From: a virus
Taxonomy: Duplodnaviria > Caudoviricetes
IMG/VR virus record: IMGVR_UViG_3300020438_000019
Coordinates: 16,894 to 80,893 of that record
Reading direction: 5' to 3' (one strand)
DNA length: 64,000 nucleotides
The notes under the pieces were generated by a model, which saw only the letters and a list, made by a program, of their open reading frames with translations, was not told the DNA's origin and did not search any database. The translations under genes and the position numbers were made by a program. Positions 1 through 64,000 of this stretch are shown here, piece after piece. Numbering within the stretch: position 1 is the stretch's first letter; every line of letters begins with the position of its first letter.

Positions 1-540
1 GAAGGATCTGGAGACTTCCCAGTTGATAATGACTTCCGTAGAATCGGACTTATTAAAGATCCACTGCAGTGGGGATCAACAAACTTTGCTACTGCAAACA
101 CCCTTTCTGGTGTATACGCCGTAAGAGTTAATGGAACTGGTCTTACTAGTTCTTCTTTCGGAAAAGATAATACAATCACACAAACTTTAAATGGTGGTGC
201 TGGAACTGCTAAAGGAACCGTTGTTTCTTGGACTGCAGATGGTAATGGTAATGGTGGTATTCTTAAGTACTTCCAATCACCTAAAGCACATACTGATAAT
301 GGAGTAGTAAGAGCATTTGAAAATAATTCAAGTTCTGCTATCGTTGATGGTGGTACTTCTGTATCAGTTAACCCTGATAGCACATACTCATCAACTACCG
401 AAGGCGTAACATTTGCAAGTGGTTTGGCGAATCCAGAGATAAAGAACAACTCTGGAGAACTCGTATACATAGAGAACAGGAGACTGATTACAAGAGCTGC
501 TGACCAAATAGAGGACATCAAGCTCGTAATCGAATTCTAA
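1..540 (+). CDS. gp8: baseplate wedge subunit gp8, 3' part (truncated by window)
   Basis: Frame 1 reads EGSGDFPVDNDFRRIGLIKDP...YIENRRLITRAADQIEDIKLVIEF*, the typical C-terminus of cyanomyovirus gp8; lies directly upstream of the VrlC-like gene. Confidence 0.85.
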   Translation, partial: EGSGDFPVDNDFRRIGLIKDPLQWGSTNFATANTLSGVYAVRVNGTGLTSSSFGKDNTITQTLNGGAGTAKGTVVSWTADGNGNGGILKYFQSPKAHTDNGVVRAFENNSSSAIVDGGTSVSVNPDSTYSSTTEGVTFASGLANPEIKNNSGELVYIENRRLITRAADQIEDIKLVIEF

Positions 541-566
541 TCTTCCATGTTAGCTAATGGTTTACG

Positions 567-3500
567 ATGCCACAAAAGACGAATCTAAATGTAAGTCCAT
601 ACTATGATGACTACAGTGCGTCTAAGAATTTTTATCGACTTCTTTTTCGACCTGGATACTCAATACAAGCGAGAGAACTAACTCAACTTCAATCTGTACT
701 CCAAAATCAGATTGAATCTATTGGACGTAAACAATTTAAACAAGGTGATCTAGTTATTCCTGGTGAAGTAGGATTAAACAATAAACTAGATTACGTTAAA
801 CTTTCTTCTGTTACTGAAGTTGCAGTATCAGAGGGAGGTAATATTGTCTTCAAAAAGTATGATATTAAACAACTAGTAGGTCAGACGTTAAAGGGCATCA
901 CATCTGGCGTTACTGGTACAGTTGTATCCACTAGATATAGTACCACTACAACTGCAGACACACTATATGTAAACTATACTAGTAGTGGTAATTCTAATAA
1001 TGAGTCTACTTTTAGACAAGGTGAGACTCTAGAAGTTGTTGCTGGAGTAAATACTCCACTTATGGTAGTTGGAACTGATGGAAGTGTTCTACCTACATCT
1101 ATTACTTTAAAGGATCCTGATACTGATGTAGAGACCTCTATCACCAGTCCAGCAATGGGCTTTGCTTCTGCTGTACAAGTGGAAGAAGGTATTTACTTCG
1201 TTAATGGTCATTTTGTTCGTAATGATTCTGATCTTATAATTCTAGAACCATATATTGATACTCCATCTGCTAAAGTTGGATTTAAGATCACAGAGGCTTT
1301 AATCACTCCTGAAGAGGATGGAACACTCTATGATCAGGCAAGAGGATTTGCAAACTTTAGTGCTCCTGGTGCTCATCGTCTATCGATCACTCTAGGATTA
1401 GCTAAGTATGAGTATAATGCTTCTACAGATAGCAACTTCATACAACTTCTAACTGTTAAGAGGGGATCTGTACAGAAGAAGGTTAAACAAGCAGAATACA
1501 ATGTAATTGAAGAGACTCTAGCTAGAAGAACATATGATGAGTCTGGTGATTATGTTGTTGAAGCATTCCCAACAGAATTAAGAGAGTATTACCAGAAAGA
1601 CGGTAACAAAGGTCTTTATGGTGTAGGTGTTGATGGAACGGTTAATGGATTAACTGTTACTGAAGCATCACAAAAGATGATTGCAGCAGTAGGAGTTGGT
1701 AAAGCATATATTAAGGGTTATGAGATTGTTAATAAAGAGAGTAAGTATCTAACTGTTAACAAATCAAGAGAATCACTTGAGAGAGATAATATAACTCTTA
1801 AGCATAGTGGTCTTGCAAGCTTCTATCTAACTAACACTTATAATTCAGTTCCTTTAAATTCATTTGATGCTGAGTTAACATCATATCCAACATTATATCT
1901 TAATAGTACATTTGGTGATGGATCATTAGGTCTTAATGGTACAGAAGATAAAACTGATGGTAAGGTAATAGCTTCTCACAAGCAAACTCGTAATAGAAGA
2001 GCATTTACATCTGATGCTGATGTAGCAATCAAGACTGTACTTATTAATATTACATCAACTGCTGCTGGTACAACATTTAGCGAAATAGTACCAACTTCAT
2101 GGGAATCATCACATGGAAGTTTCTGGGTAAGAAAAGGTGGTTCTGGTAATGCTAATGAAGCAGTAGAAATTACATCTCTTGCTTATTCCAAATTTAGTGG
2201 TTCTAATGCAGACTTCCCAGCTTCGTTTAAAGGAAGTTCTTCTTATGTTGAATTCACTTTTATCGGACCAAGAGATATTGTTGATACACATTTGAGAGAT
2301 TTCACTACTGTTGATAGTGGTACTGATAATAGAACGAGACTTTATTTCTCAGAAAATGGAGCAGAGCAATCTACTTCAACTGATGTATTTGGTTACATAG
2401 TTTCTTACAGTGAGATGATTGTTCCTACAATTGGTCTTGCTAAGCCTAAGGACTTCCATTTACAAGAAAGAGGTGTTGGATTTAATCCAGATTCTGATAC
2501 TATTCTTTCTAAAGGAAGAATTGCTGGAACAAGTAAATACAATACGACTTTCAAGATGTCGTATTTCAACCCAACATTCTTAACTAAGATAACTGTAGAT
2601 AGTGATATACCAGCTCCTTCAGCAGGTAACATTCCATTCCAAGCTGGTACTTATATTACTGGTAGTAAGAGTGGTGCTTATGGAGTAATAGAAGGATCAC
2701 CAAACGGTCTTCTATCTTCTGGTAATAGAATTTATTGTAAGGTTCTTAATGGAGAGTTTGTTCAAGGAGAAACTATATTTGACGAGAAAGGAAATTCTCT
2801 AAGGATTGCTAGAGAGAATACTATATCCCATTTTGTAGTGGATCATAGAGGAAATAACTATGGTGCATTAGAGACCTTAATTGTAGATGGTGTATCATAT
2901 GATACATCTGTTATAACTTCTACGGTAGATTCTGCAGATGGTTATGCTGCAGCGTCTATTAAAAATAGAGATGCATTATCCAATGTCTACTCATCACCTC
3001 CATCAGTAGCTGTTAAGACTACTTCTACTAGTTTTGTTGCTGGTAATGAAGCAATAGTACGTGCTGTATTGTTTAAGAATGTCGTACAAACATACACACC
3101 ACAGAATGTTAAGTCTATGTGGGCCAGATTTGGTGTAGCACCTGTAGGAGCTTTAGCACCTAATCTATTCACTAGTGATGTTGAGTTGTTTAGAGAGAAG
3201 TATGTTACTAGTACTACTATAACTGACTTTAGTTTTAGTGGTGTAGAGGGCAACCAGTATATTGAGTGTACAGGTTTTGGTGGTGATGCATCGAAGAGTC
3301 TTGTACAAGGAGATTTGGTTCAGTTTAGTGATGCAAACAACAACCTTATTCAGGCAATAGTACAACAGGCAACATCACCACAAGGAACTAAGAAATCAAG
3401 AATATACTTAGATTCTTTACTTCCTTCTACTATAAGTAGTACAACTGTACTAAGAGTAAGACCAAAGATTGCAAATGGATCCAAATCTACTCTAATATTC

Positions 3501-6500
3501 CCAACTGGTAGTAAGCAAATTAAGTCATTAGTTAAAAATGTTGATGATACTGCTATTAAGTACTATCAAAGAAAAGATTTTGTACTAGATTCATCTTCTA
3601 CTGGTGGAACAGTAACATTTAAGGCACAGTTAGAATTTGGTACACAGAAATTTGTAGAGTTTAGAGAGACCAATTTTATTCTTACTGTTCTTAAGAAAGG
3701 AAATGCAACTGCTGTAGAAACTGGAGATATTGTATTCGTTCCATCTTCTGCTGTAGATGTTGCAACGTCTACTGATACTGCTAGTGGATTAACTGCTGGT
3801 AGCGTTAGTATAGCACTTCCTACTAATTATTTTGGTGCTCTTTCAGGTGGTACTGCTTATCCAACACTTAAGCTTACAGCAACATTAGAGATTACTAAGT
3901 CTAGACCTAGGTTGAAGACAATTGTTAAAAACAAGCAGATTGTTATTACTCCAGAAGGAGACAGGGTTCTTCCTCTAAGAGGACAGGATATCAATGCAAC
4001 TGAAATTAATGCAGTATCATATTCTGATGTTATTAAGCTTAACTATGTTTATGAAGGTTCCACAACTGCACCTCCAAATGTAGATACTGCTGGTAATCTA
4101 ATTAGCGGTACTGATGTAACTAGTAGATTCACATTTGATGATGGTCAACGTGATACTTTATATGATGTATCACGTATTGTTCTCAAACCTGGTTTTGATT
4201 TACCTAATGGTCAGTTATTAGCATCTTTTGATTACTTCGATCATTCACAAGGTGATTTCTGTGTGGTTGATTCTTATGTACATGAAGCAGGTGTTTCTGC
4301 TGATGATATTCCCACATTCAACTCATCTGTATATGGTATAACAAATCTCAGAGATGTTATTGACTTTAGACCAAAAGTTGATACTGAAGCTACCATCACT
4401 GGTTTCCAAGATAAGTCGATTTACACAGAGTCTTCTTTCAACGAATTTACTGGTAGTGGTGGTGTTGTTTCTAGTTGTCCAGCATCAGATTCAAATCTAC
4501 CTTACACTATATCATTCTATCAGAATCAATATCTTGATAGAATTGATGGTATCTTCTTGACTAAGAAAGGTGAATTTATAGTTAAGGAAGGTAACTCTTC
4601 ACTTAACCCATCAAGACCAGAGGGTATTGATGATGCTGTACCTTTAACTTATCTTTACATACCTGCATATACTACAACAAGTAATGATGTTCGTGTTATC
4701 CCTGTTGATAACAAGCGTTATACAATGCGTGATATCGGTAAGTTAGAGAAGCGTGTAGAAAGGTTAGAGTACTATACACTCCTCAGTGTTCTTGAGCAGC
4801 AAGCATTAAATATGCAGATCAAGGATGAAGTAGGACTTGAAAGATTCAAGAGTGGATTTGTTGTAGATAACTTTGAGACTCATAAGGTAGGTAACCTTAA
4901 GTCTATTGATTATAGGTGTTCTATTGATACAAAGCAATCTGTATTGAGAGCACAGTCTAAAGAAGACTCATTTGATCTTGTTGAGGTTAATACAAAAGAA
5001 GATGAAAGAGTAGTTTCTGGATATAGGAGATCTAGTGATGTTATTACTCTTCCATATTCTAATCTATCGTTATTAGATAATAGCTTTGCTACAAAGACTA
5101 TTAACCCAAACCCATTTGTTGTTATTCAATATGTTGGTGATGCATCCCTCGATACACCTGTAGATTCATGGTATGAGAATACTGATGCTCCTTTAATATC
5201 TGATAACAATACTTCACTCTATACTATATTCCTTGCTAAGGATAATGTACGTGATGCATACTCAAGCTTGTATAATTCTTATTCAGTAAACTGGGTTGGA
5301 TCAAATCAGAACTTCTTTAATATCGGACCTCTTTCTGATATTAACTCAGATCAAGTATCATCTACAGTTAAGATTGCTAATGTAGCAAGTTCATCTAATA
5401 TCAGTCCACAGAATAATGAGACTGGTAAAGGTATTAATACGAAGTTAGTTGGTGAGACTGCTGTTGCTACTTCATTGCAGCAATTTGCTAGATCTAAGGC
5501 AGTTAAGTTTACTGTTCGTAGGATGAAGCCTAATACAAAGATCTATCCTTTCATAGAGGGTAGGAGTGTTAGTAGATGGACTACTCCTGATCTAAGATTT
5601 ACAGGAATTCCTGGTAATTCATTATCAACATTTGGATCTGATATTATCACAGATGATGGTGGTAATGCTAGTGGTCTTATTATAATACCTAATGGTTATG
5701 CCCCAACACAAGGAACTACTTGGAATAACTATATCTACAATACAAGTTACGATACCACTTCTGAACAGTTACAATTCACAACTGGTGAGAAAACAATTAG
5801 ATTTACTTCGAGCTCTACAGATAGTAATAAAGACACTGTAGAAACATACACTGAAGTTAAGTACTACCCAACAGGTATACTACCTGCTAATCCTGGTAGT
5901 ATCGTTTCAACATTACCTGCATACCTTAAGTCTAACGAAGGTAAGCAGATTGTTGATCTTGATACAAGTACACAGAAGAAACCAAGTCCATTAGCACAAA
6001 CATTTAAGGTAGAAGGATATGATGGTGGTGTATTTGTTACTAGTTTGTATCTCTTCTTCAATAAAAAGGCATCTAAGGTTCCAGTAAGAACTTATATTAC
6101 TAATACAGTAAGTGGTAAGCCAGGAACTTATATTGTTCCTGGTACAGAGAAGACTATTTCTCCTGAAACCAAGTTAAAGTTTTATGTATCACAAGAAACA
6201 TCTCTTGAGGTTGGTGAAATTGTAACTGGACAAATATCAGGTGCTACTGGACCTATATTTAAAATATTTGATAGAACTGGTATTGAAGTATTACCAGGAG
6301 CTGCAGATAAGATTCCAGTATCAGCAGATCAGGTATATACACTAGTTCTTTCTAATAACAATGGTAATTCGTTCCAATCAGGGGAACAACTTATTGCTCC
6401 ATCAATAACTCTAGCGAATAATACAAATAACACTTCAATATCTGTTAGTATTGCTAAGGATTCTGGATCAGTTGTTGATCTTAAGGTCATTAGTGCTGGA

Positions 6501-8780
6501 TCTAATTATGATAGTGCAGCAATGACTATTGAGAGTCCACAGTTACCAGGTGGTACTACTGCAACTGGAACACTAGGAATATCTGGTGGTAAGTTATTCA
6601 ATTCTGAAGTTTCTATATCTGGTTCTGGATATACAAGTTCTCCATCTATTGTTATTGCTGGAACTGGTTCTGGTAATGCTGGTGCTGCTGTAGAAGCAGT
6701 TGTAGATATTGATACACCTGCAGTTAGAATGGGTGTAGCGACTAATTTGGTAACTGATGTTGCTGGTAGTGTATCAACTGATTTTGAATTTGATTATCCT
6801 GTATATTTACAGAATGATACAGAGTATGCTTTTGTTATCGAAACCGATTCTACAGATTATGAAGTATGGGCTTCTGAAGTTGGAGAACCTGCAGGTTCAG
6901 GAACTGTTACAGTACAACCTGGATTGGGATCTGTTTATAGATCACAGAATGTAGATTCTTGGACAGAGAACCTTAAGGAAGATATTAAGTTCCAGCTTAA
7001 CAGAGCAGAGTTTGATATTTCTAGGACTGCTAGTGTTATGTTAACAAACGATAACATAGGTTATGAAACTATGGATGCTAATTCCATACGTACAAGTGCT
7101 GAAGCAAGTAGTAGTGCAACTCTAGAAAGATTTAGAGGAAATAATAAGTATATTGAAGTTACACATAGAGATCACGGATTTGAAGATAGTGGTAAGTCAT
7201 TTGCATTCTTCAAGGGTCTTAAAGAGACTGGTGGTATCTCAGCATCTTCTATGAATACTACATTATTCACAGTTGAGAACTCTGGTATTGATTCATTTAA
7301 TATTGTATCTACAACTAATGCAAGCTCTAATGCTATTGGTGGTGGATCAGGTGGATTAATTTCTCTCAATAAGAAATTTGAGAAATTGTATGCTGATATT
7401 GGTTATCTATCATTCCCACAAACAAAAATAGAATCATCTGTTAAAACAACTAACATAGTTTCCGCAGATAGTGGTCCTGTTAATTATGGTTCTTATTCTC
7501 AATCTGATTATGAAAAAACATTTATTAAACAAGAACATTTCTTTATAAACCAGAAGGTGTTAGCTTCTAGAATTAATGCATTAAGAAATGATATTGCAAA
7601 TTCTTTAGTTTATAAGTTAGATCTTTCATCTACTCAATCAACACTATCTCCTATTATCGATCTTAGAACTAGTTCTGTTAAGACTATATCTAATAGGATC
7701 GAGAATCCTACTGGAAGTGAGAATAGGTATGGTAGACAGAATCAAATCGTAAAGCTTTATCCAATTGTTACATTTGCTATAACAGGTCATAGTGGTGCTG
7801 CTATAACAGTTCCTCAGGCTATCAATAGTACAACTGTAGCTGCTACATCAGAGGTTGCTGATATTGCTGGTGGTGCTGGTACTGTTATAGGTTGGGATAG
7901 TGGTACAAGTACAATGACTGTTCAGGTAACTAATGAAGGAACCTTTAAAGCAAGAGAAGTACTAACACTTGGAACTGATACATCTTTGAATTGTACAGTT
8001 ACAGATGCTGGATCCAGTCTTAAAACACCTACATTTACTGTAGGTACAACTGTTAATCGATACAACGAACAGCAAACAACAACTTCAGATACTACTGATG
8101 ATCTATATCTAGATAAGATTAGTGGTGTAGTTGTTGAATGGGATGCTAAGACTCAAGAACTAGTATTGTTTAATAATAAACAACCTATCAATGATGACTT
8201 TACTTCTAAAGTAACAGCACTTTCACCTTATGAAAGAAAGAAGGATCCAACAGATCAACAGAATGATATATTCAGGGTTACTGATCTACTTAGTTTTGTT
8301 GGTCAAGAAGCTAATACTGAAACTTGGTGGGAAGTAAAAACTGCAACATTACAAAATGGTGTGGGGTATGTTTCTGAAGATTCCTCTAAGAATACTTCTG
8401 GTGTTGCTAAGTATGTTACTAAGGAAATTGCTATAGAGAATCCAGGTACATCAATCGATGTTAAGCTTACTGCTAACTTAAGAAATATTGATGATATTAA
8501 AGTTCTTTATAAGATTAAGGAAGAATCAAGCGAAGTTAATTTTGATGATATTGAATGGAAGTTCTTTAATGAAGATGGTAAGGCTGATATTGAATTAGCT
8601 CCTACTCCAGAGAATGAAATATCTGGTCTCTTTGAGAAGCAAGATTCATATCAGGAGATTCCATTTAGTATCTCTAACTTACCTGAGTTTACTTCCTTTG
8701 CAGTTAAGGTTGTTATGAATTCTGATAATCCAGCATACGTACCTAAACTACAAGATATAAGAGCAGTAGCATCCTTCTAA
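567..8780 (+). CDS. large virion structural protein, VrlC-like (DUF4815-type), 2737 aa
   Basis: N-terminus MPQKTNLNVSPYYDDY...RPGYSIQARELTQLQS and internal RYTMRDIGKLEKRVERLEYYT / FKSGFVVDNF motifs; position after gp8. Confidence 0.85.
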   Translation: MPQKTNLNVSPYYDDYSASKNFYRLLFRPGYSIQARELTQLQSVLQNQIESIGRKQFKQGDLVIPGEVGLNNKLDYVKLSSVTEVAVSEGGNIVFKKYDIKQLVGQTLKGITSGVTGTVVSTRYSTTTTADTLYVNYTSSGNSNNESTFRQGETLEVVAGVNTPLMVVGTDGSVLPTSITLKDPDTDVETSITSPAMGFASAVQVEEGIYFVNGHFVRNDSDLIILEPYIDTPSAKVGFKITEALITPEEDGTLYDQARGFANFSAPGAHRLSITLGLAKYEYNASTDSNFIQLLTVKRGSVQKKVKQAEYNVIEETLARRTYDESGDYVVEAFPTELREYYQKDGNKGLYGVGVDGTVNGLTVTEASQKMIAAVGVGKAYIKGYEIVNKESKYLTVNKSRESLERDNITLKHSGLASFYLTNTYNSVPLNSFDAELTSYPTLYLNSTFGDGSLGLNGTEDKTDGKVIASHKQTRNRRAFTSDADVAIKTVLINITSTAAGTTFSEIVPTSWESSHGSFWVRKGGSGNANEAVEITSLAYSKFSGSNADFPASFKGSSSYVEFTFIGPRDIVDTHLRDFTTVDSGTDNRTRLYFSENGAEQSTSTDVFGYIVSYSEMIVPTIGLAKPKDFHLQERGVGFNPDSDTILSKGRIAGTSKYNTTFKMSYFNPTFLTKITVDSDIPAPSAGNIPFQAGTYITGSKSGAYGVIEGSPNGLLSSGNRIYCKVLNGEFVQGETIFDEKGNSLRIARENTISHFVVDHRGNNYGALETLIVDGVSYDTSVITSTVDSADGYAAASIKNRDALSNVYSSPPSVAVKTTSTSFVAGNEAIVRAVLFKNVVQTYTPQNVKSMWARFGVAPVGALAPNLFTSDVELFREKYVTSTTITDFSFSGVEGNQYIECTGFGGDASKSLVQGDLVQFSDANNNLIQAIVQQATSPQGTKKSRIYLDSLLPSTISSTTVLRVRPKIANGSKSTLIFPTGSKQIKSLVKNVDDTAIKYYQRKDFVLDSSSTGGTVTFKAQLEFGTQKFVEFRETNFILTVLKKGNATAVETGDIVFVPSSAVDVATSTDTASGLTAGSVSIALPTNYFGALSGGTAYPTLKLTATLEITKSRPRLKTIVKNKQIVITPEGDRVLPLRGQDINATEINAVSYSDVIKLNYVYEGSTTAPPNVDTAGNLISGTDVTSRFTFDDGQRDTLYDVSRIVLKPGFDLPNGQLLASFDYFDHSQGDFCVVDSYVHEAGVSADDIPTFNSSVYGITNLRDVIDFRPKVDTEATITGFQDKSIYTESSFNEFTGSGGVVSSCPASDSNLPYTISFYQNQYLDRIDGIFLTKKGEFIVKEGNSSLNPSRPEGIDDAVPLTYLYIPAYTTTSNDVRVIPVDNKRYTMRDIGKLEKRVERLEYYTLLSVLEQQALNMQIKDEVGLERFKSGFVVDNFETHKVGNLKSIDYRCSIDTKQSVLRAQSKEDSFDLVEVNTKEDERVVSGYRRSSDVITLPYSNLSLLDNSFATKTINPNPFVVIQYVGDASLDTPVDSWYENTDAPLISDNNTSLYTIFLAKDNVRDAYSSLYNSYSVNWVGSNQNFFNIGPLSDINSDQVSSTVKIANVASSSNISPQNNETGKGINTKLVGETAVATSLQQFARSKAVKFTVRRMKPNTKIYPFIEGRSVSRWTTPDLRFTGIPGNSLSTFGSDIITDDGGNASGLIIIPNGYAPTQGTTWNNYIYNTSYDTTSEQLQFTTGEKTIRFTSSSTDSNKDTVETYTEVKYYPTGILPANPGSIVSTLPAYLKSNEGKQIVDLDTSTQKKPSPLAQTFKVEGYDGGVFVTSLYLFFNKKASKVPVRTYITNTVSGKPGTYIVPGTEKTISPETKLKFYVSQETSLEVGEIVTGQISGATGPIFKIFDRTGIEVLPGAADKIPVSADQVYTLVLSNNNGNSFQSGEQLIAPSITLANNTNNTSISVSIAKDSGSVVDLKVISAGSNYDSAAMTIESPQLPGGTTATGTLGISGGKLFNSEVSISGSGYTSSPSIVIAGTGSGNAGAAVEAVVDIDTPAVRMGVATNLVTDVAGSVSTDFEFDYPVYLQNDTEYAFVIETDSTDYEVWASEVGEPAGSGTVTVQPGLGSVYRSQNVDSWTENLKEDIKFQLNRAEFDISRTASVMLTNDNIGYETMDANSIRTSAEASSSATLERFRGNNKYIEVTHRDHGFEDSGKSFAFFKGLKETGGISASSMNTTLFTVENSGIDSFNIVSTTNASSNAIGGGSGGLISLNKKFEKLYADIGYLSFPQTKIESSVKTTNIVSADSGPVNYGSYSQSDYEKTFIKQEHFFINQKVLASRINALRNDIANSLVYKLDLSSTQSTLSPIIDLRTSSVKTISNRIENPTGSENRYGRQNQIVKLYPIVTFAITGHSGAAITVPQAINSTTVAATSEVADIAGGAGTVIGWDSGTSTMTVQVTNEGTFKAREVLTLGTDTSLNCTVTDAGSSLKTPTFTVGTTVNRYNEQQTTTSDTTDDLYLDKISGVVVEWDAKTQELVLFNNKQPINDDFTSKVTALSPYERKKDPTDQQNDIFRVTDLLSFVGQEANTETWWEVKTATLQNGVGYVSEDSSKNTSGVAKYVTKEIAIENPGTSIDVKLTANLRNIDDIKVLYKIKEESSEVNFDDIEWKFFNEDGKADIELAPTPENEISGLFEKQDSYQEIPFSISNLPEFTSFAVKVVMNSDNPAYVPKLQDIRAVASF

Positions 8781-8977
8781 TGGATATCCAAGTAGAAGGT
8801 GAGGACGGTCTTTATAGAGACTCGAAAACTGGTGCTATAATTAATAAGGATAAGAAAGCATTTGATCAGATTAGAGCAGCAAGAGCTCGGTCAAGATACT
8901 CTGATATTGAATTGCAGATGGTAAAATCCGAACTAGCTGAGCTAAAATCGATGATCCATGCTATAATAAATAAGTAA
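8780..8977 (+). CDS. conserved cyanophage hypothetical protein (65 aa, coiled-coil C-terminus)
   Basis: TAATG overlap with upstream gene; VEGEDGLYRDSKTGAIIN motif. Confidence 0.7.
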   Translation: MDIQVEGEDGLYRDSKTGAIINKDKKAFDQIRAARARSRYSDIELQMVKSELAELKSMIHAIINK

Positions 8978-8992
8978 GATCGATCACTTATC

Positions 8993-9235
8993 ATGACCCA
9001 AACACCAAATGCTGCTCCTATGGAACCAGCACAGTTGAGAGAAGAGTTTACTAAACAACTTTCTGATGCTAACGATAAAATTACTAAGGCAGAGACAGAA
9101 CTTATTCGTCTTAGAGAGTATCGCACAAAGCTTCAGGGTGGACTAGAAACCCTTGGTATTTTATCTGGTGAGGTTAATGCTGAACCACTACCAGTACCAG
9201 AAACGGAAACACCCGAAACACCTCCAACTGAATAA
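8993..9235 (+). CDS. hypothetical coiled-coil protein (80 aa)
   Basis: ORF track; ATAAATA late-promoter-like motif just upstream (~8966). Confidence 0.65.
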   Translation: MTQTPNAAPMEPAQLREEFTKQLSDANDKITKAETELIRLREYRTKLQGGLETLGILSGEVNAEPLPVPETETPETPPTE

Positions 9236-9273
9236 CAAAGTTCCCCCTCGCTAAATAGTGAGGGGTTCTTTGT
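9235..9273 (+). terminator. hairpin (intrinsic terminator-like) whose loop is the late-promoter core TAAATA
   Basis: CCCCTCGC-TAAATA-GTGAGGGG followed by TTCTTT; outer ACAAAG/CTTTGT pairing. Confidence 0.6.
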
Positions 9274-9280
9274 ATGTACG

Positions 9281-9616
9281 ATGGCTGCTATACCAATAAA
9301 TTTAATTTGCGAGAAAGGAACTGACTTTAATGCAACCTTTAATATTCAGAATGAAGCGAATACAACACCGTTAAATTTAACTGGTTATAGTGCTGTAGCG
9401 AAATTGAAAAAGAGTTTTACTTCATCTACATCAACAGACTTTACAGTTGACTTTCCAGACAGATATAACGGACAATTATCAATAGCCCTTCCTAATGCTA
9501 CATCAACTACCTTAGAAGCTCGAAGGTATGTTTATGATATTCTCTTGACTGCACCTTCGGGTACTAAGTCTAGAGTTATTGAAGGAATACTAGAAGTAAC
9601 ACCTGGAGTTTCCTGA
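9281..9616 (+). CDS. putative baseplate/tail-associated structural protein (111 aa)
   Basis: LNLTGYSAVAKLKKS...YVYDILL...RVIEG pattern common in cyanophage tail regions. Confidence 0.6.
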   Translation: MAAIPINLICEKGTDFNATFNIQNEANTTPLNLTGYSAVAKLKKSFTSSTSTDFTVDFPDRYNGQLSIALPNATSTTLEARRYVYDILLTAPSGTKSRVIEGILEVTPGVS

Positions 9617-10320
9617 TGCCTACCTATAATGTATCAGTACAATCTCAAAACTATAATATAGTTTCTGAGGCTAAGAAGAAATTTGCAGTTGGTGTAAATT
9701 ATGATATTCCTGCAAAATATTTGCAGAATAACAATGAGGTTCTTGATGATTTCACTGCTCAGTTCGATGGAACTAAGACAGAGTTTGATCTAACAGAAGG
9801 AGGAACTCCATACTTTCCAACAAATGAAGGACAGTTGATTGTTTCTATCAATGGATTACTTCAACATCCAGGAGTAGATTATACTGTTAGTGGGAGTAAG
9901 ATAATATTCCCAACTCCACCTTCTGCTGGAGATAAACTTTTCACTGTTGCTCAATCAACAACTGCAGATCTTACCAGAACAATTAACTTTGTTTATGGTA
10001 GTGGTTCTGTAGATATGAACACTGGAGAAAAAGGTGAACTACAAATAGATGTAACTGGAAGAATCCAGTCGTGGACACTAACTTCTGATGTGGTTGGTAT
10101 TCTTATTATGGACGTACAGAAATGTACATTCAATGATTTTCCTAACTTCCAGACTATATGTGGTGGTGATAAACCAACCATTAATGGAAACTTGAAAGCA
10201 TCTGGTGATGTTTTAACTAATTGGGATCAAGATTTAATGGCTGGGGATATGCTACGGTTCCGAGTTGATCAGGTAAACCAGATCAGGAGATTTATGTTAT
10301 CTCTTAAAGTTTTCCTTTGA
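9616..10320 (+). CDS. putative tail/baseplate structural protein (234 aa)
   Basis: FDGTKTEFDL...LIVSINGLLQHPGVDYTVSGSKIIFPTPP module typical of baseplate/fibre proteins. Confidence 0.6.
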   Translation: MPTYNVSVQSQNYNIVSEAKKKFAVGVNYDIPAKYLQNNNEVLDDFTAQFDGTKTEFDLTEGGTPYFPTNEGQLIVSINGLLQHPGVDYTVSGSKIIFPTPPSAGDKLFTVAQSTTADLTRTINFVYGSGSVDMNTGEKGELQIDVTGRIQSWTLTSDVVGILIMDVQKCTFNDFPNFQTICGGDKPTINGNLKASGDVLTNWDQDLMAGDMLRFRVDQVNQIRRFMLSLKVFL

Positions 10321-10344
10321 TAAATAATCGAGGAGCGATTATTT

Positions 10345-10352
10345 TATAAATA
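10345..10352 (+). promoter_or_regulatory. T4-type late promoter
   Basis: Exact TATAAATA upstream of the 10395 ORF; second ATAAATA at 10320. Confidence 0.75.
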
Positions 10353-10394
10353 AACGTAAGCAAGCAACACAAACGATTTTCGGAGACAAATTAA

Positions 10395-11420
10395 ATGGCA
10401 CTGCTAGTACCTAATATTGGCGAACTTGAGTCACTTCGTTATCTCGTTAACCAGAACAACTTCGTTTTGGATAGAGAGGATAATGCACCAAGGGATCTAA
10501 TTCTTAAGCTTTACACTACTGACACCACTCCTGCTGAAGCAGACGTGCCTAGTGTTACAGCATATTATGAACCATACCAAGATGGTAATACAAACAAGTA
10601 TGGACAAACTGTAAATACAGGGTATCCTCTTTGTATTAACAACCGTACAGAAGCAAGATACGATTATACTGATCAGTATGGTATTCTCCTAAATGGTGGG
10701 CAGTGGAAAATTAATCAAGATTCTACTGCTGGTGTTGTAACAACTGCTACTTATCCAGAACAGACTTTCACATTTGATGCTGCTGCTGGTAATGTCTACG
10801 GTTATTATATTGTAAGAGCAAATAACATGCCTCTTGCGATTCAAGGTGTTGCTGATGCTGCTTCAGGTGCTGCTGCTACTACTCTAACAAAGGGAGATAA
10901 CACAAACGTATGTATTGGAGTTATTGGTAACGACTATGTTACACTTCCTAACGTAGCTTCTGTAATGGATAACATTACAATCGGAATGGCTATTGGTGGT
11001 AACGCTGCTGTTCCTGCTGGTACAGTTATTGGTGGTATTGATCGTGCTCTTCGCCGTATCTACCTTGTAGATTCTGCTAATGTTTCTGTTGCTCTAACTG
11101 ATAACATTCAGGGTGCTACTGACCCAAGTATCACACTTGACTATACTTCAGTAACTGCTATTCAAGCTCACGGTTTACAACCAGGCGATGTTATTTACGT
11201 TGCACGTGGTACTTCAAACACTACAACTACTGAACAGACATATACAATCTTCAGTACACCTTCAACATCAACCTTCACTACAACTCCTGCATTGGATGGA
11301 ACTGGTAACCTAACTCTTTACAGCAGCATAATGTTCGCTGAAAGATTTACAAATGGTCCATACCCTATTCAGAACAACGGTGACCAAATTAAGGTTACAT
11401 TGAACATCAGTCTTGACTGA
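10395..11420 (+). CDS. putative tail fibre/filament structural protein (341 aa)
   Basis: Late promoter, GGAGA RBS and downstream hairpin; LKLYTTDTTP...YPEQTFTF...YGYYIV...FAERF...IKVTL pattern of phage tail-associated proteins. Confidence 0.6.
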   Translation: MALLVPNIGELESLRYLVNQNNFVLDREDNAPRDLILKLYTTDTTPAEADVPSVTAYYEPYQDGNTNKYGQTVNTGYPLCINNRTEARYDYTDQYGILLNGGQWKINQDSTAGVVTTATYPEQTFTFDAAAGNVYGYYIVRANNMPLAIQGVADAASGAAATTLTKGDNTNVCIGVIGNDYVTLPNVASVMDNITIGMAIGGNAAVPAGTVIGGIDRALRRIYLVDSANVSVALTDNIQGATDPSITLDYTSVTAIQAHGLQPGDVIYVARGTSNTTTTEQTYTIFSTPSTSTFTTTPALDGTGNLTLYSSIMFAERFTNGPYPIQNNGDQIKVTLNISLD

Positions 11421-11448
11421 TCATTTATACTATTAAGTATATCAGGAT

Positions 11449-11480
11449 GGGGGTTGGAGATATTCCACCCCCTTCTTATT
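11449..11480 (+). terminator. intrinsic terminator-like hairpin
   Basis: GGGGGTTGGA-GATA-TTCCACCCCC followed by TTCTTATT. Confidence 0.6.
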
Positions 11481-11493
11481 GTTTTCGTGAAGT

Positions 11494-14400
11494 ATGAACG
11501 AATACACCTACGATTCAAATACGATTTCTCTATATTCTACCGAAAGTTACGGCGATGTTACTGTCCTTAACGTAACGGATGATTATGGATCGATAGGTGA
11601 TGCTCCGACAAATTTAGAAGCAGAAAGTAATTTAAGTCAAGATAGTTTTGGAGAAGTCTCCATATCAGCAGATCATTACCCATTTGGAACAGCAACTATA
11701 TCTGGTGGATCACCAAGGGTAAGCTTCAGTCATGGTAATTTCGTTGCTGATGGAACTGCTCACCTCGCCTCTACCGCCTTAGAAGGCATCAGAAAGTTCT
11801 GGGTTGGTACTGGATCCCTATTTGAGATGGGTGGTGGTATGGAACGCAGCAGTGCGTTCTGGGTAGGTTCTGGTGGGATTACTGTATCTGGTACTTGTGA
11901 AGTAACAACAACATTAGATTGGAACGAATTCTTATTCGTACCATTCACTACAGAAGACTTGGGAGCTGTTGATGCAGTCCCAAGTCTTTTGGACTTTGGG
12001 GGTATACTAGATCCTAAAGATGGAGGAGAAGAATCTTGGGGATTTGTATACAATACGGATGATGTAAGAGGTGCAACATCATACCATAAGTTTAGTAATG
12101 CACCTTGGGCAGAATTTAATACTTATAGCTTTACTACAGACAGAACAGGTTCAGGTGGTCTATTTGCTGCAAGTGGTCTCTCGGAGACTAAGACCTCTAC
12201 AGAACTTGGAGATAAGACAACACTATTCAGTATAACTGGTGGAGAGATATACTCACAGACAAGTCGTGAGGTAATGTCTGGTAATGCTTCATTCGGAAGT
12301 GCTGGTGTTGAGAAGTTTGTACATGAGTTTAATGATGAGTCTGGATTTACACTAGACACAGCAGATTATGGATTAGTTTGGTATGGATTTAGTGAGACTG
12401 ATGATGATGGTAGTATTGCAGAACCTAAGTCAGGTGGTGAATATGATCATGGTGGAATTATATGGAATAACGTAGAGGCAAATACTGGTACATATGAATT
12501 GTATGGTCTCTATGATATCCAAGGAGATGGTACTTACGCTAGGTATTGGGATGGTGAAGGATCTATCCACATCACTGGACAAGACTTTACAACTAATTCA
12601 CCACATTGGACTGCATCTGGATCTTTATTCAGTGCTGGTGGTGCTGCTGAGTGTAGAACTGATACTATAGTTGGAAGTGATACAACTCTATTCACTTGGT
12701 CTGGTGCATACAGTGATCTTAAGTTCCAATATCATTGGACTGGATCTGGTTCTCTACCTGTAACTGGTGGTGTAGCAATACTAAGAACTTATGGATATGA
12801 TGATACTGCTACGATTGGATACAGTACTCAGAACTGGGGATCAATAACAGATAGTCCAGTTGATTCAGAGAATTGGGGTCTTGTTACTGAAGGATGGTTA
12901 TCAGAGAACTGGTGGTATGTCTGGCATGAGGGTGTTGCAACCTCAATGGGTGGATTTAAGGTTCGTACAGATCCTAAAGTTATTCATGATTCGACTCCAG
13001 AGAATTACTTTGATCCAACTAACCCAGGTCTTTCTGCTACCGAAGGTCACAACTTTGATACATATTCATTCACTTGGGGTCATGGGTTCGTACAAGGTGG
13101 TAATCTCTTCGGTATGGGAGGAGCTTCCGAGGCAGTTGGATATCAACCAGTTGAAGATATTGCACTGTTTACTTGGTCTGGTGCATATACTAACCTTCAA
13201 GCAACATTCAGAGAAATTGGATCTGGTTCTATATCGAGAATTGGTGGTGGAGCTGAGAGAGTCACCTTCGATTATAATGAATCATCTATTGTTCCATACT
13301 CATCAGATGATAATGGTCTGATAATAGATGCAGCAGTAGTAGTTGATCAAGGTAATGTTGCTGATATACAAGAAGGTGAAGATGATTATGGTTCTGTTCT
13401 TTATAGTTCTGTTGCATATCCTCTAGTTGGATCATATAGCATCACCAATCTACAGTTCTTTGGTGAGACTTATTCCTTCCAGAGAAGATACATTGCAGAT
13501 CCTGTATCCATATTCACTGCTCTTGGTGCTGTAGAGAGTAAGAGTACTACTGAGCTTGGTGAAGATACTTCATTAGGAGATCTTAGTGGTTCTGCTTCCC
13601 ATTATGTAATATTCAGGGAGACTGGTTCTGGTGCTATGTCCAGAATTGGTGGTGGAGTTGAGAGAGTTGTATTTGATTATAATGATAGTACAGTTGTACC
13701 ATACAGTAGTGAAGATAGTGGTCTTGTAATAGATGCTGCTACTACTGATGTTGATCTTGGTGATGTTACAGAAGTTCAGTATGGTGGTGAAGAGAATTAT
13801 GGTTTAGTTACTTACACTTCTACTGCTAATTCTGCACAGGGAACATTCACCGTCAGTCTCACAAGAGAATTGTGGACTCAGGAAGATATTGATAAGCTTA
13901 ATCCAGAATATACTACTAAACCATATGGTACATTCCCACAGGTAGGAGATGAGAAGACACAAGAAGAAGCAGGTCATCTTCGATTCATTCCTGTCTGGGG
14001 TCAAACTGGTTCTGGATCTCTATTCTCAGTTGGTGGTGCTTCTGAATCTGTAACGGTAGAACCAAATACAACTGGTATATTCCAGATGGTTGGTGGGGAT
14101 TACTATATCGGTAGTATGGTTGCAACCTTTGCCTTCCGTGAGGTTGGTTCTGGTTCTATGTCCAGAGTCGGTGGAGCTGCTGAGTCAGTAACATTCGATT
14201 ATAACGAGTCTTCTATTGTTACCTTTACTACTGAGGATGTAGGATTAGTAACAGATGCTACAAATTATCAAACTGATCATTTTGATGATGGTAGTGTAGC
14301 ACTTCCACAAGAAGCAGAGAATGATTATGGTTCAGTAATCTATGGTGAGACAGTATATCCTCTCACAGGATCTATTGATATATTCACTGCACCTGAATGG

Positions 14401-17400
14401 ATTGGTAACACATATAGATTTGTATGGAGAGCACCAGCTGGTAGTGGTGGAATACCAACTGTAGGTGGTGCTGCGGAATGTGTATCTACAACAGAACTTG
14501 GAGATTCTACAACACTATTCGATATCTACACTTCACCTGCAGGTATCGGTAACACCTATAGCTTCTGCTGGAATTACACTGGTTATGCATCAGTACCAAC
14601 TATCGGTGGTGCAGCTGAGTCTATAACATATGATTACAATGAGAATTCTATTGTTGTATTCACTACTGATGATAGTGGTCTTATAACAGATTCTGCTACT
14701 GTCTTTGACGATAGTACAGTTATAACTGCACCTCAGTCTGGTGGTGAATATGATTATGGTTGGGTATTCTGGACTAGCACAGTTCTTCCAGTTTCAGGAA
14801 CACTCCAATCTTCTGGTACTTCACCAAGTGCTACTGTATTCAGAGATCCTACACAGGGTGGATCACTATTCAGTGCTAGTGGAGCTAGTGAATGTGTTAG
14901 CACGACAGAACTTGGTGATGCTACAACACTATTTGATATCTACACTGCTCCAGCATACATTGGTAACACATATAGCTTCGTGTGGAATGCACCTCCAGGT
15001 ACAGGTGGATTATTCAGTCTTAATGGAGTTGCAGAATCTATATCATGGGCATATAACGAATCATCAATTATTCCATATGCAACAGTAGATAATGGATTGG
15101 TAGTTGATTCTGTAACTGTAGTTGATGACTATGGTTCAGTAATAGAATCTCAATATGGTGGAGAATATGATCAGGGACAGATTATATTCACATCTACTGC
15201 TACTCCATTCGGATCACTCAACTTAAGTCTAACAAGAGAACTGTGGACTCAGGCAGAGATTGATGAGTTACCTCCTACTTACGAGACAAAACCTTACGGT
15301 ACATTCCCAGTTGCAGGTCAAGAGAAGACTCAAGAAGAATCTGGTGATGTTAAGTACAAACCTATCTGGGGTCAGATTGGTGAAGGTTCTCTATATTCTG
15401 TAGGTGGTGCTGCTGAATGTATTGCTTATCAACCAACTGAGGATACAGCACTATTTGATATCTTCACTGCACCTCAATACATTGGTAACACTTACAGATA
15501 TGCATGGAGTTATGTTGGTTACTATAACTTACCTACTATTGGTGGTGCTGCTGAGTCAGTAACATTCGATTACAATGAATCTTCTATCAACGTATTCTCT
15601 GTTGATGATGAAGGTAACATTGTTGATAACGCAACAGTATTTGGTGAGTATGGCGACCTTAACATCCAACAAGGTGAAGATGATTACGGAACAGTAATTT
15701 GGACTTCTACAACATATCCTCTAACAGGAACACTCCAGACATCAGGTATTGGTTCAGAGTATGTTGTATTCAGAGATCCTACCACTGGTGGTTCTCTATT
15801 CAGTGCTGGTGGATCTGTCGAGAGTAAGACCTCTACTGAGTTTGGTGAAGATACATCACTTGGAGATCTTAGTGGTACTGGTATTCTATCCAAAACTAAG
15901 GATTGGGTTGGATCTGGATCACTATTTACTGCTCTTGGTGCTGCTGAGTCTGCAACATTCGATTACAACGAATCTTCCATCGTTACACACACAAGTGATG
16001 ACTATGGATTAATAGTAGATGCTTCTACTACCAATGTTGATCAAGGTAATGTTGCTGATATACAAGAGGGTGAAGATGATTACGGTTCAGTAATTTACAC
16101 TGAAACTGTCTATCCTACAACTGGATTAGTAACTCTTACTACTGCACCTCAGTTTATTAATAATACTTACAGCTTCTGTTGGAACTTTGTATCAGATGCT
16201 GGATCTCTATTCAGTGCTGGTGGTGCTGCTGAGTCTGCAACGGTTGATTGGGAATCAACAGGTCTCTTTGATGTCTTTACTGCATCTCAGTTTATTGGTA
16301 ACACATATAGCTTCGTATGGAATGCACCTCCAGGTACAGGTGGACTATTCTCTATTGGTGGTGCTGCTGAGTCTATTACATGGAACTATGCTCCTGGTCC
16401 AGTACTTCCATTCAGTACTACTGATTGGGGTGCAGTAGCTGATGCAACACATCCAACTAATGATGTAATCAATTACGGTGATCTTGGATTGTTCGATGAG
16501 GACACAGAAGATTACGGATTCGTAATTTACACATCTGAGACTGTTTCCAACTCTGGAACATATACCTTAAGTTTAACAAGAGCACTGTGGACTCAAGAAG
16601 AAATTGATGCACTTAACCCAGAGTATCTAACTGAGCCATATGGTACATTCCCACAGGTAGGGGATGAGAAGACTCAAGAAGAATCTGGTGATATTAAATA
16701 CGAACCATCTTACGCACATATTGGTGGCGGTACATTATTCACTGCTGGTGGTGCTGCTGAGGCTGCTGTCTATCAACCTACTGAGGATACTGTACTATTC
16801 ACTGCATTCACAGCACCTCAATTTATTGGTAACACCTATAGGTTTATTTGGAATGCACCTCCAGGCACAGGTGGATTGTTCAGTGTTGGTGGATGTGTAG
16901 AATCTAGATCTTATGTTTATAACGAATCTGGTGTTGTTACGTATGGTACTGTTGATTATGGATCAGTAACAGATCTAACACATCCAACCAATGATGCAAT
17001 CAATTATGGTGAGGTTGCACTACCTCAATCTGATGGTGAAGTAGACTACGGTTCCGTTCTCTACACCTCTACCACATATCCAACAACAGGTACTTACGTT
17101 GTTGATGGTGCTGTTACCCAGTCATTCAGTAAGGGTCTATACACTGGTGGTGGTTCTCTATTCGCTACAAGTGGTGCTGGTGAATGTGTATCTACTACTG
17201 AGTTTGGTGAGGATACATCACTTGGAGATCTTGGTGGTTCTGGTTCACAGTCACGTACTGTTGTTGAAATTGGATCTGGATCAATATTCAGAGCTGGTGG
17301 TGCTGCTGAGTGTAGGACATATGATTATGATCAGAGTGCTATCGTTGTATTCACATCAACTGATCATGGTCTAGTAGTAGACAGTGTAGTTACATCAGAT

Positions 17401-20400
17401 GATCAGGGTAGTGTTGATACTATTCAGTCTGGTGGTGAATATGATTATGGAACTGTACTTTACAGTGCTAATGCAATACCAGTAACAGGTACTTACGTTG
17501 TTGATGGTGCTGTATCTACTGCGTTTGTCTTTGGTAACTTTACTGGTTCTGGATCACTATTCACTGCTGGTGGTTCTGCTGAATCTTCAACATACTCACC
17601 TGAGAATGATACCTGTCTATATGATATCTTTACTGCTCCGCAGTTTATTGGTAACACATACAGCTTCGTATGGAATGCACCTCCAGGCACAGGTGGATTG
17701 TTTAGTGTTGGTGGATGTGTTGAAGTTAGAACATACGCTTACAATGAATCTGCTAGTCAGGCATTTAGCACTGAGGATAACGGTCTCATATCTGATGCTG
17801 TTACAACAACTGATGATCATGGTGACTTTGGATATGTTGGTGACGACACCGAGGATCATGGTCAGGTATGGTTGGGTGCTACCAATGGTGCTGCTGCAAA
17901 TGGATTCCTTACCTTCGGTGGTGAAGTATTCGAGATCTACAAACCAGCATATGCACATACTGGTGAAGGTTCATTATTTACTACTCTTGGTGCTGCAGAA
18001 TCCTTTACCACGACAGAGTTTGGAGAGGACACATCACTTGGTGATCTAAGTGGTACTCATTCTATAGTAAGAACATTCAGTGAGGTTGGAACTGGTTCTA
18101 TCTTTACTGTTGTTGGTGGTGCTGAGTCTAGAACCTACAACTATGATATCAACCTCACCGCCATAACATTCCAGGATGATAATGGTTCAATAACAGATAG
18201 TGCTACTACGATTGATGATCAAGGTACGGTTCATCCACCTCAAGACGGTGGCGAATACGATTATGGATCTATTTGGATTGGTCTTGGAAGTGAACTATGG
18301 AGATCTAGTGATACTGTATCTGCTTCTGGATTTGTTCATCTTGGTCTAATAAGTGATACCGTTGGTATTGCTAGAACATTTGGACACACTGCTTCTGGAT
18401 CACTATTTGCTACTGGTGGTGCAGCAGAGGTTGTTGTATACGATTACGAAGATACAACTCTATATGATATCTTCACTGCACCTCAATACATTGGTAACAC
18501 CTACAGCTTTAGTTGGCAGTACAGTGGATCTGGTAACATCAATTCACTTAATGGATGTGCAGAATCTAGAACATGGAATTATAGCGATACCTTACCATCT
18601 GCACTCGTTGTTGATGATGAAGGTAATGTCGTTGATGCTACAACAGTATTTGCTGATTACGGTGACCTTGGTGTTAGATGGGGTGGTGAAGAAGACTACG
18701 GTTCCAACAACACACTTGCACATCCTGGTCTCGCTGCATCTGGTACTTACACAATTAGTGGTGTTGCAAATACTCCATTCGTCTGGAGAGAAGGATGTGA
18801 AGGTGGTACGTATCTAGTTTCTGGTGAAGGAATAGAGAGACCTACAACAGCTCTAACTGGTGAAGGTACTGCATACATTTACACTGCACCTCAGTTTGTT
18901 GGTAACACATATGCATTCACTTGGGGTCATGGATTTGTACAGTCTGGATCTCTATTCAGTGCTGGTGGTGCAGCTGAGTCTACTACAACCAACCCACCAG
19001 AGGATACATTACTCTACACATTTGCTGGTACTAGAGTATCAGAACTTCGTACATATGCTGAGTCTGGATCTGGTTCCATCACTCTATCTGGTTCAGGTTC
19101 CGAACTTTACACTGGTGCATTTGAAGGATCTGGTACTGTTACTCTATCTGGTACAGGTGCAGAGAGCAAGTCGTTTGCTAACTTTGACGGATCTGGTTCA
19201 CTATTCACTGCTGGTGGAGCAGTTGAAATGGTTGCTGTTCTTGAAGGTGGAATCGGTCTTTGGACTTACAGTGGTTCTGGTATCGAGAAGCATACAGAGA
19301 GATGGATCGGTTCTGGATCTGCAACTGTATCTGGTGCTGGTCTTGAGGTATATTCCAGAGGTACGGTTACTGGATCTGGTACGGTTACATTATCTGGTAC
19401 TAAGGCAGAAAGCTTTACTCCAGCACCTGAGATTGGAACTGGTTCTATCTTTACTATTGGTGGTGCTTCTGAGTCTGCGACTGTTGATTGGGAATCTACA
19501 GGTCTCTTCAATGTTATTGGTTCCACTCATTATAACTTCTCACTCAGACATATTGGTTCTGGTTCACTATTCACTTCCAGTGGTGCTGCTGAATCCACAA
19601 CTACCAATCCTCCAGAAAATACTGCACTATTCGCAGTTGGTGGTACTAAGGCAGAAAGCTTTACTCCTGCAACTCATGTTGGATCTGGATCTATCACTCT
19701 ATCTGGTGCTGGTTCTGAGAATTACACTGGTGCATGTACTGGTTCTGGTACTGCAACTATCACTGGTGAAGCAGATCTCATCTACCGTGTTAGATACTTT
19801 GGTTCTGGTTCACTATTCACTGCTGGTGGTGCTGCTGAATCTGTTACAACCAATCCACCTGATAGTACTTCACTCCATCAAATTAGTGGTACTAGAGTTG
19901 AGAAAGCAGTATTCAGAGAAATCGGATCTGGATCTATCAGTTTCTCTGGTACTTCTCCACTTACCCGTTACATTCCACATATCACTGGTAGTGGTACTTA
20001 CACAGTTGGTGGTGCATGTACATTCAAGGTTCGTTACATCCTTGGTGGTTCTGGTAACATCTCCACATTTGGTGGTTCTGCCGAGGCAGTTGGTACTAAT
20101 CCTCCAGAGGATATTGCACTATTCGTTTGGTCTGGTATTGGCGAGAGTCAATGGTCACCTTCTTGGGTTGGTCAAGGTTCTTACTTCACATCTGGAGAAA
20201 TCCCAGAACCACTTATCACGAAACACTGGACTGCATCTGGTTCACTGTTCTCAGTTGGTGGTGCTGCAGAAAGCTTCTCTGCAAATATCGATGGTATTGG
20301 TCTATACGATATCAGTGGTGCATACTCAGATCTCAAGGCAACATACAGAGAAATTGGATCTGGATCTCTTTGGACAGCAAGTGGAGCATCAGAGTCTGTT

Positions 20401-21861
20401 GGAACCAATCCTCCAGAAAGCACAGTACTATACACATATATTGGTGCTGGTATCGAGAAGCACACCGAGAGATGGATTGGTTCTGGATCTATCAGTCTTT
20501 CAGGTGCTGGAGTTGCATTCTATACACCACACATTACTGGTTCTGGATTTGCTACTCTATCTGGATCAGCACTCGAAAGTCAGACAGACGATTGGGTTGG
20601 ATCTGGATCACTATTTACTGCTGGTGGTTCTGCAGAATCTACAACTACAAATCCTCCAGAGGATACAGTTCTCTATACTTGGACAGGTGCTGGTACAGAG
20701 AAGCATACAGAGAACTGGGTTGGTTCTGGATCTACAACATTCTCTGGTGCAGTCTCCGATGTTCAAAGAACATTTGCAGAGACAGGATCTGGATCTCTAT
20801 TTACAGCTCTCGGTGCAGCAGAATCTATCTCCACAAGCGAGGTCAGCACTGGAATCTTCACAATCAATGGAGACGGTGCAGATTCAAGAGCAAGGATATT
20901 TGTTGGATCTGGTTCTATTACCATTTCTGGTACAGCAGCAGAAGCAACAGTTGTTCCTCTTTCTGGATCTGGTACTGCTACCTTCAGTGGAGAAGCATTT
21001 ATCAGATGGATCCCAAGTTGGATTGGTTCTGGTACAGCAACAATATATGGTCAAGTCACCGATGTTCAGATTACAAAACATTGGACTGGATCTGGATCCC
21101 TATTCACAGCAGGTGGTTCCGCAGAATCGATTACCACGAATCCTCCAGAGGATACGTTACTCTACACAGTTGCAGGTAATCTTGCTGAGAGCTTTACTCG
21201 TGCTCCATACATCGGATCTGGTACTGCTACCTTCAGTGGTGAATCTAAAAACATATTCACACCTAACAATATTGGTTCTGGTTCAATATATGTTGCTGGT
21301 ACTCTGGATGAAAGACAGACAGATCATTATCATGGATCTGGTACTGCTACAGTTAGTGGTGATTCTGATGACGCACGTGCAAGAGCATTTGAAGGATCTG
21401 GATCTCTATTCACTGCATCTGGAGCTGCTGAATCTACAACTGTTGATTACGAAGATACAACTCTATATGACATCTTCGGTCATGGTGCAGAAGCCTTTGT
21501 ACGTAAGGGATATGTCGGATCTGGTTCCTTCAGTGGTATTGGTGGAACAGTTACCGATGTTAAGCTTACACATGCTGATCCAGCAGGTGATGTTGACTAC
21601 GTTGTATCTGGTGAAGTTACAGATATCAAACGTACCTTCGGATACGTTGCACCTTACGGAACACTATTTGCCTTCGGTGGAGGAGTTGAATCTGCCACTG
21701 TTGACTATGAAAATATTCTTCTTACAACAATTGGTGGTAGTGCAGATGATAAATTCGTCAGATCTGCATACATTGGAGAGGGAACAATTACTCTCAGTGG
21801 AGAGTCCCTCAATGAGCTCAGAACATTCGAGCCACCATTCATGTTTGCAACGATAATATAA
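11494..21861 (+). CDS. giant acidic G/S/T-rich repeat protein (3455 aa), probable virion fibre/scaffold
   Basis: Continuous ORF with dozens of GSGSLF(S/T)AGGAAES repeats and DDYG modules; located in late tail-gene region. Confidence 0.8.
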   Translation: MNEYTYDSNTISLYSTESYGDVTVLNVTDDYGSIGDAPTNLEAESNLSQDSFGEVSISADHYPFGTATISGGSPRVSFSHGNFVADGTAHLASTALEGIRKFWVGTGSLFEMGGGMERSSAFWVGSGGITVSGTCEVTTTLDWNEFLFVPFTTEDLGAVDAVPSLLDFGGILDPKDGGEESWGFVYNTDDVRGATSYHKFSNAPWAEFNTYSFTTDRTGSGGLFAASGLSETKTSTELGDKTTLFSITGGEIYSQTSREVMSGNASFGSAGVEKFVHEFNDESGFTLDTADYGLVWYGFSETDDDGSIAEPKSGGEYDHGGIIWNNVEANTGTYELYGLYDIQGDGTYARYWDGEGSIHITGQDFTTNSPHWTASGSLFSAGGAAECRTDTIVGSDTTLFTWSGAYSDLKFQYHWTGSGSLPVTGGVAILRTYGYDDTATIGYSTQNWGSITDSPVDSENWGLVTEGWLSENWWYVWHEGVATSMGGFKVRTDPKVIHDSTPENYFDPTNPGLSATEGHNFDTYSFTWGHGFVQGGNLFGMGGASEAVGYQPVEDIALFTWSGAYTNLQATFREIGSGSISRIGGGAERVTFDYNESSIVPYSSDDNGLIIDAAVVVDQGNVADIQEGEDDYGSVLYSSVAYPLVGSYSITNLQFFGETYSFQRRYIADPVSIFTALGAVESKSTTELGEDTSLGDLSGSASHYVIFRETGSGAMSRIGGGVERVVFDYNDSTVVPYSSEDSGLVIDAATTDVDLGDVTEVQYGGEENYGLVTYTSTANSAQGTFTVSLTRELWTQEDIDKLNPEYTTKPYGTFPQVGDEKTQEEAGHLRFIPVWGQTGSGSLFSVGGASESVTVEPNTTGIFQMVGGDYYIGSMVATFAFREVGSGSMSRVGGAAESVTFDYNESSIVTFTTEDVGLVTDATNYQTDHFDDGSVALPQEAENDYGSVIYGETVYPLTGSIDIFTAPEWIGNTYRFVWRAPAGSGGIPTVGGAAECVSTTELGDSTTLFDIYTSPAGIGNTYSFCWNYTGYASVPTIGGAAESITYDYNENSIVVFTTDDSGLITDSATVFDDSTVITAPQSGGEYDYGWVFWTSTVLPVSGTLQSSGTSPSATVFRDPTQGGSLFSASGASECVSTTELGDATTLFDIYTAPAYIGNTYSFVWNAPPGTGGLFSLNGVAESISWAYNESSIIPYATVDNGLVVDSVTVVDDYGSVIESQYGGEYDQGQIIFTSTATPFGSLNLSLTRELWTQAEIDELPPTYETKPYGTFPVAGQEKTQEESGDVKYKPIWGQIGEGSLYSVGGAAECIAYQPTEDTALFDIFTAPQYIGNTYRYAWSYVGYYNLPTIGGAAESVTFDYNESSINVFSVDDEGNIVDNATVFGEYGDLNIQQGEDDYGTVIWTSTTYPLTGTLQTSGIGSEYVVFRDPTTGGSLFSAGGSVESKTSTEFGEDTSLGDLSGTGILSKTKDWVGSGSLFTALGAAESATFDYNESSIVTHTSDDYGLIVDASTTNVDQGNVADIQEGEDDYGSVIYTETVYPTTGLVTLTTAPQFINNTYSFCWNFVSDAGSLFSAGGAAESATVDWESTGLFDVFTASQFIGNTYSFVWNAPPGTGGLFSIGGAAESITWNYAPGPVLPFSTTDWGAVADATHPTNDVINYGDLGLFDEDTEDYGFVIYTSETVSNSGTYTLSLTRALWTQEEIDALNPEYLTEPYGTFPQVGDEKTQEESGDIKYEPSYAHIGGGTLFTAGGAAEAAVYQPTEDTVLFTAFTAPQFIGNTYRFIWNAPPGTGGLFSVGGCVESRSYVYNESGVVTYGTVDYGSVTDLTHPTNDAINYGEVALPQSDGEVDYGSVLYTSTTYPTTGTYVVDGAVTQSFSKGLYTGGGSLFATSGAGECVSTTEFGEDTSLGDLGGSGSQSRTVVEIGSGSIFRAGGAAECRTYDYDQSAIVVFTSTDHGLVVDSVVTSDDQGSVDTIQSGGEYDYGTVLYSANAIPVTGTYVVDGAVSTAFVFGNFTGSGSLFTAGGSAESSTYSPENDTCLYDIFTAPQFIGNTYSFVWNAPPGTGGLFSVGGCVEVRTYAYNESASQAFSTEDNGLISDAVTTTDDHGDFGYVGDDTEDHGQVWLGATNGAAANGFLTFGGEVFEIYKPAYAHTGEGSLFTTLGAAESFTTTEFGEDTSLGDLSGTHSIVRTFSEVGTGSIFTVVGGAESRTYNYDINLTAITFQDDNGSITDSATTIDDQGTVHPPQDGGEYDYGSIWIGLGSELWRSSDTVSASGFVHLGLISDTVGIARTFGHTASGSLFATGGAAEVVVYDYEDTTLYDIFTAPQYIGNTYSFSWQYSGSGNINSLNGCAESRTWNYSDTLPSALVVDDEGNVVDATTVFADYGDLGVRWGGEEDYGSNNTLAHPGLAASGTYTISGVANTPFVWREGCEGGTYLVSGEGIERPTTALTGEGTAYIYTAPQFVGNTYAFTWGHGFVQSGSLFSAGGAAESTTTNPPEDTLLYTFAGTRVSELRTYAESGSGSITLSGSGSELYTGAFEGSGTVTLSGTGAESKSFANFDGSGSLFTAGGAVEMVAVLEGGIGLWTYSGSGIEKHTERWIGSGSATVSGAGLEVYSRGTVTGSGTVTLSGTKAESFTPAPEIGTGSIFTIGGASESATVDWESTGLFNVIGSTHYNFSLRHIGSGSLFTSSGAAESTTTNPPENTALFAVGGTKAESFTPATHVGSGSITLSGAGSENYTGACTGSGTATITGEADLIYRVRYFGSGSLFTAGGAAESVTTNPPDSTSLHQISGTRVEKAVFREIGSGSISFSGTSPLTRYIPHITGSGTYTVGGACTFKVRYILGGSGNISTFGGSAEAVGTNPPEDIALFVWSGIGESQWSPSWVGQGSYFTSGEIPEPLITKHWTASGSLFSVGGAAESFSANIDGIGLYDISGAYSDLKATYREIGSGSLWTASGASESVGTNPPESTVLYTYIGAGIEKHTERWIGSGSISLSGAGVAFYTPHITGSGFATLSGSALESQTDDWVGSGSLFTAGGSAESTTTNPPEDTVLYTWTGAGTEKHTENWVGSGSTTFSGAVSDVQRTFAETGSGSLFTALGAAESISTSEVSTGIFTINGDGADSRARIFVGSGSITISGTAAEATVVPLSGSGTATFSGEAFIRWIPSWIGSGTATIYGQVTDVQITKHWTGSGSLFTAGGSAESITTNPPEDTLLYTVAGNLAESFTRAPYIGSGTATFSGESKNIFTPNNIGSGSIYVAGTLDERQTDHYHGSGTATVSGDSDDARARAFEGSGSLFTASGAAESTTVDYEDTTLYDIFGHGAEAFVRKGYVGSGSFSGIGGTVTDVKLTHADPAGDVDYVVSGEVTDIKRTFGYVAPYGTLFAFGGGVESATVDYENILLTTIGGSADDKFVRSAYIGEGTITLSGESLNELRTFEPPFMFATII
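13342..17718 (+). repeat. dispersed near-identical DNA repeats inside the giant gene
   Basis: gttgatcaaggtaatgttgctgatatacaaga(a/g)ggtgaagatgatta at 13342 and 16036; tggaatgcacctccagg(t/c)acaggtgga at ~14983, 16318, 16849, 17671; ccatatggtacattcccacaggtagg at 13921 and 16636; acaggtacttacgttgttgatggtgctgt at 17086 and 17485. Confidence 0.9.
18860..21856 (+). other. nested stop-free +1 reading frame (998 codons, L/V-rich) within the giant gene
   Basis: ORF track; about 30 +1-frame stops by hand count in the preceding 2.85 kb versus zero here. Confidence refers to the frame being functional. Confidence 0.55.
20127..21179 (+). other. nested stop-free -1 (+2) reading frame (350 codons, W/C/R-rich); all three forward frames open
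   Basis: ORF track; systematic synonymous switching (gca gaa, ggc gag, tcc gat, acg aaa) that avoids T|AA, T|AG and T|GA junctions. Confidence 0.6.
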
Positions 21862-21877
21862 CTGAAGATTTTGATGG

Positions 21878-21885
21878 TATAAATA
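21878..21885 (+). promoter_or_regulatory. T4-type late promoter
   Basis: Exact TATAAATA upstream of the 21913 ORF. Confidence 0.75.
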
Positions 21886-21912
21886 AAAGAAGCATAAATT
21901 CGAGGGAAAACT

Positions 21913-22122
21913 ATGACTAAGCAGGTACAGTTGAGACGGGGTACTACAGTACAACAGTCAACATTTACTGGAGCTCTTGGAGAATTGACCGTAGATACTA
22001 CGAAAATGACCCTTGTTCTCCATGACGGAGCAACTCAAGGAGGCATAGAATTTGCTCGAAGAGACGATGTTACTGCAGAAGTAACAACAAGTATGGGCAT
22101 GATGGCCGCCCTTGGTTGGTAA
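21913..22122 (+). CDS. small protein consisting of an Mtd_N/hyaluronidase-N-like tail-fibre N-terminal domain (69 aa)
   Basis: VQLRRGTT...FTGALGELTVDT...LHDG.T.GG motif; GAGG RBS. Confidence 0.75.
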   Translation: MTKQVQLRRGTTVQQSTFTGALGELTVDTTKMTLVLHDGATQGGIEFARRDDVTAEVTTSMGMMAALGW

Positions 22123-22211
22123 ACCAAAACCCATCAACATTAGATTTCATATAAAATGATCTGCACTGAATTGATAACCACTCATAAACAATAAAAGGGG
22201 ACTAAAAGAAA

Positions 22212-25200
22212 ATGGCAAAAACCTTGCTCTTTGATGCTGTGTTTGACGCATCAGCAAGAACAGTAACTTTGCATGGTAATAAGCACCAGCGAAGAATGTT
22301 GTTGATAACTAACACAACGGATAACCAAATTATCTATAATTTTGCTGACCCTACCAGAACTGGTACGTTTAGCTACGATACAACAACTGATCATACAACG
22401 ATCACATTGCTGTATGATACGACATCAATGTCTGATTCAGACACTCTTCAAATTCTTGAAGAGGATGATGCTGTTAAGATGGAACCGTCTGAGACATTTG
22501 TTGACGCTGTATCGAAGTTCCGAGTATCAAATCCAGAAAACTTGGTTGATACCGACTTTGAGTATGGACCTCAGGCTTCTAAATGGGAAACTATTCAGAC
22601 GATCAATAACATTCCATCGTTCTTTGCATCTACTTCAGATACTACTATCCCCTTTATCTCGAAAGTAGAAGCTGTTCAGGGTAACGAGCTTATTACAGTT
22701 TCCACGAGTTATGATCACAACCTTACAAGTGGTGTTCCTATCACAGTTACAGGTCTTGCATCGGTTACTGCAGAAGGTACATATATCATTCAGGCTGTAC
22801 CTACAAGTACATCTTTCACATATAAAGCAAGATCAGCTCAACCAACAACTAGAGAATTGCAAGGTGTATATACATCTATTATTCCAGGTAAGTTCTTCCA
22901 AGGTTCTCAGATCAGTCTAGACCAATCAATTGGTATTGTGTCTGACCTTTACAACTATCAGGTTACTGTTGCTAGTATCATGAAACTTGTAGTTACAGCT
23001 GCACCTGGTCCTGAATGGGTAATTGGTACTGTGATTTCAGGTGTTGGTGGTGGTGTTGGTAAGATTCTTCGTATAGAAGGAGTTAATCTATACGTTTCTA
23101 CTATCGGTGGTGCATTCGTAGACGGAGAAGTTATTACTGGTACTGGTATTGATACCATAGGTGGAACAACAACACTTACTCTAGAAGCTAGTGGTGGTGT
23201 TAACGCAGATGGTAATAAGTATCTTATTGATACTACAGGTGATGGTTCTGGAGAACTTTATCCAGCTATCTCGATGACAAGAAAAGGTATCTATACTTTT
23301 GACCAGTCTGATACTAGTAATACTTCACACAATCTAAGATGGTCTACAACTGCTGATGGTACTCACGGTGGTGGTTCTGCTTATACAACATATGTTTATG
23401 AGCATGGAACTCCTGGACAAGCTGGTGCATACACAAGAATCTACGTTAACAACGATACTCCTGCGAACCTCTATTACTACTGTGTAAACCACGCTAATAT
23501 GGCTGGTAACGCAGGTGCATCTATATCAAATGTTGATGTTACTGATGTATCATACAACCCAATTACAGGTGATATGGTATTGACCATTGGTTCACATACT
23601 TTACTAACTGGTCAAAACATTAAGCTTAAGACAGAATCTATTAAACTGACTTGTGATTATCACGGAGACGGAAACACAACCGTTAAGTCATATCCTCGTG
23701 CTTCTGGTGCTTCTACCTCTAATGGTGCTGACTATGTTTACAACCAAGCAATTCCTATTATTGCTAAGACTGCAACAACAATTACAGTTAATGTAAACGG
23801 TGGTCAAGGTCCTGTTACAGATACTTCTACTCACGTACATAGTGGTGGAACTGCATCTGGTGCTGTTATTGCTGGAGTTAATGCTGGAATAGCAATGCTT
23901 GCTCCTACAACAAACTCTAAGGTTTATCTAACCACAGTTTCTGAGCACGGATTTGCTGATAACACAAACTTCTACTTCATTAACACTGTATCTCCTAAGA
24001 TACTTGAAGTTCAGGATCCTACTTCTACTGCTCCTGATGGTCAAGCATACGTTGATACTGTACTGCAAGCTACAGTTAATAGAGATACTGATATGACTCA
24101 GTATGATCCATATGATTATGAATCAACATATACTCTAGCATTTGATGAGTCACAAGTAGATTACGGTAATAATACGATCTCATTTGATAGTAACCATGAT
24201 CTCAAAGATGGATACTCTGTACTTTACTATCCGCCCCCAGGAGCACGTCCAATCGGTGATTGCCGTAGGATGCAGGTATACTGGATTGAAGCAGTAGACG
24301 CTACTACGATAGCTTTCCACCATTCTCAGAGAAGAAACTATGGTCGTGTTAATTTAAGTAATACTTATACTGGAACATGGGATGGTAACTGGTCATATGG
24401 TAAGCATAAGATTGGACTATGTTATACATGCTACAGAGAATATAAAGGTTGGCATGAATGGACTACAAGAATCTATACTTACTACTGGCAGTGGGGTTCA
24501 ACCTATTCAGGACATGACTTCGCACAAGTTAATGGTAGTTATGGATTAGGTCAGCAAAACTGGGAGTTGACAGCGTTCTTCTCTTGTTCAAGGCCAGAGC
24601 GTGGTGGATATGGAAACCAGCATTATTACTATTGCTGGCCATGGAGACACGCATTTGGAACTTATTGGAAAACTTACGGATATCATCTACAGAGTCTACC
24701 AAGGAGTTCAAGTGAGCGTTGGCAAGGTAGCTACGACTTTATAACAGATGACGGAAACCGTGGTGTTAACACTAATAACTATCATGACTACAGTTATGGT
24801 TATACTATTGGTGGACTAGGTGGTCACGGTGGTAGTAAGCACTATTGGACATCAAGCTTCTATGCTGAAGGATGGTCTGGTGGTAACTACATGAACATAC
24901 GTGGTAATGAGACATATTGGTGGTATTATCAGGGATGGTATTCTCAAACTATTAACCAGTACTTTAGAGATATCTCTACTGATGGTGGACATACTATGTT
25001 CTGGATTCTTCTTAAGAGGAATACTTCAACCAATGATAGTTTCTACTTCCCTAACCACGGATTTAGTAATAACCAATCCGTTACAATGTCATTCCCATCT
25101 GGCGGTGAAGTTTATTACTACTATGACCAATATGGTAATAGAACTAATACTTCTAGTGGTACATGGTACATTGATAGAATCGATAATAACAGATTCAGAA

Positions 25201-28200
25201 TCAAATCAAGTACTGGTGCTGAGCCAATGAGATTGGCTGGTGTAAATGGACAAATTAGATTTACTGCTATTCTTGATAACCCATACAAGAACACCATTTA
25301 TATTGCAACTAACCAGTTCTCTAACAACGAAGTTGTTAAGTATACAGGTACTGGTGGAGCTATTGGTAACCTAACAAGTGGTAACTCTTATTACATTAAG
25401 ACTATTACTGGAGATAGATTCCAATTAGCAAGTAGTGTTAATGGTACTCCGATTTCCTTTGGTAATGGTAATACTGGTGCTGGTATTCAAGAGTTTGAGA
25501 ACACAACTGCTGACTTCGGTGTTGTTGATGGTTCTTACACTACTGTTAAGGCAATCTCCGAGACAGAACTTGAAGTTTCAATTCCATTCAAAGTTCCACC
25601 TTCTGTAAAACAGTTTGATGGTTCTTCTAATGACGTTGATACTTCAGGAGACTGGATCAATATTAACAACCACTACTATGCTACTGGTACTAGAGTTATC
25701 TACGATAACAATGGTAACAGCACTATCGGTGGTTTGAGTCACAATAAGGACTACTATGTGGTTGTTATTGATAACGCTCACTTCAAGCTTACTGAGTCAC
25801 TAGCAGATGCACTTGCTAGTACTAACATTGTAGACATCACAGGAACCTCTTCTGGATTCCACCAGTTGATCTCTGCTGCACTATCTGGTGAAGTTGGAGG
25901 AACAGGTACAGTTGCTGTTCAAAGTGGAATAAGAAGAGTCACAGGTACTAATGCTGCCTTCCAGAGATTCTTCAAGATTGGTGATACAATCAAGATTGTT
26001 AACACAACAGGTGGTACACCTGGTGTTATTGAAGGACATACAATTACTGCTATTACTGATGATGACAACTTGATCGTTGATACACCTTGGACATTCAGTC
26101 AGTCTGGTACTAACTACATGATTCCTTCTTACATCTATGTAAGACCTGATGGATTCTTCTTACACAGACCGTTTGACGGTGGTATGGAAATCGGTACTTC
26201 TAAGTCTCCGAACTCCAGAATCTCCAGACAGACTCGTAAGTACTTCCGTTACCAGTCAGGTAAAGGTATTCAGACCTCACTTGCGATTAACTTCACACCA
26301 CAGATTCCAATTATCAACTTAACATTTGCGACATCTGGTTCACAACAGATTCAATCATGTTCAGGTACAATTGATACGAATGTTCTAACAGTTGCTGATA
26401 GTTCAGTACTTGTTGTTAACATGCCCGTAACTGGTACTGGTGTTGCAACTGATAGTTTTGGTAACCCAGTTAAAATTGCTGAGATTGTTGATGCTACAAC
26501 AGTTCAACTCTCTGCACTACTAACTGCAACAATCAGTTCTGAGAATCTTACATTCGAGCCAGTTATAACTGCAGAATGTACAACAACTAAACCACACCAG
26601 TTGAGTGCTGGACTTAACATTAAGGTTATTGATTGTGATACTCCAGAGTTTAACACTGGTGCTAAGGCAACTAACGTATTAGCAGTTAATGATGAATTTA
26701 GATTCACATACCTATTACAAGAAACTCCTTCACAGTCTGTTGGTGCTGGATTCCCAACACTAGCTGTTCTATCTTGGAACGACTGTGCTGTACGTGCTGG
26801 TATGTTTGATGATCAGAACGGATTCTTCTATGAGATGGATGGTCAAACGATCAACTGTTGCCGTAGAAGCTCAGTACAACAGCTTCCAGGAACTGTTAGT
26901 GTAACCAAAGGTTCACAGATCATTACTGGTACTGATACTAAGTTTACATCACAGTTACTTCCGAAGGACATGATTGTTGTTCGTGGTATGAGTTATAAGG
27001 TCGTTAAGGTCGCTAACAATACTCAGATCACAGTTCAACCATCTTACCGTGGTACAACTAACGAAGATGTTATCATGACGAAGACAATCGATACTAAGGT
27101 TGCGAAAGCAAACTGGAATATCGACACTGGAGATGGACTTGGTAAGTCTGCTTACATCTTGGATGTTTCTAAGATCCAGATGTGCTACATGGATTACTCT
27201 TGGTATGGTGCTGGTAAGATCCGCTTTGGATTTAAAGATCAGCATGGACATGTTAAGTACTTCCATGAGTTCAAGCACAACAACAAACTAACTGAATCTT
27301 ACTTCCGTTCAGGTAACCTACCTGCTCGTTACGAGATTGAGAATGGTGATGAACCTACCTACGTAGGAACTCTGTTCCACTGGGGTACATCGGTTATCAT
27401 GGATGGTACATTCCAGGATGACGAAGCGTATCTATTCACTGCGTCTGGTATTACTCACAAGTATACCAACAGTTCTGCTAACGCTGCTCAGACAAATGGA
27501 AACTCTGCTATTGTTGAGGAAAGAGTCAACTGGTACTATAGAAGATACTTTATCAGAATCCCATTTGATAATGGTTCTTATGGATCAGTTCTAACGATTA
27601 ACACTAACATCTATGAAGCTTCTGTTTCTAACGGATACTTCCAAGATGGTAGGGTGATCGATACTAGATCATATCAGTCAGGATCTACCTATTACGTATA
27701 CATCAAGTATGTCGAAGGTACATCTGACTACTTCCCAAGAAACTACTACTCCGCAATCAACTCAACCCTAGGTAACCCTGCTGTTCCTAGCAGTACTACC
27801 TTCTCAGTTGGTGCTCCAGCTGGTAACGAGAACTTGATTCCTGTTGATATGCCTCTAATTTCAATTAGATTGGCTCCATCAGTTGACTCCTCGATTACTG
27901 GAGCATTAGGAGATAGAGAGATTATCAACCGAATGCAACTTAAGCTTGACTCGATTGGTATCTTGACTACACACGAGACAGAGATTAGTCTAAGACTGAA
28001 CCCTTCTCTAAGTACGGATACATTCGAGAATGTTGAGAACCCATCACTATGTCAATTGGTTAGACACAGTTCATCTGATACCCTTGCCTCTGGTTCAACG
28101 ATTCTATCGTTCAGAGCATCTGGTTCTGGTGCTGGTCAAACTGCATCAACTAACTTCGACCTATCGAAGATTAGTGCGTTGGGTAACTCGATCTTAGGTG

Positions 28201-28331
28201 GTGACGGTATCTATCCAAATGGACCTGACCTTCTAACAGTGGTAGGAAACATAGTTGACTCTTCTGGAGTTAATCTATCCAACCCTTACTCAATATCTGC
28301 TAGAATTACATGGCAGGAATCACAAGCATAA
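22212..28331 (+). CDS. large tail fibre-like structural protein (2039 aa)
   Basis: KFRVSNPENLVDTDFEYG, RQTRKYFRYQSGKG and DYSWYGAG motifs of cyanophage fibre-like proteins; repeated beta modules. Confidence 0.75.
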   Translation: MAKTLLFDAVFDASARTVTLHGNKHQRRMLLITNTTDNQIIYNFADPTRTGTFSYDTTTDHTTITLLYDTTSMSDSDTLQILEEDDAVKMEPSETFVDAVSKFRVSNPENLVDTDFEYGPQASKWETIQTINNIPSFFASTSDTTIPFISKVEAVQGNELITVSTSYDHNLTSGVPITVTGLASVTAEGTYIIQAVPTSTSFTYKARSAQPTTRELQGVYTSIIPGKFFQGSQISLDQSIGIVSDLYNYQVTVASIMKLVVTAAPGPEWVIGTVISGVGGGVGKILRIEGVNLYVSTIGGAFVDGEVITGTGIDTIGGTTTLTLEASGGVNADGNKYLIDTTGDGSGELYPAISMTRKGIYTFDQSDTSNTSHNLRWSTTADGTHGGGSAYTTYVYEHGTPGQAGAYTRIYVNNDTPANLYYYCVNHANMAGNAGASISNVDVTDVSYNPITGDMVLTIGSHTLLTGQNIKLKTESIKLTCDYHGDGNTTVKSYPRASGASTSNGADYVYNQAIPIIAKTATTITVNVNGGQGPVTDTSTHVHSGGTASGAVIAGVNAGIAMLAPTTNSKVYLTTVSEHGFADNTNFYFINTVSPKILEVQDPTSTAPDGQAYVDTVLQATVNRDTDMTQYDPYDYESTYTLAFDESQVDYGNNTISFDSNHDLKDGYSVLYYPPPGARPIGDCRRMQVYWIEAVDATTIAFHHSQRRNYGRVNLSNTYTGTWDGNWSYGKHKIGLCYTCYREYKGWHEWTTRIYTYYWQWGSTYSGHDFAQVNGSYGLGQQNWELTAFFSCSRPERGGYGNQHYYYCWPWRHAFGTYWKTYGYHLQSLPRSSSERWQGSYDFITDDGNRGVNTNNYHDYSYGYTIGGLGGHGGSKHYWTSSFYAEGWSGGNYMNIRGNETYWWYYQGWYSQTINQYFRDISTDGGHTMFWILLKRNTSTNDSFYFPNHGFSNNQSVTMSFPSGGEVYYYYDQYGNRTNTSSGTWYIDRIDNNRFRIKSSTGAEPMRLAGVNGQIRFTAILDNPYKNTIYIATNQFSNNEVVKYTGTGGAIGNLTSGNSYYIKTITGDRFQLASSVNGTPISFGNGNTGAGIQEFENTTADFGVVDGSYTTVKAISETELEVSIPFKVPPSVKQFDGSSNDVDTSGDWININNHYYATGTRVIYDNNGNSTIGGLSHNKDYYVVVIDNAHFKLTESLADALASTNIVDITGTSSGFHQLISAALSGEVGGTGTVAVQSGIRRVTGTNAAFQRFFKIGDTIKIVNTTGGTPGVIEGHTITAITDDDNLIVDTPWTFSQSGTNYMIPSYIYVRPDGFFLHRPFDGGMEIGTSKSPNSRISRQTRKYFRYQSGKGIQTSLAINFTPQIPIINLTFATSGSQQIQSCSGTIDTNVLTVADSSVLVVNMPVTGTGVATDSFGNPVKIAEIVDATTVQLSALLTATISSENLTFEPVITAECTTTKPHQLSAGLNIKVIDCDTPEFNTGAKATNVLAVNDEFRFTYLLQETPSQSVGAGFPTLAVLSWNDCAVRAGMFDDQNGFFYEMDGQTINCCRRSSVQQLPGTVSVTKGSQIITGTDTKFTSQLLPKDMIVVRGMSYKVVKVANNTQITVQPSYRGTTNEDVIMTKTIDTKVAKANWNIDTGDGLGKSAYILDVSKIQMCYMDYSWYGAGKIRFGFKDQHGHVKYFHEFKHNNKLTESYFRSGNLPARYEIENGDEPTYVGTLFHWGTSVIMDGTFQDDEAYLFTASGITHKYTNSSANAAQTNGNSAIVEERVNWYYRRYFIRIPFDNGSYGSVLTINTNIYEASVSNGYFQDGRVIDTRSYQSGSTYYVYIKYVEGTSDYFPRNYYSAINSTLGNPAVPSSTTFSVGAPAGNENLIPVDMPLISIRLAPSVDSSITGALGDREIINRMQLKLDSIGILTTHETEISLRLNPSLSTDTFENVENPSLCQLVRHSSSDTLASGSTILSFRASGSGAGQTASTNFDLSKISALGNSILGGDGIYPNGPDLLTVVGNIVDSSGVNLSNPYSISARITWQESQA

Positions 28332-28350
28332 TCTATAAGGAGATACTAAA

Positions 28351-28641
28351 ATGAGTTACACATCAAGAGGACTAGACGGACAGGGTGTTGCTGGCACCCT
28401 GGCCAGTTTAAAAGTAGCACTCGAAGACATGACCCCTGCAAGGTGGGAATGGCACGTTGAGCAAGACGAAGCTACTAGAGTTGCAGACGAAGCTTATTGG
28501 AACAAAGTTGAAAATGAGTGGATTGCATACAAGATAAATTGTGGGGATCTAAATTTTCCACAAATGAGACAAGGTTTTGACTTGTATAACAAGTACGCAC
28601 CAAAGAAACATGCACTAGAGTGGAAAGCAATCACAGGGTAA
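28351..28641 (+). CDS. hypothetical protein (96 aa), possibly fibre accessory
   Basis: AGGAGA RBS; last gene before terminator. Confidence 0.65.
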   Translation: MSYTSRGLDGQGVAGTLASLKVALEDMTPARWEWHVEQDEATRVADEAYWNKVENEWIAYKINCGDLNFPQMRQGFDLYNKYAPKKHALEWKAITG

Positions 28642-28652
28642 TAAAAAAGAAT

Positions 28653-28686
28653 AAAAAAAAGGAGGGGATAAAACCCCTCCTTTTTA
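28653..28686. terminator. bidirectional intrinsic terminator between convergent units
   Basis: A8-GGAGGGG-ATAAAA-CCCCTCC-T5. Confidence 0.85.
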
Positions 28687-29532
28687 TTTGATTACTCCTA
28701 CCAGAGAGTATCTAACACCTTTCTCTTTATCTGCATCATATGATATACAATGCCATCTATTACCTCTGTACATAGAGCACATATTTCTCTCTGCTTTAAT
28801 AAAGGCATACCTTTCAAATCTAGGTAATGGTTCATCTGCAGTGTCTCCAATATAATATACCCAATCAGATATATCAGTTCCTTCTATAGGATTCTTACTC
28901 CACTGTTTTCCATTTGCCCCAACGAACTCATACTTATTACGATATTCCTCACAAGCTATTCTTGATTTTCCAAGTTGTAATGAATTATAAAATGCCTTCC
29001 CATCGGAGGTTACAAATCTTAAAAAGGATGTACCAGTATTATCACATTGAGTAAGATACATGTTACATGCTAGTGAGAATGGATCTATATGTGGAAGCCA
29101 ATTGTTCTGGCAAGATTTCATTCCAGGATAACAGGTATTTGTATAGTAGTTGAATCGAACTTGTTCTCTTTCGTACTTATGCAACCCAGTCGTTTTCCCT
29201 AGCTCGTAAATTTCATCACACAACTTTCTTGCTAATTTTGATTCCAATGGTTGTTGAAACCCAGGAGCATTACTAGCCATGTAGGTGAATCTATCTTTTA
29301 TTATACTTTCTGTCTTATCCTCAGAAGGTATATGTTTTAAGAAGTCTATAATTTCATTCGGTCTTTTGAAGAAGTCTTGAATAACAACATGTTTCAGACC
29401 AGTCTCTTCATCTTTATTATTTTCTATTTCTAGATCATCATTGAGCTCAAATATACTATCTAAATCTCTACTTGTATATCGATTAAATTCCGATATATCT
29501 AGTTTGTCTTTAGTATAATCTCTCATAATCAA
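28684..29532 (-). CDS. DUF6445-like / 2OG-Fe(II) oxygenase-fold protein (282 aa)
   Basis: VVIQDFFKRP, WLPHID (HxD), GTSF, distal RWH. Confidence 0.6.
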   Translation of the reverse strand: MIMRDYTKDKLDISEFNRYTSRDLDSIFELNDDLEIENNKDEETGLKHVVIQDFFKRPNEIIDFLKHIPSEDKTESIIKDRFTYMASNAPGFQQPLESKLARKLCDEIYELGKTTGLHKYEREQVRFNYYTNTCYPGMKSCQNNWLPHIDPFSLACNMYLTQCDNTGTSFLRFVTSDGKAFYNSLQLGKSRIACEEYRNKYEFVGANGKQWSKNPIEGTDISDWVYYIGDTADEPLPRFERYAFIKAERNMCSMYRGNRWHCISYDADKEKGVRYSLVGVIK

Positions 29533-30440
29533 TAGTCACTATCCCATTGCTGTGGAGCTTGTTCTCCTGGTAGTTGTTGCTGTTGTTCTGGCATTTGGTT
29601 TTGTGCCTCTGGATCACCTTGTTGTTGACCTTGAGAAATAATGATATTGGTGTTAAACATATATCTTTCAACTCCCTCAAGACCATTATAGTCATGAGTC
29701 ATCCATTTACCAGCTTTAAAGATAACCATTCTATTTTTCTTTGCTTCTACAAATCTAGTTTTATCGTAGTACTTTGTATCTTCGTATGGTTTAAATGTTT
29801 CTAGTTCTGGTTGGATGGTTACAAAAACATTTAAGTAATCTTTGAGTGTACCTTGGAGTTCTCTATCCTCAATTTTTGAAAGATCTTCTATCTCTTTAAA
29901 TCTTTGACCTTCAAACATAAGATCATAAAAAGATATACCATTTTCAGGATCTATATCATCACCTAAAAATACATTACATGAATACTCAAAATCTAACACA
30001 GGAGCTGGCCATTGTGCACGTTTGTGTATGGTCATATTATCATGTTGTAGATTGCAAGTTACCAATCCACTTCTAGAGAGACTACTCATATAAGCTTTGT
30101 CCTTCAAGTATTCATTAACTTGATGTGGAACAAATTCTGCTTCTATTAGTACCTTGTAAAGATCTTGAAACCATACATCGAAGTATTGGTTTGGAAGTAG
30201 TTGTGTTATACCATTGGGAGTTTTGAACTCAGGCTTATCATTGTTTAGATGCATCATCCTTTTAAGTTCATCAGCACTGTCTGCAGGAAACTTTACAAGG
30301 AAATCAAAAACAGCATCTGGGTCTGTAAAGACATCATCTACAACTACATAGTCACCCATGTCTTGTATATCAATATCTTCATTGATGTCTATTAATTGGT
30401 GAAAATCACACTGGTCTAACTGAGATCGTATATTACTCAT
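29529..30440 (-). CDS. DUF6445-like paralog (303 aa), HxD motif not evident
   Basis: VVVDDVFTDPD, GISFY and KKNRMVIFK parallel the neighbouring gene; Q-rich tail. Confidence 0.55.
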   Translation of the reverse strand: MSNIRSQLDQCDFHQLIDINEDIDIQDMGDYVVVDDVFTDPDAVFDFLVKFPADSADELKRMMHLNNDKPEFKTPNGITQLLPNQYFDVWFQDLYKVLIEAEFVPHQVNEYLKDKAYMSSLSRSGLVTCNLQHDNMTIHKRAQWPAPVLDFEYSCNVFLGDDIDPENGISFYDLMFEGQRFKEIEDLSKIEDRELQGTLKDYLNVFVTIQPELETFKPYEDTKYYDKTRFVEAKKNRMVIFKAGKWMTHDYNGLEGVERYMFNTNIIISQGQQQGDPEAQNQMPEQQQQLPGEQAPQQWDSDY

Positions 30441-30924
30441 TTGTACTCATTTCAAAGTTTTGATCTAATTTTTCTCCTTGAGTTGCAAGACTAGTTGGAC
30501 TTGCCATACCTTGAGCACCAGCATCATCTGCTGCTTGATTAGGGTCTTGACTGACTACAGTCTCCTTCATAACAGGATCTAAATGAACTGTATTCTCTGA
30601 TTGATATCTAGCAACAACATCTAAGTATGCTGCTACAATATCTGAATGAGGTTCATACACTACTCTAACAAAGTTATAAGTGAATTGGAAATCTCTATCT
30701 GCAGACATAGGAGCCCAAAATCTAAATCCAATATCACCTTGAGGTATAGCAGACGGTTCAGGAGCAGCTTCATTCAGATTCTGAGTACTACCAGGCGTAA
30801 AATCTATAGTGTAAGGAGCTTCTACTTTGTATCCCAAAGCTTCATCCTTCTCTTTATCCATTACTTCTTTGATATCACCGATGACTGTTTCACCAGTTTC
30901 CAATACCAATAACTTTATACTCAT
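30433..30924 (-). CDS. cyanophage Sm-like-fold hypothetical protein (163 aa)
   Basis: MSIKLLVLETGETVIGDI...WAPMS...VVYEP pattern; similar N-terminus to the 51480 ORF. Confidence 0.55.
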   Translation of the reverse strand: MSIKLLVLETGETVIGDIKEVMDKEKDEALGYKVEAPYTIDFTPGSTQNLNEAAPEPSAIPQGDIGFRFWAPMSADRDFQFTYNFVRVVYEPHSDIVAAYLDVVARYQSENTVHLDPVMKETVVSQDPNQAADDAGAQGMASPTSLATQGEKLDQNFEMSTNE

Positions 30925-30948
30925 TTTACTTATTCCACATGTGTTATA

Positions 30949-30977
30949 ATTGTACAGTATAACCCGTCTTATGTCAA
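30949..30977 (-). promoter_or_regulatory. sigma70-type promoter for the minus-strand operon
   Basis: Minus strand TTGACA-N17-TACAAT. Confidence 0.75.
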
Positions 30978-30978
30978 G

Positions 30979-31007
30979 TTGTCTTATGACGATAAATATG
31001 TTATACT
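30979..31007 (+). promoter_or_regulatory. sigma70-type promoter with extended -10
   Basis: TTGTCT-N17-TATACT with TGn upstream of the -10. Confidence 0.65.
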
Positions 31008-31029
31008 AGAGTTATTTAGATCTGAAAAA

Positions 31030-31485
31030 ATGAGCGAATCTGGAAAAGGCTTTGCGGATACTACACCAAAAGAGATATCCCCTGATGTGATATATGTTGA
31101 TGAGAAAGGTAAACCTACATCTTATGGACATAAAACAAGTGTTTTAAAACAGCATCCTGATAGGGAAACCCCACCTCTACTGAAAGACATTCCTTTATAT
31201 GAGTTGGTACAAAAGATTGAGAAGAAGCACGGATATAATTTGAATATGGTTGTCGAAGCTTTCTTGAAGAATCAATCAGAAGAGAATGAGCATGTTCGTG
31301 ATAGTGATATTCTAGAAGATGGTATGGTAAGAGCTGATGAAATATATTGGTATTGTGAATTCCAAGAGCAAAAGAAAATCTTTGATCACATTGCTGCTGT
31401 TGAAGCATGGTTCTTAGAAGAAGTAGTATACAATCCTGAAATCCCATATACAGCACCAGAGGAACCAGTTAGTAATGAAGCATGA
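31030..31485 (+). CDS. hypothetical protein (~151 aa)
   Basis: ATG at 31030 downstream of the promoter; the track's TTG start at 30979 overlaps the -35 box. Confidence 0.65.
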   Translation: MSESGKGFADTTPKEISPDVIYVDEKGKPTSYGHKTSVLKQHPDRETPPLLKDIPLYELVQKIEKKHGYNLNMVVEAFLKNQSEENEHVRDSDILEDGMVRADEIYWYCEFQEQKKIFDHIAAVEAWFLEEVVYNPEIPYTAPEEPVSNEA

Positions 31486-32107
31486 TTTAACAAAGGAAGC
31501 ACAAATACATGAGGTATTTCCTAAACTAGTTTGTCGCCATGATAACATAGGTCTGGACTTGATTCCAGACATGCTTGAGATGATGGAAGATATTAAAGAT
31601 CAGACTGCTGGTAATTCAGCTCTTAATGTAAATTCGTCTCATACAACTATAGAAACTCTTCATAGACTACCTGTATTTAAAGATCTAAGTAACGAAATTA
31701 TTAGGGTTGCTAGGGGATTTATGCATGAATATGGTTATGAGGATAAGAGAATAGCTGACCTATTCATGGCTGGTATGTGGTTTAACCATTCAAATAAAGG
31801 AAATTTTATCTTCCCTCATATCCATCATGGAGGATTTCTTTCATGTGCTTATTATTTAAAAGCAAATCCAGAAAGACATAATATTGTTTTTTATGATTTT
31901 ACTAAGAACATATCGGAAGACCCTTATTCATATAATGATCTGAGCTCAGAAGTTTTCTCTATACCATGTAAACCTGGTAGACTCTTAATATTTCATTCAG
32001 ATTTTCCTCATGGTGTCCCTTTGCAAGAACATGAAGAAGAAAAAATCGTTGTATCAACCAATATGATACTGAGAAATGTACCTAGTTGGGAAGGTAGAGC
32101 TGCTTGA
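31475..32107 (+). CDS. 2OG-Fe(II) oxygenase family protein (TIGR02466-like)
   Basis: WFN...PHIH...SCAYYL...GRLLIFHSDFPHGV. Confidence 0.8.
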   Translation: MKHDLTKEAQIHEVFPKLVCRHDNIGLDLIPDMLEMMEDIKDQTAGNSALNVNSSHTTIETLHRLPVFKDLSNEIIRVARGFMHEYGYEDKRIADLFMAGMWFNHSNKGNFIFPHIHHGGFLSCAYYLKANPERHNIVFYDFTKNISEDPYSYNDLSSEVFSIPCKPGRLLIFHSDFPHGVPLQEHEEEKIVVSTNMILRNVPSWEGRAA

Positions 32108-32141
32108 AGCTAAATACCATTAGGAAACTATTGGTATTCGT

Positions 32142-32978
32142 ATGGCTGCTCCTAGCACGAAGGCTGAGTTTAAAGATTACTGTCTGAGACAGTTAGGTGC
32201 TCCAGTCTTAGAAATTAATTTAGATGATGATCAGATTGATGATCGGATAGATGATGCTCTCCAATATTTCCACGAGAGGCATTATGATGGATCTGAGAGG
32301 ATGTATCTTAAGCATAAGTTTACAGAAGCAGACGTAACTAGATTCAACGAGGAGAACGAAGTTCAGTCTACTACTGATCCAGACGGAGCAGGTTGGGAAA
32401 ATAGAAAGAATTTTTTAGAGATACCAGAACATATATTTGGTGTCTCTAAAGTTTATGGTATCAGTTCAAGCTTTGTTCGTAATAGTTTGTTTGGACTAAA
32501 CAACCAGTATTATTTGATGGACTTGTTTTCCTATACTTCAGGAACAGGTCTTGCTTTTGGTGGTGTTGATATGGTCAACTACTACATGGTTAAGCAACAC
32601 TTTGAGACCATTGATATGATTATCAATACAGGATCTTTAGTAAGTTATAGATTTAATACTAGAGCAGATAGACTGTACATTGATATTGATCCAGATAGAA
32701 TAGTTAAGGATCAAATGCTGATTATAGATTGTGAGAGGGCATTAGATCCAGCAACATATACACAGGTCTGGGATGACTTCTTCCTTAAGAAGTATGCTAC
32801 TGCATTGCTCAAGAGACAATGGGGACAGAACTTAATTAAGTTTAATGGTGTCCAACTTCCTGGTGGAGTTTCCATCAATGGAATGCAAATCTACAAGGAA
32901 GGACAGCAAGAAATAGATGAGCTTATGGAGAAGTCCCTCAGCACATTTGAGTTACCACCTCTGGATATGATAGGATGA
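32142..32978 (+). CDS. gp13: neck protein gp13
   Basis: CLRQLGAPVLEINLDDDQ...KRQWGQNLIKFNGVQLPGG; CTAAATA at 32110. Confidence 0.95.
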   Translation: MAAPSTKAEFKDYCLRQLGAPVLEINLDDDQIDDRIDDALQYFHERHYDGSERMYLKHKFTEADVTRFNEENEVQSTTDPDGAGWENRKNFLEIPEHIFGVSKVYGISSSFVRNSLFGLNNQYYLMDLFSYTSGTGLAFGGVDMVNYYMVKQHFETIDMIINTGSLVSYRFNTRADRLYIDIDPDRIVKDQMLIIDCERALDPATYTQVWDDFFLKKYATALLKRQWGQNLIKFNGVQLPGGVSINGMQIYKEGQQEIDELMEKSLSTFELPPLDMIG

Positions 32979-34387
32979 AGAAGGTATACTTTCCTCAACA
33001 CGGTGGTGTTACCACTGAACAGAATCTTGTACAGGACTTGGTTGATGAACAAATCAAGTTGTTTGGTACTGATGTGTTTTATATTCCTAGGAAGATGCTT
33101 AGGGATAAGACTCTCGGTGAGGTAGTACATTCCGAATACAACCAAGCATATATGATAGAGATGCTCTTGGTTAATGTAGAAGGATTTGGTTCTCCATCTG
33201 AATTTATCAGTCAGTTTGGTGTAAGGATTACTGATGAGATTAAGTTCATTCTCTCCAAGAGAAGATGGGAACAGTCTGTAGTACCTTCTGTAGGTCTTAC
33301 TATTACTGATAGACCTAATGAAGGAGACTTAATATACTACCCATTAACAGAGAACGCATACGAGATTAAGTTTGTTGAGAGAGAAACTCCTTTCTATCAG
33401 TTAGGAAAACTCTATTACTATGAGATCACTGCTGAGATCTACGAGCAGGGTTCTGATGAGTTTGATACTGGTATTGCAGAGATTGATGAGATAGAGTTAG
33501 AGAACACATTTGTTACTACACTATCCCTAAGTGCACCACGTACTACTGCTACTATGACTAGTTCTATTGTAGGTGGTGTGTTGGATAACATATCCATCAC
33601 TGCTGGTGGTAGTGGATATAAGACTGCACCTGTAATTACAGTATCAGATCCACCTGATGTTGCTGGAGGAGATGTACCTGCTACTGCTACATGTACAGTA
33701 TTGAATGGTGCTGTTAATGCTTTTACTATTACTCAACCTGGTAGTGGATATACTACTGCACCTACAATAACTGTTGCAGCACCTGAACTATCTGTTGATT
33801 TCCAAGCAAGAGAATATATTGTTGCTGGTAACTTCCAGAATCAAGGTGGTGATAGAATCTGGGCAGCACAAGGAGATGGTCAGATATTTGTAGAACATGC
33901 TTCTAATTTTGATCCAAACTTTGCTACAACAACTTTAGTTAAATACTTCTTCTGGAAGTTTGAAGATCTTAGGTTGAAGTATCGTTACACATATACTGGT
34001 GAGACTCCATCAACAACTAAGGGTGAGTTCTATTACGATTCTGCTAACAGCAGATATGTTATTAACGCATATGAGACTACAACTACTAGTGGTCAGAGAG
34101 CTCAGTTGTTTGATCTTGCTACCAATACTATAGGTGAGGTTTCTGGTTGGAATGGAGGAACCTTAGAGCTTGCTATGATGAATAAGTCTGGTGACTTCCT
34201 AGATGGTGACTTGATTAGAGGGGTAGATTCTAATGCCCTATATACATTAGGATCCTTTAGTACGATTGATAATACTAATTCTGAGTATGATCAGAATAAA
34301 GCAATTGAAACAGGTGCTGATGAATTAATTGATTGGGGTGAAGACAACCCCTTTGGTGAGTTTGGTAATTTTACAGGTAGCTTCTGA
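32975..34387 (+). CDS. gp14: neck protein gp14 with internal insertion
   Basis: EQNLVQDLVDEQIKLFG, RPNEGDLIYYP, PFYQLGK, C-terminal NPFG; synteny. Confidence 0.92.
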   Translation: MKKVYFPQHGGVTTEQNLVQDLVDEQIKLFGTDVFYIPRKMLRDKTLGEVVHSEYNQAYMIEMLLVNVEGFGSPSEFISQFGVRITDEIKFILSKRRWEQSVVPSVGLTITDRPNEGDLIYYPLTENAYEIKFVERETPFYQLGKLYYYEITAEIYEQGSDEFDTGIAEIDEIELENTFVTTLSLSAPRTTATMTSSIVGGVLDNISITAGGSGYKTAPVITVSDPPDVAGGDVPATATCTVLNGAVNAFTITQPGSGYTTAPTITVAAPELSVDFQAREYIVAGNFQNQGGDRIWAAQGDGQIFVEHASNFDPNFATTTLVKYFFWKFEDLRLKYRYTYTGETPSTTKGEFYYDSANSRYVINAYETTTTSGQRAQLFDLATNTIGEVSGWNGGTLELAMMNKSGDFLDGDLIRGVDSNALYTLGSFSTIDNTNSEYDQNKAIETGADELIDWGEDNPFGEFGNFTGSF

Positions 34388-35187
34388 TGTTAGGAACACA
34401 TTTTTATAACGAAACAATTCGTAGAACCGTTGTAGGGTTCGGTACTCTTTTTAATAATATAGAAATTAAAAAGAAAGACCCACTCAACAATGAGGTGATA
34501 GAAACTGAGAAAGTAGCATTAGGTTATGGTCCTAAGAATAAGTTTCTTTATCGTTTATTTGAAAACCCTAAGACCCAAAAGGTTGCTATTACTATGCCTC
34601 GAATGTATTTCGAGATGACTGGTATTGATTACGATTCAGCAAGAAAGACTAGTCCAGTAAGAAAATATAAAAATGTTGTACAGGGTGATGGTAAAGAGGT
34701 AAGGGTACAGTATGTACCAGTACCATACACTCTAGGATTTGAACTTGGAATACTGTCTAAGGATCAAGATACAGGACTACAAATACTTGAACAGATATTA
34801 CCATACTTCCAACCAGCTTTTAATATCACTCTGAACATGGTTCCTGATATGAGTGAGAAGAAAGACGTTGCTATCACTCTCAACTCAATTAATATGGAAG
34901 ATGAGTGGGATGATAGTTTCTTAGAACGTAGGTTGGTAGTATATACATTACAATTTACTGCTAAGACATTCCTATATGGTCCTTACAACAAGGCAGATAT
35001 TATTCGTAAGGCAACTGTATATGAGTCTATTGGTGATAATGCAGTTGGTAGACGTGCTGTTAAGATGGAATACACACCTAAAGCTAAGACAGATAAGAAC
35101 CTAGATGGACAGGTTGATGCTAATGATGATATACTAGTAACACCTGATGATGATTTTGGATTTAATAGTGGGTTTGAAATATTATGA
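34387..35187 (+). CDS. gp15: tail sheath stabilizer/completion protein gp15
   Basis: HFYNETIRRTVVGFGTLFNNI, QILEQILPYFQP. Confidence 0.95.
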   Translation: MLGTHFYNETIRRTVVGFGTLFNNIEIKKKDPLNNEVIETEKVALGYGPKNKFLYRLFENPKTQKVAITMPRMYFEMTGIDYDSARKTSPVRKYKNVVQGDGKEVRVQYVPVPYTLGFELGILSKDQDTGLQILEQILPYFQPAFNITLNMVPDMSEKKDVAITLNSINMEDEWDDSFLERRLVVYTLQFTAKTFLYGPYNKADIIRKATVYESIGDNAVGRRAVKMEYTPKAKTDKNLDGQVDANDDILVTPDDDFGFNSGFEIL

Positions 35188-35606
35188 GCGATCAAATATT
35201 TGAAAAGAACATGGAAGAGATCTTTGATGTTGATGTATCCAACACACCCGAAGGTGGTTGTGCTAAACGTAAGGATCAAATCAGAGATGTCTCAGAGGAC
35301 AGAGATAAAGACTATGAATATACCAGAGGGGAATTGTATAGTCTTATAGATCAAGGTCAGGAGGCGGTCAGAGGGGCGTTAGAGGTCGCACAGGAGTCAG
35401 GGCATCCAAGAGCATATGAAGTTGCTACAAACGCTATGAAGCAGGTAGCAGACATGACTGATAAACTCATGGATCTACAGAAGAAAGTTAAGGATCTAGA
35501 TGAGGATAAGAAAGGTCCAAGTAAGGTTACAAACAATGCTATGTTTGTAGGTTCCACAGCAGAGCTTCAGAAGATGTTAAAACAAATGAATGGTGGTAAA
35601 CGATAA
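35184..35606 (+). CDS. gp16: terminase small subunit gp16
   Basis: DYEYTRG...HPRAYEVA...NNAMFVGSTAELQKML. Confidence 0.95.
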   Translation: MSDQIFEKNMEEIFDVDVSNTPEGGCAKRKDQIRDVSEDRDKDYEYTRGELYSLIDQGQEAVRGALEVAQESGHPRAYEVATNAMKQVADMTDKLMDLQKKVKDLDEDKKGPSKVTNNAMFVGSTAELQKMLKQMNGGKR

Positions 35607-35621
35607 CAAATATATTATATT

Positions 35622-36320
35622 ATGAATCAATTGGAAGCATTAAATCCTTGGCCGACAATCTTTAAGAAAAAATACGACTTTGATTTTGAGAATAAGTTAA
35701 AGACTAAGGTCGTAGATTCTCTTAAAGCAGCAGATGGGTTTATAAAATCAATGGATATACCGACACCAGAAAAATCTGGTGGTGTTACTTCTGTTGTTTT
35801 GTCTCAGAATCCACAACATCCTCAGCCTCATGAATGGCCAGAGTTTGTTCAGTTTGAACAATTCGTTATGCGATCTACAGTTGAGGTACTACGCAAATGG
35901 CATTGTGATCCTGGTGTTGAAAGAGCAGTCATGAAATCATGGATTAATGTCCACCCTCAAGGAGCTTATACCGAAGAACATAATCATCAGGGAGTTCTTA
36001 TGGCTGTTGCTGCTTATTTACATGTTCCAAAGAACGGTGGAAATCTTTTAGTAAAGAATCCATTAACTTCTTATAAGTTTGGAGAACCAATACATCGTCA
36101 ATATTTTAGTGAGTCTGAAGGAAGAGATGGATTGGAATGGACACAAATACCTGTTGAGACAGGAGATGTGTTATTCTTTCCAGGATGGTTAACCCATAAG
36201 ACACAGAAAAATCTGGCCAAAGAAAATAGATTTGTTATGTCTTGGAATGTATCGTATGCAACTGATGCTCAAATGGAAGTAGCCTATAGGAATAAATATT
36301 CAAGGAGACCTAATGGTTAA
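35622..36320 (+). CDS. 2OG-Fe(II) oxygenase family protein (TIGR02466-like)
   Basis: SWINV...EHNH...GDVLFFPGWLTHKT...RFVMSWN. Confidence 0.8.
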   Translation: MNQLEALNPWPTIFKKKYDFDFENKLKTKVVDSLKAADGFIKSMDIPTPEKSGGVTSVVLSQNPQHPQPHEWPEFVQFEQFVMRSTVEVLRKWHCDPGVERAVMKSWINVHPQGAYTEEHNHQGVLMAVAAYLHVPKNGGNLLVKNPLTSYKFGEPIHRQYFSESEGRDGLEWTQIPVETGDVLFFPGWLTHKTQKNLAKENRFVMSWNVSYATDAQMEVAYRNKYSRRPNG

Positions 36321-36370
36321 CGATTCAACACGTACCCCTGCACCTTACCAGAGGTATGATATAACTAATA

Positions 36371-36556
36371 ATGCAGTCAAGGACTATCATGCAGTTTAAC
36401 GAACGAGAGATGAACCGTATTTTACTAGCGGTTGAACACTACAGAAATTGTGTTCAATCTAAACCAGATGAGTACGATAAAATCATCGATAAGCTACATT
36501 CCTACGAAAAGGAATATGAATGTCCAGATTGTGTCCTATGTACAATTCACCAATGA
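36371..36556 (+). CDS. hypothetical protein with CPDC motif (61 aa)
   Basis: ORF track; ATGA overlap with next gene. Confidence 0.55.
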   Translation: MQSRTIMQFNEREMNRILLAVEHYRNCVQSKPDEYDKIIDKLHSYEKEYECPDCVLCTIHQ

Positions 36557-36714
36557 AACATTACACCGTTGGTTACCATGACTATGAGTTACACACTCAT
36601 GAAATCTGCGAGTATGCAGATGATTCTTATGAAGCAGGTAAAGATGCTATAGAAGATGTTCCTTATCTTCATGACCATCCAAACGCAATAGATTATATTT
36701 TACTAGATGCCTGA
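36553..36714 (+). CDS. cyanobacteria-like His/acidic small protein (53 aa)
   Basis: MKHYTVGYHD...EICEYADDSYEA...DVPYLHDHP; resembles small picocyanobacterial hypotheticals. Confidence 0.65.
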   Translation: MKHYTVGYHDYELHTHEICEYADDSYEAGKDAIEDVPYLHDHPNAIDYILLDA

Positions 36715-36919
36715 GCAACAAAAACTTAAATTTTCTATCAGACAAGACGGTACTGTAACTGAAGAAGTTATCGGTACTGTCCGTTCTGAATGTATTTCAT
36801 TGACAGAACAGATTGAGGAAAAGCTTGGAGTCTTACAGACTCGCCAATTTAAACCCGAATTTTATTCTAACAATGTCGCACTTCAGCACAATCAAAACAA
36901 AATTGAAGAACAAACCTGA
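36707..36919 (+). CDS. DUF2997 family protein
   Basis: KFSIRQDGTVTEEVIG...C..LTEQIEEKLG...KPEFY; adjacent to Ycf35-like gene. Confidence 0.8.
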   Translation: MPEQQKLKFSIRQDGTVTEEVIGTVRSECISLTEQIEEKLGVLQTRQFKPEFYSNNVALQHNQNKIEEQT

Positions 36920-37256
36920 ACTCATAGAAGCACTTCTGCTTCTTCAGTATGATGTACAGGAAGATCAAGAGTTAATAAATCCATTAGACCATCAACATGA
37001 AAAGGTAAAGGTTGATGTTGCTATAGGGAATGATATTGGATTTCGTAGAAATTCAGAAGGTGTATATGAGTTGGTGGCTGATATACAAACTTGGAAGGAT
37101 CCAGTTCCACCAAAGAGATTTGTAGATAAGGTTACTCAGCAATATGCTAGAATGACTGTACATAATACAGTTAAGGATATGGGATTTCAAGTAGAAGAAG
37201 AATGGGAGATGGATGATGGATCAATAGAATTAGTTGTTAATAGATGGGTGGGGTAA
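36873..37256 (+). CDS. ycf35: Ycf35 / DUF1257 family protein
   Basis: MSHFSTIKTKL...DIGFRRN...YELVADIQTW...TQQYA...GFQVEEE...GSIELVVNRW. Confidence 0.85.
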   Translation: MSHFSTIKTKLKNKPELIEALLLLQYDVQEDQELINPLDHQHEKVKVDVAIGNDIGFRRNSEGVYELVADIQTWKDPVPPKRFVDKVTQQYARMTVHNTVKDMGFQVEEEWEMDDGSIELVVNRWVG

Positions 37257-37263
37257 TCCACTT

Positions 37264-37449
37264 ATGTCCGAGGTCGTATGGTCAATAAATATTATGATAG
37301 GTATCCTACTGCTTGCGGTGGGATATGTTATTTACTGGGTCTTTAAGTACGATGATTGGAATCCTAACCCCGTTGTTCATAGTGACATCGCCGTTCAATC
37401 CGAACACAATGATTCAGGAGATGAGGAATCATCAGTCGGAACTGAATAG
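37264..37449 (+). CDS. small single-pass membrane protein
   Basis: MSEVVWSINIMIGILLLAVGYVIYWVFKYD hydrophobic helix. Confidence 0.6.
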   Translation: MSEVVWSINIMIGILLLAVGYVIYWVFKYDDWNPNPVVHSDIAVQSEHNDSGDEESSVGTE

Positions 37450-37648
37450 AACTCCTATACAGGAGATGCTAAATAATACACTTGAAGAATTTGAATATGG
37501 GGAAACTGACACCACCAAGCAGGAAGAGCTGCTACAACTTCCGAGTGATAAAGATCAACCGAGTATTAGACGGAGACACGATAGATGTCACGATAGATCT
37601 TGGTTTCGATTTATTCAAAAAAGAACGGGTAAGGATTGCAGGGGTTGA
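37352..37648 (+). CDS. hypothetical protein overlapping both neighbours
   Basis: Open frame starting MIGILTPLFIV...; heavy overlap makes it uncertain. Confidence 0.35.
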   Translation: MIGILTPLFIVTSPFNPNTMIQEMRNHQSELNRTPIQEMLNNTLEEFEYGETDTTKQEELLQLPSDKDQPSIRRRHDRCHDRSWFRFIQKRTGKDCRG

Positions 37649-37952
37649 CACACCTGAGAAAAGAACACGCAATCTAGAGGAGAAAGCACTTGGAATCGAT
37701 GCAACAGAATGGCTCAAAGGGCAACTCACAGATACTATTAAGGGTGATGACGAACTGGTTATTAGGACTGAGCTTGTTGGTGGGGTCGGTAAGTATGGTC
37801 GCCTTTTGGGCTGGTTATACATTGGGGAGTCAAACATCTCAATCAACGAGCAAATGATTACCGAAGGGTATGCTTGGGAGTATGATGGTGGTAAGAAACA
37901 AAAAGACTTTGAAGAATTGAGAGAGATAAGGAGAGAACATGGAACTCTCTGA
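37497..37952 (+). CDS. thermonuclease (SNase-like) endonuclease
   Basis: RVLDGDTIDVTIDLGF...RIAGVDTPE...KYGRLLG...EGYAWEY. Confidence 0.9.
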   Translation: MGKLTPPSRKSCYNFRVIKINRVLDGDTIDVTIDLGFDLFKKERVRIAGVDTPEKRTRNLEEKALGIDATEWLKGQLTDTIKGDDELVIRTELVGGVGKYGRLLGWLYIGESNISINEQMITEGYAWEYDGGKKQKDFEELREIRREHGTL

Positions 37953-38169
37953 AGAAAACGTACTCATAGTATTAGAGGAAATCATTCCTTATATTGAAGC
38001 TGATGGTGGATACCTTCAACTATATGATATAGAGGATGGATATGTTAAAGTAAAGTTAGGTGGTGCATGTGAGACATGTGCTATGAGTACTATGACTTTG
38101 AAGCAAGGTATCGAACGTAAGCTGATGGAAGAGATTCCAGATGTTAAAGGAGTTGTGCAGGTATTATAA
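37939..38169 (+). CDS. nifU: NifU C-terminal / NfuA-like Fe-S cluster carrier domain protein
   Basis: IPYIEADGGYLQL...VKVKLGGACETCAMSTMTLKQGIERKL (CxxC). Confidence 0.9.
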   Translation: MELSEENVLIVLEEIIPYIEADGGYLQLYDIEDGYVKVKLGGACETCAMSTMTLKQGIERKLMEEIPDVKGVVQVL

Positions 38170-39821
38170 TGGCTCAACAAACTGAAGTATATCTTGGTAA
38201 CCCCAACCTGAAGAAGGCAGGTACTGAGATACAATTTACAAAAGAGCAAGTAGAGGAATGGATCAAGTGTAAACAAGATCCACTCTATTTTGCATGTACT
38301 TACATGCAGATCATTAACTTGGATGAAGGTCTCGTACCTTTTGAAATGTATGATTTTCAAAAGAAGATCTTAATGGATTTCCATGAGAACAGATTCAACA
38401 TTGCAAAACTCCCTCGGCAGACAGGTAAGAGTACGACTGTCGTGGCTTACCTTCTACACTACGCTATTTTCAATGATAGTGTTAATATCGGTATCCTCGC
38501 TAACAAAGCAAGTACTGCTAGGGAACTCCTTGGAAGACTCCAACTAGCATATGAGAACTTGCCTAAATGGATACAACATGGAATACTAGTATGGAACAAA
38601 GGTAATGTCGAACTCGAAAATGGATCAAAGATACTGGCTGCTTCTACGTCTGCAAGTGCTGTCCGAGGCATGTCGTTCAATATCCTCTTCCTCGATGAGT
38701 TCGCTTTCGTTCCGAACCATGTTGCAGAACAATTCTTTGCATCTGTTTATCCTACTATTACTTCTGGTAAGTCAACGAAAGTCATAATCATATCTACACC
38801 TAATGGTATGAACCACTTCTATAAGACGTGGGAGGATGCTAGGAATGGTAAAAATGGTTATACTACCAACGAAGTTCATTGGTCTCAAGTACCAGGCAGA
38901 GATGCTAAGTGGAAAGAAGAGACATTACGAAACACATCTAAGAGACAGTTCGCACAAGAGTTTGAGTGTGACTTCCTTGGATCTGCTGATACATTAATAT
39001 CACCAGCAAAATTACAATCTATCCCATTTGAAGAACCTATAGTAAGCAATGCAGGACTTGACATATACGAACGAGTGCAAGAAGATCATGAATACATTAT
39101 TACTGTGGACGTTGCCAGAGGAATTGGTGGCGACTATAGTGCTTTCATCGTGTTTGATATCACCACTCTCCCGTATCAAATTGTTGCCAAATACCGTGAT
39201 AATGAGATTAAGCCTGTCTTGTTTCCTTCGGTCATCTTCTCAGTAGCAAAGAATTATAATCTCCCATACATCCTAGTAGAGATAAACGACATTGGTGATA
39301 GTATAGCAGCAACATTAAACTATGACCTTGAGTATCCTAACGTACTCATGTGTGCTATGAGAGGTAGAGCAGGTCAGATAGTAGGTCAGGGGTTCTCAGG
39401 TAACAAGACACAGTTAGGTGTTAAGATGAGCATCACTGTAAAGAAACTAGGGTGTGCTAACCTCAAAGCAATACTAGAAGAAGATAAATTAGTCTTTAAA
39501 GATTTTCATATACTACAAGAGCTTACAACTTTCATTCAAAGAAAGCAAGCTTGGGAAGCTGATGAAGGATATCATGATGACTTAGTAATGTGTATGGTAC
39601 TCTTCTCTTGGTTAGTCATGCAAGACTATTTCAAGGAGATGACTGATCAAGATGTTCGTAGAAGAATATATGAGGAACAACGTAATCAGATAGAACAGGA
39701 CATGGCTCCATTTGGATTTATTGATGATGGACTAGGTGATGATTCATTTGTAGAGGATGGATCTATTTGGGAATATGGTACGACACAAGAAGATGTAACT
39801 TACATGCTTCCTGATAGGTAA
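38169..39821 (+). CDS. gp17: terminase large subunit gp17
   Basis: YLGNPNLKKA, PRQTGKST (Walker A), LFLDEFAF, DVARG, HDDLVM. Confidence 0.97.
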   Translation: MAQQTEVYLGNPNLKKAGTEIQFTKEQVEEWIKCKQDPLYFACTYMQIINLDEGLVPFEMYDFQKKILMDFHENRFNIAKLPRQTGKSTTVVAYLLHYAIFNDSVNIGILANKASTARELLGRLQLAYENLPKWIQHGILVWNKGNVELENGSKILAASTSASAVRGMSFNILFLDEFAFVPNHVAEQFFASVYPTITSGKSTKVIIISTPNGMNHFYKTWEDARNGKNGYTTNEVHWSQVPGRDAKWKEETLRNTSKRQFAQEFECDFLGSADTLISPAKLQSIPFEEPIVSNAGLDIYERVQEDHEYIITVDVARGIGGDYSAFIVFDITTLPYQIVAKYRDNEIKPVLFPSVIFSVAKNYNLPYILVEINDIGDSIAATLNYDLEYPNVLMCAMRGRAGQIVGQGFSGNKTQLGVKMSITVKKLGCANLKAILEEDKLVFKDFHILQELTTFIQRKQAWEADEGYHDDLVMCMVLFSWLVMQDYFKEMTDQDVRRRIYEEQRNQIEQDMAPFGFIDDGLGDDSFVEDGSIWEYGTTQEDVTYMLPDR

Positions 39822-40051
39822 TGGATTTAGAACAGCAGTTTGATTTAGAACATTTGCTGTTTAAGCAAAGGAAATGTAGATCTTGTGGAAGGACAAAAGA
39901 TCTATTGGATGATTTTTATTTGATTAGAAAGAATAGAAGTAGGTTGGCTTCCTCATATTCATATGAATGTAAGGTGTGTACAGTCGAAAGAGTAGTGAAA
40001 ACCAGAAAGAATAAGAACCCACATAAGGATTGGATGTATCCAGACTGGTAG
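39821..40051 (+). CDS. small zinc-finger protein (CxxC...CxxC)
   Basis: RKCRSCG...FY...YECKVC. Confidence 0.7.
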   Translation: MDLEQQFDLEHLLFKQRKCRSCGRTKDLLDDFYLIRKNRSRLASSYSYECKVCTVERVVKTRKNKNPHKDWMYPDW

Positions 40052-40138
40052 TTCATGCATTGCTTCCCCATTGAAGAGTTGCTATTTTCTAAATAACTAT
40101 AGACAATTTTAGCGATCATTTATCGGGAGTAACTAAAC

Positions 40139-42580
40139 ATGGCAAGTCAAATCTCGCCTGGTGTTATTGTCAAGGAAAGAGACCTCACAACTGGTACTGT
40201 TGTTAACGCTGCTTCAAATACTGCTGCAGTAGTTTCAACATTCAGTAAAGGTCCAGTCGGACAAATCACCACGATAGCTTCACAGAGAGAATTAGTAGAT
40301 ACATTTGGATCACCAGGTGATGCAAATGCTGACGATTTCTTTGTAGCCTCAGAATTTTTAAACTACGGTGGTCGCCTTTCAGTGGTAAGAGCAGAAACAG
40401 GAGCAGTTAACGCTGGTGCTACTGCAATTATTAAGAATAAGGTAGACTACGAATCACGCATAGAAGGAACATCTCCAGCATGGAAATGGGCAGCTCAAAC
40501 TCCAGGTATTTGGGGTAACGACTTTGATGTTGTTGTAGCAGACCGTGGTGCTGATCAGTATGTTACTTTTGCTTCTGCACCTGCAGGAATTGCAGCTGGA
40601 ACAAACTTAGCGTTTAGTTCTGGTAAAGCTGCCGAGGTTCTTTCTTGGGATGCTGGATCATTAACTGGTGCTGTTATACTAGATGATCCTACAGTTCGTG
40701 TTACTTCTGCTGATACTCTCGACACTCCCGACACAGGTCGAGTAAGTGGTGTAACAGTTAACAATGCTGGTACTGGATACACAACAGCAACATCTCTTGC
40801 TACTACAGGTGGTGCTGGATCTGGTGCTAAGGTAGACATTACAGTAACAACTGGTAACCCAGAAGGTTTAACAGTATCTGCTGGTGGTTCAACATACGGT
40901 GCTACAGGTACTGCAGTTGCTACTACAGGTGGTAATGGAACAGGTCTTACACTTGACTTTACTTCTACTGGTGGTGTTGTTGATAGCGTAAGTGTTGCTG
41001 TTGCTGGTGACGGTCAATATCAAGTTAATGATGTAGTTACAATTACTGGTGGTGGTAACAACGCACAAGTAACTATTACATCTGTAAGAGGAGCAATTGC
41101 TACTGTTGCTGTTACTGGTGGTGATCCTGGTATTGGATATGCTGTTGGTGATACACTATCAGTTACTCAGTCTGGTGCATCTTCAGGTACAGTAGATGTT
41201 TCTTCAGTTCAGGATACAACAATCGCTGTTACAGTAGAAGACTGGTGGACTAATACAAACACAGACGGTACTAAGTCTGGTGCTGACGATGGTAAGATTA
41301 AACTATCTGCTATCGGTCCTCGTCCTGGTACTTCCGCATTTGCTGCAAACTTAGGACTATCTTATGACGAAGTTCATATTGGTGTTGTAGAGAGATCATC
41401 TAAGAGTGTTGTAGAAAGACTACAATATCTTTCTAAGTTCAGTGATGGTAAAACATCAGAAGGAGCTTCTTCTTACTACCCAACATATATTAAGGAAGTT
41501 TCTCAATACGTTTACTTCGGTGATCACGTAACTGCTGCACACAATCCTACCACTGCTGGTGCTGGACTTGCTGCTGGTACTGCTGCTACTGCTGGAACTT
41601 CTGGTCAGAAACTACAACTCTTCGGTGTTGTTAATACATCACTTGCTGGTGGTACTGATGACTATGCATATACAACTGCAGAGTTTAGTACAGGTCTTCA
41701 AGAGTTCAATGATACAGAAACAGTTGATGTTGACTTCATCCTTATGGGTGGTTCAATGGGAACTGAAGCAGATTCTAAGTTGAAAGCTGCTGCATGTATC
41801 ACTACTGCTAACCTAAGAAAAGATGCTGTTGCATTTGTTTCTGCACACAAAGGTGCTCAGGTTTCTGGAACTGTTGCTCTTTCAAGAAAAGATCAGAAGG
41901 ATAACACAGTTAACTTCTTCTCAACATTAAGTTCTTCTTCATACGCAGTATTTGATAGCGGTTATAAGTATTTCTATGATCGTTTCAATGATAAGTATCG
42001 TTATGTTCCTTGCAACGGAGATGTTGCTGGTCTATGTGTTGCAACTTCTACAACACTTGATGACTGGTTCTCACCTGCAGGACTTACACGAGGTGGAGTA
42101 CGTAATGCTATTAAACTAGCATACAACCCAACTTCAGCAGATAGAGATGAACTTTATCAGAATAGAATCAATCCAATTGTTTCTTTCCCTGGTCAAGGCA
42201 TCACACTATTTGGTGATAAGACTGCACTATCTTCACCTTCTGCATTCGACAGAATTAATGTTCGTAGACTCTTCATCAATATTGAGGAGAGAGCAGAAGC
42301 ACTTGCTAAGGCAGTTATATTTGAACAAAATGATGAGACTACAAGAGCTGGTTTCAATAATGCACTTTCTTCTTACCTTTCTGAGGTACAAGCTGGAAGG
42401 GGCGTTACAGATTTCCAAGTAGTATGTGATGAGTCAAATAATACACCTAGTGTTATTGACCGTAATGAATTTGTCGCTGAGGTTTACATCAAGCCTACAC
42501 GCTCTATCAACTACATTACATTATCATTTGTCGCTACGAGATCTGGAGTTTCCTTCAGCGAAGTCGTAGGTCGTTCTTAA
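40139..42580 (+). CDS. gp18: tail sheath protein gp18
   Basis: SPGVIVKERDLT, WFSPAG, FGDKT, FDRINVRRLF; TCTAAATA at 40088. Confidence 0.97.
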   Translation: MASQISPGVIVKERDLTTGTVVNAASNTAAVVSTFSKGPVGQITTIASQRELVDTFGSPGDANADDFFVASEFLNYGGRLSVVRAETGAVNAGATAIIKNKVDYESRIEGTSPAWKWAAQTPGIWGNDFDVVVADRGADQYVTFASAPAGIAAGTNLAFSSGKAAEVLSWDAGSLTGAVILDDPTVRVTSADTLDTPDTGRVSGVTVNNAGTGYTTATSLATTGGAGSGAKVDITVTTGNPEGLTVSAGGSTYGATGTAVATTGGNGTGLTLDFTSTGGVVDSVSVAVAGDGQYQVNDVVTITGGGNNAQVTITSVRGAIATVAVTGGDPGIGYAVGDTLSVTQSGASSGTVDVSSVQDTTIAVTVEDWWTNTNTDGTKSGADDGKIKLSAIGPRPGTSAFAANLGLSYDEVHIGVVERSSKSVVERLQYLSKFSDGKTSEGASSYYPTYIKEVSQYVYFGDHVTAAHNPTTAGAGLAAGTAATAGTSGQKLQLFGVVNTSLAGGTDDYAYTTAEFSTGLQEFNDTETVDVDFILMGGSMGTEADSKLKAAACITTANLRKDAVAFVSAHKGAQVSGTVALSRKDQKDNTVNFFSTLSSSSYAVFDSGYKYFYDRFNDKYRYVPCNGDVAGLCVATSTTLDDWFSPAGLTRGGVRNAIKLAYNPTSADRDELYQNRINPIVSFPGQGITLFGDKTALSSPSAFDRINVRRLFINIEERAEALAKAVIFEQNDETTRAGFNNALSSYLSEVQAGRGVTDFQVVCDESNNTPSVIDRNEFVAEVYIKPTRSINYITLSFVATRSGVSFSEVVGRS

Positions 42581-42615
42581 CCCATAACCACAAACTCGTA
42601 GGAAGGTAATTTAAA

Positions 42616-43239
42616 ATGGCTATTAATTCAAACGTATCACAGTTTCTTAGCAAGATCAAACAGGGTGTTAAACCCAATATGTATCAGGTCAGTGTTAACT
42701 GGCCTAGTGAGCTTGATCAAGGAAAAGGAGCTACAGATAAAGATCTAGTAAACATTCTTTGTAAGTCTGCAGCACTCCCTGCATCTAACTTAGGTGTTAT
42801 CGAAGTCCCATTCAGAGGACGCACAGTAAAAATCGCAGGTGATCGCACCTTCGATACATGGTCTACAACATTCATCAATGATGAAGATATGAAGATTCGT
42901 GCTTATTTTGAAGAGTGGTTGGCTAAGATCAACTCTCATGAAAATAATGCATCTCCATTATTCAGACCAACAAGTAATTCTGAAGGTTACATGGCTAACC
43001 TTTCAGTTACACAACTTGAAAAGAATGCAACTACTGGTACTGTTTCTGGTGGTGGTATCAGAGAGTATACACTCTGGCATGCATTCCCAACTAGTGTTTC
43101 ACAAATCGATCTAGCTTACGATAGCAACGATCAGGTTTCTGAATTCTCAGTTGAGTTCCAACTATCATACTGGACAGCAGAGGCAAAGTCACAAGCTGAG
43201 TCATCTCCTCCAGATATCAAAGAAACCGTCTCGGCTTAA
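42616..43239 (+). CDS. gp19: tail tube protein gp19
   Basis: CKSAALPASNLGVIEVPFRGRTVKIAGDRTFDTW. Confidence 0.97.
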   Translation: MAINSNVSQFLSKIKQGVKPNMYQVSVNWPSELDQGKGATDKDLVNILCKSAALPASNLGVIEVPFRGRTVKIAGDRTFDTWSTTFINDEDMKIRAYFEEWLAKINSHENNASPLFRPTSNSEGYMANLSVTQLEKNATTGTVSGGGIREYTLWHAFPTSVSQIDLAYDSNDQVSEFSVEFQLSYWTAEAKSQAESSPPDIKETVSA

Positions 43240-43243
43240 CTGG

Positions 43244-43251
43244 TATAAATA
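43244..43251 (+). promoter_or_regulatory. T4-type late promoter
   Basis: Exact TATAAATA before gp20. Confidence 0.8.
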
Positions 43252-43277
43252 GTATAGTTGGTTAGACGAATAATATA

Positions 43278-44957
43278 ATGAGTCAACTATTTGGATTCCA
43301 AATTAACAAGAAAGGGGAACGGAAGGGTCAATCTCCCGTTCCTCCAAATGCTGAAGACGGCGTTGCCGTAGCAGCAGGTGGTTATTTTGGCACATATGTT
43401 GAAACTGATGCACAGGCAAGGAACGAGTTTGATCTCATAAAAAGGTATAGGGACATGTCCCTTCACCCAGAATGTGATTCAGCTGTTGATGATATTGTTA
43501 ACGAGTTTGTGGTTAATGACCTTAACGATACCTGTGTACAAATTGATTTAACAAATTTGGAAGTGGGAGCTTCTGTAAAGAAAAGGATCCGAGAAGAGTT
43601 TGATTACATCAAGCGTCTTCTCGGTTTTGATATGAAAGCCCATGAAATTATACGTAATTGGTATGTAGATGGTAGGGCATATTATCACAAAGTAATAGAT
43701 TTAGCGAAACCAACAGAAGGAATTACTGAGCTTCGCTACATTGACCCAATGAAAATAAGAAGGGTCAGACAAAAAATTAAGAAGGTAGAAGATCCAACAA
43801 CTGTACGTGGTACTGCCCTTGAACATGAGTGGGGAGACTACGTAGATTATTATATCTACAACCCACAAGGTTTTGGTAGACAGTCTTCAATGGTTGGTAC
43901 TGGAGATTTTACTGGTAACCAAGGAATTAGATTAGCATTTGATTCTGTTACATTTAGCCATTCTGGATTGATGGACATGAACAGAAGGATGCATCTTAGT
44001 TTCTTGCATAAAGGAATTAAAGGTCTCAATCAATTAAGAATGATTGAAGATGCATTGGTCATCTACAGATTATCAAGAGCACCAGAAAGAAGAATTTTTT
44101 ATATTGATGTAGGTAACCTTCCAAAGGTTAAAGCGGAGCAATATCTACGTGATGTAATGTCTCGTTATAGAAACAAGCTTGTCTATGATTCACAGACAGG
44201 TGAGATACGTGATGATAAAAAGCATATGAGTATGCTTGAAGACTTCTGGTTACCTCGTAGAGAAGGTGGTAGAGGAACTGAAATTACTACTCTTCCTGGA
44301 GGACAAAACCTTGGTGAACTTAAAGACGTTGAATACTTTAAGAAGAAGTTATATAACTCACTTAACCTTCCACCATCTCGCCTTACTGACGATAACAAAG
44401 GTTTTAATCTCGGTAAGACTACGGAAGTTCTTAGAGACGAACTCAAGTTTACTAAGTTCATTGGAAGACTACGCAAAAGATTTAGTTTCCTCTTCCAAGA
44501 CATTCTTAAGACTCAACTAATTCTTAAAGGAGTTATTGCTCCTGAAGATTGGGATGATATGCAGGAGCATATCCAGTATGATTACATACACGACAATCAT
44601 TTCAATGAATTAAAAGAGCTTGAGATGGAAACTCAAAGGATTGCTCTAGTAACACAGATGGATCCTTATGTGGGTAAATATTATTCTGTTGATTATATTC
44701 GCCGTAATGTTCTTGGTCACAAAGAAACAGATATTAAGGAACAAGATAAGCAGATGAAGAAGGAGATTGAACTAGGTCTCGTTATGGATCCAGTCGATAT
44801 GAATACATTCGATACAATGGACCGCCAGAACGATGCCTTTGCTCCAGAGATCGAAGCACAAAATGCGGAAGATGATCAGAAGAGAGACATGGAAATGGCT
44901 AAGCAACAAGCAAAGCTTAAACCTGCTCCAACCAAAACCACTAGTAATACTAAATAA
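43278..44957 (+). CDS. gp20: portal vertex protein gp20
   Basis: YRLSRAPERRIFYIDVGNLPK, EDFWLPRREGGRGTEITTLPGG. Confidence 0.98.
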   Translation: MSQLFGFQINKKGERKGQSPVPPNAEDGVAVAAGGYFGTYVETDAQARNEFDLIKRYRDMSLHPECDSAVDDIVNEFVVNDLNDTCVQIDLTNLEVGASVKKRIREEFDYIKRLLGFDMKAHEIIRNWYVDGRAYYHKVIDLAKPTEGITELRYIDPMKIRRVRQKIKKVEDPTTVRGTALEHEWGDYVDYYIYNPQGFGRQSSMVGTGDFTGNQGIRLAFDSVTFSHSGLMDMNRRMHLSFLHKGIKGLNQLRMIEDALVIYRLSRAPERRIFYIDVGNLPKVKAEQYLRDVMSRYRNKLVYDSQTGEIRDDKKHMSMLEDFWLPRREGGRGTEITTLPGGQNLGELKDVEYFKKKLYNSLNLPPSRLTDDNKGFNLGKTTEVLRDELKFTKFIGRLRKRFSFLFQDILKTQLILKGVIAPEDWDDMQEHIQYDYIHDNHFNELKELEMETQRIALVTQMDPYVGKYYSVDYIRRNVLGHKETDIKEQDKQMKKEIELGLVMDPVDMNTFDTMDRQNDAFAPEIEAQNAEDDQKRDMEMAKQQAKLKPAPTKTTSNTK

Positions 44958-44966
44958 AAGATAGTC

Positions 44967-45179
44967 ATGGAACAATCGAATCCCAACGCTGAAGTTCTTT
45001 CAGTAGTTGATACAATCAAAGACGGCAAAAGAGCTGATGCTTTAGATGCTGTTAATGATATATTATTCTCACGTGCTGCCGATGCAATTAAAAGCTATAA
45101 GCAAGTCGTGGCCAAGACTTTTTTTGATGAACCACAGGTAGAGGAGCCATCCAATGAAACTGATAACGGAACAGATTGA
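44967..45179 (+). CDS. small prohead core protein (gp67/gp68-like by position)
   Basis: Small acidic ORF between gp20 and gp21. Confidence 0.6.
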   Translation: MEQSNPNAEVLSVVDTIKDGKRADALDAVNDILFSRAADAIKSYKQVVAKTFFDEPQVEEPSNETDNGTD

Positions 45180-45798
45180 AGATGTAAAAGTCATCACTGA
45201 AGGTAAAGGCGATGATAAAAAATTATACATCGAAGGTGTTTTCCTACAAGCAGAACTTAAGAATAGAAATGGTAGAGTATACCCTTTCAAAGTTCTTGAA
45301 ACTGAAGTAGGTAGATATAATGAAGAATACGTTAAAACAAAACGTGCTCTTGGTGAGTTGGGTCATCCTGATGGTCCTACTGTTAACCTTGACCGTGTTT
45401 CCCACAGAATCACATCGCTTACTGCTGAAGGTTCTAACTTCATCGGAAAAGCCCAGATCTTAGACACACCAATGGGTAAGATCGCTAAGTCTCTTTTAGG
45501 AGAGGGTGTTCAATTGGGTGTATCATCTAGAGGAATGGGTAGCATCAACAAACAAGAAGATGCTAATTATGTAATGGATGACTTCATGTTAGCAACAGCA
45601 GCAGATATAGTTGCTGATCCTTCCGCACCTGATGCATTTGTTAATGGTATCATGGAAGGTAAAGAGTGGGTTTGGAACAACGGTATTCTTAAGGAGACCG
45701 AAGTTGCTAAATACCAGAGTTATGTGAGCAAGTCTACTCACAGAAATCTTGAGGAAAGGACACTTAAAGTGTTTGAGCATTTCCTTTCAGGATTGTAA
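45154..45798 (+). CDS. gp21: prohead protease gp21
   Basis: NRNGRVYP, GELGHP, GVSSRG, DIVADPSAPDA. Confidence 0.97.
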   Translation: MKLITEQIEDVKVITEGKGDDKKLYIEGVFLQAELKNRNGRVYPFKVLETEVGRYNEEYVKTKRALGELGHPDGPTVNLDRVSHRITSLTAEGSNFIGKAQILDTPMGKIAKSLLGEGVQLGVSSRGMGSINKQEDANYVMDDFMLATAADIVADPSAPDAFVNGIMEGKEWVWNNGILKETEVAKYQSYVSKSTHRNLEERTLKVFEHFLSGL

Positions 45799-45801
45799 AT
45801 C

Positions 45802-45809
45802 TATAAATA
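45802..45809 (+). promoter_or_regulatory. T4-type late promoter
   Basis: Exact TATAAATA before gp22. Confidence 0.8.
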
Positions 45810-45847
45810 AACTTAGACTTATTGTACGAATCTTAGGGGAAACTCAA

Positions 45848-47008
45848 ATGTCAGATATGTTAAACGAAAAGTTTGCGGAATTCGTTAGTGAGAATGAAAA
45901 AGTTCTTTCTGAGGCTGGACAAGATCCAATGCCTAGTGTTTCTGCGGCTGTTCTTCCATCAAACCCACCAGCACCTGGTGCGGTAACAGGTGAACCCAAG
46001 AGGGATTCCCACAAAGATCCACAACCTAGTGTTGGGACAGATGCTGCTACTGCAGGTCAGTCAATAACCGACAATGGTGGACCAAGACCTGATGGAAATG
46101 ATGCAGGTGAAGATAATCCAGGTGCTAAGGCTGCTGCCCCCGTTGGAGCCAAAGGAGCACAATCAGATGGTACAGCACAAACCGCAAGTATAAATGATGC
46201 TGGTGATCAAGGAACAACACCTACTGTAGGTGCTGATGTTGCTTATGGTACTACTACTGGACCTGACGTACAATATCCTATTAAGCCTTCATTCGAGGAA
46301 GTTGACGTAGCTGACGATGTTAAAGCTCTCCTTGAAGGTACAGAACTCTCTGAAGAGTTTGCTGAGAAAGCCAAGACAATCTTCGAGGCTGCTATCAAGT
46401 CAAAACTTACAGAAGAGCATACAAAGCTTGTAGAACACTTTGCTAAAGAATCTGCTGAGAAAATTGAGTCTGCTAAGGCAGAACTTGCAGAGGAAGTTAA
46501 TGGCACAGTTAACTACGCCATCGGTAGATGGGTTGAAGAGAACCAAATCGCCCTAGACCGTGGTATAAAGAATGAGATTACAGAAGACTTTATTTCAGGT
46601 CTGAAGAATCTCTTTGAAGAGCACTACATTTCTATCCCCGATGAGAAAGTCGATGTGGTAGAAGGTATGGCTGAACAAATTCGTAAAATGGAAGAACGCC
46701 TTGACGAACAGGTCAAGTCTAATGTGAAACTTCAAACTCGTCTAGATGAGAACACAAAGAAAGTTATTCTGAACACTGTGTCAGAAGGATTGGTGGATAC
46801 TCAGAAAGACAAACTAGCTGCACTTGCAGAAGGTATTGAGTTTACTTCAGAGGAAGAGTATTCCAAGAAGATCAGTACTCTCAAGGAAAGTTATTTCAAA
46901 GGAGATGCTCCTAAGATAACATCCGCAGCAGATGAAACACCTGTCGAAGAAGTTGCAACTACACCAGCTATGAACGCTTATGTAGACGCTCTTAGTCGTT
47001 GGGAATAA
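45848..47008 (+). CDS. gp22: prohead scaffold protein gp22
   Basis: ELSEEFAEKAKTIFEAA, LKESYF; ATG at 45848 with GGGGA RBS. Confidence 0.95.
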   Translation: MSDMLNEKFAEFVSENEKVLSEAGQDPMPSVSAAVLPSNPPAPGAVTGEPKRDSHKDPQPSVGTDAATAGQSITDNGGPRPDGNDAGEDNPGAKAAAPVGAKGAQSDGTAQTASINDAGDQGTTPTVGADVAYGTTTGPDVQYPIKPSFEEVDVADDVKALLEGTELSEEFAEKAKTIFEAAIKSKLTEEHTKLVEHFAKESAEKIESAKAELAEEVNGTVNYAIGRWVEENQIALDRGIKNEITEDFISGLKNLFEEHYISIPDEKVDVVEGMAEQIRKMEERLDEQVKSNVKLQTRLDENTKKVILNTVSEGLVDTQKDKLAALAEGIEFTSEEEYSKKISTLKESYFKGDAPKITSAADETPVEEVATTPAMNAYVDALSRWE

Positions 47009-47045
47009 TTATAAAAACACATCTAACTTTTAGAGGATTAATCGC

Positions 47046-48452
47046 ATGTTTAATGCAAAAGCTCTAACAGAAAAGTGGGATCCTGTTCTTAGTCACGAAG
47101 GTAGTTCTACCATCAAAGACAATTATAAGAAAGCAGTTACTGCAGTTCTATTAGAAAACCAAGAAAGATTCCTTCGTGAAGAGAAAGGAATGCTTCAAGA
47201 AGTCGCCGTGAACGCTCTCGGTGCAAGTACTGTATCCCCTGCTGGATCAGCACTCGGTAACGCCAATACAGCTGGACTAGCTGGTTTCGACCCAGTTCTC
47301 ATCAGCTTGATTAGACGTTCAATGCCTAACCTAGTTGCTTATGATATCTGTGGTGTCCAGCCTATGTCTGGTCCTACTGGATTGATCTTTGCAATGAGAT
47401 CTCGTTACGAGAATCAAGGTGGAGAGGAAGCTCTATTCAACGAAGCAGATACAGGATTCACTGCTGCTGGCGATGCATCTGCTGGTGCATACACACCTAG
47501 AACAGGTGCTGGTGTTGGTGGAGACTCAGAAGGTAACAACCCTTCACTGCTTAACGATAGTTCTCCTGGAACTTATGAAGTAGCTTCTGGAATGAGCAGA
47601 GAATCACTCGAAACAATGGGTGAGTCTGGAAATCTGTTCCGTGAGATGTCATTCAGCATTGAGAAGACTTCTGTGACTGCTAAGTCCAGAGCCCTCAAGG
47701 CAGAGTACACCTTAGAACTAGCTCAAGACTTGAAAGCTATTCATGGATTAGATGCCGAGCAAGAACTTGCTAACATCCTATCTTCTGAAGTGCTTGCTGA
47801 AATCAACCGTGAGGTTGTTCGTAGAGTCTATAGCGTTGCTAAGAAAGGTGCTGCTAATAACGTAGCAACTGCTGGTGTATTCGATCTAGACGTTGATTCA
47901 AACGGTAGATGGTCAGTTGAGAAATTCAAAGGACTCCTATTCCAAATCGAGAGAGATTGTAACGCAATCGCACAAGAGACTCGTAGAGGAAAGGGTAACT
48001 TCTTGATGTGTTCTGCTGACGTTGCTAGTGCTCTAGCAATGGCTGGTGTACTTGACTATAGTTCTGGTTTAACTGGTGCTGGTGGTCCTTCCATCGGTGA
48101 AGTTGATGATACTGGAAATCTTCTAGTTGGTACAATCAACGGACGCATTAAGGTCTACGTTGACCCATATGCTGCTAATCTATCTGATAAGCACTACTAT
48201 GTTGTTGGTTATAAGGGAACTTCTCCTTATGACGCTGGACTGTTCTACTGCCCATATGTACCTCTACAAATGGTTCGTAGTATTGATCCAAACAACTTCC
48301 AACCCAAGATTGGATTCAAGACACGTTATGGTATGGTTTCAAACCCATTCGTTACTACTAACGGTGCATACAACGGTACTCCTGATGGAGAGACCCTCAC
48401 CGCTAATGCTAACATGTACTACAGACGTGTACAAGTTACTAACCTCATGTAA
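47046..48452 (+). CDS. gp23: major capsid protein gp23
   Basis: GVQPMSGPTGLIFAMRS, SRALKAEYTLELAQDLKAIHGLDAE, FQPKIGFKTRYG. Confidence 0.99.
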   Translation: MFNAKALTEKWDPVLSHEGSSTIKDNYKKAVTAVLLENQERFLREEKGMLQEVAVNALGASTVSPAGSALGNANTAGLAGFDPVLISLIRRSMPNLVAYDICGVQPMSGPTGLIFAMRSRYENQGGEEALFNEADTGFTAAGDASAGAYTPRTGAGVGGDSEGNNPSLLNDSSPGTYEVASGMSRESLETMGESGNLFREMSFSIEKTSVTAKSRALKAEYTLELAQDLKAIHGLDAEQELANILSSEVLAEINREVVRRVYSVAKKGAANNVATAGVFDLDVDSNGRWSVEKFKGLLFQIERDCNAIAQETRRGKGNFLMCSADVASALAMAGVLDYSSGLTGAGGPSIGEVDDTGNLLVGTINGRIKVYVDPYAANLSDKHYYVVGYKGTSPYDAGLFYCPYVPLQMVRSIDPNNFQPKIGFKTRYGMVSNPFVTTNGAYNGTPDGETLTANANMYYRRVQVTNLM

Positions 48453-48474
48453 ATCGAGGTTACGATACTCATAC

Positions 48475-48499
48475 AAAGCACCCGAAAGGGTGCTTTTTT
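48475..48499 (+). terminator. intrinsic terminator after gp23
   Basis: AAAGCACCC-GAAA-GGGTGCTTTTTT. Confidence 0.92.
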
Positions 48500-48535
48500 A
48501 TTGGCTATATAATTGAATACATGTTATAATATATT

Positions 48536-48673
48536 ATGCAGAAAAGTTTTATGCAATACCTTATATGGTCTTCTATAGTATACCAACTAGAGAAGGCAGG
48601 TGATACACATTCACTATATTACAACAATGCATATGCAACTATGAAAGCACACGAACCACTGCCTTCTACATAA
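48536..48673 (+). CDS. small hypothetical protein (45 aa)
   Basis: Hand-translated MQKSFMQYLIWSSIVYQLEK...; TAATG coupling to next ORF; TGnTATAAT upstream. Confidence 0.5.
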   Translation: MQKSFMQYLIWSSIVYQLEKAGDTHSLYYNNAYATMKAHEPLPST

Positions 48674-48837
48674 TGAACGGAAGACTATCCAAAGTCGATA
48701 TGACGGCTAGGTTATTGAAACTTAAACACGATATAGATACAAAGATGTATCAGCCTAAATGGACATCAATAGAAAGGTGGTCAGCACAACAGGCTCTAAA
48801 TAGTGCATTAGACATACTAGACGAATATCATTACTAA
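48673..48837 (+). CDS. small cyanophage hypothetical protein (54 aa)
   Basis: Hand-translated MNGRLSKVDMTARLLKLK...ALDILDEYHY; coupled at both ends. Confidence 0.65.
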   Translation: MNGRLSKVDMTARLLKLKHDIDTKMYQPKWTSIERWSAQQALNSALDILDEYHY

Positions 48838-49022
48838 TGTTAGAGAAGATACTACTCTTCGCTTCACCTATAGTATCTGCTGCTACCATTGCCTCAGTTA
48901 TTGCTGTTAATAGTTGGAAGAAGAAAAAACCACCAAAGATTAACATCACATGGGATGACGATGATGATGATGACTATACTGGTGGACCTGGAGAAGGACC
49001 ATATTGGTGGTATACTAAATAA
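48837..49022 (+). CDS. small membrane-anchored protein with basic and poly-Asp tracts (61 aa)
   Basis: Hydrophobic N-terminus, KKKKPPK, DDDDDDD. Confidence 0.6.
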   Translation: MLEKILLFASPIVSAATIASVIAVNSWKKKKPPKINITWDDDDDDDYTGGPGEGPYWWYTK

Positions 49023-49038
49023 AGTATAGCTTGGGAAG

Positions 49039-49563
49039 TTGACCGTGGCCTCTGATTGGTATAAAGAGCAACTAACAAATAGAAACTATCTTTCACCTCT
49101 TGGTTTCCAATTAGAATTGGAACTTTTTAAAGGGGTGGATTTCTTTTGTCAGGCAGCGAATATACCAGATATTCAAATGCCTGTTACAGAAGTACCTTCA
49201 AGGTTCCGTGATCTACCTATCATACCTGGTGGTGGAGTTACCTTTGGTGATTTTCAGGTGAGGTTCATCATAGATGAGTCTCTAGTTAACTACAACTCAA
49301 TCCATAAATGGATTCGTGGTAATGGTAATGCTGGTTCTAGTGAAGCAGTTCCAGATAATCCAGAGTACAGTAGAGGTCAGTTGTTAGTTACCACTTCAAA
49401 TTTCAACACAAACTTTATTGTTAATTTTACAGGACTATTTCCAGTCGCTCTTACAGGAGTGGACTTTGATGCATCATTAGACCAACAGGAATATTTGACT
49501 GCAGATGTTACTTTTAAGTATCATTTCTATACTATAACTGATCGATCATTAAATGAACTTTGA
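49039..49563 (+). CDS. gp3: tail completion / tube terminator gp3
   Basis: NRNYLSPLGF...VDFFCQAANIP...RFIIDESLVNY; synteny gp23-gp3-uvsY; ACTAAATA at 49014. Confidence 0.88.
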   Translation: MTVASDWYKEQLTNRNYLSPLGFQLELELFKGVDFFCQAANIPDIQMPVTEVPSRFRDLPIIPGGGVTFGDFQVRFIIDESLVNYNSIHKWIRGNGNAGSSEAVPDNPEYSRGQLLVTTSNFNTNFIVNFTGLFPVALTGVDFDASLDQQEYLTADVTFKYHFYTITDRSLNEL

Positions 49564-50029
49564 AACTCTTCGTAATCGCTTTGATACAATTAGATCTGAA
49601 TGGGAAGTTGATAGTGAAGTAGACTTCCAATTTAAAGATAAAGCATATAGTACTGACTTGGGGAAGTTAGCATTAGAAATCCCCTTTCAGCATAATAAAT
49701 ATTTAAACCATTACATTGACTTACAACAGATCAAAACATCTTTAGAATTTGAGGTTCGTAAATTAGTCAAGGATAAAAAAGAATACTACGGTGGCGAAGC
49801 AGATGCTAAAACATATGCTGAGAAACCTTTTGGTACTCATATAAAAACTCAAGATAAGATGAAGACTTATATTGAGGCAGACACTGATGTTATCAATGTC
49901 GAAGCAAAGGTAAAGTATGTTGACCAGATGCTTTATTTTCTTGACTCTGTTATGAGACAGGTATCTAATAGAGGTTTCCAGATCAAGTCAGCAATTGAAT
50001 GGGAAAAATTTATCAATGGTACTGACTAA
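49553..50029 (+). CDS. uvsY: recombination mediator UvsY
   Basis: IPFQHNKYL...EYYGG...RGFQIKSAIEWEKF. Confidence 0.9.
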   Translation: MNFETLRNRFDTIRSEWEVDSEVDFQFKDKAYSTDLGKLALEIPFQHNKYLNHYIDLQQIKTSLEFEVRKLVKDKKEYYGGEADAKTYAEKPFGTHIKTQDKMKTYIEADTDVINVEAKVKYVDQMLYFLDSVMRQVSNRGFQIKSAIEWEKFINGTD

Positions 50030-51483
50030 TGACTGATATAGTTGTTAAGAAAAAGAACGAGGTATACATTAAGGTTGAGGGTGATGCACACGTTCACCAT
50101 GAGTTAGCAGATTATTTTTCATTTGAAGTACCTGAAGCAAAATTCCTAAAAAGAAATCCCAAGTACAAGTACTGGGATGGAATGATACGTCTGTATTCAC
50201 CTGCAACAGGTGAGTTGTATGGTGGTTTGTATGACCATCTAAGTCTATGGGCTAGTGAACACAACTATAATATCTTTCAAGATTTTAATGATAGGTATGG
50301 TTCTGTAAAAGAAGTTAATACTTTTGTTTCTCCACCTGCTGTTAAGGTATTCATGGATAAGATATCCAAGGTCATGCCTAGACCATACCAATACAAAGCA
50401 GTCTATGATGCAATAAGAAACAATAGAAAGTTATTTCTTTCTCCTACGGGATCTGGGAAGTCTCTTATGATCTACTCCATAGTCAGATACTATGCTGCCA
50501 CCTCCAAGAAGATACTTATAATCGTCCCAACTACTTCCCTTGTTGAGCAGATGGTCAGCGACTTCGTTGACTACGGATGGGATGCTGAGTCTCATATTCA
50601 TAAAATATATGGTGGTAAGGATAAAAATACAGATAAAGATATCATCATATCTACATGGCAGTCAATCTACAAGTTTCCTAAGAGGTACTTTGATGACTTT
50701 GATTGTGTGATTGGAGACGAAGCACATTTGTTTAAGAGTAAATCCCTTACAGGGATCATGACCAAGTTACACAACGCTAAGTATAGATTTGGGTTCACTG
50801 GTACTTTAAACGGTACACAGACCCATAAGTGGGTCTTAGAAGGTCTTTTTGGTGCATGTGAGCAGGTGACTAAGACAGATGAACTGATTAAGTCTGGTTA
50901 TCTTTCCAAGTTTAGGATAAAAGTCCTTCTTTGTAAACACAACCCACAGCATTTCGACACATATCAAGATGAGATGGAGTATCTTGTTAGTCACAAGGGT
51001 AGGAATAACCTCATCAAGAATCTAGTTAAAGATATAGATGGTAACACCCTTGTCTTATTTAATTATATCGAAAAACATGGCGAACCGTTGTATGAATTGA
51101 TAAATAATTCTATAGATCCTAATAGGAAACTATTCTTTGTGCATGGTGGTACTGATGTACAGGACAGAGAAGAAGTTAGACAACTTACAGAGGAGCAGGA
51201 AAATGCGGTTATCATTGCGAGCTATGGTACTTTTAGTACTGGGATTAACATTAAGCGGTTGCACAACATTATTTTCGCCTCCCCCTCCAAGTCCAGGATT
51301 AGGAATCTCCAGTCCATCGGCAGGGTCTTAAGGAAAGGAGAAGGTAAAGAGATAGCAACACTATATGATATTGGTGATGATATAGGTGGACAGAACTACA
51401 CCCTTAAGCATCTGAATGAGAGAGTAAACATTTATTTGGAAGAAAACTTTAAACATGAAACTATAAAGGTAAATCTACGATGA
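50029..51483 (+). CDS. uvsW: RNA-DNA/DNA helicase UvsW
   Basis: SPTGSGKS, DEAH, STGINI, QSIGRVLR. Confidence 0.97.
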   Translation: MTDIVVKKKNEVYIKVEGDAHVHHELADYFSFEVPEAKFLKRNPKYKYWDGMIRLYSPATGELYGGLYDHLSLWASEHNYNIFQDFNDRYGSVKEVNTFVSPPAVKVFMDKISKVMPRPYQYKAVYDAIRNNRKLFLSPTGSGKSLMIYSIVRYYAATSKKILIIVPTTSLVEQMVSDFVDYGWDAESHIHKIYGGKDKNTDKDIIISTWQSIYKFPKRYFDDFDCVIGDEAHLFKSKSLTGIMTKLHNAKYRFGFTGTLNGTQTHKWVLEGLFGACEQVTKTDELIKSGYLSKFRIKVLLCKHNPQHFDTYQDEMEYLVSHKGRNNLIKNLVKDIDGNTLVLFNYIEKHGEPLYELINNSIDPNRKLFFVHGGTDVQDREEVRQLTEEQENAVIIASYGTFSTGINIKRLHNIIFASPSKSRIRNLQSIGRVLRKGEGKEIATLYDIGDDIGGQNYTLKHLNERVNIYLEENFKHETIKVNLR

Positions 51484-51899
51484 TGGAAGAAGAATTTTTC
51501 GCCACGATTAAACTATCTTCAGGAGAAGAGATCATATCTAGGGTAGCTTATGTACCTGATGATGAGATGGTCATCATTCATGATCCTTTAAAGGTAGAAC
51601 ATATTACTCATCAAAAGAAAAAAGTAACAGTAGAAGGATTCCATCTTACTGAATGGATGCATTCTACTTTTGATGATATGTTTTTTATACCTAAAACTCA
51701 GATACTTACTATGACTGAGTGTGATAAAAAGGTTGTAGCATTTTATATAAAATGTTTATCAGATAATAAAAAAGCAAAAGACTTAGCAAGATTCCAGAAC
51801 CAAACCAAGAATGGTAATCCACAAAAAGTACTACCTGGTTACATAGGATCAGTTAAACAATCTAGAATTATGTTGGAGAAGATATTCAAAACCAGTTAA
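51480..51899 (+). CDS. conserved Sm-like-fold protein downstream of uvsW
   Basis: FFATIKLSSGEEII...GYIGSV...LEKIF; synteny. Confidence 0.7.
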   Translation: MMEEEFFATIKLSSGEEIISRVAYVPDDEMVIIHDPLKVEHITHQKKKVTVEGFHLTEWMHSTFDDMFFIPKTQILTMTECDKKVVAFYIKCLSDNKKAKDLARFQNQTKNGNPQKVLPGYIGSVKQSRIMLEKIFKTS

Positions 51900-51935
51900 T
51901 AGATACTTTATGAGTTTCAACCTCGTACAATGTTG

Positions 51936-51965
51936 ATTGTACTGGTAATGGTGGGGGTAAGTCAA
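51936..51965 (-). promoter_or_regulatory. putative antisense sigma70-type promoter
   Basis: Minus strand TTGACT-N18-TACAAT with no credible downstream minus-strand ORF. Confidence 0.45.
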
Positions 51966-51998
51966 GGGGTCGGACGGTTTTGTTACGAAACTTAAACA

Positions 51999-52027
51999 TT
52001 GCCTTTTGGAACACATTATGCTATACT
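51999..52027 (+). promoter_or_regulatory. sigma70-type promoter for gp55
   Basis: TTGCCT-N17-TATACT with TGn extended -10. Confidence 0.65.
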
Positions 52028-52048
52028 TCTTATAGGCAAAGGAATAAT

Positions 52049-52537
52049 ATGGCCAAAAGAGCAAAGACCGAGTACTATGTAAACAACAAAGAACTCCTAG
52101 AAGCGATGACTATCTATCGTGAGAGAGTCATCTATTCACGTGAGCATGAGAAGGACAAACCACGAGTACCCAATTACATAGGAGAGTGCTTTCTAAAGAT
52201 TGCTACCCACCTATCATACAAGCCTAACTTCGTCAACTACCCTTTCAGGGAAGACATGATCTGTGATGGTATAGAGAACTGTCTACAATATATTGATAAC
52301 TTTGATCCTGAGAAATCTAAGAATCCTTTTGCATACTTTACTCAGATTATATACTATGCATTCCTGAGACGCATACAGAAGGAGAAGAAGCAATTGGAAA
52401 TCAAACAAAAAATCCTAGACCATTCTGATTCTGCTACAGTAATGCATGTAGATGATACTGGTGTTATAGGTCTTAACGCATCTAAATCTGATATGAATAG
52501 TATTAAAGAAAACATCGAGATTAAAATGAACCGCTAA
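52049..52537 (+). CDS. gp55: late-transcription sigma factor gp55
   Basis: YYVNNKELL, YIGECFLKIA, NPFAYFTQIIYYAFLRRIQKEKKQ; AGGA RBS. Confidence 0.97.
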   Translation: MAKRAKTEYYVNNKELLEAMTIYRERVIYSREHEKDKPRVPNYIGECFLKIATHLSYKPNFVNYPFREDMICDGIENCLQYIDNFDPEKSKNPFAYFTQIIYYAFLRRIQKEKKQLEIKQKILDHSDSATVMHVDDTGVIGLNASKSDMNSIKENIEIKMNR

Positions 52538-52701
52538 TGGATGAAGATCATTTGCCTCCACATCTGAATGATTTATGGGAAGACATGGATCGTTTGAATG
52601 CAATGTATGAAGAACTCATGTGGGATCACGAAGTTGCATTAGAATTTATAGCAGACTATAAAAACAATCGTATTATTATAAAACCATATGGAACTCCTTG
52701 A
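52537..52701 (+). CDS. small hypothetical protein (54 aa)
   Basis: Hand-translated MDEDHLPPHLNDLWEDMDRLNAMYEELMW...; TAATG coupling with gp55. Confidence 0.65.
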   Translation: MDEDHLPPHLNDLWEDMDRLNAMYEELMWDHEVALEFIADYKNNRIIIKPYGTP

Positions 52702-52760
52702 AGTACAACTAGCAGTAGTACAAAAGATGAGACAATTATATCCAGATACCAGAGCAGTAT

Positions 52761-52940
52761 ATGAAATTAACACAAGACGTTATAGACAAGATTCAAGAAG
52801 CCATGCTTCATACCAAAATGAATGGTGATATGAACTGGGTAGATGGTGATGAGATTGATGTGTGTCTTGCTGGAGCATTTGCTGGTGATAAATTTATTTC
52901 AATTATAAACAGAACACGTAGCAATACTACTAAAAAATGA
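52761..52940 (+). CDS. small hypothetical protein (59 aa)
   Basis: Hand-translated MKLTQDVIDKIQEAMLHTK...DEIDVCLAGAFAGDKFI; ATGA overlap with gp47. Confidence 0.65.
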   Translation: MKLTQDVIDKIQEAMLHTKMNGDMNWVDGDEIDVCLAGAFAGDKFISIINRTRSNTTKK

Positions 52941-53977
52941 AGCTTGCTATCATCACAGACCAGCACCTAGATGGTCGCAAGGGTTCATTACCATTCTGGA
53001 ATTTTTTCCAACGATTTTATGATGAGATATTTTTCCCTACTCTTGAACGAGAGGGCATCACTACAGTCCTTGATCTGGGTGATACATTTGATAACAGAAA
53101 GTCTTTGGATTTTAATACTTTTGCAAGGATTAAGACTAACTATTTCGACAGACTTAGAGCATATGATGTACACATGATTCTAGGGAATCATACGACATAC
53201 TATAAGAATAGTAGTCATATCAATTCCCCTGAGTTGTTGTTAGAACAGTACGAGAATATTAAGATCTATAGTGAACCACATGAGCTTTCATTTGATAGCA
53301 AGAACTTTCTATTGTTACCTTGGATTAATACTGCTAATGTAGATAGATCCGAATGGTTTATAAACAATAGTAATGCTGATATATGTGCTGGACATCTAGA
53401 GATAGATGGGTTTGAGGTTACGCCTGGTATGCATTTTGATGGTGGACGTACTATAAAAGAGTTTAATAGATTTGATCGTGTATGGTCAGGTCACTTCCAT
53501 CATAGATCTAAGAGGAATAATGTCCAGTACTTAGGTAATCCATATCAGATGTTCTGGAATGATTACAAGGATCAGAGAGGATTTCATATCTATGATACAG
53601 AGACTGATAGGTTGAGGTTCATTAAGAATCCATTTGAAATCTTCAGTAAGATATACTATAATGATATCGAGAATGATTATAGTAAGTTTGATACTGAGAT
53701 GTATTCTGATCAGTTTATAAAATTGATCGTAGAAGAGAAAACCAATTACTCACAGTTTGATTCTGTTTTAGATAAGCTATACCAGACAGGAGTTCATGAT
53801 GTTAAGATCGTAGAAACCCTTGTAGACACTGACTTGGATGAAGATGTTGAGATCAATGTTAAGGATACTCTAACTCTTCTCAATGAATATATTGATGAAG
53901 CAGAGATAGCAGTAGACAAAACCGATCTAAAAAAATTGATGCAATCTCTATACATAGAGTCATGCGAGGTCGTATGA
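52937..53977 (+). CDS. gp47: recombination endonuclease subunit gp47 (Mre11/SbcD-like)
   Basis: TDQH, LGDTFD, GNH, SGHFH metallophosphoesterase motifs. Confidence 0.95.
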   Translation: MKLAIITDQHLDGRKGSLPFWNFFQRFYDEIFFPTLEREGITTVLDLGDTFDNRKSLDFNTFARIKTNYFDRLRAYDVHMILGNHTTYYKNSSHINSPELLLEQYENIKIYSEPHELSFDSKNFLLLPWINTANVDRSEWFINNSNADICAGHLEIDGFEVTPGMHFDGGRTIKEFNRFDRVWSGHFHHRSKRNNVQYLGNPYQMFWNDYKDQRGFHIYDTETDRLRFIKNPFEIFSKIYYNDIENDYSKFDTEMYSDQFIKLIVEEKTNYSQFDSVLDKLYQTGVHDVKIVETLVDTDLDEDVEINVKDTLTLLNEYIDEAEIAVDKTDLKKLMQSLYIESCEVV

Positions 53978-54246
53978 ACATGTTTATCCTCACCCTAGCT
54001 GGTCAACCACAACAAGTCTTCTCTGTAACTGGAGATGATATGGAACAGGTTGTGCCTATGTTTGAGGCAGAGGAAGATGCTGAGAGATATGTTTTTCTTG
54101 TTGATGAGATAAATGATCCAATGACTCCTGAGCTTGATGTTGAGGAAGTTGACGGAGATGCTATAATGAAAGCTTGTGACCATCAAGAAACAAATTATGT
54201 CGTCTTTTCTAAAAATGATTTGATTATTCCACCACGTATTATATGA
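53974..54246 (+). CDS. conserved hypothetical protein between gp47 and gp46
   Basis: MFEAEEDAERY...DLIIPP; coupled to both neighbours. Confidence 0.7.
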   Translation: MNMFILTLAGQPQQVFSVTGDDMEQVVPMFEAEEDAERYVFLVDEINDPMTPELDVEEVDGDAIMKACDHQETNYVVFSKNDLIIPPRII

Positions 54247-55958
54247 TTATATTTGAGAAGGTTCGTTGGAAGAATTTCCTTAGTACTGGAAATACCTATT
54301 CTGAAATTGATTTAACTAGAGCTAAAACTAATCTTATCGTTGGACATAACGGTGCAGGTAAGTCAACCATCTTAGATGCGTTGACCTTTGCTTTGTTTGG
54401 AAGAGGGTTTCGTAAGATTAGTAAATCTGCATTGGTTAATAGTATCAATGAGAAGGATTGTATTGCTGAAGTAGAGTTTCATATTGGTAACAATAAGTAT
54501 ACAGTTGTACGTGGTATTAAACCTAACAAGTTTATCATCTACATGAATGGTCAACCTTTAGATCAGGATCATACAGTAGCAATACAACAGAAGAATCTAG
54601 AACAGAACATACTACGAATGTCGTACAAGTCATTCACACAGGTTGTGATACTTGGATCATCTACGTTTGTTCCTTTCATGCGATTACCTGGTGCACAACG
54701 TAGAGAGATCATTGAGGATATCTTAGACATCCAGATCTTCTCTGTTATGAATGATGTTTTACGTGTTAAGGTTAGAGAGAATAAAGAAGAACTGCTGAGC
54801 TTAGAAGGTCAATTTGAAATACAGAGACAGAGGATTGAACTTCAAAAGAATTATATGTATGAGATAGAGAAGAAGACACAGAGTGAGATTGATAGAAAGA
54901 AAGAAAAGATAGAAGAACTTAATGTAGATGAGAAAGTTTCTCTGGATGCAATAGAGGTTCAGAATACAGAAGCTGCTAGATTGCAATTAGAACTACAGGA
55001 ACTAGCAGATGTATCTAAGAAGTTAAAGAAACTTTATTCATTTAGAACAAAGGTATCACAGAAGATTAAAAGTTGTCATAAGGAGCATAAGTTCTTTCAA
55101 GATAATCATGTATGTCCTACTTGTACACAGGATCTATCTGAAGAATTTAGAGCAGTAAAGATAGAAGAAGGTAACACTGAGATAGGTGAGCTTGAAGGTG
55201 GGTTTAAAGAATTAGAAACTGCTATCATAGATGAGGAGAATAGAGAAACTAAATTCACTGAACTCAGTGGTAAGGTTATTGATATCAATTCAAAGATTAG
55301 TCAATTCAATTTTCAAATTAATACCGTAAGAAATACTATTAAAGATATTGAGAATGAGATAGATGATCTTACTAAGGACTCTGCAAATAAGAAAGCAGAG
55401 TTTGAGAAACTTAAGAGTCTTATAGAAACTGGTAATACTACTAAACAATCCATTGCTTCTACTAAGAAGGATAAAGATACATTACATGTTGCTGGACAGT
55501 TATTAAAGGACAGTGGTATCAAGACTAGAATCATTAAGACATACCTTCCTACAATGAATAAACTGATCAATCAGTATCTACAAGGTATGGACTTCTATGT
55601 TAACTTTACTTTAGATGAGAACTTTGAGGAGACTATTAAGTCTAGATATAGAGATGTGTTTTCATACGAGTCATTCAGTGAAGGAGAAAAGGCACGTATT
55701 GATATAGCACTTCTGCTTACTTGGCGTAGCGTTGCTAAGCTTAAGAATAGCGTAGACACTAATCTTCTTATACTCGATGAAATCTTTGACGGCTCGCTTG
55801 ATCAATCTGGTTCTTCTGACCTTGGCTGGATCCTACGTAATTTCGATGATAGCACAAATGTATTCGTGATATCTCATAAAGAGTCTATGACTGATAAGTT
55901 CCAAAGAACTCTTACTGTAGAGAAACCTAAGAACTATAGCATGATCAATGAATATTAA
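54243..55958 (+). CDS. gp46: recombination endonuclease ATPase subunit gp46 (Rad50/SbcC-like)
   Basis: GHNGAGKST, CPTC zinc hook, FSEGEK, LILDEIFD. Confidence 0.97.
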   Translation: MIIFEKVRWKNFLSTGNTYSEIDLTRAKTNLIVGHNGAGKSTILDALTFALFGRGFRKISKSALVNSINEKDCIAEVEFHIGNNKYTVVRGIKPNKFIIYMNGQPLDQDHTVAIQQKNLEQNILRMSYKSFTQVVILGSSTFVPFMRLPGAQRREIIEDILDIQIFSVMNDVLRVKVRENKEELLSLEGQFEIQRQRIELQKNYMYEIEKKTQSEIDRKKEKIEELNVDEKVSLDAIEVQNTEAARLQLELQELADVSKKLKKLYSFRTKVSQKIKSCHKEHKFFQDNHVCPTCTQDLSEEFRAVKIEEGNTEIGELEGGFKELETAIIDEENRETKFTELSGKVIDINSKISQFNFQINTVRNTIKDIENEIDDLTKDSANKKAEFEKLKSLIETGNTTKQSIASTKKDKDTLHVAGQLLKDSGIKTRIIKTYLPTMNKLINQYLQGMDFYVNFTLDENFEETIKSRYRDVFSYESFSEGEKARIDIALLLTWRSVAKLKNSVDTNLLILDEIFDGSLDQSGSSDLGWILRNFDDSTNVFVISHKESMTDKFQRTLTVEKPKNYSMINEY

Positions 55959-56583
55959 TTTTCAACCATTCTTTTGTTCTGGTTATGTGCAGACACATAT
56001 GTCTCCTGAACACAGAAAAGAATTAGATGATATTATTATCAATTCTGATAGAAGCATACAGGCTGCTACTGCTGGTGTACAGGATGATTGTTTTAATATA
56101 CCAGAAGCTTCCAGTTTACTGAGACCATATGTTGTAGGTCTTGCTAATGCTTATCGTGTTCAGTATAAGGACTATACTGATGAGTATGAGACAGAGATGG
56201 CTAAGGTAATGCATCCACATATAGGTTTTGAGAATCTAAAGATGGATGACCCTTGGGTTAACATCACTTCAAAGAACCTATATAACCCACCACACAATCA
56301 CTATGGGATCTATAGCTATATTATTTTTCATAAGATACCATTCACCTTAGAAGAAGAAAGAAGTCTTCCTTTTCATAGAAATACTTCTAAACAATCTTTT
56401 CCAGGATGTCCATACTTTATACACCCTACTCATTATGGTGGTGTGTATGTACAGAACGTGGCTGTTGACAAGGGAGCAGAAGGTGCTATCATACTATTCC
56501 CTTCTAGGATCCATCATGGGGTCAATCCATTTCATAGTACAGATGAGAACAGGATCACCATTGCTGGTAATGTGACGGTCTAG
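55948..56583 (+). CDS. 2OG-Fe(II) oxygenase family protein
   Basis: WVN...NPPHNH...ILFPSRIHHGVNPF...RITIAGN. Confidence 0.8.
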   Translation: MNINFQPFFCSGYVQTHMSPEHRKELDDIIINSDRSIQAATAGVQDDCFNIPEASSLLRPYVVGLANAYRVQYKDYTDEYETEMAKVMHPHIGFENLKMDDPWVNITSKNLYNPPHNHYGIYSYIIFHKIPFTLEEERSLPFHRNTSKQSFPGCPYFIHPTHYGGVYVQNVAVDKGAEGAIILFPSRIHHGVNPFHSTDENRITIAGNVTV

Positions 56584-56629
56584 AAAGTGGACACTATTGG
56601 TTGAAGTGTCCCTAAGATCATGTATTATA
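56571..56629 (+). promoter_or_regulatory. putative early-gene regulatory motif plus -10 element
   Basis: GTGACGGT-CTAGA-AAGTGGACAC imperfect dyad followed by TGTATTATAG. Confidence 0.45.
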
Positions 56630-56650
56630 GGTACATAAGACACGAACAGC

Positions 56651-58876
56651 ATGACTCTACAGCACGAAATCAAAGGAAACCTTGCTAGACTGCTTGCTAC
56701 TGAGAACCTTATAGTAGAGCACAACAGCACTTGTACAACAGCATCATTTGATGTACAGAGAAGAGTACTTGAACTACCACAGTGGGACTTCGCTACAAAC
56801 ACTGTGTATGATCTTCTAGTAGGTCACGAGGTAGGACATGCATTATATACACCCAACTATGATTGGACACAGGATGCAGACTGCCCTAAAGATTATATCA
56901 ATGTGATTGAGGATGTACGCATCGAGAAATTGATGAAGCGTAAGTATCCTGGTCTCACTAAGACTTTTGCTAGAGGTTATGCAGAGCTTGATGATAGAGA
57001 TTTCTTTGAGATTGGTGGTGAGAATTTAAAGACCTTCATCTTAATTGATCGCATCAATCTTAATGCTAAGGTTGGTGCTACTGCTATGATTCCATTTACA
57101 GCAGAAGAAATGGTCTTTGTTCTTAAAGCAGAATCTGCAGAAACATTTGAAGAAGTTATTGAGATTGCAAAGGAAGTATATGCTTATCAGAAGCAGATGG
57201 AAGAGAATGCTGCAAAAGAATCTCTACCTAACAATTCATCTAAAGAAGGAACTGGTGAGTTAGAGAATCAGCAGTCAGAAGCAACACCCGAAACTGAAGA
57301 GACTGATCAAACTTCTTCTGATGGAAGTGGTGATGATGAAGAGGAAGGTGAAGGTGATGATGATTCTACAGAAGGATCTAATAGAGGTGGTGATCACAAC
57401 TCAGAGCAATCACGTACACAGAAAGCATTTGATGAGCAAACCAAAAAATTAAATGCAAACAAATATAACAGTCGTACAATATCTTATGTTGAGTTACCTA
57501 AAAACCTTAACATAGACAATATTGTTGTTGACTGGACTGAAGTACATGACTGGATTGATTCTACTAGAAAAGAGTTCGTAGCAAGTTCTGATCATCTTAA
57601 AGAATTTGTATCTAAGAATGTACCAGAACATAAAGGTAGTGTAGAATCTTTTGTCTACAGCTCACCTGATCAAGAGTATCGTAAGTTTCGTAAACAATCA
57701 CAAAAAGAGGTTAACTATCTTGTTAAAGAATTTGAATGCAGAAAGTCTGCCAGTGCTTATGCTCGTGCTGCTACTTCTAGGACTGGAGTACTGGACACAG
57801 CAAGGTTACACACTTACAAGTATAACGAAGACCTTTTCAAGAAGATAACAGTCTTACCTGATGGTAAGAATCATGGTCTCTTATTTGTTTTAGATTGGAG
57901 TGGATCTATGGCTCCTACACTCTATTCAACTGTTAAGCAGTTATTAAATCTTACTGCTTTCTGTAAGAAAGTTCAGATTCCATTTGAAGTTTATGCTTTC
58001 ACAAATGAGTGGAGAATAGTTAATAGAATTAAAAACAATCCTAATACTCAACCTGGTAATTACAGATGGGAGAGAGACAATGAGGAGGTTGCACCTGTAA
58101 TAGGAGAAATCTATGTTGATAGTAATAACTTCAACATGGTCAATCTTATCTCATCACGTAGTAATGCACGTAACTATGAGAGACAGTGCATCAATCTTTG
58201 GAGAGAAGCTTGGCTCTATAGAGGTCATAGAAATAGTTTCTACTCACCAACAATGGGATTAGAACTATCTGGTACTCCATTGAATGAAGCAATTGTTTCA
58301 CTCAATAGCATCATACCAACATTCAAGCAAGAGAATGATCTAGAGAAAGTTAATGTATGCGTTCTTACTGATGGTGAGAGTAGCATGATAACTTATGGTA
58401 GAAAAACTTATAGTTACGATGGAGAAGATGAAAGAGTATCTTGCTCTAGAATGGGTGAGGTTAATGCTTTACGTGATCGCAAGACTGGTAGAGTCTATCC
58501 TCAATTCCGTGACTCTTATTCAGAAGTAACAACGACTTTGATAACTCAAGTTAAAGATCGTAATCCTGGTGTTAACATAGTAGGGTTTAGAATCCTTCCT
58601 GGTGGACACTTACAAAGTTTTGTACATCGTTACAGTACTACAAACTACTATGATATACAAAAGCAATGGAGAAAGGATAAGGCAGTTGTTATTCCTAATC
58701 CTATGGGATTCACTGAACTCTATGCCCTTCAAGATAAAGCTTTAGAAAATGAAGTTGAATTTGAAGTTAAGGAGAATGCTAAGAAAGCAGATATCTCTAG
58801 AGCATTCAAGAAGATGTTAGGTAGTAAGACCAACAACAAGAAGATCCTAAGTTCATTCATAGGGATGGTCAGTTAA
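56651..58876 (+). CDS. CobT-like metallopeptidase / VWA domain protein (741 aa)
   Basis: HEVGH zincin motif, acidic linker, LDWSGSM MIDAS, LTDGE. Confidence 0.85.
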   Translation: MTLQHEIKGNLARLLATENLIVEHNSTCTTASFDVQRRVLELPQWDFATNTVYDLLVGHEVGHALYTPNYDWTQDADCPKDYINVIEDVRIEKLMKRKYPGLTKTFARGYAELDDRDFFEIGGENLKTFILIDRINLNAKVGATAMIPFTAEEMVFVLKAESAETFEEVIEIAKEVYAYQKQMEENAAKESLPNNSSKEGTGELENQQSEATPETEETDQTSSDGSGDDEEEGEGDDDSTEGSNRGGDHNSEQSRTQKAFDEQTKKLNANKYNSRTISYVELPKNLNIDNIVVDWTEVHDWIDSTRKEFVASSDHLKEFVSKNVPEHKGSVESFVYSSPDQEYRKFRKQSQKEVNYLVKEFECRKSASAYARAATSRTGVLDTARLHTYKYNEDLFKKITVLPDGKNHGLLFVLDWSGSMAPTLYSTVKQLLNLTAFCKKVQIPFEVYAFTNEWRIVNRIKNNPNTQPGNYRWERDNEEVAPVIGEIYVDSNNFNMVNLISSRSNARNYERQCINLWREAWLYRGHRNSFYSPTMGLELSGTPLNEAIVSLNSIIPTFKQENDLEKVNVCVLTDGESSMITYGRKTYSYDGEDERVSCSRMGEVNALRDRKTGRVYPQFRDSYSEVTTTLITQVKDRNPGVNIVGFRILPGGHLQSFVHRYSTTNYYDIQKQWRKDKAVVIPNPMGFTELYALQDKALENEVEFEVKENAKKADISRAFKKMLGSKTNNKKILSSFIGMVS

Positions 58877-58922
58877 CAAACTGTCCTCCCTTCCCCCACA
58901 AATCCAAACAATCCATTATACT
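58866..58922 (+). promoter_or_regulatory. putative early-gene regulatory motif plus -10 element
   Basis: GGTCAGTT-AACA-AACTGTCC dyad followed by TATACT. Confidence 0.45.
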
Positions 58923-58947
58923 TATAACATACAGAACAAAATCCAAA

Positions 58948-60039
58948 ATGCCTTTCGCACCTTCACCAGTAACCACAGAAGACATCAAGGGTTACTTACA
59001 AGAAAAATTCGGAACAGAGATCAATGCATCTCAGTTACGTCAAGCTGCTGCTCACTTTGATCTAGGTTATCAAACTGTTAGCAAGCGTCTTAAAAATTTT
59101 AAAACTGGTCTCGGTAAGTGGAACCTTACTGTTGCTGAGAAGTTGGAGAGAGTCTATGAGGGACTACCAGCAACACCAGCAGTAGAGCAGAATCTAGTTC
59201 CACAAAAAGATCCAAACTATGTACCTTTTGGTAACTACTCTGATGTAAAGAGAATCATCAGTTCCAAGATGTTCTATCCTACTTTCATTACTGGACTCTC
59301 TGGTAATGGTAAGACACTTAGTGTAGAGCAAGCATGTTCTCAGTTGGGTAGAGAGTTGGTTAGAGTAAATATTACAATAGAAACAGATGAAGATGATCTC
59401 ATTGGTGGGTTCCGTCTTGTTGACGGTGCAACCGTCTGGCACGATGGTCCAGTTATTCAAGCTCTCAACAGAGGAGCTATCTTGCTCCTTGACGAAATCG
59501 ACCTTGCCTCAAACAAAATCCTCTGCCTTCAATCAATCCTTGAAGGAAAAGGTGTTTTCCTTAAAAAGGTGGGAAGATTCGTTCAACCAAAATCAGGATT
59601 CAACATCATCGCAACAGCAAACACAAAAGGTAAGGGTTCAGATGATGGACGTTTTATTGGAACTAACGTGCTCAACGAAGCCTTCCTTGAGCGATTCGCC
59701 TTAACCTTTGAGCAAGAGTATCCTACTCCTAAGACTGAGCAAAAGATCCTTGAGAAAGTATCTGCTAACTTAGGTGTACTTGATGAAGAGTTCTGCGAGA
59801 ATCTTGCTAACTGGTCTGATATCATCCGTAGAACATTCCGTGATGGTGGTATCGATGAGGTTATTTCAACACGTAGATTGGTACACATCATTCGTGCCTT
59901 TGCAATCTGGAACAATCGTGTTAAAGCGATCCAGGTATGTGTAAATAGATTTGATGAAGAGACTAAGCAGTCCTTCGTTGATCTATACGATAAGATTGAT
60001 GCTAAAGTAGATCTAGAGGAGGAAACCGATGGCGAGTAA
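58948..60039 (+). CDS. cobS: CobS-like MoxR-family AAA+ ATPase
   Basis: GLSGNGKT, LLLDEID, TANTKG, NEAFLERF, ISTRRL. Confidence 0.92.
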   Translation: MPFAPSPVTTEDIKGYLQEKFGTEINASQLRQAAAHFDLGYQTVSKRLKNFKTGLGKWNLTVAEKLERVYEGLPATPAVEQNLVPQKDPNYVPFGNYSDVKRIISSKMFYPTFITGLSGNGKTLSVEQACSQLGRELVRVNITIETDEDDLIGGFRLVDGATVWHDGPVIQALNRGAILLLDEIDLASNKILCLQSILEGKGVFLKKVGRFVQPKSGFNIIATANTKGKGSDDGRFIGTNVLNEAFLERFALTFEQEYPTPKTEQKILEKVSANLGVLDEEFCENLANWSDIIRRTFRDGGIDEVISTRRLVHIIRAFAIWNNRVKAIQVCVNRFDEETKQSFVDLYDKIDAKVDLEEETDGE

Positions 60040-60208
60040 AAACGGATACCTAGGACATTGGGCTACCTTAAATGATGGTAGGTCTGGAATGATTTTGGAA
60101 GGGGTGGGAACTCCTTCCAGTCCTTTACATAAAATTAAGCTAAAAAGTCTTGACGGAATCGAATTTGAATGTTATCATGATAAGATACAATACGTATGGA
60201 ATCGTTGA
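60029..60208 (+). CDS. small hypothetical protein (59 aa)
   Basis: Hand-translated MASKNGYLGHWATLNDGRSG...; GAGGAGG RBS. Confidence 0.6.
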   Translation: MASKNGYLGHWATLNDGRSGMILEGVGTPSSPLHKIKLKSLDGIEFECYHDKIQYVWNR

Positions 60209-60513
60209 AATACAATGAAAAGGAGATCTTGCAAGAGGTCTCAGATTATATAACCCAGACATACAGGGGTCACTACTCAGCAGGTAATGTTCAAACACTT
60301 GACCTGATTGACTCAGTAGGTGACGCAGAAGCATTCTGTAGGTCTAACATATTGAAATATGCTTCACGGTATGATAGGAAGGGTACAGCACGTAAGGACA
60401 TCATTAAGATTATCCACTATGCTGTATTACTTTGTCACTTCAATGATAAACGTGCAGCATCAGATGCTGCCCAGACAGGGACTACCGCTTTTTCCGTAGA
60501 TTATGACAAGTAA
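60196..60513 (+). CDS. DUF3310-like conserved phage protein
   Basis: HYS...QTLDLI...FCRSNILKYASRY.RKG...DIIKIIHY. Confidence 0.75.
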   Translation: MESLKYNEKEILQEVSDYITQTYRGHYSAGNVQTLDLIDSVGDAEAFCRSNILKYASRYDRKGTARKDIIKIIHYAVLLCHFNDKRAASDAAQTGTTAFSVDYDK

Positions 60514-61198
60514 AGTACATTTATCAGAGCTTACGTTCTCAGTCCTTGAGAACTTCTCAACAATTAATTCCTCTATAGTATTCAAGAAGGGGAACATCAT
60601 CAAGACTATCTCTAATGCAGAGAACATCTTAGCAGAGTATGAGTGTGAGGAATACTTCCCACAAGACTTTGCAATCTATGACTTAAGTCAGTTTCTATCT
60701 GGTTTAAGAATCTTAGATGATCCAACTCTAGAGTTTGGTAATGATGACTATGTTGTTCTTCGTGGTAATAACATAGCAATCAAATACTATTACAGTGATC
60801 CAGAGATTACCCTTAAGGTTGCTCCTGATAAGTCTGTTAGATTTCCTGGTTCAAACATTGGGTTTGACTTAGATAAGTCTTTGCTTAATAAGGGATTGAA
60901 TATCTCAGGTAAGTTTGGTTTCAGGGATCTATCATTCTGTAGTGATGGTACTGCTGCTTTCATTAACTTCTCTGATAAGGATATGGACACCAGTAACTCA
61001 TGTAGATTTGATCTACCTAATGCTACCACTACAGGTGAGTATGATCTCAACATGAAGGTTGATAACTTACGTGTATATAATAAGGCATCCTATAGGGTAG
61101 CTGTATCAGAACAACTATTATCCGAATGGGTTGTTAGTGATTGGGAGGGATCTCAGGATGTTAACTTAAAGTATTACGTTGCTTTAGAACCACAATGA
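60503..61198 (+). CDS. gp45: sliding clamp gp45
   Basis: LENFSTINSSI...FAIYDLSQFL...YYVALEP. Confidence 0.95.
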   Translation: MTSKVHLSELTFSVLENFSTINSSIVFKKGNIIKTISNAENILAEYECEEYFPQDFAIYDLSQFLSGLRILDDPTLEFGNDDYVVLRGNNIAIKYYYSDPEITLKVAPDKSVRFPGSNIGFDLDKSLLNKGLNISGKFGFRDLSFCSDGTAAFINFSDKDMDTSNSCRFDLPNATTTGEYDLNMKVDNLRVYNKASYRVAVSEQLLSEWVVSDWEGSQDVNLKYYVALEPQ

Positions 61199-61386
61199 GT
61201 GAAAAGAAGTTAATCATTAACATATCATTTACTAAACAAGAAGCAGATCTTCTTAAGATATTGGATGAGCTTGTTAAGTATGATCTTGCTAGTAATAGAT
61301 CCGCCTGGTTTAAAGACCAGATTCGTAATCGATACCACGAGATGAGATCGAGTGGTGTTATTCAAATGGAACCTGATGAAAACTGA
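61195..61386 (+). CDS. small protein, ribbon-helix-helix-like
   Basis: IINISFT strand followed by LLKILDELV and NRSAWFKDQI helices. Confidence 0.5.
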   Translation: MSEKKLIINISFTKQEADLLKILDELVKYDLASNRSAWFKDQIRNRYHEMRSSGVIQMEPDEN

Positions 61387-62320
61387 ATTCCTTTGGGTTG
61401 AGAAATACCGACCCAAGACTATTGATGATTGTATCCTACCAGATGGTTTAAAGAAATCTTTTCTTGGGTTTCTAGATCAAGGTGAGATTCCTAACCTTTT
61501 ATTATCTGGTAGTGCTGGTATAGGTAAGACCACAGTAGCTCGAGCTTTGTGTGATCAGTTAGGTGCTTCTTACATTATTATTAATGGATCAGACGAGGGT
61601 AGATCAATTGATACTATCCGAACTAGAGTAAAGCAATTTGCTACTACAGTCTCTTTGACCTCTACAAAGACTCACAAGGTGGTCATACTGGATGAGGCAG
61701 ACAATATGACTCAAGATGTTCAGATGATCCTTAGAGCAGCAATAGAGGAGTATCATAAGAACTGTAGGTTTATCTTTACTTGTAACTTTGTTAATCGTTT
61801 GATAGATCCTATCAAATCTAGATGCACTGTTATTGATTTCAAGATTAGTAATGCTGAGAAGACAGAACTAAGCTCTCAGTTCTTTGAGAGACTTAGAGAG
61901 ATACTTAAAGGTGAGTCTGTAGAGTCTAGTGATAAGGTTACTGCTAAACTGATTAAGAGATATTATCCTGACTGGAGAAGGTTACTTAATGAGACACAGA
62001 GACATGCAGCTAAGGGTAAGATAGAGGCAGATATCCTAACAGATATAGCAGACATCAATGCTTATGATCTCATTAAAGCAATGAAGGATCGTAATTATAA
62101 GTTGGTCAAGGAGTGGGTAACTCAACACATGGATCATGATCCCCATCACATTATGAGAAGGATCTATGATACAATGTATGAACATGCTACTGGTCGTTCT
62201 GTACCAAACATTGTTATTATTATAGCAAAGTATCAGTATCAGATAAACTTTGTTGCTGACCAAGAGATTAATACTCTAGCATGTTTAACTGAGATTATGT
62301 TGGGAGTGGAGTGGAAATGA
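61376..62320 (+). CDS. gp44: clamp loader large subunit gp44
   Basis: LWVEKYRP, GSAGIGKTT, LDEAD, SRC. Confidence 0.97.
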   Translation: MKTEFLWVEKYRPKTIDDCILPDGLKKSFLGFLDQGEIPNLLLSGSAGIGKTTVARALCDQLGASYIIINGSDEGRSIDTIRTRVKQFATTVSLTSTKTHKVVILDEADNMTQDVQMILRAAIEEYHKNCRFIFTCNFVNRLIDPIKSRCTVIDFKISNAEKTELSSQFFERLREILKGESVESSDKVTAKLIKRYYPDWRRLLNETQRHAAKGKIEADILTDIADINAYDLIKAMKDRNYKLVKEWVTQHMDHDPHHIMRRIYDTMYEHATGRSVPNIVIIIAKYQYQINFVADQEINTLACLTEIMLGVEWK

Positions 62321-63162
62321 TTACAAGTAAATCTTTAAAGACACCGTTAAGATATCCAGGTGGTAAGTCTAGAGCAATATCTAAACTGTTCCAGTTCTTC
62401 CCTGATCTTAAAGACTATAAAGAATATCGTGAACCATTTATAGGTGGTGGTTCTGTAGCATTAGAAGTTACAAAAAGATATCCTCACATTAAAGTGTGGG
62501 TTAATGATCTATACGAACCATTGTATAATTTCTGGTCTGAGTTACAACATAATGGACATCAACTTCAAGGAGAGCTTGATAGTCTAAAAGGTGTTCATTG
62601 CAATCAAGACTCAGCAAGATGTTTATTTCAAGAAATGAAGGAGTTTATTAATGATCCAGAAAAATCGAACTTTGATCGTGCCATCGCTTTTTATATCGTT
62701 AACAAGTGTTCCTTTAGTGGTCTTACTGAGTCTTCTTCCTTCAGCCCACAAGCGTCAGATTCAAACTTCTCCATTAGAGGTATCAGAAGACTCCACGAGT
62801 ACTCAGAACTCATCCAAGACTGGATTATAACCAGTCATTCTTATGAGAGCTTGTTGGTAAAGGATTGGGATAAGAAGGGTCACTTTATATACATGGATCC
62901 ACCATATGATATCAAAGATAATCTCTATGGTAAGAAGGGTGGAATGCACAAGTCATTTGATCATGACCAGTTTGCAAAGAACTGTGATGAGTATACTTCC
63001 AACATGTTAATATCTTATAACTCTGACCAGATTGTTAAGGATCGTTTCAAAGAGTGGACAGTTGGAGAATTTGCACATACTTACACCATGAGGTCTGTGG
63101 GATGCTATAATACAGATCAAGCATCAAGGAAGGAACTAGTCCTTACAAATTATGAAGTGTGA
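62317..63162 (+). CDS. dam: DNA adenine methyltransferase (Dam/D12 class)
   Basis: LRYPGGKS, EPFIGGGSV, DPPY. Confidence 0.93.
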   Translation: MITSKSLKTPLRYPGGKSRAISKLFQFFPDLKDYKEYREPFIGGGSVALEVTKRYPHIKVWVNDLYEPLYNFWSELQHNGHQLQGELDSLKGVHCNQDSARCLFQEMKEFINDPEKSNFDRAIAFYIVNKCSFSGLTESSSFSPQASDSNFSIRGIRRLHEYSELIQDWIITSHSYESLLVKDWDKKGHFIYMDPPYDIKDNLYGKKGGMHKSFDHDQFAKNCDEYTSNMLISYNSDQIVKDRFKEWTVGEFAHTYTMRSVGCYNTDQASRKELVLTNYEV

Positions 63163-63295
63163 AGTCAAACTCTATGTCGCTGGAACAGTCTTTAGTGAGA
63201 CTGTGATCGCTAGAAACTATGAGGAAGCTAGGCAAGTAGCATTGGCTAGAAATCCTAATGCAAAAGTTATGTCTGTTAACGCAGTTTTCAACTAA
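63152..63295 (+). CDS. small cyanophage hypothetical protein (47 aa)
   Basis: Hand-translated MKCEVKLYVAGTVFSETVIARNYEEARQVALARNPNAKV. Confidence 0.7.
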   Translation: MKCEVKLYVAGTVFSETVIARNYEEARQVALARNPNAKVMSVNAVFN

Positions 63296-63459
63296 TGTCT
63301 GAAGTTATTATTACTGAAGAGAAAGAACCTCTATCTGTTGTTGTCCCTATAGATGACATGCGAGAGATCATCCAGCAATTATGGAAGTCTCGTGACACTG
63401 AACCTAAGTGCGGCAAATTATACCATAAGTATAAGGAGTTAATCACATGGGAAAAATAG
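63295..63459 (+). CDS. small hypothetical protein (54 aa)
   Basis: Hand-translated; TAATG coupling. Confidence 0.55.
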   Translation: MSEVIITEEKEPLSVVVPIDDMREIIQQLWKSRDTEPKCGKLYHKYKELITWEK

Positions 63460-63677
63460 ACACTCAGGGTATGAGTGGCGAGACAGTTGAAGGATGTAAG
63501 GATAATGTTTATCCTCATGATGAGAATGGTGAACCAATCTATCCATCCTATACCCCAACACCATTGCCTTTGATTGAACCAAAGCTCAGAGAGGAACTCA
63601 AAGATTTAATCAATGAGGTTCTTGATGAGAGAGAACATCAAAGAAAACTTAATGGTCCTTATGATGTCTATGATTGA
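63447..63677 (+). CDS. hypothetical protein (76 aa)
   Basis: AAGGAG RBS; MGKIDTQGMS start. Confidence 0.65.
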   Translation: MGKIDTQGMSGETVEGCKDNVYPHDENGEPIYPSYTPTPLPLIEPKLREELKDLINEVLDEREHQRKLNGPYDVYD

Positions 63678-63948
63678 GAAAGGAGATAAGATAGTTAAGA
63701 TGGTTCTGTTAAGTCCACACGAGGCAGACCACTTATTCAAAAAGGAAGATGGTACATTCTATTGGTGTCATCATAGAAAGAGTGGAGACACTTATTCTAT
63801 ACCTGAGATACAATTAGAAATGTTCCCACCTGAACCACCTAAGAAAAATGAAGTAGGTACAGATGCACCACATCATAATATCTTAGAGAAATACTATGGT
63901 AAAGATTGGAAACCCATACCACAAGAAGGATTGGAGGATCATTACTAA
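63670..63948 (+). CDS. hypothetical protein (~92 aa)
   Basis: ORF track; coupled to purN by TAATG. Confidence 0.6.
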   Translation: MIEKGDKIVKMVLLSPHEADHLFKKEDGTFYWCHHRKSGDTYSIPEIQLEMFPPEPPKKNEVGTDAPHHNILEKYYGKDWKPIPQEGLEDHY

Positions 63949-64000
63949 TGAGATTAGGAATTATGTGTTCTGGAAACGGAACCAACTTCGAGAACTTAGT
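63948..64000 (+). CDS. purN: phosphoribosylglycinamide formyltransferase PurN, 5' end only
   Basis: MRLGIMCSGNGTNFENL matches the GAR transformylase SGxGSN loop; only 17 codons visible. Confidence 0.75.
   Translation, partial: MRLGIMCSGNGTNFENL

Follow-up and report, generated by a model that had tools for sequence, protein, structure and literature searches.

Stop codons in the two shifted frames of a coding sequence are usually deemed neutral or mildly useful, and the idea that such hidden stops lie in ambush for ribosomes that have lost the frame is said to go back to Seligmann and Pollock. Phages offer other precedents for long or functional second frames: same-strand overprinted genes, as in the phiX174 D/E pair and the lysis genes of RNA phages, and programmed frameshifting in tail genes of the lambda G/GT type. 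Further, non-stop frames in repetitive or GC-rich genes were reportedly described by Ohno in 1984 (the nylonase gene) and by Yomo et al. in 1992. Here, we describe a zone at the C-terminal end of a giant phage gene in which off-frame stops are missing. The ambush hypothesis, put to the test elsewhere (PMC3700767, PMC5909447, PMC2996987), shares with this zone a selection on synonymous sites exerted via ribosomes out of frame; however, it expects off-frame stops to be neutral or enriched, since shifted ribosomes then stop early, whereas here they are purged over 3 kb of one gene, reversing the sign. Overlaps of the phiX174 D/E type are alike in that a structural gene harbours another long open frame on its own strand, but the zone lacks a conserved start, a drop in synonymous rate and a recognisable product, and its third frame is also partly open. 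As in lambda G/GT, the would-be product of the zone is a trans-frame C-terminus from a virion-module gene; unlike it, the zone has no slippery heptamer, defined shift site or known stimulatory RNA, and it presents 1000 open codons instead of a short extension. The Ohno/Yomo cases resemble it in having long stop-free alternative frames within internally repetitive coding sequence, but stem from high G+C or repeat units not divisible by 3, whereas the gene described here has a G+C content of 41-45% and repeat offsets in multiples of 3, and the three frames of the zone encode unrelated sequences. Finally, tmRNA/SmpB trans-translation is akin to the logic proposed below in that incomplete products are marked for disposal and not released; however, it acts at mRNA 3' ends, whereas the stop-free frames in the window end in ordinary stops. 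A literature search found no description of off-frame stop purging. The constraint is conserved and the opposite of the norm for coding genes.

The window, i.e., the whole 64,000-nucleotide stretch analysed, comes from a Caudoviricetes virus record (IMGVR_UViG_3300020438_000019), and the features of concern are the following:

11494..21861, + strand: giant repeat-protein gene, 3455 aa (from the ORF list and translation; PHROG family phrog_11522)
18815..18856, + strand: sharp 5' boundary of the zone, with three +1 stops at 18815, 18833 and 18854
18857..21853, + strand: +1-frame stop-free zone, 999 codons bounded by stops at 18854 and 21854
18860..21856, + strand: +1-frame ORF in the zone, 998 aa from the first possible start, a GTG at 18860
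20100..21176, + strand: +2-open core, 359 codons between the +2 stops at 20097 and 21177
21854..21856, + strand: +1 stop at which the zone closes, 5 nt short of the main stop at 21859-21861

Three segments of the giant gene matched phrog_11522, a family of unknown function, in a PHROG profile search (E 3.2e-18, 1.3e-40 and 2e-51), while searches against Pfam and, by profile, against PDB sequences returned no family and no match, respectively. With tblastn, its C-terminal 1001 aa matched 16 phage records at 25-29% identity. The window ORFs at 567-8780, 9616-10320, 10395-11420 and 11494-21861 follow the order DUF4815/VrlC-like giant gene, small genes, ~230-aa structural protein, ~340-aa phrog_10467 protein and giant gene, which matches the annotated regions of five phages, S-CAM1, S-CAM3, S-SSM7, Sf-FS3 and S-SCSM2R. 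Going by these matches, the gene is a phrog_11522 member and the phage a T4-like cyanophage, in whose tail/fibre module the gene lies. An AlphaFold2 model of the residues encoded by 20218-21429 was all-beta, though poor (mean pLDDT 45.3; 8 sequences). The gene was also present in one RNA library, presence there not being proof of transcription.

The original prediction, of 998 stop-free +1 codons reaching to 5 nt before the main stop, was confirmed. Measured from stop to stop (18854 to 21854), the open +1 frame spans 1000 codons, against a next longest +1 gap of 188 codons in the giant gene; 91 +1 stops occur in its first 2454 codons (11495-18854), and the roughly 30 that had been counted by hand in 16000-18855 agree with the 32 listed there. 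In the whole 80.9-kb contig, the +1 zone and the +2 core are the only alternative-frame open runs of at least 200 codons. The three stops at the 5' boundary fall at frame-0 L-V, I-E and L-T pairs; in the aligned orthologues L001-L006 those at 18815 and 18854 are kept in all six and that at 18833 in four, which may reflect shared ancestry. The onset had been placed near a switch of repeat type, and this too holds: the zone corresponds to a C-terminal domain that is collinear with the final ~1000 residues in every family member.

To gauge the expected number of off-frame stops, null models were scored on the last 999-1000 codons of the giant gene, with the terminal +1 stop at 21854 set aside. 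Against zero +1 stops observed, a local synonymous shuffle gave 15.9 +/- 2.4 (minimum 9 in 2000), the per-dipeptide stop rates of the N-terminal part 33.9, the codon usage of that part 39.6 +/- 4.9, and a codon-pair context model trained on 12848-15302 other window codons 32-34 +/- 4.3 (minimum 21 in 500). The local amino-acid pairs, hence, do not account for the open frame; had they done so, the original prediction would have been undone. The effect resides in codon context. As had been noticed by eye, codons ending in TA occur only before pyrimidines: Leu, Ile and Val codons preceding a purine end in A in 89/266 cases in the N-terminal part, and in 1/96 in the C-terminal part, the single case being the terminal stop. 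Within the last 1000 codons of the window gene, A-ending Leu/Ile/Val codons number 0/95 before purines versus 33/67 before pyrimidines (Fisher p=5e-16). The count covered the last 1000 codons of seven genes, namely that of the window, its orthologue L005 and those of five named phages, for which A-ending Leu/Ile/Val codons before purines versus before pyrimidines were:

S-CAM1: 0/124 versus 19/89
S-CAM3: 1/90 versus 41/97
S-SSM7: 0/132 versus 18/66
Sf-FS3: 1/130 versus 15/70
S-SCSM2R: 12/117 versus 20/66

In the window, S-CAM1 and S-CAM3, the most depleted trinucleotides are precisely TAA, TAG and TGA; TGG escapes depletion, and 14-99 stops per frame lie on the reverse strand. An apparent depletion of off-frame ATG (raw ratio 0.3-0.5) vanished on comparison with synonymous shuffling (23 vs 19.9 and 6 vs 5.7), and thus reflects a low Met content. 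We conclude that purifying selection at synonymous sites purges every codon pair spelling TAA, TAG or TGA in the +1 frame across the C-terminal domain of ~1000 codons.

The +2 frame is likewise purged, across a core in the clade of the window and, in S-CAM1 and S-CAM3, across the greater part of the domain. This openness beside the +1 zone is an addition to the original prediction. In the window, the open +2 frame spans 360 codons from stop to stop, the next longest +2 gap being 48 codons, such that TAA, TAG and TGA are absent from all three sense frames over 1077 nt (20100..21176). The core has 0 +2 stops versus 20.8 +/- 3.1 in the synonymous shuffle and about 30 under the codon-pair context model; GCC is absent from the 1.08-kb core too, but only 0.7 are expected. 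Again, the avoidance is contextual: of the 63 codons in the core that precede codons starting with AA, AG or GA, just 2% end in T, versus 49% of 297 in safe contexts. Outside the core, +2 stops occur at the expected density (about 57 observed vs about 57 expected, by subtracting the core from the totals), and the stop at its 3' boundary lies 679-682 nt upstream of the main stop in the window, L005 and L008. Under ambush-type hidden-stop selection, off-frame stops should equal or exceed the shuffle expectation; found were 0 versus 15.9-39.6 in the +1 frame and 0 versus 20.8-30 in the +2 core.

Selection for an open +1 frame, as originally proposed, is corroborated by comparisons at two evolutionary depths. 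All seven orthologous loci that cover the zone (L001-L006 and L008) retain it, at identities down to 61-64%; L009 (952 nt) and L010 (1460 nt) were left out as too short. The suggested check on close orthologues was thus passed as regards retention, with the qualification that L002 and L004 each carry one extra +1 stop about 100 codons into the zone. L007 runs into the end of its contig, and no +1 stop occurs in the final 400 codons that it covers. L011 and L012, candidate paralogues lacking the feature, proved to be N-terminal and middle fragments of orthologues. When only the codons differing from the window were resampled, 12.1 (L005) and 10.8 (L008) +1 stops were predicted, versus 3 and 1 seen. 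At the greater depth, the zone had no blastn match in phage records. The depletion is seen again in the homologous ~1000 codons at the C-terminal end in S-CAM1, S-CAM3, S-SSM7 and Sf-FS3 (25-29% identity) and, more weakly, in S-SCSM2R. The longest +1 run ends -5 to +34 nt from the main stop in five of the eight genes examined, and such runs measure 1000, 1081 and 1258 codons where the gene encodes 3455, 2130 and 1529 aa, respectively.

The depletion is specific to this gene. Among 23 window ORFs scored against their synonymous shuffles, the giant gene had z values of -6.6 and -4.1 in its C-terminal part and of -5.1 (+1) in its N-terminal part, whereas the others lean to an excess of +2 stops, with z up to +3.8. 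The VrlC-like gene shows a mild +2 stop deficit (z -5.7). Six neighbouring control genes matched their own shuffles. In the complete genome of S-CAM1, gene 099 is the sole extreme among ORFs of at least 500 codons, with 15 +1 stops versus 40.5 expected and 56 +2 stops versus 166.8 (z -14.3), whereas ORFs of 3700 and 3032 codons have normal off-frame stop counts; no stop-depleted gene was found in S-CRM01. Confinement to one gene favours a cost at the level of the protein over one at the level of the mRNA.

It is the openness alone that is preserved, not any alternative-frame sequence. An overlapping gene should display reduced synonymous divergence, a conserved start with an intact ORF, and relatives of its product; none of these was found. 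Fourfold-site differences between the window and L005, the comparison called for by the original prediction, were 0.25-0.33 in the C-terminal bins and 0.20-0.45 elsewhere, i.e., not reduced, with a similar picture in closer orthologues. One 15-codon window (20647-20691) had 0 synonymous differences in 91 comparisons versus 14.1 expected. The +1 and +2 translations belong to no Pfam or PHROG family, the +1 translation had no tblastn match in phage records, and neither resembled any frame of the distant homologues. The proposal of a nested hydrophobic protein with its own sequence is not supported, given normal fourfold divergence, the interruptions in L002 and L004, and the lack of relatives. 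That of a programmed alternative C-terminus found no support in the sequence: as had been noticed, slippery sites are missing, with X_XXY_YYZ heptamers in frame 0 numbering 0 in the open zone and 1 in the whole giant gene (at 11610), and no Rfam match was obtained in 18000-22400 at E<=0.1. The 998-codon open frame is, in annotation terms, a warning: it is not a gene.

What, then, is being selected? The most plausible of the three options in the original prediction, we infer, is the remaining one, namely quality control. Our best reading, held tentatively and at somewhat less than even confidence, is error handling, with translation as the probable selective agent: frame-shifted ribosomes would be denied clean termination inside the conserved C-terminal domain. 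A ribosome slipping from frame 0, or starting off-frame, within the domain would not be released by a release factor, and no cleanly truncated, folded fragment able to assemble would result. It would instead continue to the gene end and add a long aberrant tail. As T occupies the second position in about half of the +1 codons, this tail would be rich in Leu, Val, Ile and Phe, and it should keep the product out of assembly, with proteolysis or aggregation to follow. For this one protein, a truncated product would be worse than an extended one, reversing the usual ambush logic. In favour of error handling, the zone follows the conserved C-terminal domain and extends to the gene end. Counting against it, the zone has no slippery heptamers and nearly no homopolymers (runs of at least 5: one in the open zone, two in the 10.4-kb gene); the restriction of +2 protection to a 1.08-kb core in the clade of the window is unexplained by the model; and it is not obvious that a garbled full-length chain does less harm than a truncated one.

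The alternatives differ in what they ask of the shifted frames. Deliberate translation, by signal-less frame switching or internal initiation, would make trans-frame or nested polypeptides, Leu/Val-rich in +1 (up to about 1000 aa) and aromatic-rich in +2, of which composition or length matters and not sequence. Full openness over 1000 codons to the gene end, the sharp and conserved 5' boundary with a GTG 4 nt past the last +1 stop, and a +1 composition fixed automatically by frame-0 codon usage agree with it, as does the apparent strength of selection, with no stop allowed. We nonetheless regard it as rather unlikely given the absence of a slippery site or Rfam element, the stops about 100 codons into the +1 frame of L002 and L004, unreduced synonymous divergence, products without relatives or family, residual stops interrupting the +2 frames of S-CAM1 and S-CAM3 at varying places, and the implausibility of three overlapping products over 1.08 kb. 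The cost could instead fall on the message, if the long mRNA were cut or degraded once shifted ribosomes terminate inside the ORF, by way of collisions, A-site cleavage or RNase exposure, and many upstream ribosomes were left stranded, with tmRNA rescuing the remaining stalls. Bacteria lack nonsense-mediated decay, and a well-translated message stays covered by trailing in-frame ribosomes, both of which speak against this, as do the other giant genes, which are not comparably depleted: in the window those of 2737 and 2039 codons, in S-CAM1 those of 3700, 3032 and 2709. The zone lies where most would be lost, at the 3' end, and co-occurs with tmRNA, both of which speak for protection of the message. 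There is also a precedent: according to a preprint, +1-shifted ribosomes in fungi and human cells terminate at hidden stops, which makes mRNAs less stable, and synonymous removal of these stops stabilises the message (bioRxiv 10.64898/2026.01.14.699446). On balance, we give protection of the message a small chance of being correct.

Repeat evolution could have favoured open frames if the array evolved via indels or out-of-register recombination, such that frame-shifted segments survive or supply new sequence. The gene does hold a long array of diverged repeats with a variable number of modules (orthologues span 3172-3458 aa), and its amino-acid divergence is high relative to that at fourfold sites. 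However, out-of-register repeats and frame-swapped homology were rejected: the offsets of internal repeats are multiples of 3 in 108/111 HSPs in the window, leaving 3 exceptions, and in 12/12, 25/25 and 4/6 elsewhere, the last from S-SSM7 with 2 exceptions among short gapped HSPs; where orthologues align out of phase, the blocks extend over no more than about 34 nt and match poorly; and alternative frames have no similarity to frame-0 sequences (best E 0.15). Indels in contigs of four public runs all lie in nearby pairs or sum to 3 nt, these being repeat-fragmented Logan contigs from which rare frameshift variants are dropped. A phase-variable contingency locus would show hypermutable homopolymers or short tandem tracts with length variants in relatives, whereas homopolymers are few, Tandem Repeats Finder recovered only two short arrays in the giant gene, and indels are compensated. 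Second-order selection of this kind is, moreover, presumably weak for a DNA phage. Evolvability is largely refuted here and very unlikely. Equally, the openness might be a mere by-product of amino-acid composition, codon-pair bias or a stop-free ancestral repeat. General codon-boundary biases do exist in these phages (off-frame TTT and AAA avoided, TGG favoured), the N-terminal part of the giant gene is itself 21% short of +1 stops (90 vs 113.8 expected), and off-frame stops do bear the mark of repeat ancestry: across the N-terminal half of gene 099 in S-CAM1, alternative-frame runs end about every 740 nt. Yet these biases explain only an about 20% deficit of +1 stops, as in the N-terminal part; all four nulls fail by at least 6 standard deviations; the effect is tied to codon context; even at 25-29% protein identity, with DNA saturated, it has recurred independently; and changed codons alone predict 11-12 added stops in L005 and L008. 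Recent amplification was rejected as a source, internal repeats being only 60-82% identical in DNA in one comparison and 65-76% in another. An origin free of frame selection is refuted at the level tested and hardly tenable. There remains a process other than translation, e.g., a nuclease or binding protein recognising UAA, UAG and UGA on sense RNA or non-template DNA, with which the strand-specific and, in the core, frame-independent depletion would agree. The depleted set is, however, exactly the three stop codons, with the related UGG enriched; frame-blind recognition would not give +1 and +2 regions of differing extent; and we know of no factor specific for these triplets. This explanation is scarcely probable.

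Returning to error handling, a phage tmRNA might serve the same end, speculatively by acting on chains left stranded where copies of the 4- to 10-kb message have broken. A permuted tmRNA of the cyano type scored above the Rfam cut-off (RF01851) in S-CAM1, S-CAM3, S-SSM7, Sf-FS3 and AG-345-P14, i.e., in five of six lineages carrying the giant gene; with this model it was absent from S-SCSM2R, which has the gene with the weakest depletion, and from Sf-CH3, which lacks the gene. These calls rest on RF01851 and ARAGORN, as RF00023 gave sub-threshold matches only, and the tally covers about six lineages, records of the clade of the window being 17-70% complete. In PMC3037559, tmRNA appears in the reference list only. 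Stop-free frames and phage tmRNA could, we suggest as a doubtful extension, be two halves of one quality-control system for a single giant virion protein: no ribosome in any frame would be releasable inside the C-terminal assembly domain, and a faulty chain would receive either a long hydrophobic nonsense tail or a tmRNA degradation tag. A simple scan, meant to test a non-stop design, found no terminator 3' of the giant gene. Against the link, the +1 frame of the window ends in an ordinary stop, so that shifted products would not be tmRNA-tagged, and the co-occurrence is phylogenetically confounded across about six lineages. tmRNA as a sufficient or necessary partner was rejected, with S-CRM01 and S-CBWM1 having the tmRNA and no phrog_11522 gene, and S-SCSM2R the gene only.

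Were the tmRNA link true, it would supply a function for the rare phage-encoded tmRNAs. Were the two-halves reading true, this would be the first gene with unused frames as a selected functional feature, an 'anti-ambush' design, and frame-shifting late in cyanophage infection, with a host of very different codon usage, would be frequent enough to shape 3 kb of sequence. Frame loss in vivo, its frequency and its cost are testable in the cultivable phages S-CAM1 or S-SSM7 on marine Synechococcus. Off-frame stops set against a synonymous shuffle, further, make a simple statistic applicable across phage genomes. At this locus, selection is strong, lasting and gene-specific in the direction opposite to that usually assumed, and it is visible in at least six cyanomyovirus lineages.

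The window comes from a T4-like cyanophage of the Kyanoviridae type (contig 80.9 kb; estimated completeness 43%), whose major capsid protein shares 91% identity with its counterpart in Synechococcus phage S-CAM1. Its giant gene codes for a Gly/Ser/Thr/Ala-rich protein of diverged repeat modules, and the gene order around it is the same in five cyanophages with distant homologues:

11494-21861, + strand, giant gene, product of 3455 aa
S-CAM1 gene 099, homologue, 2130 aa
S-CAM3 gene 094, homologue, 2558 aa
S-SSM7 gene 110, homologue, 1529 aa
Sf-FS3 gene 93, homologue, 1505 aa
S-SCSM2R gene 111, homologue, 1369 aa

In profile searches, the giant protein matched the PHROG family phrog_11522 (function label: unknown) and no Pfam family; no solved structure is related to it by sequence, and the AlphaFold2 model of a 404-residue piece is all-beta, with low confidence (pLDDT 45.3).

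The +1 frame of this gene carries 91 stops in 11495-18854 and then none before 21854, 5 nt ahead of the gene's own stop. The long +1 stop-free run originally noticed at its end is thus upheld, at 1000 codons from stop to stop (18854 to 21854); the second-longest gap is 188 codons. The +2 frame has 340 stops separated by gaps of at most 48 codons, with the single exception of a 360-codon gap (20097 to 21177), which lies inside the +1 open zone; hence, TAA, TAG and TGA are absent from all sense frames over a core of 1077 nt. Stop numbers on the reverse strand are ordinary, and the whole contig has no other alternative-frame open run of at least 200 codons nested in a longer ORF.

The +1 openness of the zone exceeds chance under all four nulls, computed over the last 999-1000 codons. 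Synonymous shuffling within the zone, with the protein fixed, gives 15.9 +/- 2.4 +1 stops (minimum 9 in 2000), so local amino-acid pairs, the alternative cause considered alongside the original prediction, do not explain the open frame. Codon usage taken from the N-terminal two-thirds yields 39.6 +/- 4.9 stops; a context model, which conditions every codon draw on the encoded amino acid and on the two leading bases of the codon that follows (trained on 12848-15302 codons from other genes of the same phage), yields 32-34 +/- 4.3 (minimum 21 in 500); and transferring N-terminal per-dipeptide stop rates to the C-terminal dipeptides yields 33.9. For the core, shuffling predicts 20.8 +/- 3.1 +2 stops, and the context model about 10 (+1) and 30 (+2). 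Codon choice in the zone is context-dependent: as first noticed by eye, A-ending Leu/Ile/Val codons are tied to a following pyrimidine, occurring in 33 of 67 cases before pyrimidines and in 0 of 95 before purines (p = 5e-16), and T-ending codons in the core account for 2% of 63 before codons starting with AA, AG or GA as against 49% of 297 elsewhere. No other trinucleotide of the 64 is as depleted as the three stops, and off-frame ATG shows no depletion after controlling for amino-acid content.

The effect is conserved. An IMG/VR scan returned 12 homologous loci, seven of which cover the zone at 92-61% protein identity to the window (L001-L006 in full; L008 over 771 codons, to its contig edge); L009 and L010 were excluded as too short, and L011 and L012 as N-terminal or middle fragments. 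The +1 frame stays open in 7/7, in line with the original expectation for orthologues, with runs of 999 (L001), 897 (L002), 999 (L003), 898 (L004), 985 (L005), 998 (L006) and 769 (L008) codons, L002 and L004 each having a single additional stop about 100 codons into the zone. L007, which runs to a contig edge, lacks +1 stops in its last 400 codons. The +2 void is kept at the same position in all seven, +2 protection in this clade being confined to the 1.08-kb core. In an ancestry-conditioned test, which resampled only codons differing from the window, L005 had 3 +1 stops against 12.1 predicted and L008 had 1 against 10.8 (0/300 replicates as low). The decisive evidence for conservation is that stops are also depleted in the homologues with 25-29% identity; at this distance, DNA divergence from the window has reached saturation.

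Off-frame stops in the distant homologues, observed and expected from synonymous shuffles
S-CAM1 099, last 1000 codons: +1, 0 observed, 13.0 expected; +2, 3 observed, 67.4 expected
S-CAM3 094, last 1000 codons: +1, 1 observed, 21.4 expected; +2, 10 observed, 67.6 expected
S-SSM7 110, whole gene: +1, 14 observed, 35.7 expected; +2, 70 observed, 131 expected
Sf-FS3 93, whole gene: +1, 12 observed, 29.9 expected; +2, 104 observed, 150 expected
S-SCSM2R 111, whole gene: +1, 16 observed, 28.3 expected; +2, 115 observed, 143 expected

S-SSM7 gene 110 has a +1 run of 1258 codons, likewise ending 5 nt before its stop. In protein terms, the zone is the C-terminal stretch of ~1000 residues that is collinear family-wide; the N-terminal part is variable in length.

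Among 23 ORFs of the window, the giant gene alone deviates. Six large neighbour genes in the homologue-bearing phages fit their shuffles (+1, e.g., 49 vs 45.1, 51 vs 51.0, 56 vs 53.5), and a survey of all S-CAM1 ORFs of at least 500 codons (complete genome) leaves gene 099 as the single extreme outlier (z -6.1 for +1, -14.3 for +2), ORFs of 3700 and 3032 codons having normal off-frame stop counts. The S-CAM1 VrlC/DUF4815-like gene (record 76913-85042) shows a mild significant +2 deficit (274 vs 337.6, z -5.7) and a normal +1 frame, and no gene in the S-CRM01 genome is comparably depleted. The ORF adjoining the VrlC-like gene (74969-76888) has z -3.8; both effects are far weaker than that of gene 099. 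Several ordinary window genes have +2 stops slightly above their shuffles (z +2.5 to +3.8). Large window ORFs (e.g., 567-8780, 22212-28331, 54243-55958) and related phages strongly avoid off-frame TTT and AAA and favour off-frame TGG, as general codon-boundary biases.

Recent repeat amplification as the source of the open frames is ruled out, as the internal repeats are only 60-82% identical (65-76% in a second comparison); Tandem Repeats Finder detects two small arrays only. Frame-swapping evolution is likewise rejected, repeat offsets being multiples of 3 in 108/111 HSPs of the window gene; orthologues share only short, poorly matched blocks out of phase, and public contigs carry indels that cancel out within a few bases.

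As only translation termination reads exactly TAA, TAG and TGA, and only out-of-frame ribosomes read the +1 and +2 frames, we conclude that the selected trait is what becomes of ribosomes that have left the frame. Two of the three readings originally offered are not supported. The nested, very hydrophobic protein lacks constraint at fourfold sites, where divergence in the zone is not lower; the alternative-frame translations match no Pfam or PHROG family and no phage sequence, and those of the distant homologues resemble neither each other nor any frame-0 sequence. For the frameshifted C-terminus, a canonical programmed frameshift finds no support, the zone having no slippery heptamer, one homopolymer run of at least 5 and no Rfam match in its region; some programmed trans-frame product is unlikely. 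The third reading, a quality-control tail, is the most plausible, though tentative: fragments ending cleanly inside the C-terminal domain would be harmful, and shifted ribosomes would therefore be made to run on, such that clean truncation would be denied and an aberrant hydrophobic tail added instead.

A single protein shows the effect, which is no general property of long messages, and the depleted zone tracks a conserved domain to the gene end; hence, a protein-level cost is likelier than one at the level of the mRNA. Protection of the message, which has a eukaryotic experimental precedent (bioRxiv 10.64898/2026.01.14.699446), is about as improbable as the trans-frame product. We give still less weight to mutational tolerance, very little to some non-translational reader of stop triplets, and least of all to the open frames being a by-product. 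Full-text literature searches turned up no account of a phage gene depleted in off-frame stops; the hidden-stop literature is concerned with the excess or neutrality of such stops.

Several of these phages encode a cyano-type permuted tmRNA (S-CAM1, S-CAM3, S-SSM7 and Sf-FS3; RF01851, 109-143 bits; ARAGORN tag ending VAA):

S-CAM1 record (L018), 1579-1893, permuted two-piece cyanobacterial-type tmRNA
S-SSM7 record (L019), 1460-1811, permuted two-piece cyanobacterial-type tmRNA
S-CAM3 record (L020), 1571-1885, permuted two-piece cyanobacterial-type tmRNA

S-SCSM2R, with the weakest stop depletion, has no such tmRNA. The single-cell virus AG-345-P14 combines a tmRNA with a giant-gene-type C-terminal end at its contig edge, and in Sf-CH3 (capsid protein 90% identical to that of the window) both are missing. 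Out of about 457 cyanophage records with a cyanomyovirus-type capsid gene, 20 contain tmRNA-like sequence by blastn, and 15/16 giant-gene records fall among those 20; the giant gene is missing from two tmRNA carriers, S-CRM01 and S-CBWM1. Judged on lineages outside the window's clade (whose own records are 17-70% complete), lineages that are few and related, the association is real but not strict. Predicted tags include ANTSDSAANNIVAFSRSTVAA; in public records the tmRNA loci lie under 'hypothetical protein' annotations, adjoining tRNA-Arg and tRNA-Val, and the same permuted type is also seen in Sf-FS3, S-CRM01, S-CBWM1 and AG-345-P14.

In the N-terminal half of S-CAM1 gene 099 (record 95151-98066), alternative-frame open runs (223-254 codons) follow one another directly, with end points ~738-765 nt apart; this spacing matches the 738-nt internal repeat offset, and thus one off-frame stop was apparently inherited per super-repeat. 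At window 20647-20691 (15 codons, frame-0 TNPPEDTVLYTWTGA), 91 comparisons across 8 orthologues gave 0 synonymous differences (14.1 expected), a possible sign of gene conversion among the modules or of an RNA/DNA element. Amino-acid divergence from L001-L006 is about equal to that at fourfold sites (8% vs 9% against L001), suggesting that selection on the giant protein is relaxed or diversifying, as in host-range proteins. The family's C-termini are conserved and hydrophobic (window 21829-21858 and the 3' ends of the homologues: ...FATII, ...TYGWII, ...VYVTII, ...TYVVII, ...TFTIIV) and may act as a signal for assembly or docking. At 21878-21885, 17 nt past the giant gene's stop, lies TATAAATA, the T4-type late-promoter consensus, followed from about 21915 by a small ORF (MTK...), an arrangement that every homologous locus conserves; other phages have this ORF annotated as a tail protein, as hoc-like or as an Mtd N-terminal domain.

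What the first reader, a model, noticed from the sequence alone, without database searches (positions are those of the whole stretch)
20100..21179. About 1.08 kb open in all three forward frames, with visible synonymous recoding (top candidate novel system)
Seen: no TAA, TAG or TGA occurs on the + strand from 20100 to 21176. By hand reading, about 60 junctions are followed by an AA/AG/GA-starting codon and none is preceded by T, although T is the dominant third base in this gene. Ala-Glu, often gct gaa/gct gag elsewhere, is always gca ga(a/g) here, and otherwise uncommon codons appear where needed (ggc gag, acg aaa, tcc gat, agc gag, acc gat, ctc gaa, acg aat). The preceding 1.1 kb of the same repeat type has about 27 such -1-frame stops, and they resume right after 21179. 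The -1 product (350 aa, about 45 Trp, many Cys/Arg, WxW repeats) resembles no family I recognise. Stop avoidance at ggc gag (20140) precedes the first ATG (20151), so entry may be by TTG 20127 or a frameshift at 20100-20140. Inference: a sharply bounded triple-coding region under selection. Options are a nested gene, alternative isoforms by programmed frameshift, tolerance of compensatory indels, or avoidance of a stop-triplet-targeting host RNase.
Basis: partly seen in the sequence, partly recalled or inferred. Interest (0 to 1): 0.92.

Follow-up and report, generated by a model that had tools for sequence, protein, structure and literature searches.

The report
Stop-codon void in cyanophage fibre gene
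A giant tail-module gene of a marine cyanophage is kept free of stop codons in all three reading frames for about 1 kb by natural selection on silent codon choices, relatives share this, and no known mechanism explains why.

Summary
No TAA, TAG or TGA occurs on the + strand from 20097 to 21177 (1,080 nt). The next longest such stretch in the 80.9-kb contig is 145 nt. Codon shuffles expect 20-29 stops in the -1 (+2) frame; none is seen (0 of 20,000). The +1 frame is also open over the whole 3-kb C-terminal array, 18854-21854.

The -1-frame block is present in 11 of 11 distinct orthologues, which are 61-93% identical in protein to the window. Its 3' stop sits in the same alignment column, within 2 columns. 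Syntenic homologues in five other cyanomyoviruses (about 26-30% identity) show the same depletion, and their neighbouring genes do not.

Synonymous divergence is not lowered, so selection removes stop triplets only and does not conserve the off-frame peptides. In distant homologues the -1-frame stretches hold no ATG, GTG or TTG, so own-start nested genes are unlikely there.

I found no slippery site, homopolymer run, internal promoter, frameshifted variant or covarying RNA structure.

My best reading, at 0.45, is that ribosomes enter these frames by frameshifting and that termination inside the array is selected against. The benefit is unknown.

This scan had already found the same void on other DNA (e1-5994377, e1-6212178).

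The parts
11494..21861 (+). Giant gene (3,455 aa) for a periodic, all-beta, acidic tail-module protein of family phrog_11522. This is the main reading frame.
   Evidence: ORF. phrog_11522 at E 1e-114, no Pfam family. Main-frame dN/dS is 0.3-0.68 in all four segments tested. Homologous at E 1e-17 to 1e-49 to the syntenic genes of S-CAM1, S-CAM3 and S-SSM7.
20097..21179 (+). -1 (+2) frame stop-free block, 359 sense codons between TAA 20097-20099 and TAA 21177-21179. With the other two frames it makes the 1,080-nt void.
   Evidence: 0 stops against 20.5 expected, 0 of 2,000 shuffles. Present in 11 of 11 orthologues, with the 3' stop at alignment column 982 in 10 and 980 in L019. T at at-risk third positions is 0 of 335 cells, against 55-66% in the flanks.
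18854..21856 (+). +1 frame open stretch over the whole C-terminal array, 999 sense codons from TAA 18854 to TAA 21854, ending 3 nt before the main stop codon.
   Evidence: 0 stops against 15.9-39.9 expected. Leu/Val/Ile codons before a purine end in A in 1 of 96 cases, against 33 of 67 before a pyrimidine and 20-37% in other genes (Fisher 1e-14). Intact in 7 of 11 orthologues. L001, L003 and L017 carry 1-2 stops about 100 codons in, and L016 carries one inside the block.
20151..20153 (+). First ATG of the -1 frame, a candidate start only. TTG codons lie at 20127 and 20163.
   Evidence: The ATG is present in 9 of 11 orthologues and absent in L006 and L019. A GAGAG motif ends 3 nt upstream, which I judge a poor spacing for a ribosome-binding site (sequence). 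TTG 20163 is kept in the 7 sequences checked, but a conserved main-frame Trp forces it.
18860..18862 (+). GTG, the first possible start of the +1 frame ORF, one codon after the +1 stop.
   Evidence: present in 5 of the 7 sequences examined, with no Shine-Dalgarno-like motif at a usable distance. L001 and L003 have a later +1 stop, so their ORF starts further downstream.
10395..11420 (+). Upstream 341-aa gene (phrog_10467), the syntenic partner of the giant gene. Context only.
   Evidence: The same 335-aa gene precedes the homologue in S-SSM7, Sf-FS3 and S-SCSM2R. A TATAAATA motif lies at 10345.
21878..22122 (+). Late-promoter-like TATAAATA (21878-21885) and a 69-aa gene (21913-22122) downstream of the giant gene. 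Context only.

Best explanation
The stretch is the core of a 'stop void' in the C-terminal periodic array of a giant cyanomyovirus tail-module gene (phrog_11522).

Shown:
- Purifying selection on synonymous codon choice removes every codon pair that would spell TAA, TAG or TGA in the -1 frame between 20097 and 21177.
- The same holds, less strictly, for the +1 frame between 18854 and 21854.
- The selection acts on openness only. Off-frame peptide sequences change as fast as silent sites allow.
- The trait belongs to the gene family across several cyanomyovirus genera.

Inferred:
- Only the translation apparatus reads exactly these three triplets, and reads them phase by phase. Ribosomes must therefore sometimes travel in these frames.
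- The -1 frame often has no start codon, so ribosomes most likely enter it from the main frame by frameshifting rather than by their own initiation.
- Termination inside the array is what is selected against.

Not established: what is gained. Possibilities are avoiding cleanly truncated, assembly-competent fibre fragments; carrying every ribosome to the gene end; and making minor isoforms with off-frame tails.
For: Real and non-random:
- The block has 0 stops against 20.5-29.5 expected; 0 of 20,000 shuffles reach 0.
- The three stop triplets are the three most depleted of the 64 trinucleotides.
- 14 control genes of the window have observed/expected near 1 in the -1 phase, z from -1.9 to +3.8.

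Ongoing selection:
- In the 11-sequence alignment the block has 39 at-risk columns. None contains T, yet 15 vary among A, C and G.
- In the flanks, 26 of 32 and 31 of 42 at-risk columns contain T, and 16 and 19 of them are mixed T/non-T.
- The block persists at dS 0.60-0.68 to L006.

Openness only:
- dS in the block (0.116-0.675) is equal to or above that of the flanks and of the non-overlapped upstream part.
- A sliding window of synonymous differences shows no overall dip.
- Off-frame identity between the window and L006 is 48-50%, against 64% in the main frame.

Phase-specific, hence frame-reading: in the flanks the +1 phase is depleted (0 against 6.7, and 1 against 6.0) while the -1 phase is not (29 against 31.4, and 26 against 23.8).

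Not own-start genes:
- The long -1-frame stretches of S-CAM1 (579 and 490 codons), S-CAM3 (five stretches of 154-455 codons) and S-SSM7 (398 codons) hold no ATG, GTG or TTG.
- L006 and L019 protect 116 and 75 extra upstream codons: 0 stops against 10.2 and 5.7 expected, with 0 of 2,000 and 1 of 2,000 resamples reaching 0.
- No promoter-like site lies on the + strand inside the gene.

Family-wide: the five syntenic homologues have z from -3.8 to -12.8 in both phases. Eleven of their twelve neighbouring genes tested lie within -2 to +1.4, including a 3,403-aa gene and the tail-fibre genes. One S-CAM3 neighbour reaches -2.9 in the -1 phase.
Against: - No entry mechanism was found. The only X_XXY_YYZ heptamer in the gene is at 11610, far away. 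No homopolymer of 6 or more occurs in the gene. The RNA fold at the 5' border has no covariation support (term +0.98).
- There is no expression evidence of any kind. The only RNA-library data are fragmentary contigs that cannot show frame or transcription.
- A 3' stop fixed in 11 of 11 lineages looks more like a discrete ORF than like diffuse error tolerance.
- The +1 frame is leaky: 4 of 11 orthologues carry 1-2 stops.
- If frameshifting is only an error, the selection coefficient per site would be tiny. It is also unclear why the other giant genes of the same phages lack the trait.
- In this clade -1-frame protection covers only 1 kb of a 3-kb array built from the same repeat type, and this reading does not predict that.
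Confidence: 0.45

Rival explanations
1. True overlapping (overprinted) genes. One is a -1-frame gene, about 342-350 aa from ATG 20151 or TTG 20127 to TAA 21177. The other is a +1-frame gene of up to 998 aa from GTG 18860 or a later ATG. Each would make a fast-evolving, compositionally odd protein (Trp/Arg/Cys-rich and Leu/Val-rich respectively).
For: - The ORFs are far longer than chance allows.
- The -1 ORF has the same stop column in 10 of 11 orthologues, with L019 2 columns earlier.
- ATG 20151 is present in 9 of 11 orthologues.
- The +1 frame has start codons within 1-21 codons of its 5' stop in the window and in all five distant homologues.
Against: - Synonymous divergence is not reduced.
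- ATG 20151 is absent in L006 and L019, yet both protect 75-116 more upstream codons. The first 122 codons of L006's open frame hold no canonical start.
- The distant homologues have no ATG, GTG or TTG in their -1-frame stretches.
- The spacing to a ribosome-binding motif is poor, and no internal promoter was found.
- Neither product matches a Pfam or PHROG family.
- The -1 product has no relative among proteins of 192-613 aa in the 5.8-billion-cluster collection. Only that length range was searched.
- L016 splits the +1 ORF.
Confidence: 0.2
2. Indel tolerance or evolvability. The array is kept free of off-frame stops so that a frameshifting indel plus a nearby compensating indel yields a viable fibre with a novel segment. 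That would be a source of variation in an arms-race protein.
For: - The protein lies in the tail-fibre module and evolves fast (dN/dS 0.38-0.51 in the block).
- An experiment in Bacillus subtilis found that removing out-of-frame stops widens the spectrum of tolerated indels (PMC13006647; abstract and outline read).
Against: - No gap of a length not divisible by 3 lies in the block among the 7 sequences aligned as DNA. The only such pair, 1 + 2 nt in L006, lies about 1 kb upstream of the block.
- All 11 main frames run unbroken.
- No indels appear in contigs of 4 public runs, though contigs drop rare variants.
- No hypermutable tract was found.
- The main-frame protein of the window matches no off-frame translation of four relatives: best E 0.69 or worse across 24 cross-frame comparisons.
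- Second-order selection would have to hold about 40-60 sites for a very long time.
Confidence: 0.1
3. Frame-blind avoidance of the triplets UAA, UAG and UGA in the RNA or DNA, for example escape from a nuclease or a binding protein.
For: Inside the block the three triplets are absent in every phase.
Against: - In the flanks the depletion is phase-specific.
- UAU and UAC are present in the -1 phase and UGG is abundant there (45 TGG). The avoided set is therefore exactly the stop set. From my own knowledge, only release factors and the ribosome are known to read that set.
- The - strand shows no comparable feature.
Confidence: 0.03
4. No selection: amino-acid and codon composition, or recent amplification of one stop-free repeat unit.
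For: The array is built of repeated modules. One unit of about 80 codons could lack -1-frame stops by chance roughly 1% of the time (my estimate from the density).
Against: - Repeat copies are only 60-80% identical at the DNA level.
- Shuffles that keep amino acids and codon usage never reach 0.
- Flanking repeats of the same type sit at expectation.
- The void persists across dS of about 0.65 and across about 26-30% identical homologues.
- At-risk sites vary but never to T.
Confidence: 0.01

Closest known systems
Overprinted same-strand overlapping genes of phages and viruses (phiX174 A/A*/B/K; lambda Rz/Rz1). These examples are recalled, not from a call. Reviews PMC8227390 and PMC6188560 were seen only in a search listing.
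   Same: A long alternative-frame ORF on the coding strand is conserved among relatives and detected by depletion of stop codons.
   Different: Here synonymous sites are not constrained. The -1 frame often lacks any start codon. The 5' border moves between lineages. Three frames are open together for 1-3 kb.
Programmed ribosomal frameshifting in phage structural genes (lambda G/GT, T7 10A/10B, Listeria phage PSA +1 shifts). Recalled, not from a call.
   Same: A phage virion gene has a downstream stretch open in a second frame. Entry without a separate start codon would fit.
   Different: No slippery heptamer, stop-codon shift site or supported stimulatory structure was found. The open stretch is 350-1,000 codons rather than tens. 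Its sequence is not conserved and its 5' limit is not fixed.
Ambush hypothesis, also called hidden or out-of-frame stop codons (PMC2996987, PMC3700767, PMC5909447; search listing and starts of abstracts only).
   Same: It concerns selection on synonymous sites for their effect on frameshifted ribosomes.
   Different: The sign is opposite. That hypothesis proposes enrichment of off-frame stops to end frameshifted translation early. Here they are purged completely, in one gene family only.
Out-of-frame stops as limits on compensated indels (Vallin et al. 2026, PMC13006647; abstract and outline read), and contingency loci.
   Same: Absence of off-frame stops would let frameshifted segments be translated.
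   Different: No mutable tract and no natural frameshift variants were found here. The scale is a kilobase, not a loop.
Ohno's internally repetitious coding sequences that are open in all frames. Recalled, not from a call.
   Same: A periodic gene has all three sense frames open.
   Different: In that idea openness follows from a repeat unit whose length is not divisible by 3. Here all repeat spacings are multiples of 3, and openness is kept by context-dependent codon choice.
Earlier findings of this scan on other cyanophage DNA (e1-5994377, e1-6212178).
   Same: The same kind of giant periodic tail-module gene has about 3-3.5 kb nearly free of stops in all frames.
   Different: In this clade the -1-frame void is a sharply bounded 1-kb block inside a 3-kb +1-frame void. 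The link to a phage tmRNA claimed there could not be confirmed for this clade, and elsewhere it is not one-to-one.

Membership tests
Same-strand overlapping (overprinted) gene | Alternative-frame ORF significantly longer than codon-shuffle expectation | tested here: met
   0 of 20,000 and 0 of 2,000 shuffles for the -1 frame; 0 of 5,000 for the +1 frame.
Same-strand overlapping (overprinted) gene | ORF conserved in relatives | tested here: met
   The -1 block is present in 11 of 11 orthologues. The +1 frame is intact in 7 of 11. Five distant homologues are depleted in both phases.
Same-strand overlapping (overprinted) gene | Conserved start codon with a plausible ribosome-binding site | tested here: not met
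   ATG 20151 is present in 9 of 11 orthologues, with a GAGAG motif ending only 3 nt upstream. The distant homologues have no ATG, GTG or TTG in their long -1-frame stretches. L006 protects 116 further codons upstream, and the first 122 codons of its open frame hold no canonical start. The +1 frame does have start codons, forced by composition.
Same-strand overlapping (overprinted) gene | Reduced synonymous divergence of the main frame in the overlap | tested here: not met
   dS in the block is equal to or above that of the flanks in 10 of 10 pairs compared with at least one flank. There is no overall dip.
Same-strand overlapping (overprinted) gene | Product detected (translation or protein) | not testable with these tools
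   Only Logan contigs of public runs were available. No ribosome profiling or proteomics is to hand.
Programmed ribosomal frameshift site | Slippery sequence (X_XXY_YYZ, or a shift-prone codon before a slow codon) conserved at the entry point | tested here: not met
   the only heptamer in the gene is at 11610. Inspection of both 5' borders in the alignments showed none. +1 shift-prone contexts were inspected by eye only.
Programmed ribosomal frameshift site | Downstream stimulatory RNA structure with covariation | tested here: inconclusive
   the predicted helices are nearly invariant, the covariation term is +0.98, and 2 of 56 pairs have compensatory changes. Only the 5' border of the -1 block was tested.
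Programmed ribosomal frameshift site | Second frame open from the shift site to a defined stop | tested here: met
Contingency or indel-tolerant hypervariable locus | Mutable tract (homopolymer or short tandem repeat) at the borders | tested here: not met
   no homopolymer of 6 or more in the gene; the only tandem repeat found within the gene over 17000-22000 is an 18-nt unit in 2.3 copies at 19360.
Contingency or indel-tolerant hypervariable locus | Natural variants that differ by frameshifting indels | tested here: not met
   no such gap lies in the block among the 7 sequences aligned as DNA; all 11 main frames are unbroken; no indels in contigs of 4 runs, but contigs hide rare variants.
phrog_11522 giant periodic tail-module protein (the host gene) | Profile match and synteny after the 335-341-aa phrog_10467 gene | tested here: met
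   (E 1e-114). Gene order.

The most novel reading that the evidence does not exclude
The C-terminal array of this fibre-gene family is meant to be decoded in more than one frame. Ribosomes leave the main frame inside the array without a classical shift site and are deliberately not terminated. Either a minor population of fibre proteins carries long off-frame tails (Trp/Arg-rich or Leu/Val-rich), or frameshifted chains receive a built-in junk tail that marks them for destruction instead of being released as clean, assembly-poisoning truncations. The second route might work together with the tmRNA that most phages carrying the family encode. Either way it would be a new layer of selection on silent sites, the inverse of the ambush hypothesis, and with three frames open it would be the longest triple-frame region I know of.
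Probability: 0.2. Interest if true: 0.9.

Novelty: categorically new. Interest (0 to 1): 0.8.

Why it matters
- Silent sites in this phage gene family are under strong, long-lasting selection that none of the standard categories explains. I tested nested gene, programmed frameshift, contingency locus and codon bias.
- If ribosomes really read these frames, off-frame translation in a bacterial virus can be frequent or costly enough to shape a kilobase of sequence. In that case the cost of premature termination can outweigh the cost of making junk, which is the reverse of the usual assumption.
- It also gives a clean, testable system. Cultured phages (S-CAM1, S-CAM3, S-SSM7) carry the trait. The prediction is sharp: silent stops should hurt inside the void and not in the flanking repeats.
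- For annotation, it warns that very long conserved alternative-frame ORFs need not be genes.

Tried and rejected
- Recent amplification of a stop-free unit: rejected. Copies are 60-80% identical and all spacings are multiples of 3.
- Composition: rejected by the shuffles and by the flanks and control genes. One row (18857-20096) was set in the wrong frame by my error and was redone.
- Avoidance of T|TT and A|AA junctions looked special in S-CAM1 but occurs in most genes tested, so it is a general codon-context bias.
- GGATC palindromes as a cause of slippage: their density does not track the void.
- Frame switching during evolution: the main-frame protein matches no off-frame translation of four relatives.
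- Main-frame use of the -1 peptide elsewhere: no relative among proteins of 192-613 aa. Longer and shorter proteins were not searched.
- Internal promoters: none on the + strand inside the gene.
- RNA structure at the 5' border: no covariation.
- Structure of the block: the AlphaFold2 model is all-beta but has mean pLDDT 48.4, too poor for a fold search, so none was run. No sequence match in the PDB.
- Public runs: 4 runs laid, all as contigs. Coverage was fragmentary, with no indels and repeat-induced joints only. The RNA-library contigs cover parts of the array but cannot show transcription or frame.
  - ARAGORN calls tmRNA-like genes in S-CAM1, S-CAM3, S-SSM7 and Sf-FS3. All Rfam RF00023 matches were below the gathering score.
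  - 15 of the 16 GenBank records that hold the gene family also match these tmRNA-like genes.
  - S-SCSM2R has the family but no match. S-CRM01 has a tmRNA-like match but no family member.
  - In this clade none was found in G000 (43% complete) or G001 (70% complete), which proves nothing.
  - These phages may be one clade, so the co-occurrence is not independent evidence.
- Literature: five searches found no report of off-frame stop depletion in a cyanophage or fibre gene. Subscription journals and supplements were not visible and may hold relevant virion proteomics.
Full report
WHAT IS THERE

The window is part of an 80.9-kb contig of a T4-like cyanophage with 38.5% G+C. From 11494 to 21861 runs one gene of 3,455 codons. 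Its product is acidic, rich in Gly, Ser and Thr, and built of short beta-strand-like modules. It matches only PHROG family phrog_11522, of unknown function (E 1e-114), and no Pfam family. An AlphaFold2 model of residues encoded by 19930-21258 is all-beta but of low confidence (mean pLDDT 48.4). No solved structure matches by sequence.

The gene follows a 341-aa gene (phrog_10467). Downstream come a TATAAATA motif at 21878, a 69-aa gene and a 2,039-aa fibre-like gene. The same gene order, a 335-aa gene followed by a giant periodic gene, is found in S-SSM7, Sf-FS3 and S-SCSM2R. In S-CAM1 and S-CAM3 the homologue likewise sits upstream of a small tail-protein gene and a tail-fibre gene.

Between the TAA at 20097 and the TAA at 21177 there is no TAA, TAG or TGA at any position of the + strand, a stretch of 1,080 nt. 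The next longest such stretch is 145 nt on the + strand and 106 nt on the - strand, in the window and in the whole contig.

- 63 junctions are followed by an AA, AG or GA codon. Only the last is preceded by T, and that one is the closing stop.
- Ala-Glu is GCA GAR in 6 of 6 cases in the block, against GCT GAR in 19 of 34 elsewhere in the gene.
- 27 -1-frame stops lie in the preceding 1.1 kb, and 27 lie from 21177 to the gene end.

It is open from 18854 to 21854, that is, over the whole C-terminal array up to 3 nt before the main stop codon.

IT IS NOT CHANCE OR COMPOSITION

- Permuting synonymous codons among identical amino acids within the block gives 20.5-21.0 -1-frame stops, minimum 10. 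None of 20,000 or of 2,000 shuffles reaches zero. Drawing codons from the flanking repeats or from the whole gene gives 26.9 and 29.5.
- For the +1 frame over 999 codons the expectation is 15.9 to 39.9, and 0 of 5,000 shuffles reach zero.
- Of all 64 trinucleotides, the three most depleted in the block relative to the flanks are the stops: TGA 0 against 20.2, TAA 0 against 6.7, TAG 0 against 4.5.
- The flanking repeats of the same type are at expectation in the -1 phase (29 against 31.4, and 26 against 23.8) but depleted in the +1 phase (0 against 6.7, and 1 against 6.0).
- Fourteen other genes of the window, including the 2,737-aa and 2,039-aa giants, have -1-phase z-scores from -1.9 to +3.8 and +1-phase z-scores from -3.9 to +2.3.
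- The +1 protection is visible directly. In the array, Leu, Val and Ile codons that precede a purine end in A in 1 of 96 cases. Before a pyrimidine the figure is 33 of 67, and in other genes before a purine it is 20-37% (Fisher 1e-14).
- The repeat copies inside the array are only 60-80% identical in DNA and always spaced by multiples of 3. A recent amplification of one stop-free unit therefore does not explain the void.

IT IS CONSERVED AND UNDER ONGOING SELECTION

IMG/VR and metagenome scans gave 16 loci. Ten are distinct and full-length. L015 equals L014, L018 equals L003, and L020 is nearly L019. L007, L008 and L021 are partial and do not cover the block.

With the window that makes 11 sequences, 61-93% identical in protein to the window.
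- All 11 have the -1-frame block, at 344-465 codons.
- The closing stop is in alignment column 982 in 10 of them and in column 980 in L019.
- The opening stop is in column 630 (7 sequences), 615 (2), 554 (L019) or 513 (L006).
- The extra 116 codons of L006 and 75 codons of L019 are truly protected. They hold 0 stops against 10.2 and 5.7 expected, with 0 of 2,000 and 1 of 2,000 resamples reaching zero. The other sequences carry 3-14 stops in the same columns.

In the block common to all 11 there are 39 columns where a T at the third position would make a stop. None contains T, yet 15 vary among A, C and G. In the flanks 26 of 32 and 31 of 42 such columns contain T, and 16 and 19 are mixed. Third-position T at junctions that are not at risk is 56% inside the block, as elsewhere.

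The +1 frame is less strict. Seven of 11 sequences are fully open. L001, L003 and L017 have one or two stops about 100 codons in, and L016 has one inside the block.

THE TRAIT BELONGS TO THE GENE FAMILY

The homologous genes of S-CAM1, S-CAM3, S-SSM7, Sf-FS3 and S-SCSM2R are about 26-30% identical in protein to the window. They are all depleted in off-frame stops in both phases, with z from -3.8 to -12.8.

Eleven of twelve neighbouring genes tested lie within -2 to +1.4, including a 3,403-aa gene and the tail-fibre genes. One S-CAM3 neighbour reaches -2.9 in the -1 phase.

In S-CAM1 the last 1,051 codons hold one -1-phase stop against 71.6 expected, and no +1-phase stop against 14.8 expected.

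In these phages the open stretches run to within about 120 nt of the gene end, or to the start of the next gene.

WHAT THE SELECTION ACTS ON

Every main-frame third position is a first or second position of the off-frame codons. A silent change in the main frame therefore almost always changes both off-frame peptides.

Synonymous divergence in the block is 0.116-0.675 in ten pairs. That is not lower than in the flanking repeats or in the upstream part that no open frame overlaps. For example, window against L003 gives 0.363 against 0.18-0.28, and window against L006 gives 0.675 against 0.54-0.83. A sliding window shows local dips but no overall reduction.

Off-frame identity between the window and L006 is 48-50%, against 64% in the main frame. 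Main-frame dN/dS is 0.38-0.51 in the block, like the flanks.

So the main frame is the functional protein frame. The only detectable constraint on the other two frames is that they must not contain a stop.

WHAT THIS EXCLUDES OR WEAKENS

1. Frame-blind avoidance of the triplets is unlikely. The flanks show phase-specific depletion. The avoided set is exactly the stop set, while UAU and UAC are present and UGG is abundant in the same phase.

2. Conventional nested genes fail two defining tests. There is no synonymous constraint, and for the -1 frame there is no conserved start.
   - ATG 20151 is present in 9 of 11 orthologues and poorly spaced from a GAGAG motif.
   - L006 has no ATG, GTG or TTG in the first 122 codons of its open frame.
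   - The long -1-frame stretches of S-CAM1, S-CAM3 and S-SSM7 contain no ATG, GTG or TTG at all, because the main frame there lacks Trp and Cys.
   - No internal promoter was found.
   - The off-frame products match no family, and the -1 product has no relative among proteins of 192-613 aa.

3. A canonical programmed frameshift lacks its site. There is no X_XXY_YYZ heptamer except at 11610, no homopolymer of 6 or more in the gene, and no covariation-supported structure at the 5' border.

4. Indel tolerance lacks variants.
   - No gap of a length not divisible by 3 lies in the block, and all 11 main frames are unbroken.
   - No indels appear in contigs of four public runs.
   - No main-frame peptide matches an off-frame translation of a relative.
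   - The idea itself is plausible in principle, since removing out-of-frame stops widened the indel spectrum in a Bacillus subtilis experiment (PMC13006647, abstract read).

BEST READING AND ITS LIMITS

Only translation reads these three triplets phase by phase. I therefore infer that ribosomes do travel in the +1 and -1 frames of this array, and that ending translation there is harmful. Given the lack of start codons, they would enter the -1 frame by shifting from the main frame. This is inference; nothing here shows translation.

I cannot say what is gained. Candidates are:
- avoiding release of cleanly truncated, assembly-competent fragments of a periodic fibre protein;
- carrying all ribosomes to the gene end;
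- making minor isoforms with off-frame tails.

Against the reading:
- No entry signal was found.
- The closing stop fixed in all 11 lineages looks like a discrete ORF.
- The -1 protection covers only 1 kb of a 3-kb array in this clade.
- The other giant genes of the same phages show nothing similar.

I put it at 0.45, nested genes at 0.2, indel tolerance at 0.1, and the rest on explanations not yet thought of.

THE tmRNA LEAD

An earlier follow-up in this scan (e1-5994377) stated that the void occurs only in phages with their own tmRNA. I tested this in part.
- ARAGORN finds tmRNA-like genes next to tRNA clusters in S-CAM1, S-CAM3, S-SSM7 and Sf-FS3. All Rfam matches are below the gathering score.
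- Of the 16 GenBank records that hold the gene family, 15 also match these tmRNA-like genes.
- S-SCSM2R has the family, with the weakest depletion, but no match.
- S-CRM01 has a tmRNA-like match but no family member.
- In this window's clade I found none, but only 43% and 70% of two genomes are available.

The co-occurrence is striking. It may reflect shared ancestry and is not one-to-one.

NOVELTY

Five full-text searches found no description of selection against off-frame stops in a phage gene. The literature on hidden stops argues the opposite direction (listing and abstract starts only). Supplements and subscription journals were not visible.

The feature fails the tested defining features of nested genes, programmed frameshift sites and contingency loci. 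I therefore class it as new in kind, with the mechanism open.

Noticed in passing
L022:1279-1593 (S-CAM1), L024:1571-1885 (S-CAM3), L023:1460-1811 (S-SSM7), L029:1452-1779 (Sf-FS3): ARAGORN calls tmRNA-like genes beside tRNA clusters in four cyanomyoviruses, with tag peptides that share an AANNIVAFSR core. The records annotate these places as hypothetical proteins or leave them unannotated, and the Rfam tmRNA scores are below the gathering cut-off.
   Followed up: partly
window 18650-18860: The junction between the N-terminal two thirds and the C-terminal array is unusually conserved in DNA, even to L006. The synonymous difference fraction is 0.05-0.10 against a mean of 0.16. L006 carries a second copy of the RGGCEGGT motif about 50 codons downstream. 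This may be a recombination linker.
   Followed up: no
window 20587-20660 and 20239-20300: Local dips of synonymous divergence (0.01-0.11) lie inside the block, at GSGSLF...AES modules. They may reflect gene conversion between modules or recent exchange.
   Followed up: no
window, most genes tested; also L009, L011: Codon junctions that would make TTT or AAA across the boundary are under-represented in most genes tested, with z down to -10.7 in the largest genes. This is a general bias against homopolymer runs. The 10.4-kb giant gene has no homopolymer of 6 or more.
   Followed up: partly
L009 (S-CAM1) 1877-4789: In the N-terminal half of the S-CAM1 homologue the +1 frame is open in four successive stretches of 223-254 codons. 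For the last two stretches the +1 stops lie in the same repeated motif, so +1 stops occur about once per super-repeat.
   Followed up: no
L009 8036-8044; L010 15193; L013 13148: In S-CAM1 the +1 frame runs past the main stop and ends 5 nt before the next gene's ATG. In S-CAM3 the +1 stop overlaps the next gene's start codon. In S-SCSM2R the -1 frame ends at the next gene's start. All frames thus deliver ribosomes to the intergenic junction.
   Followed up: no
window 21878-22122: A TATAAATA late-promoter-like motif and a 69-aa gene lie between the giant gene and the 2,039-aa gene. Earlier notes of the scan call the small protein Mtd-N-like. The homologues in S-CAM1, S-CAM3 and S-SSM7 have a 152-aa 'tail protein' gene there instead, without the promoter gap.
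   Followed up: partly
L016 about 4906: One metagenome orthologue has a +1-frame stop inside the triple-open block, while its -1 frame stays open. This shows that the two frames are protected independently.
   Followed up: partly
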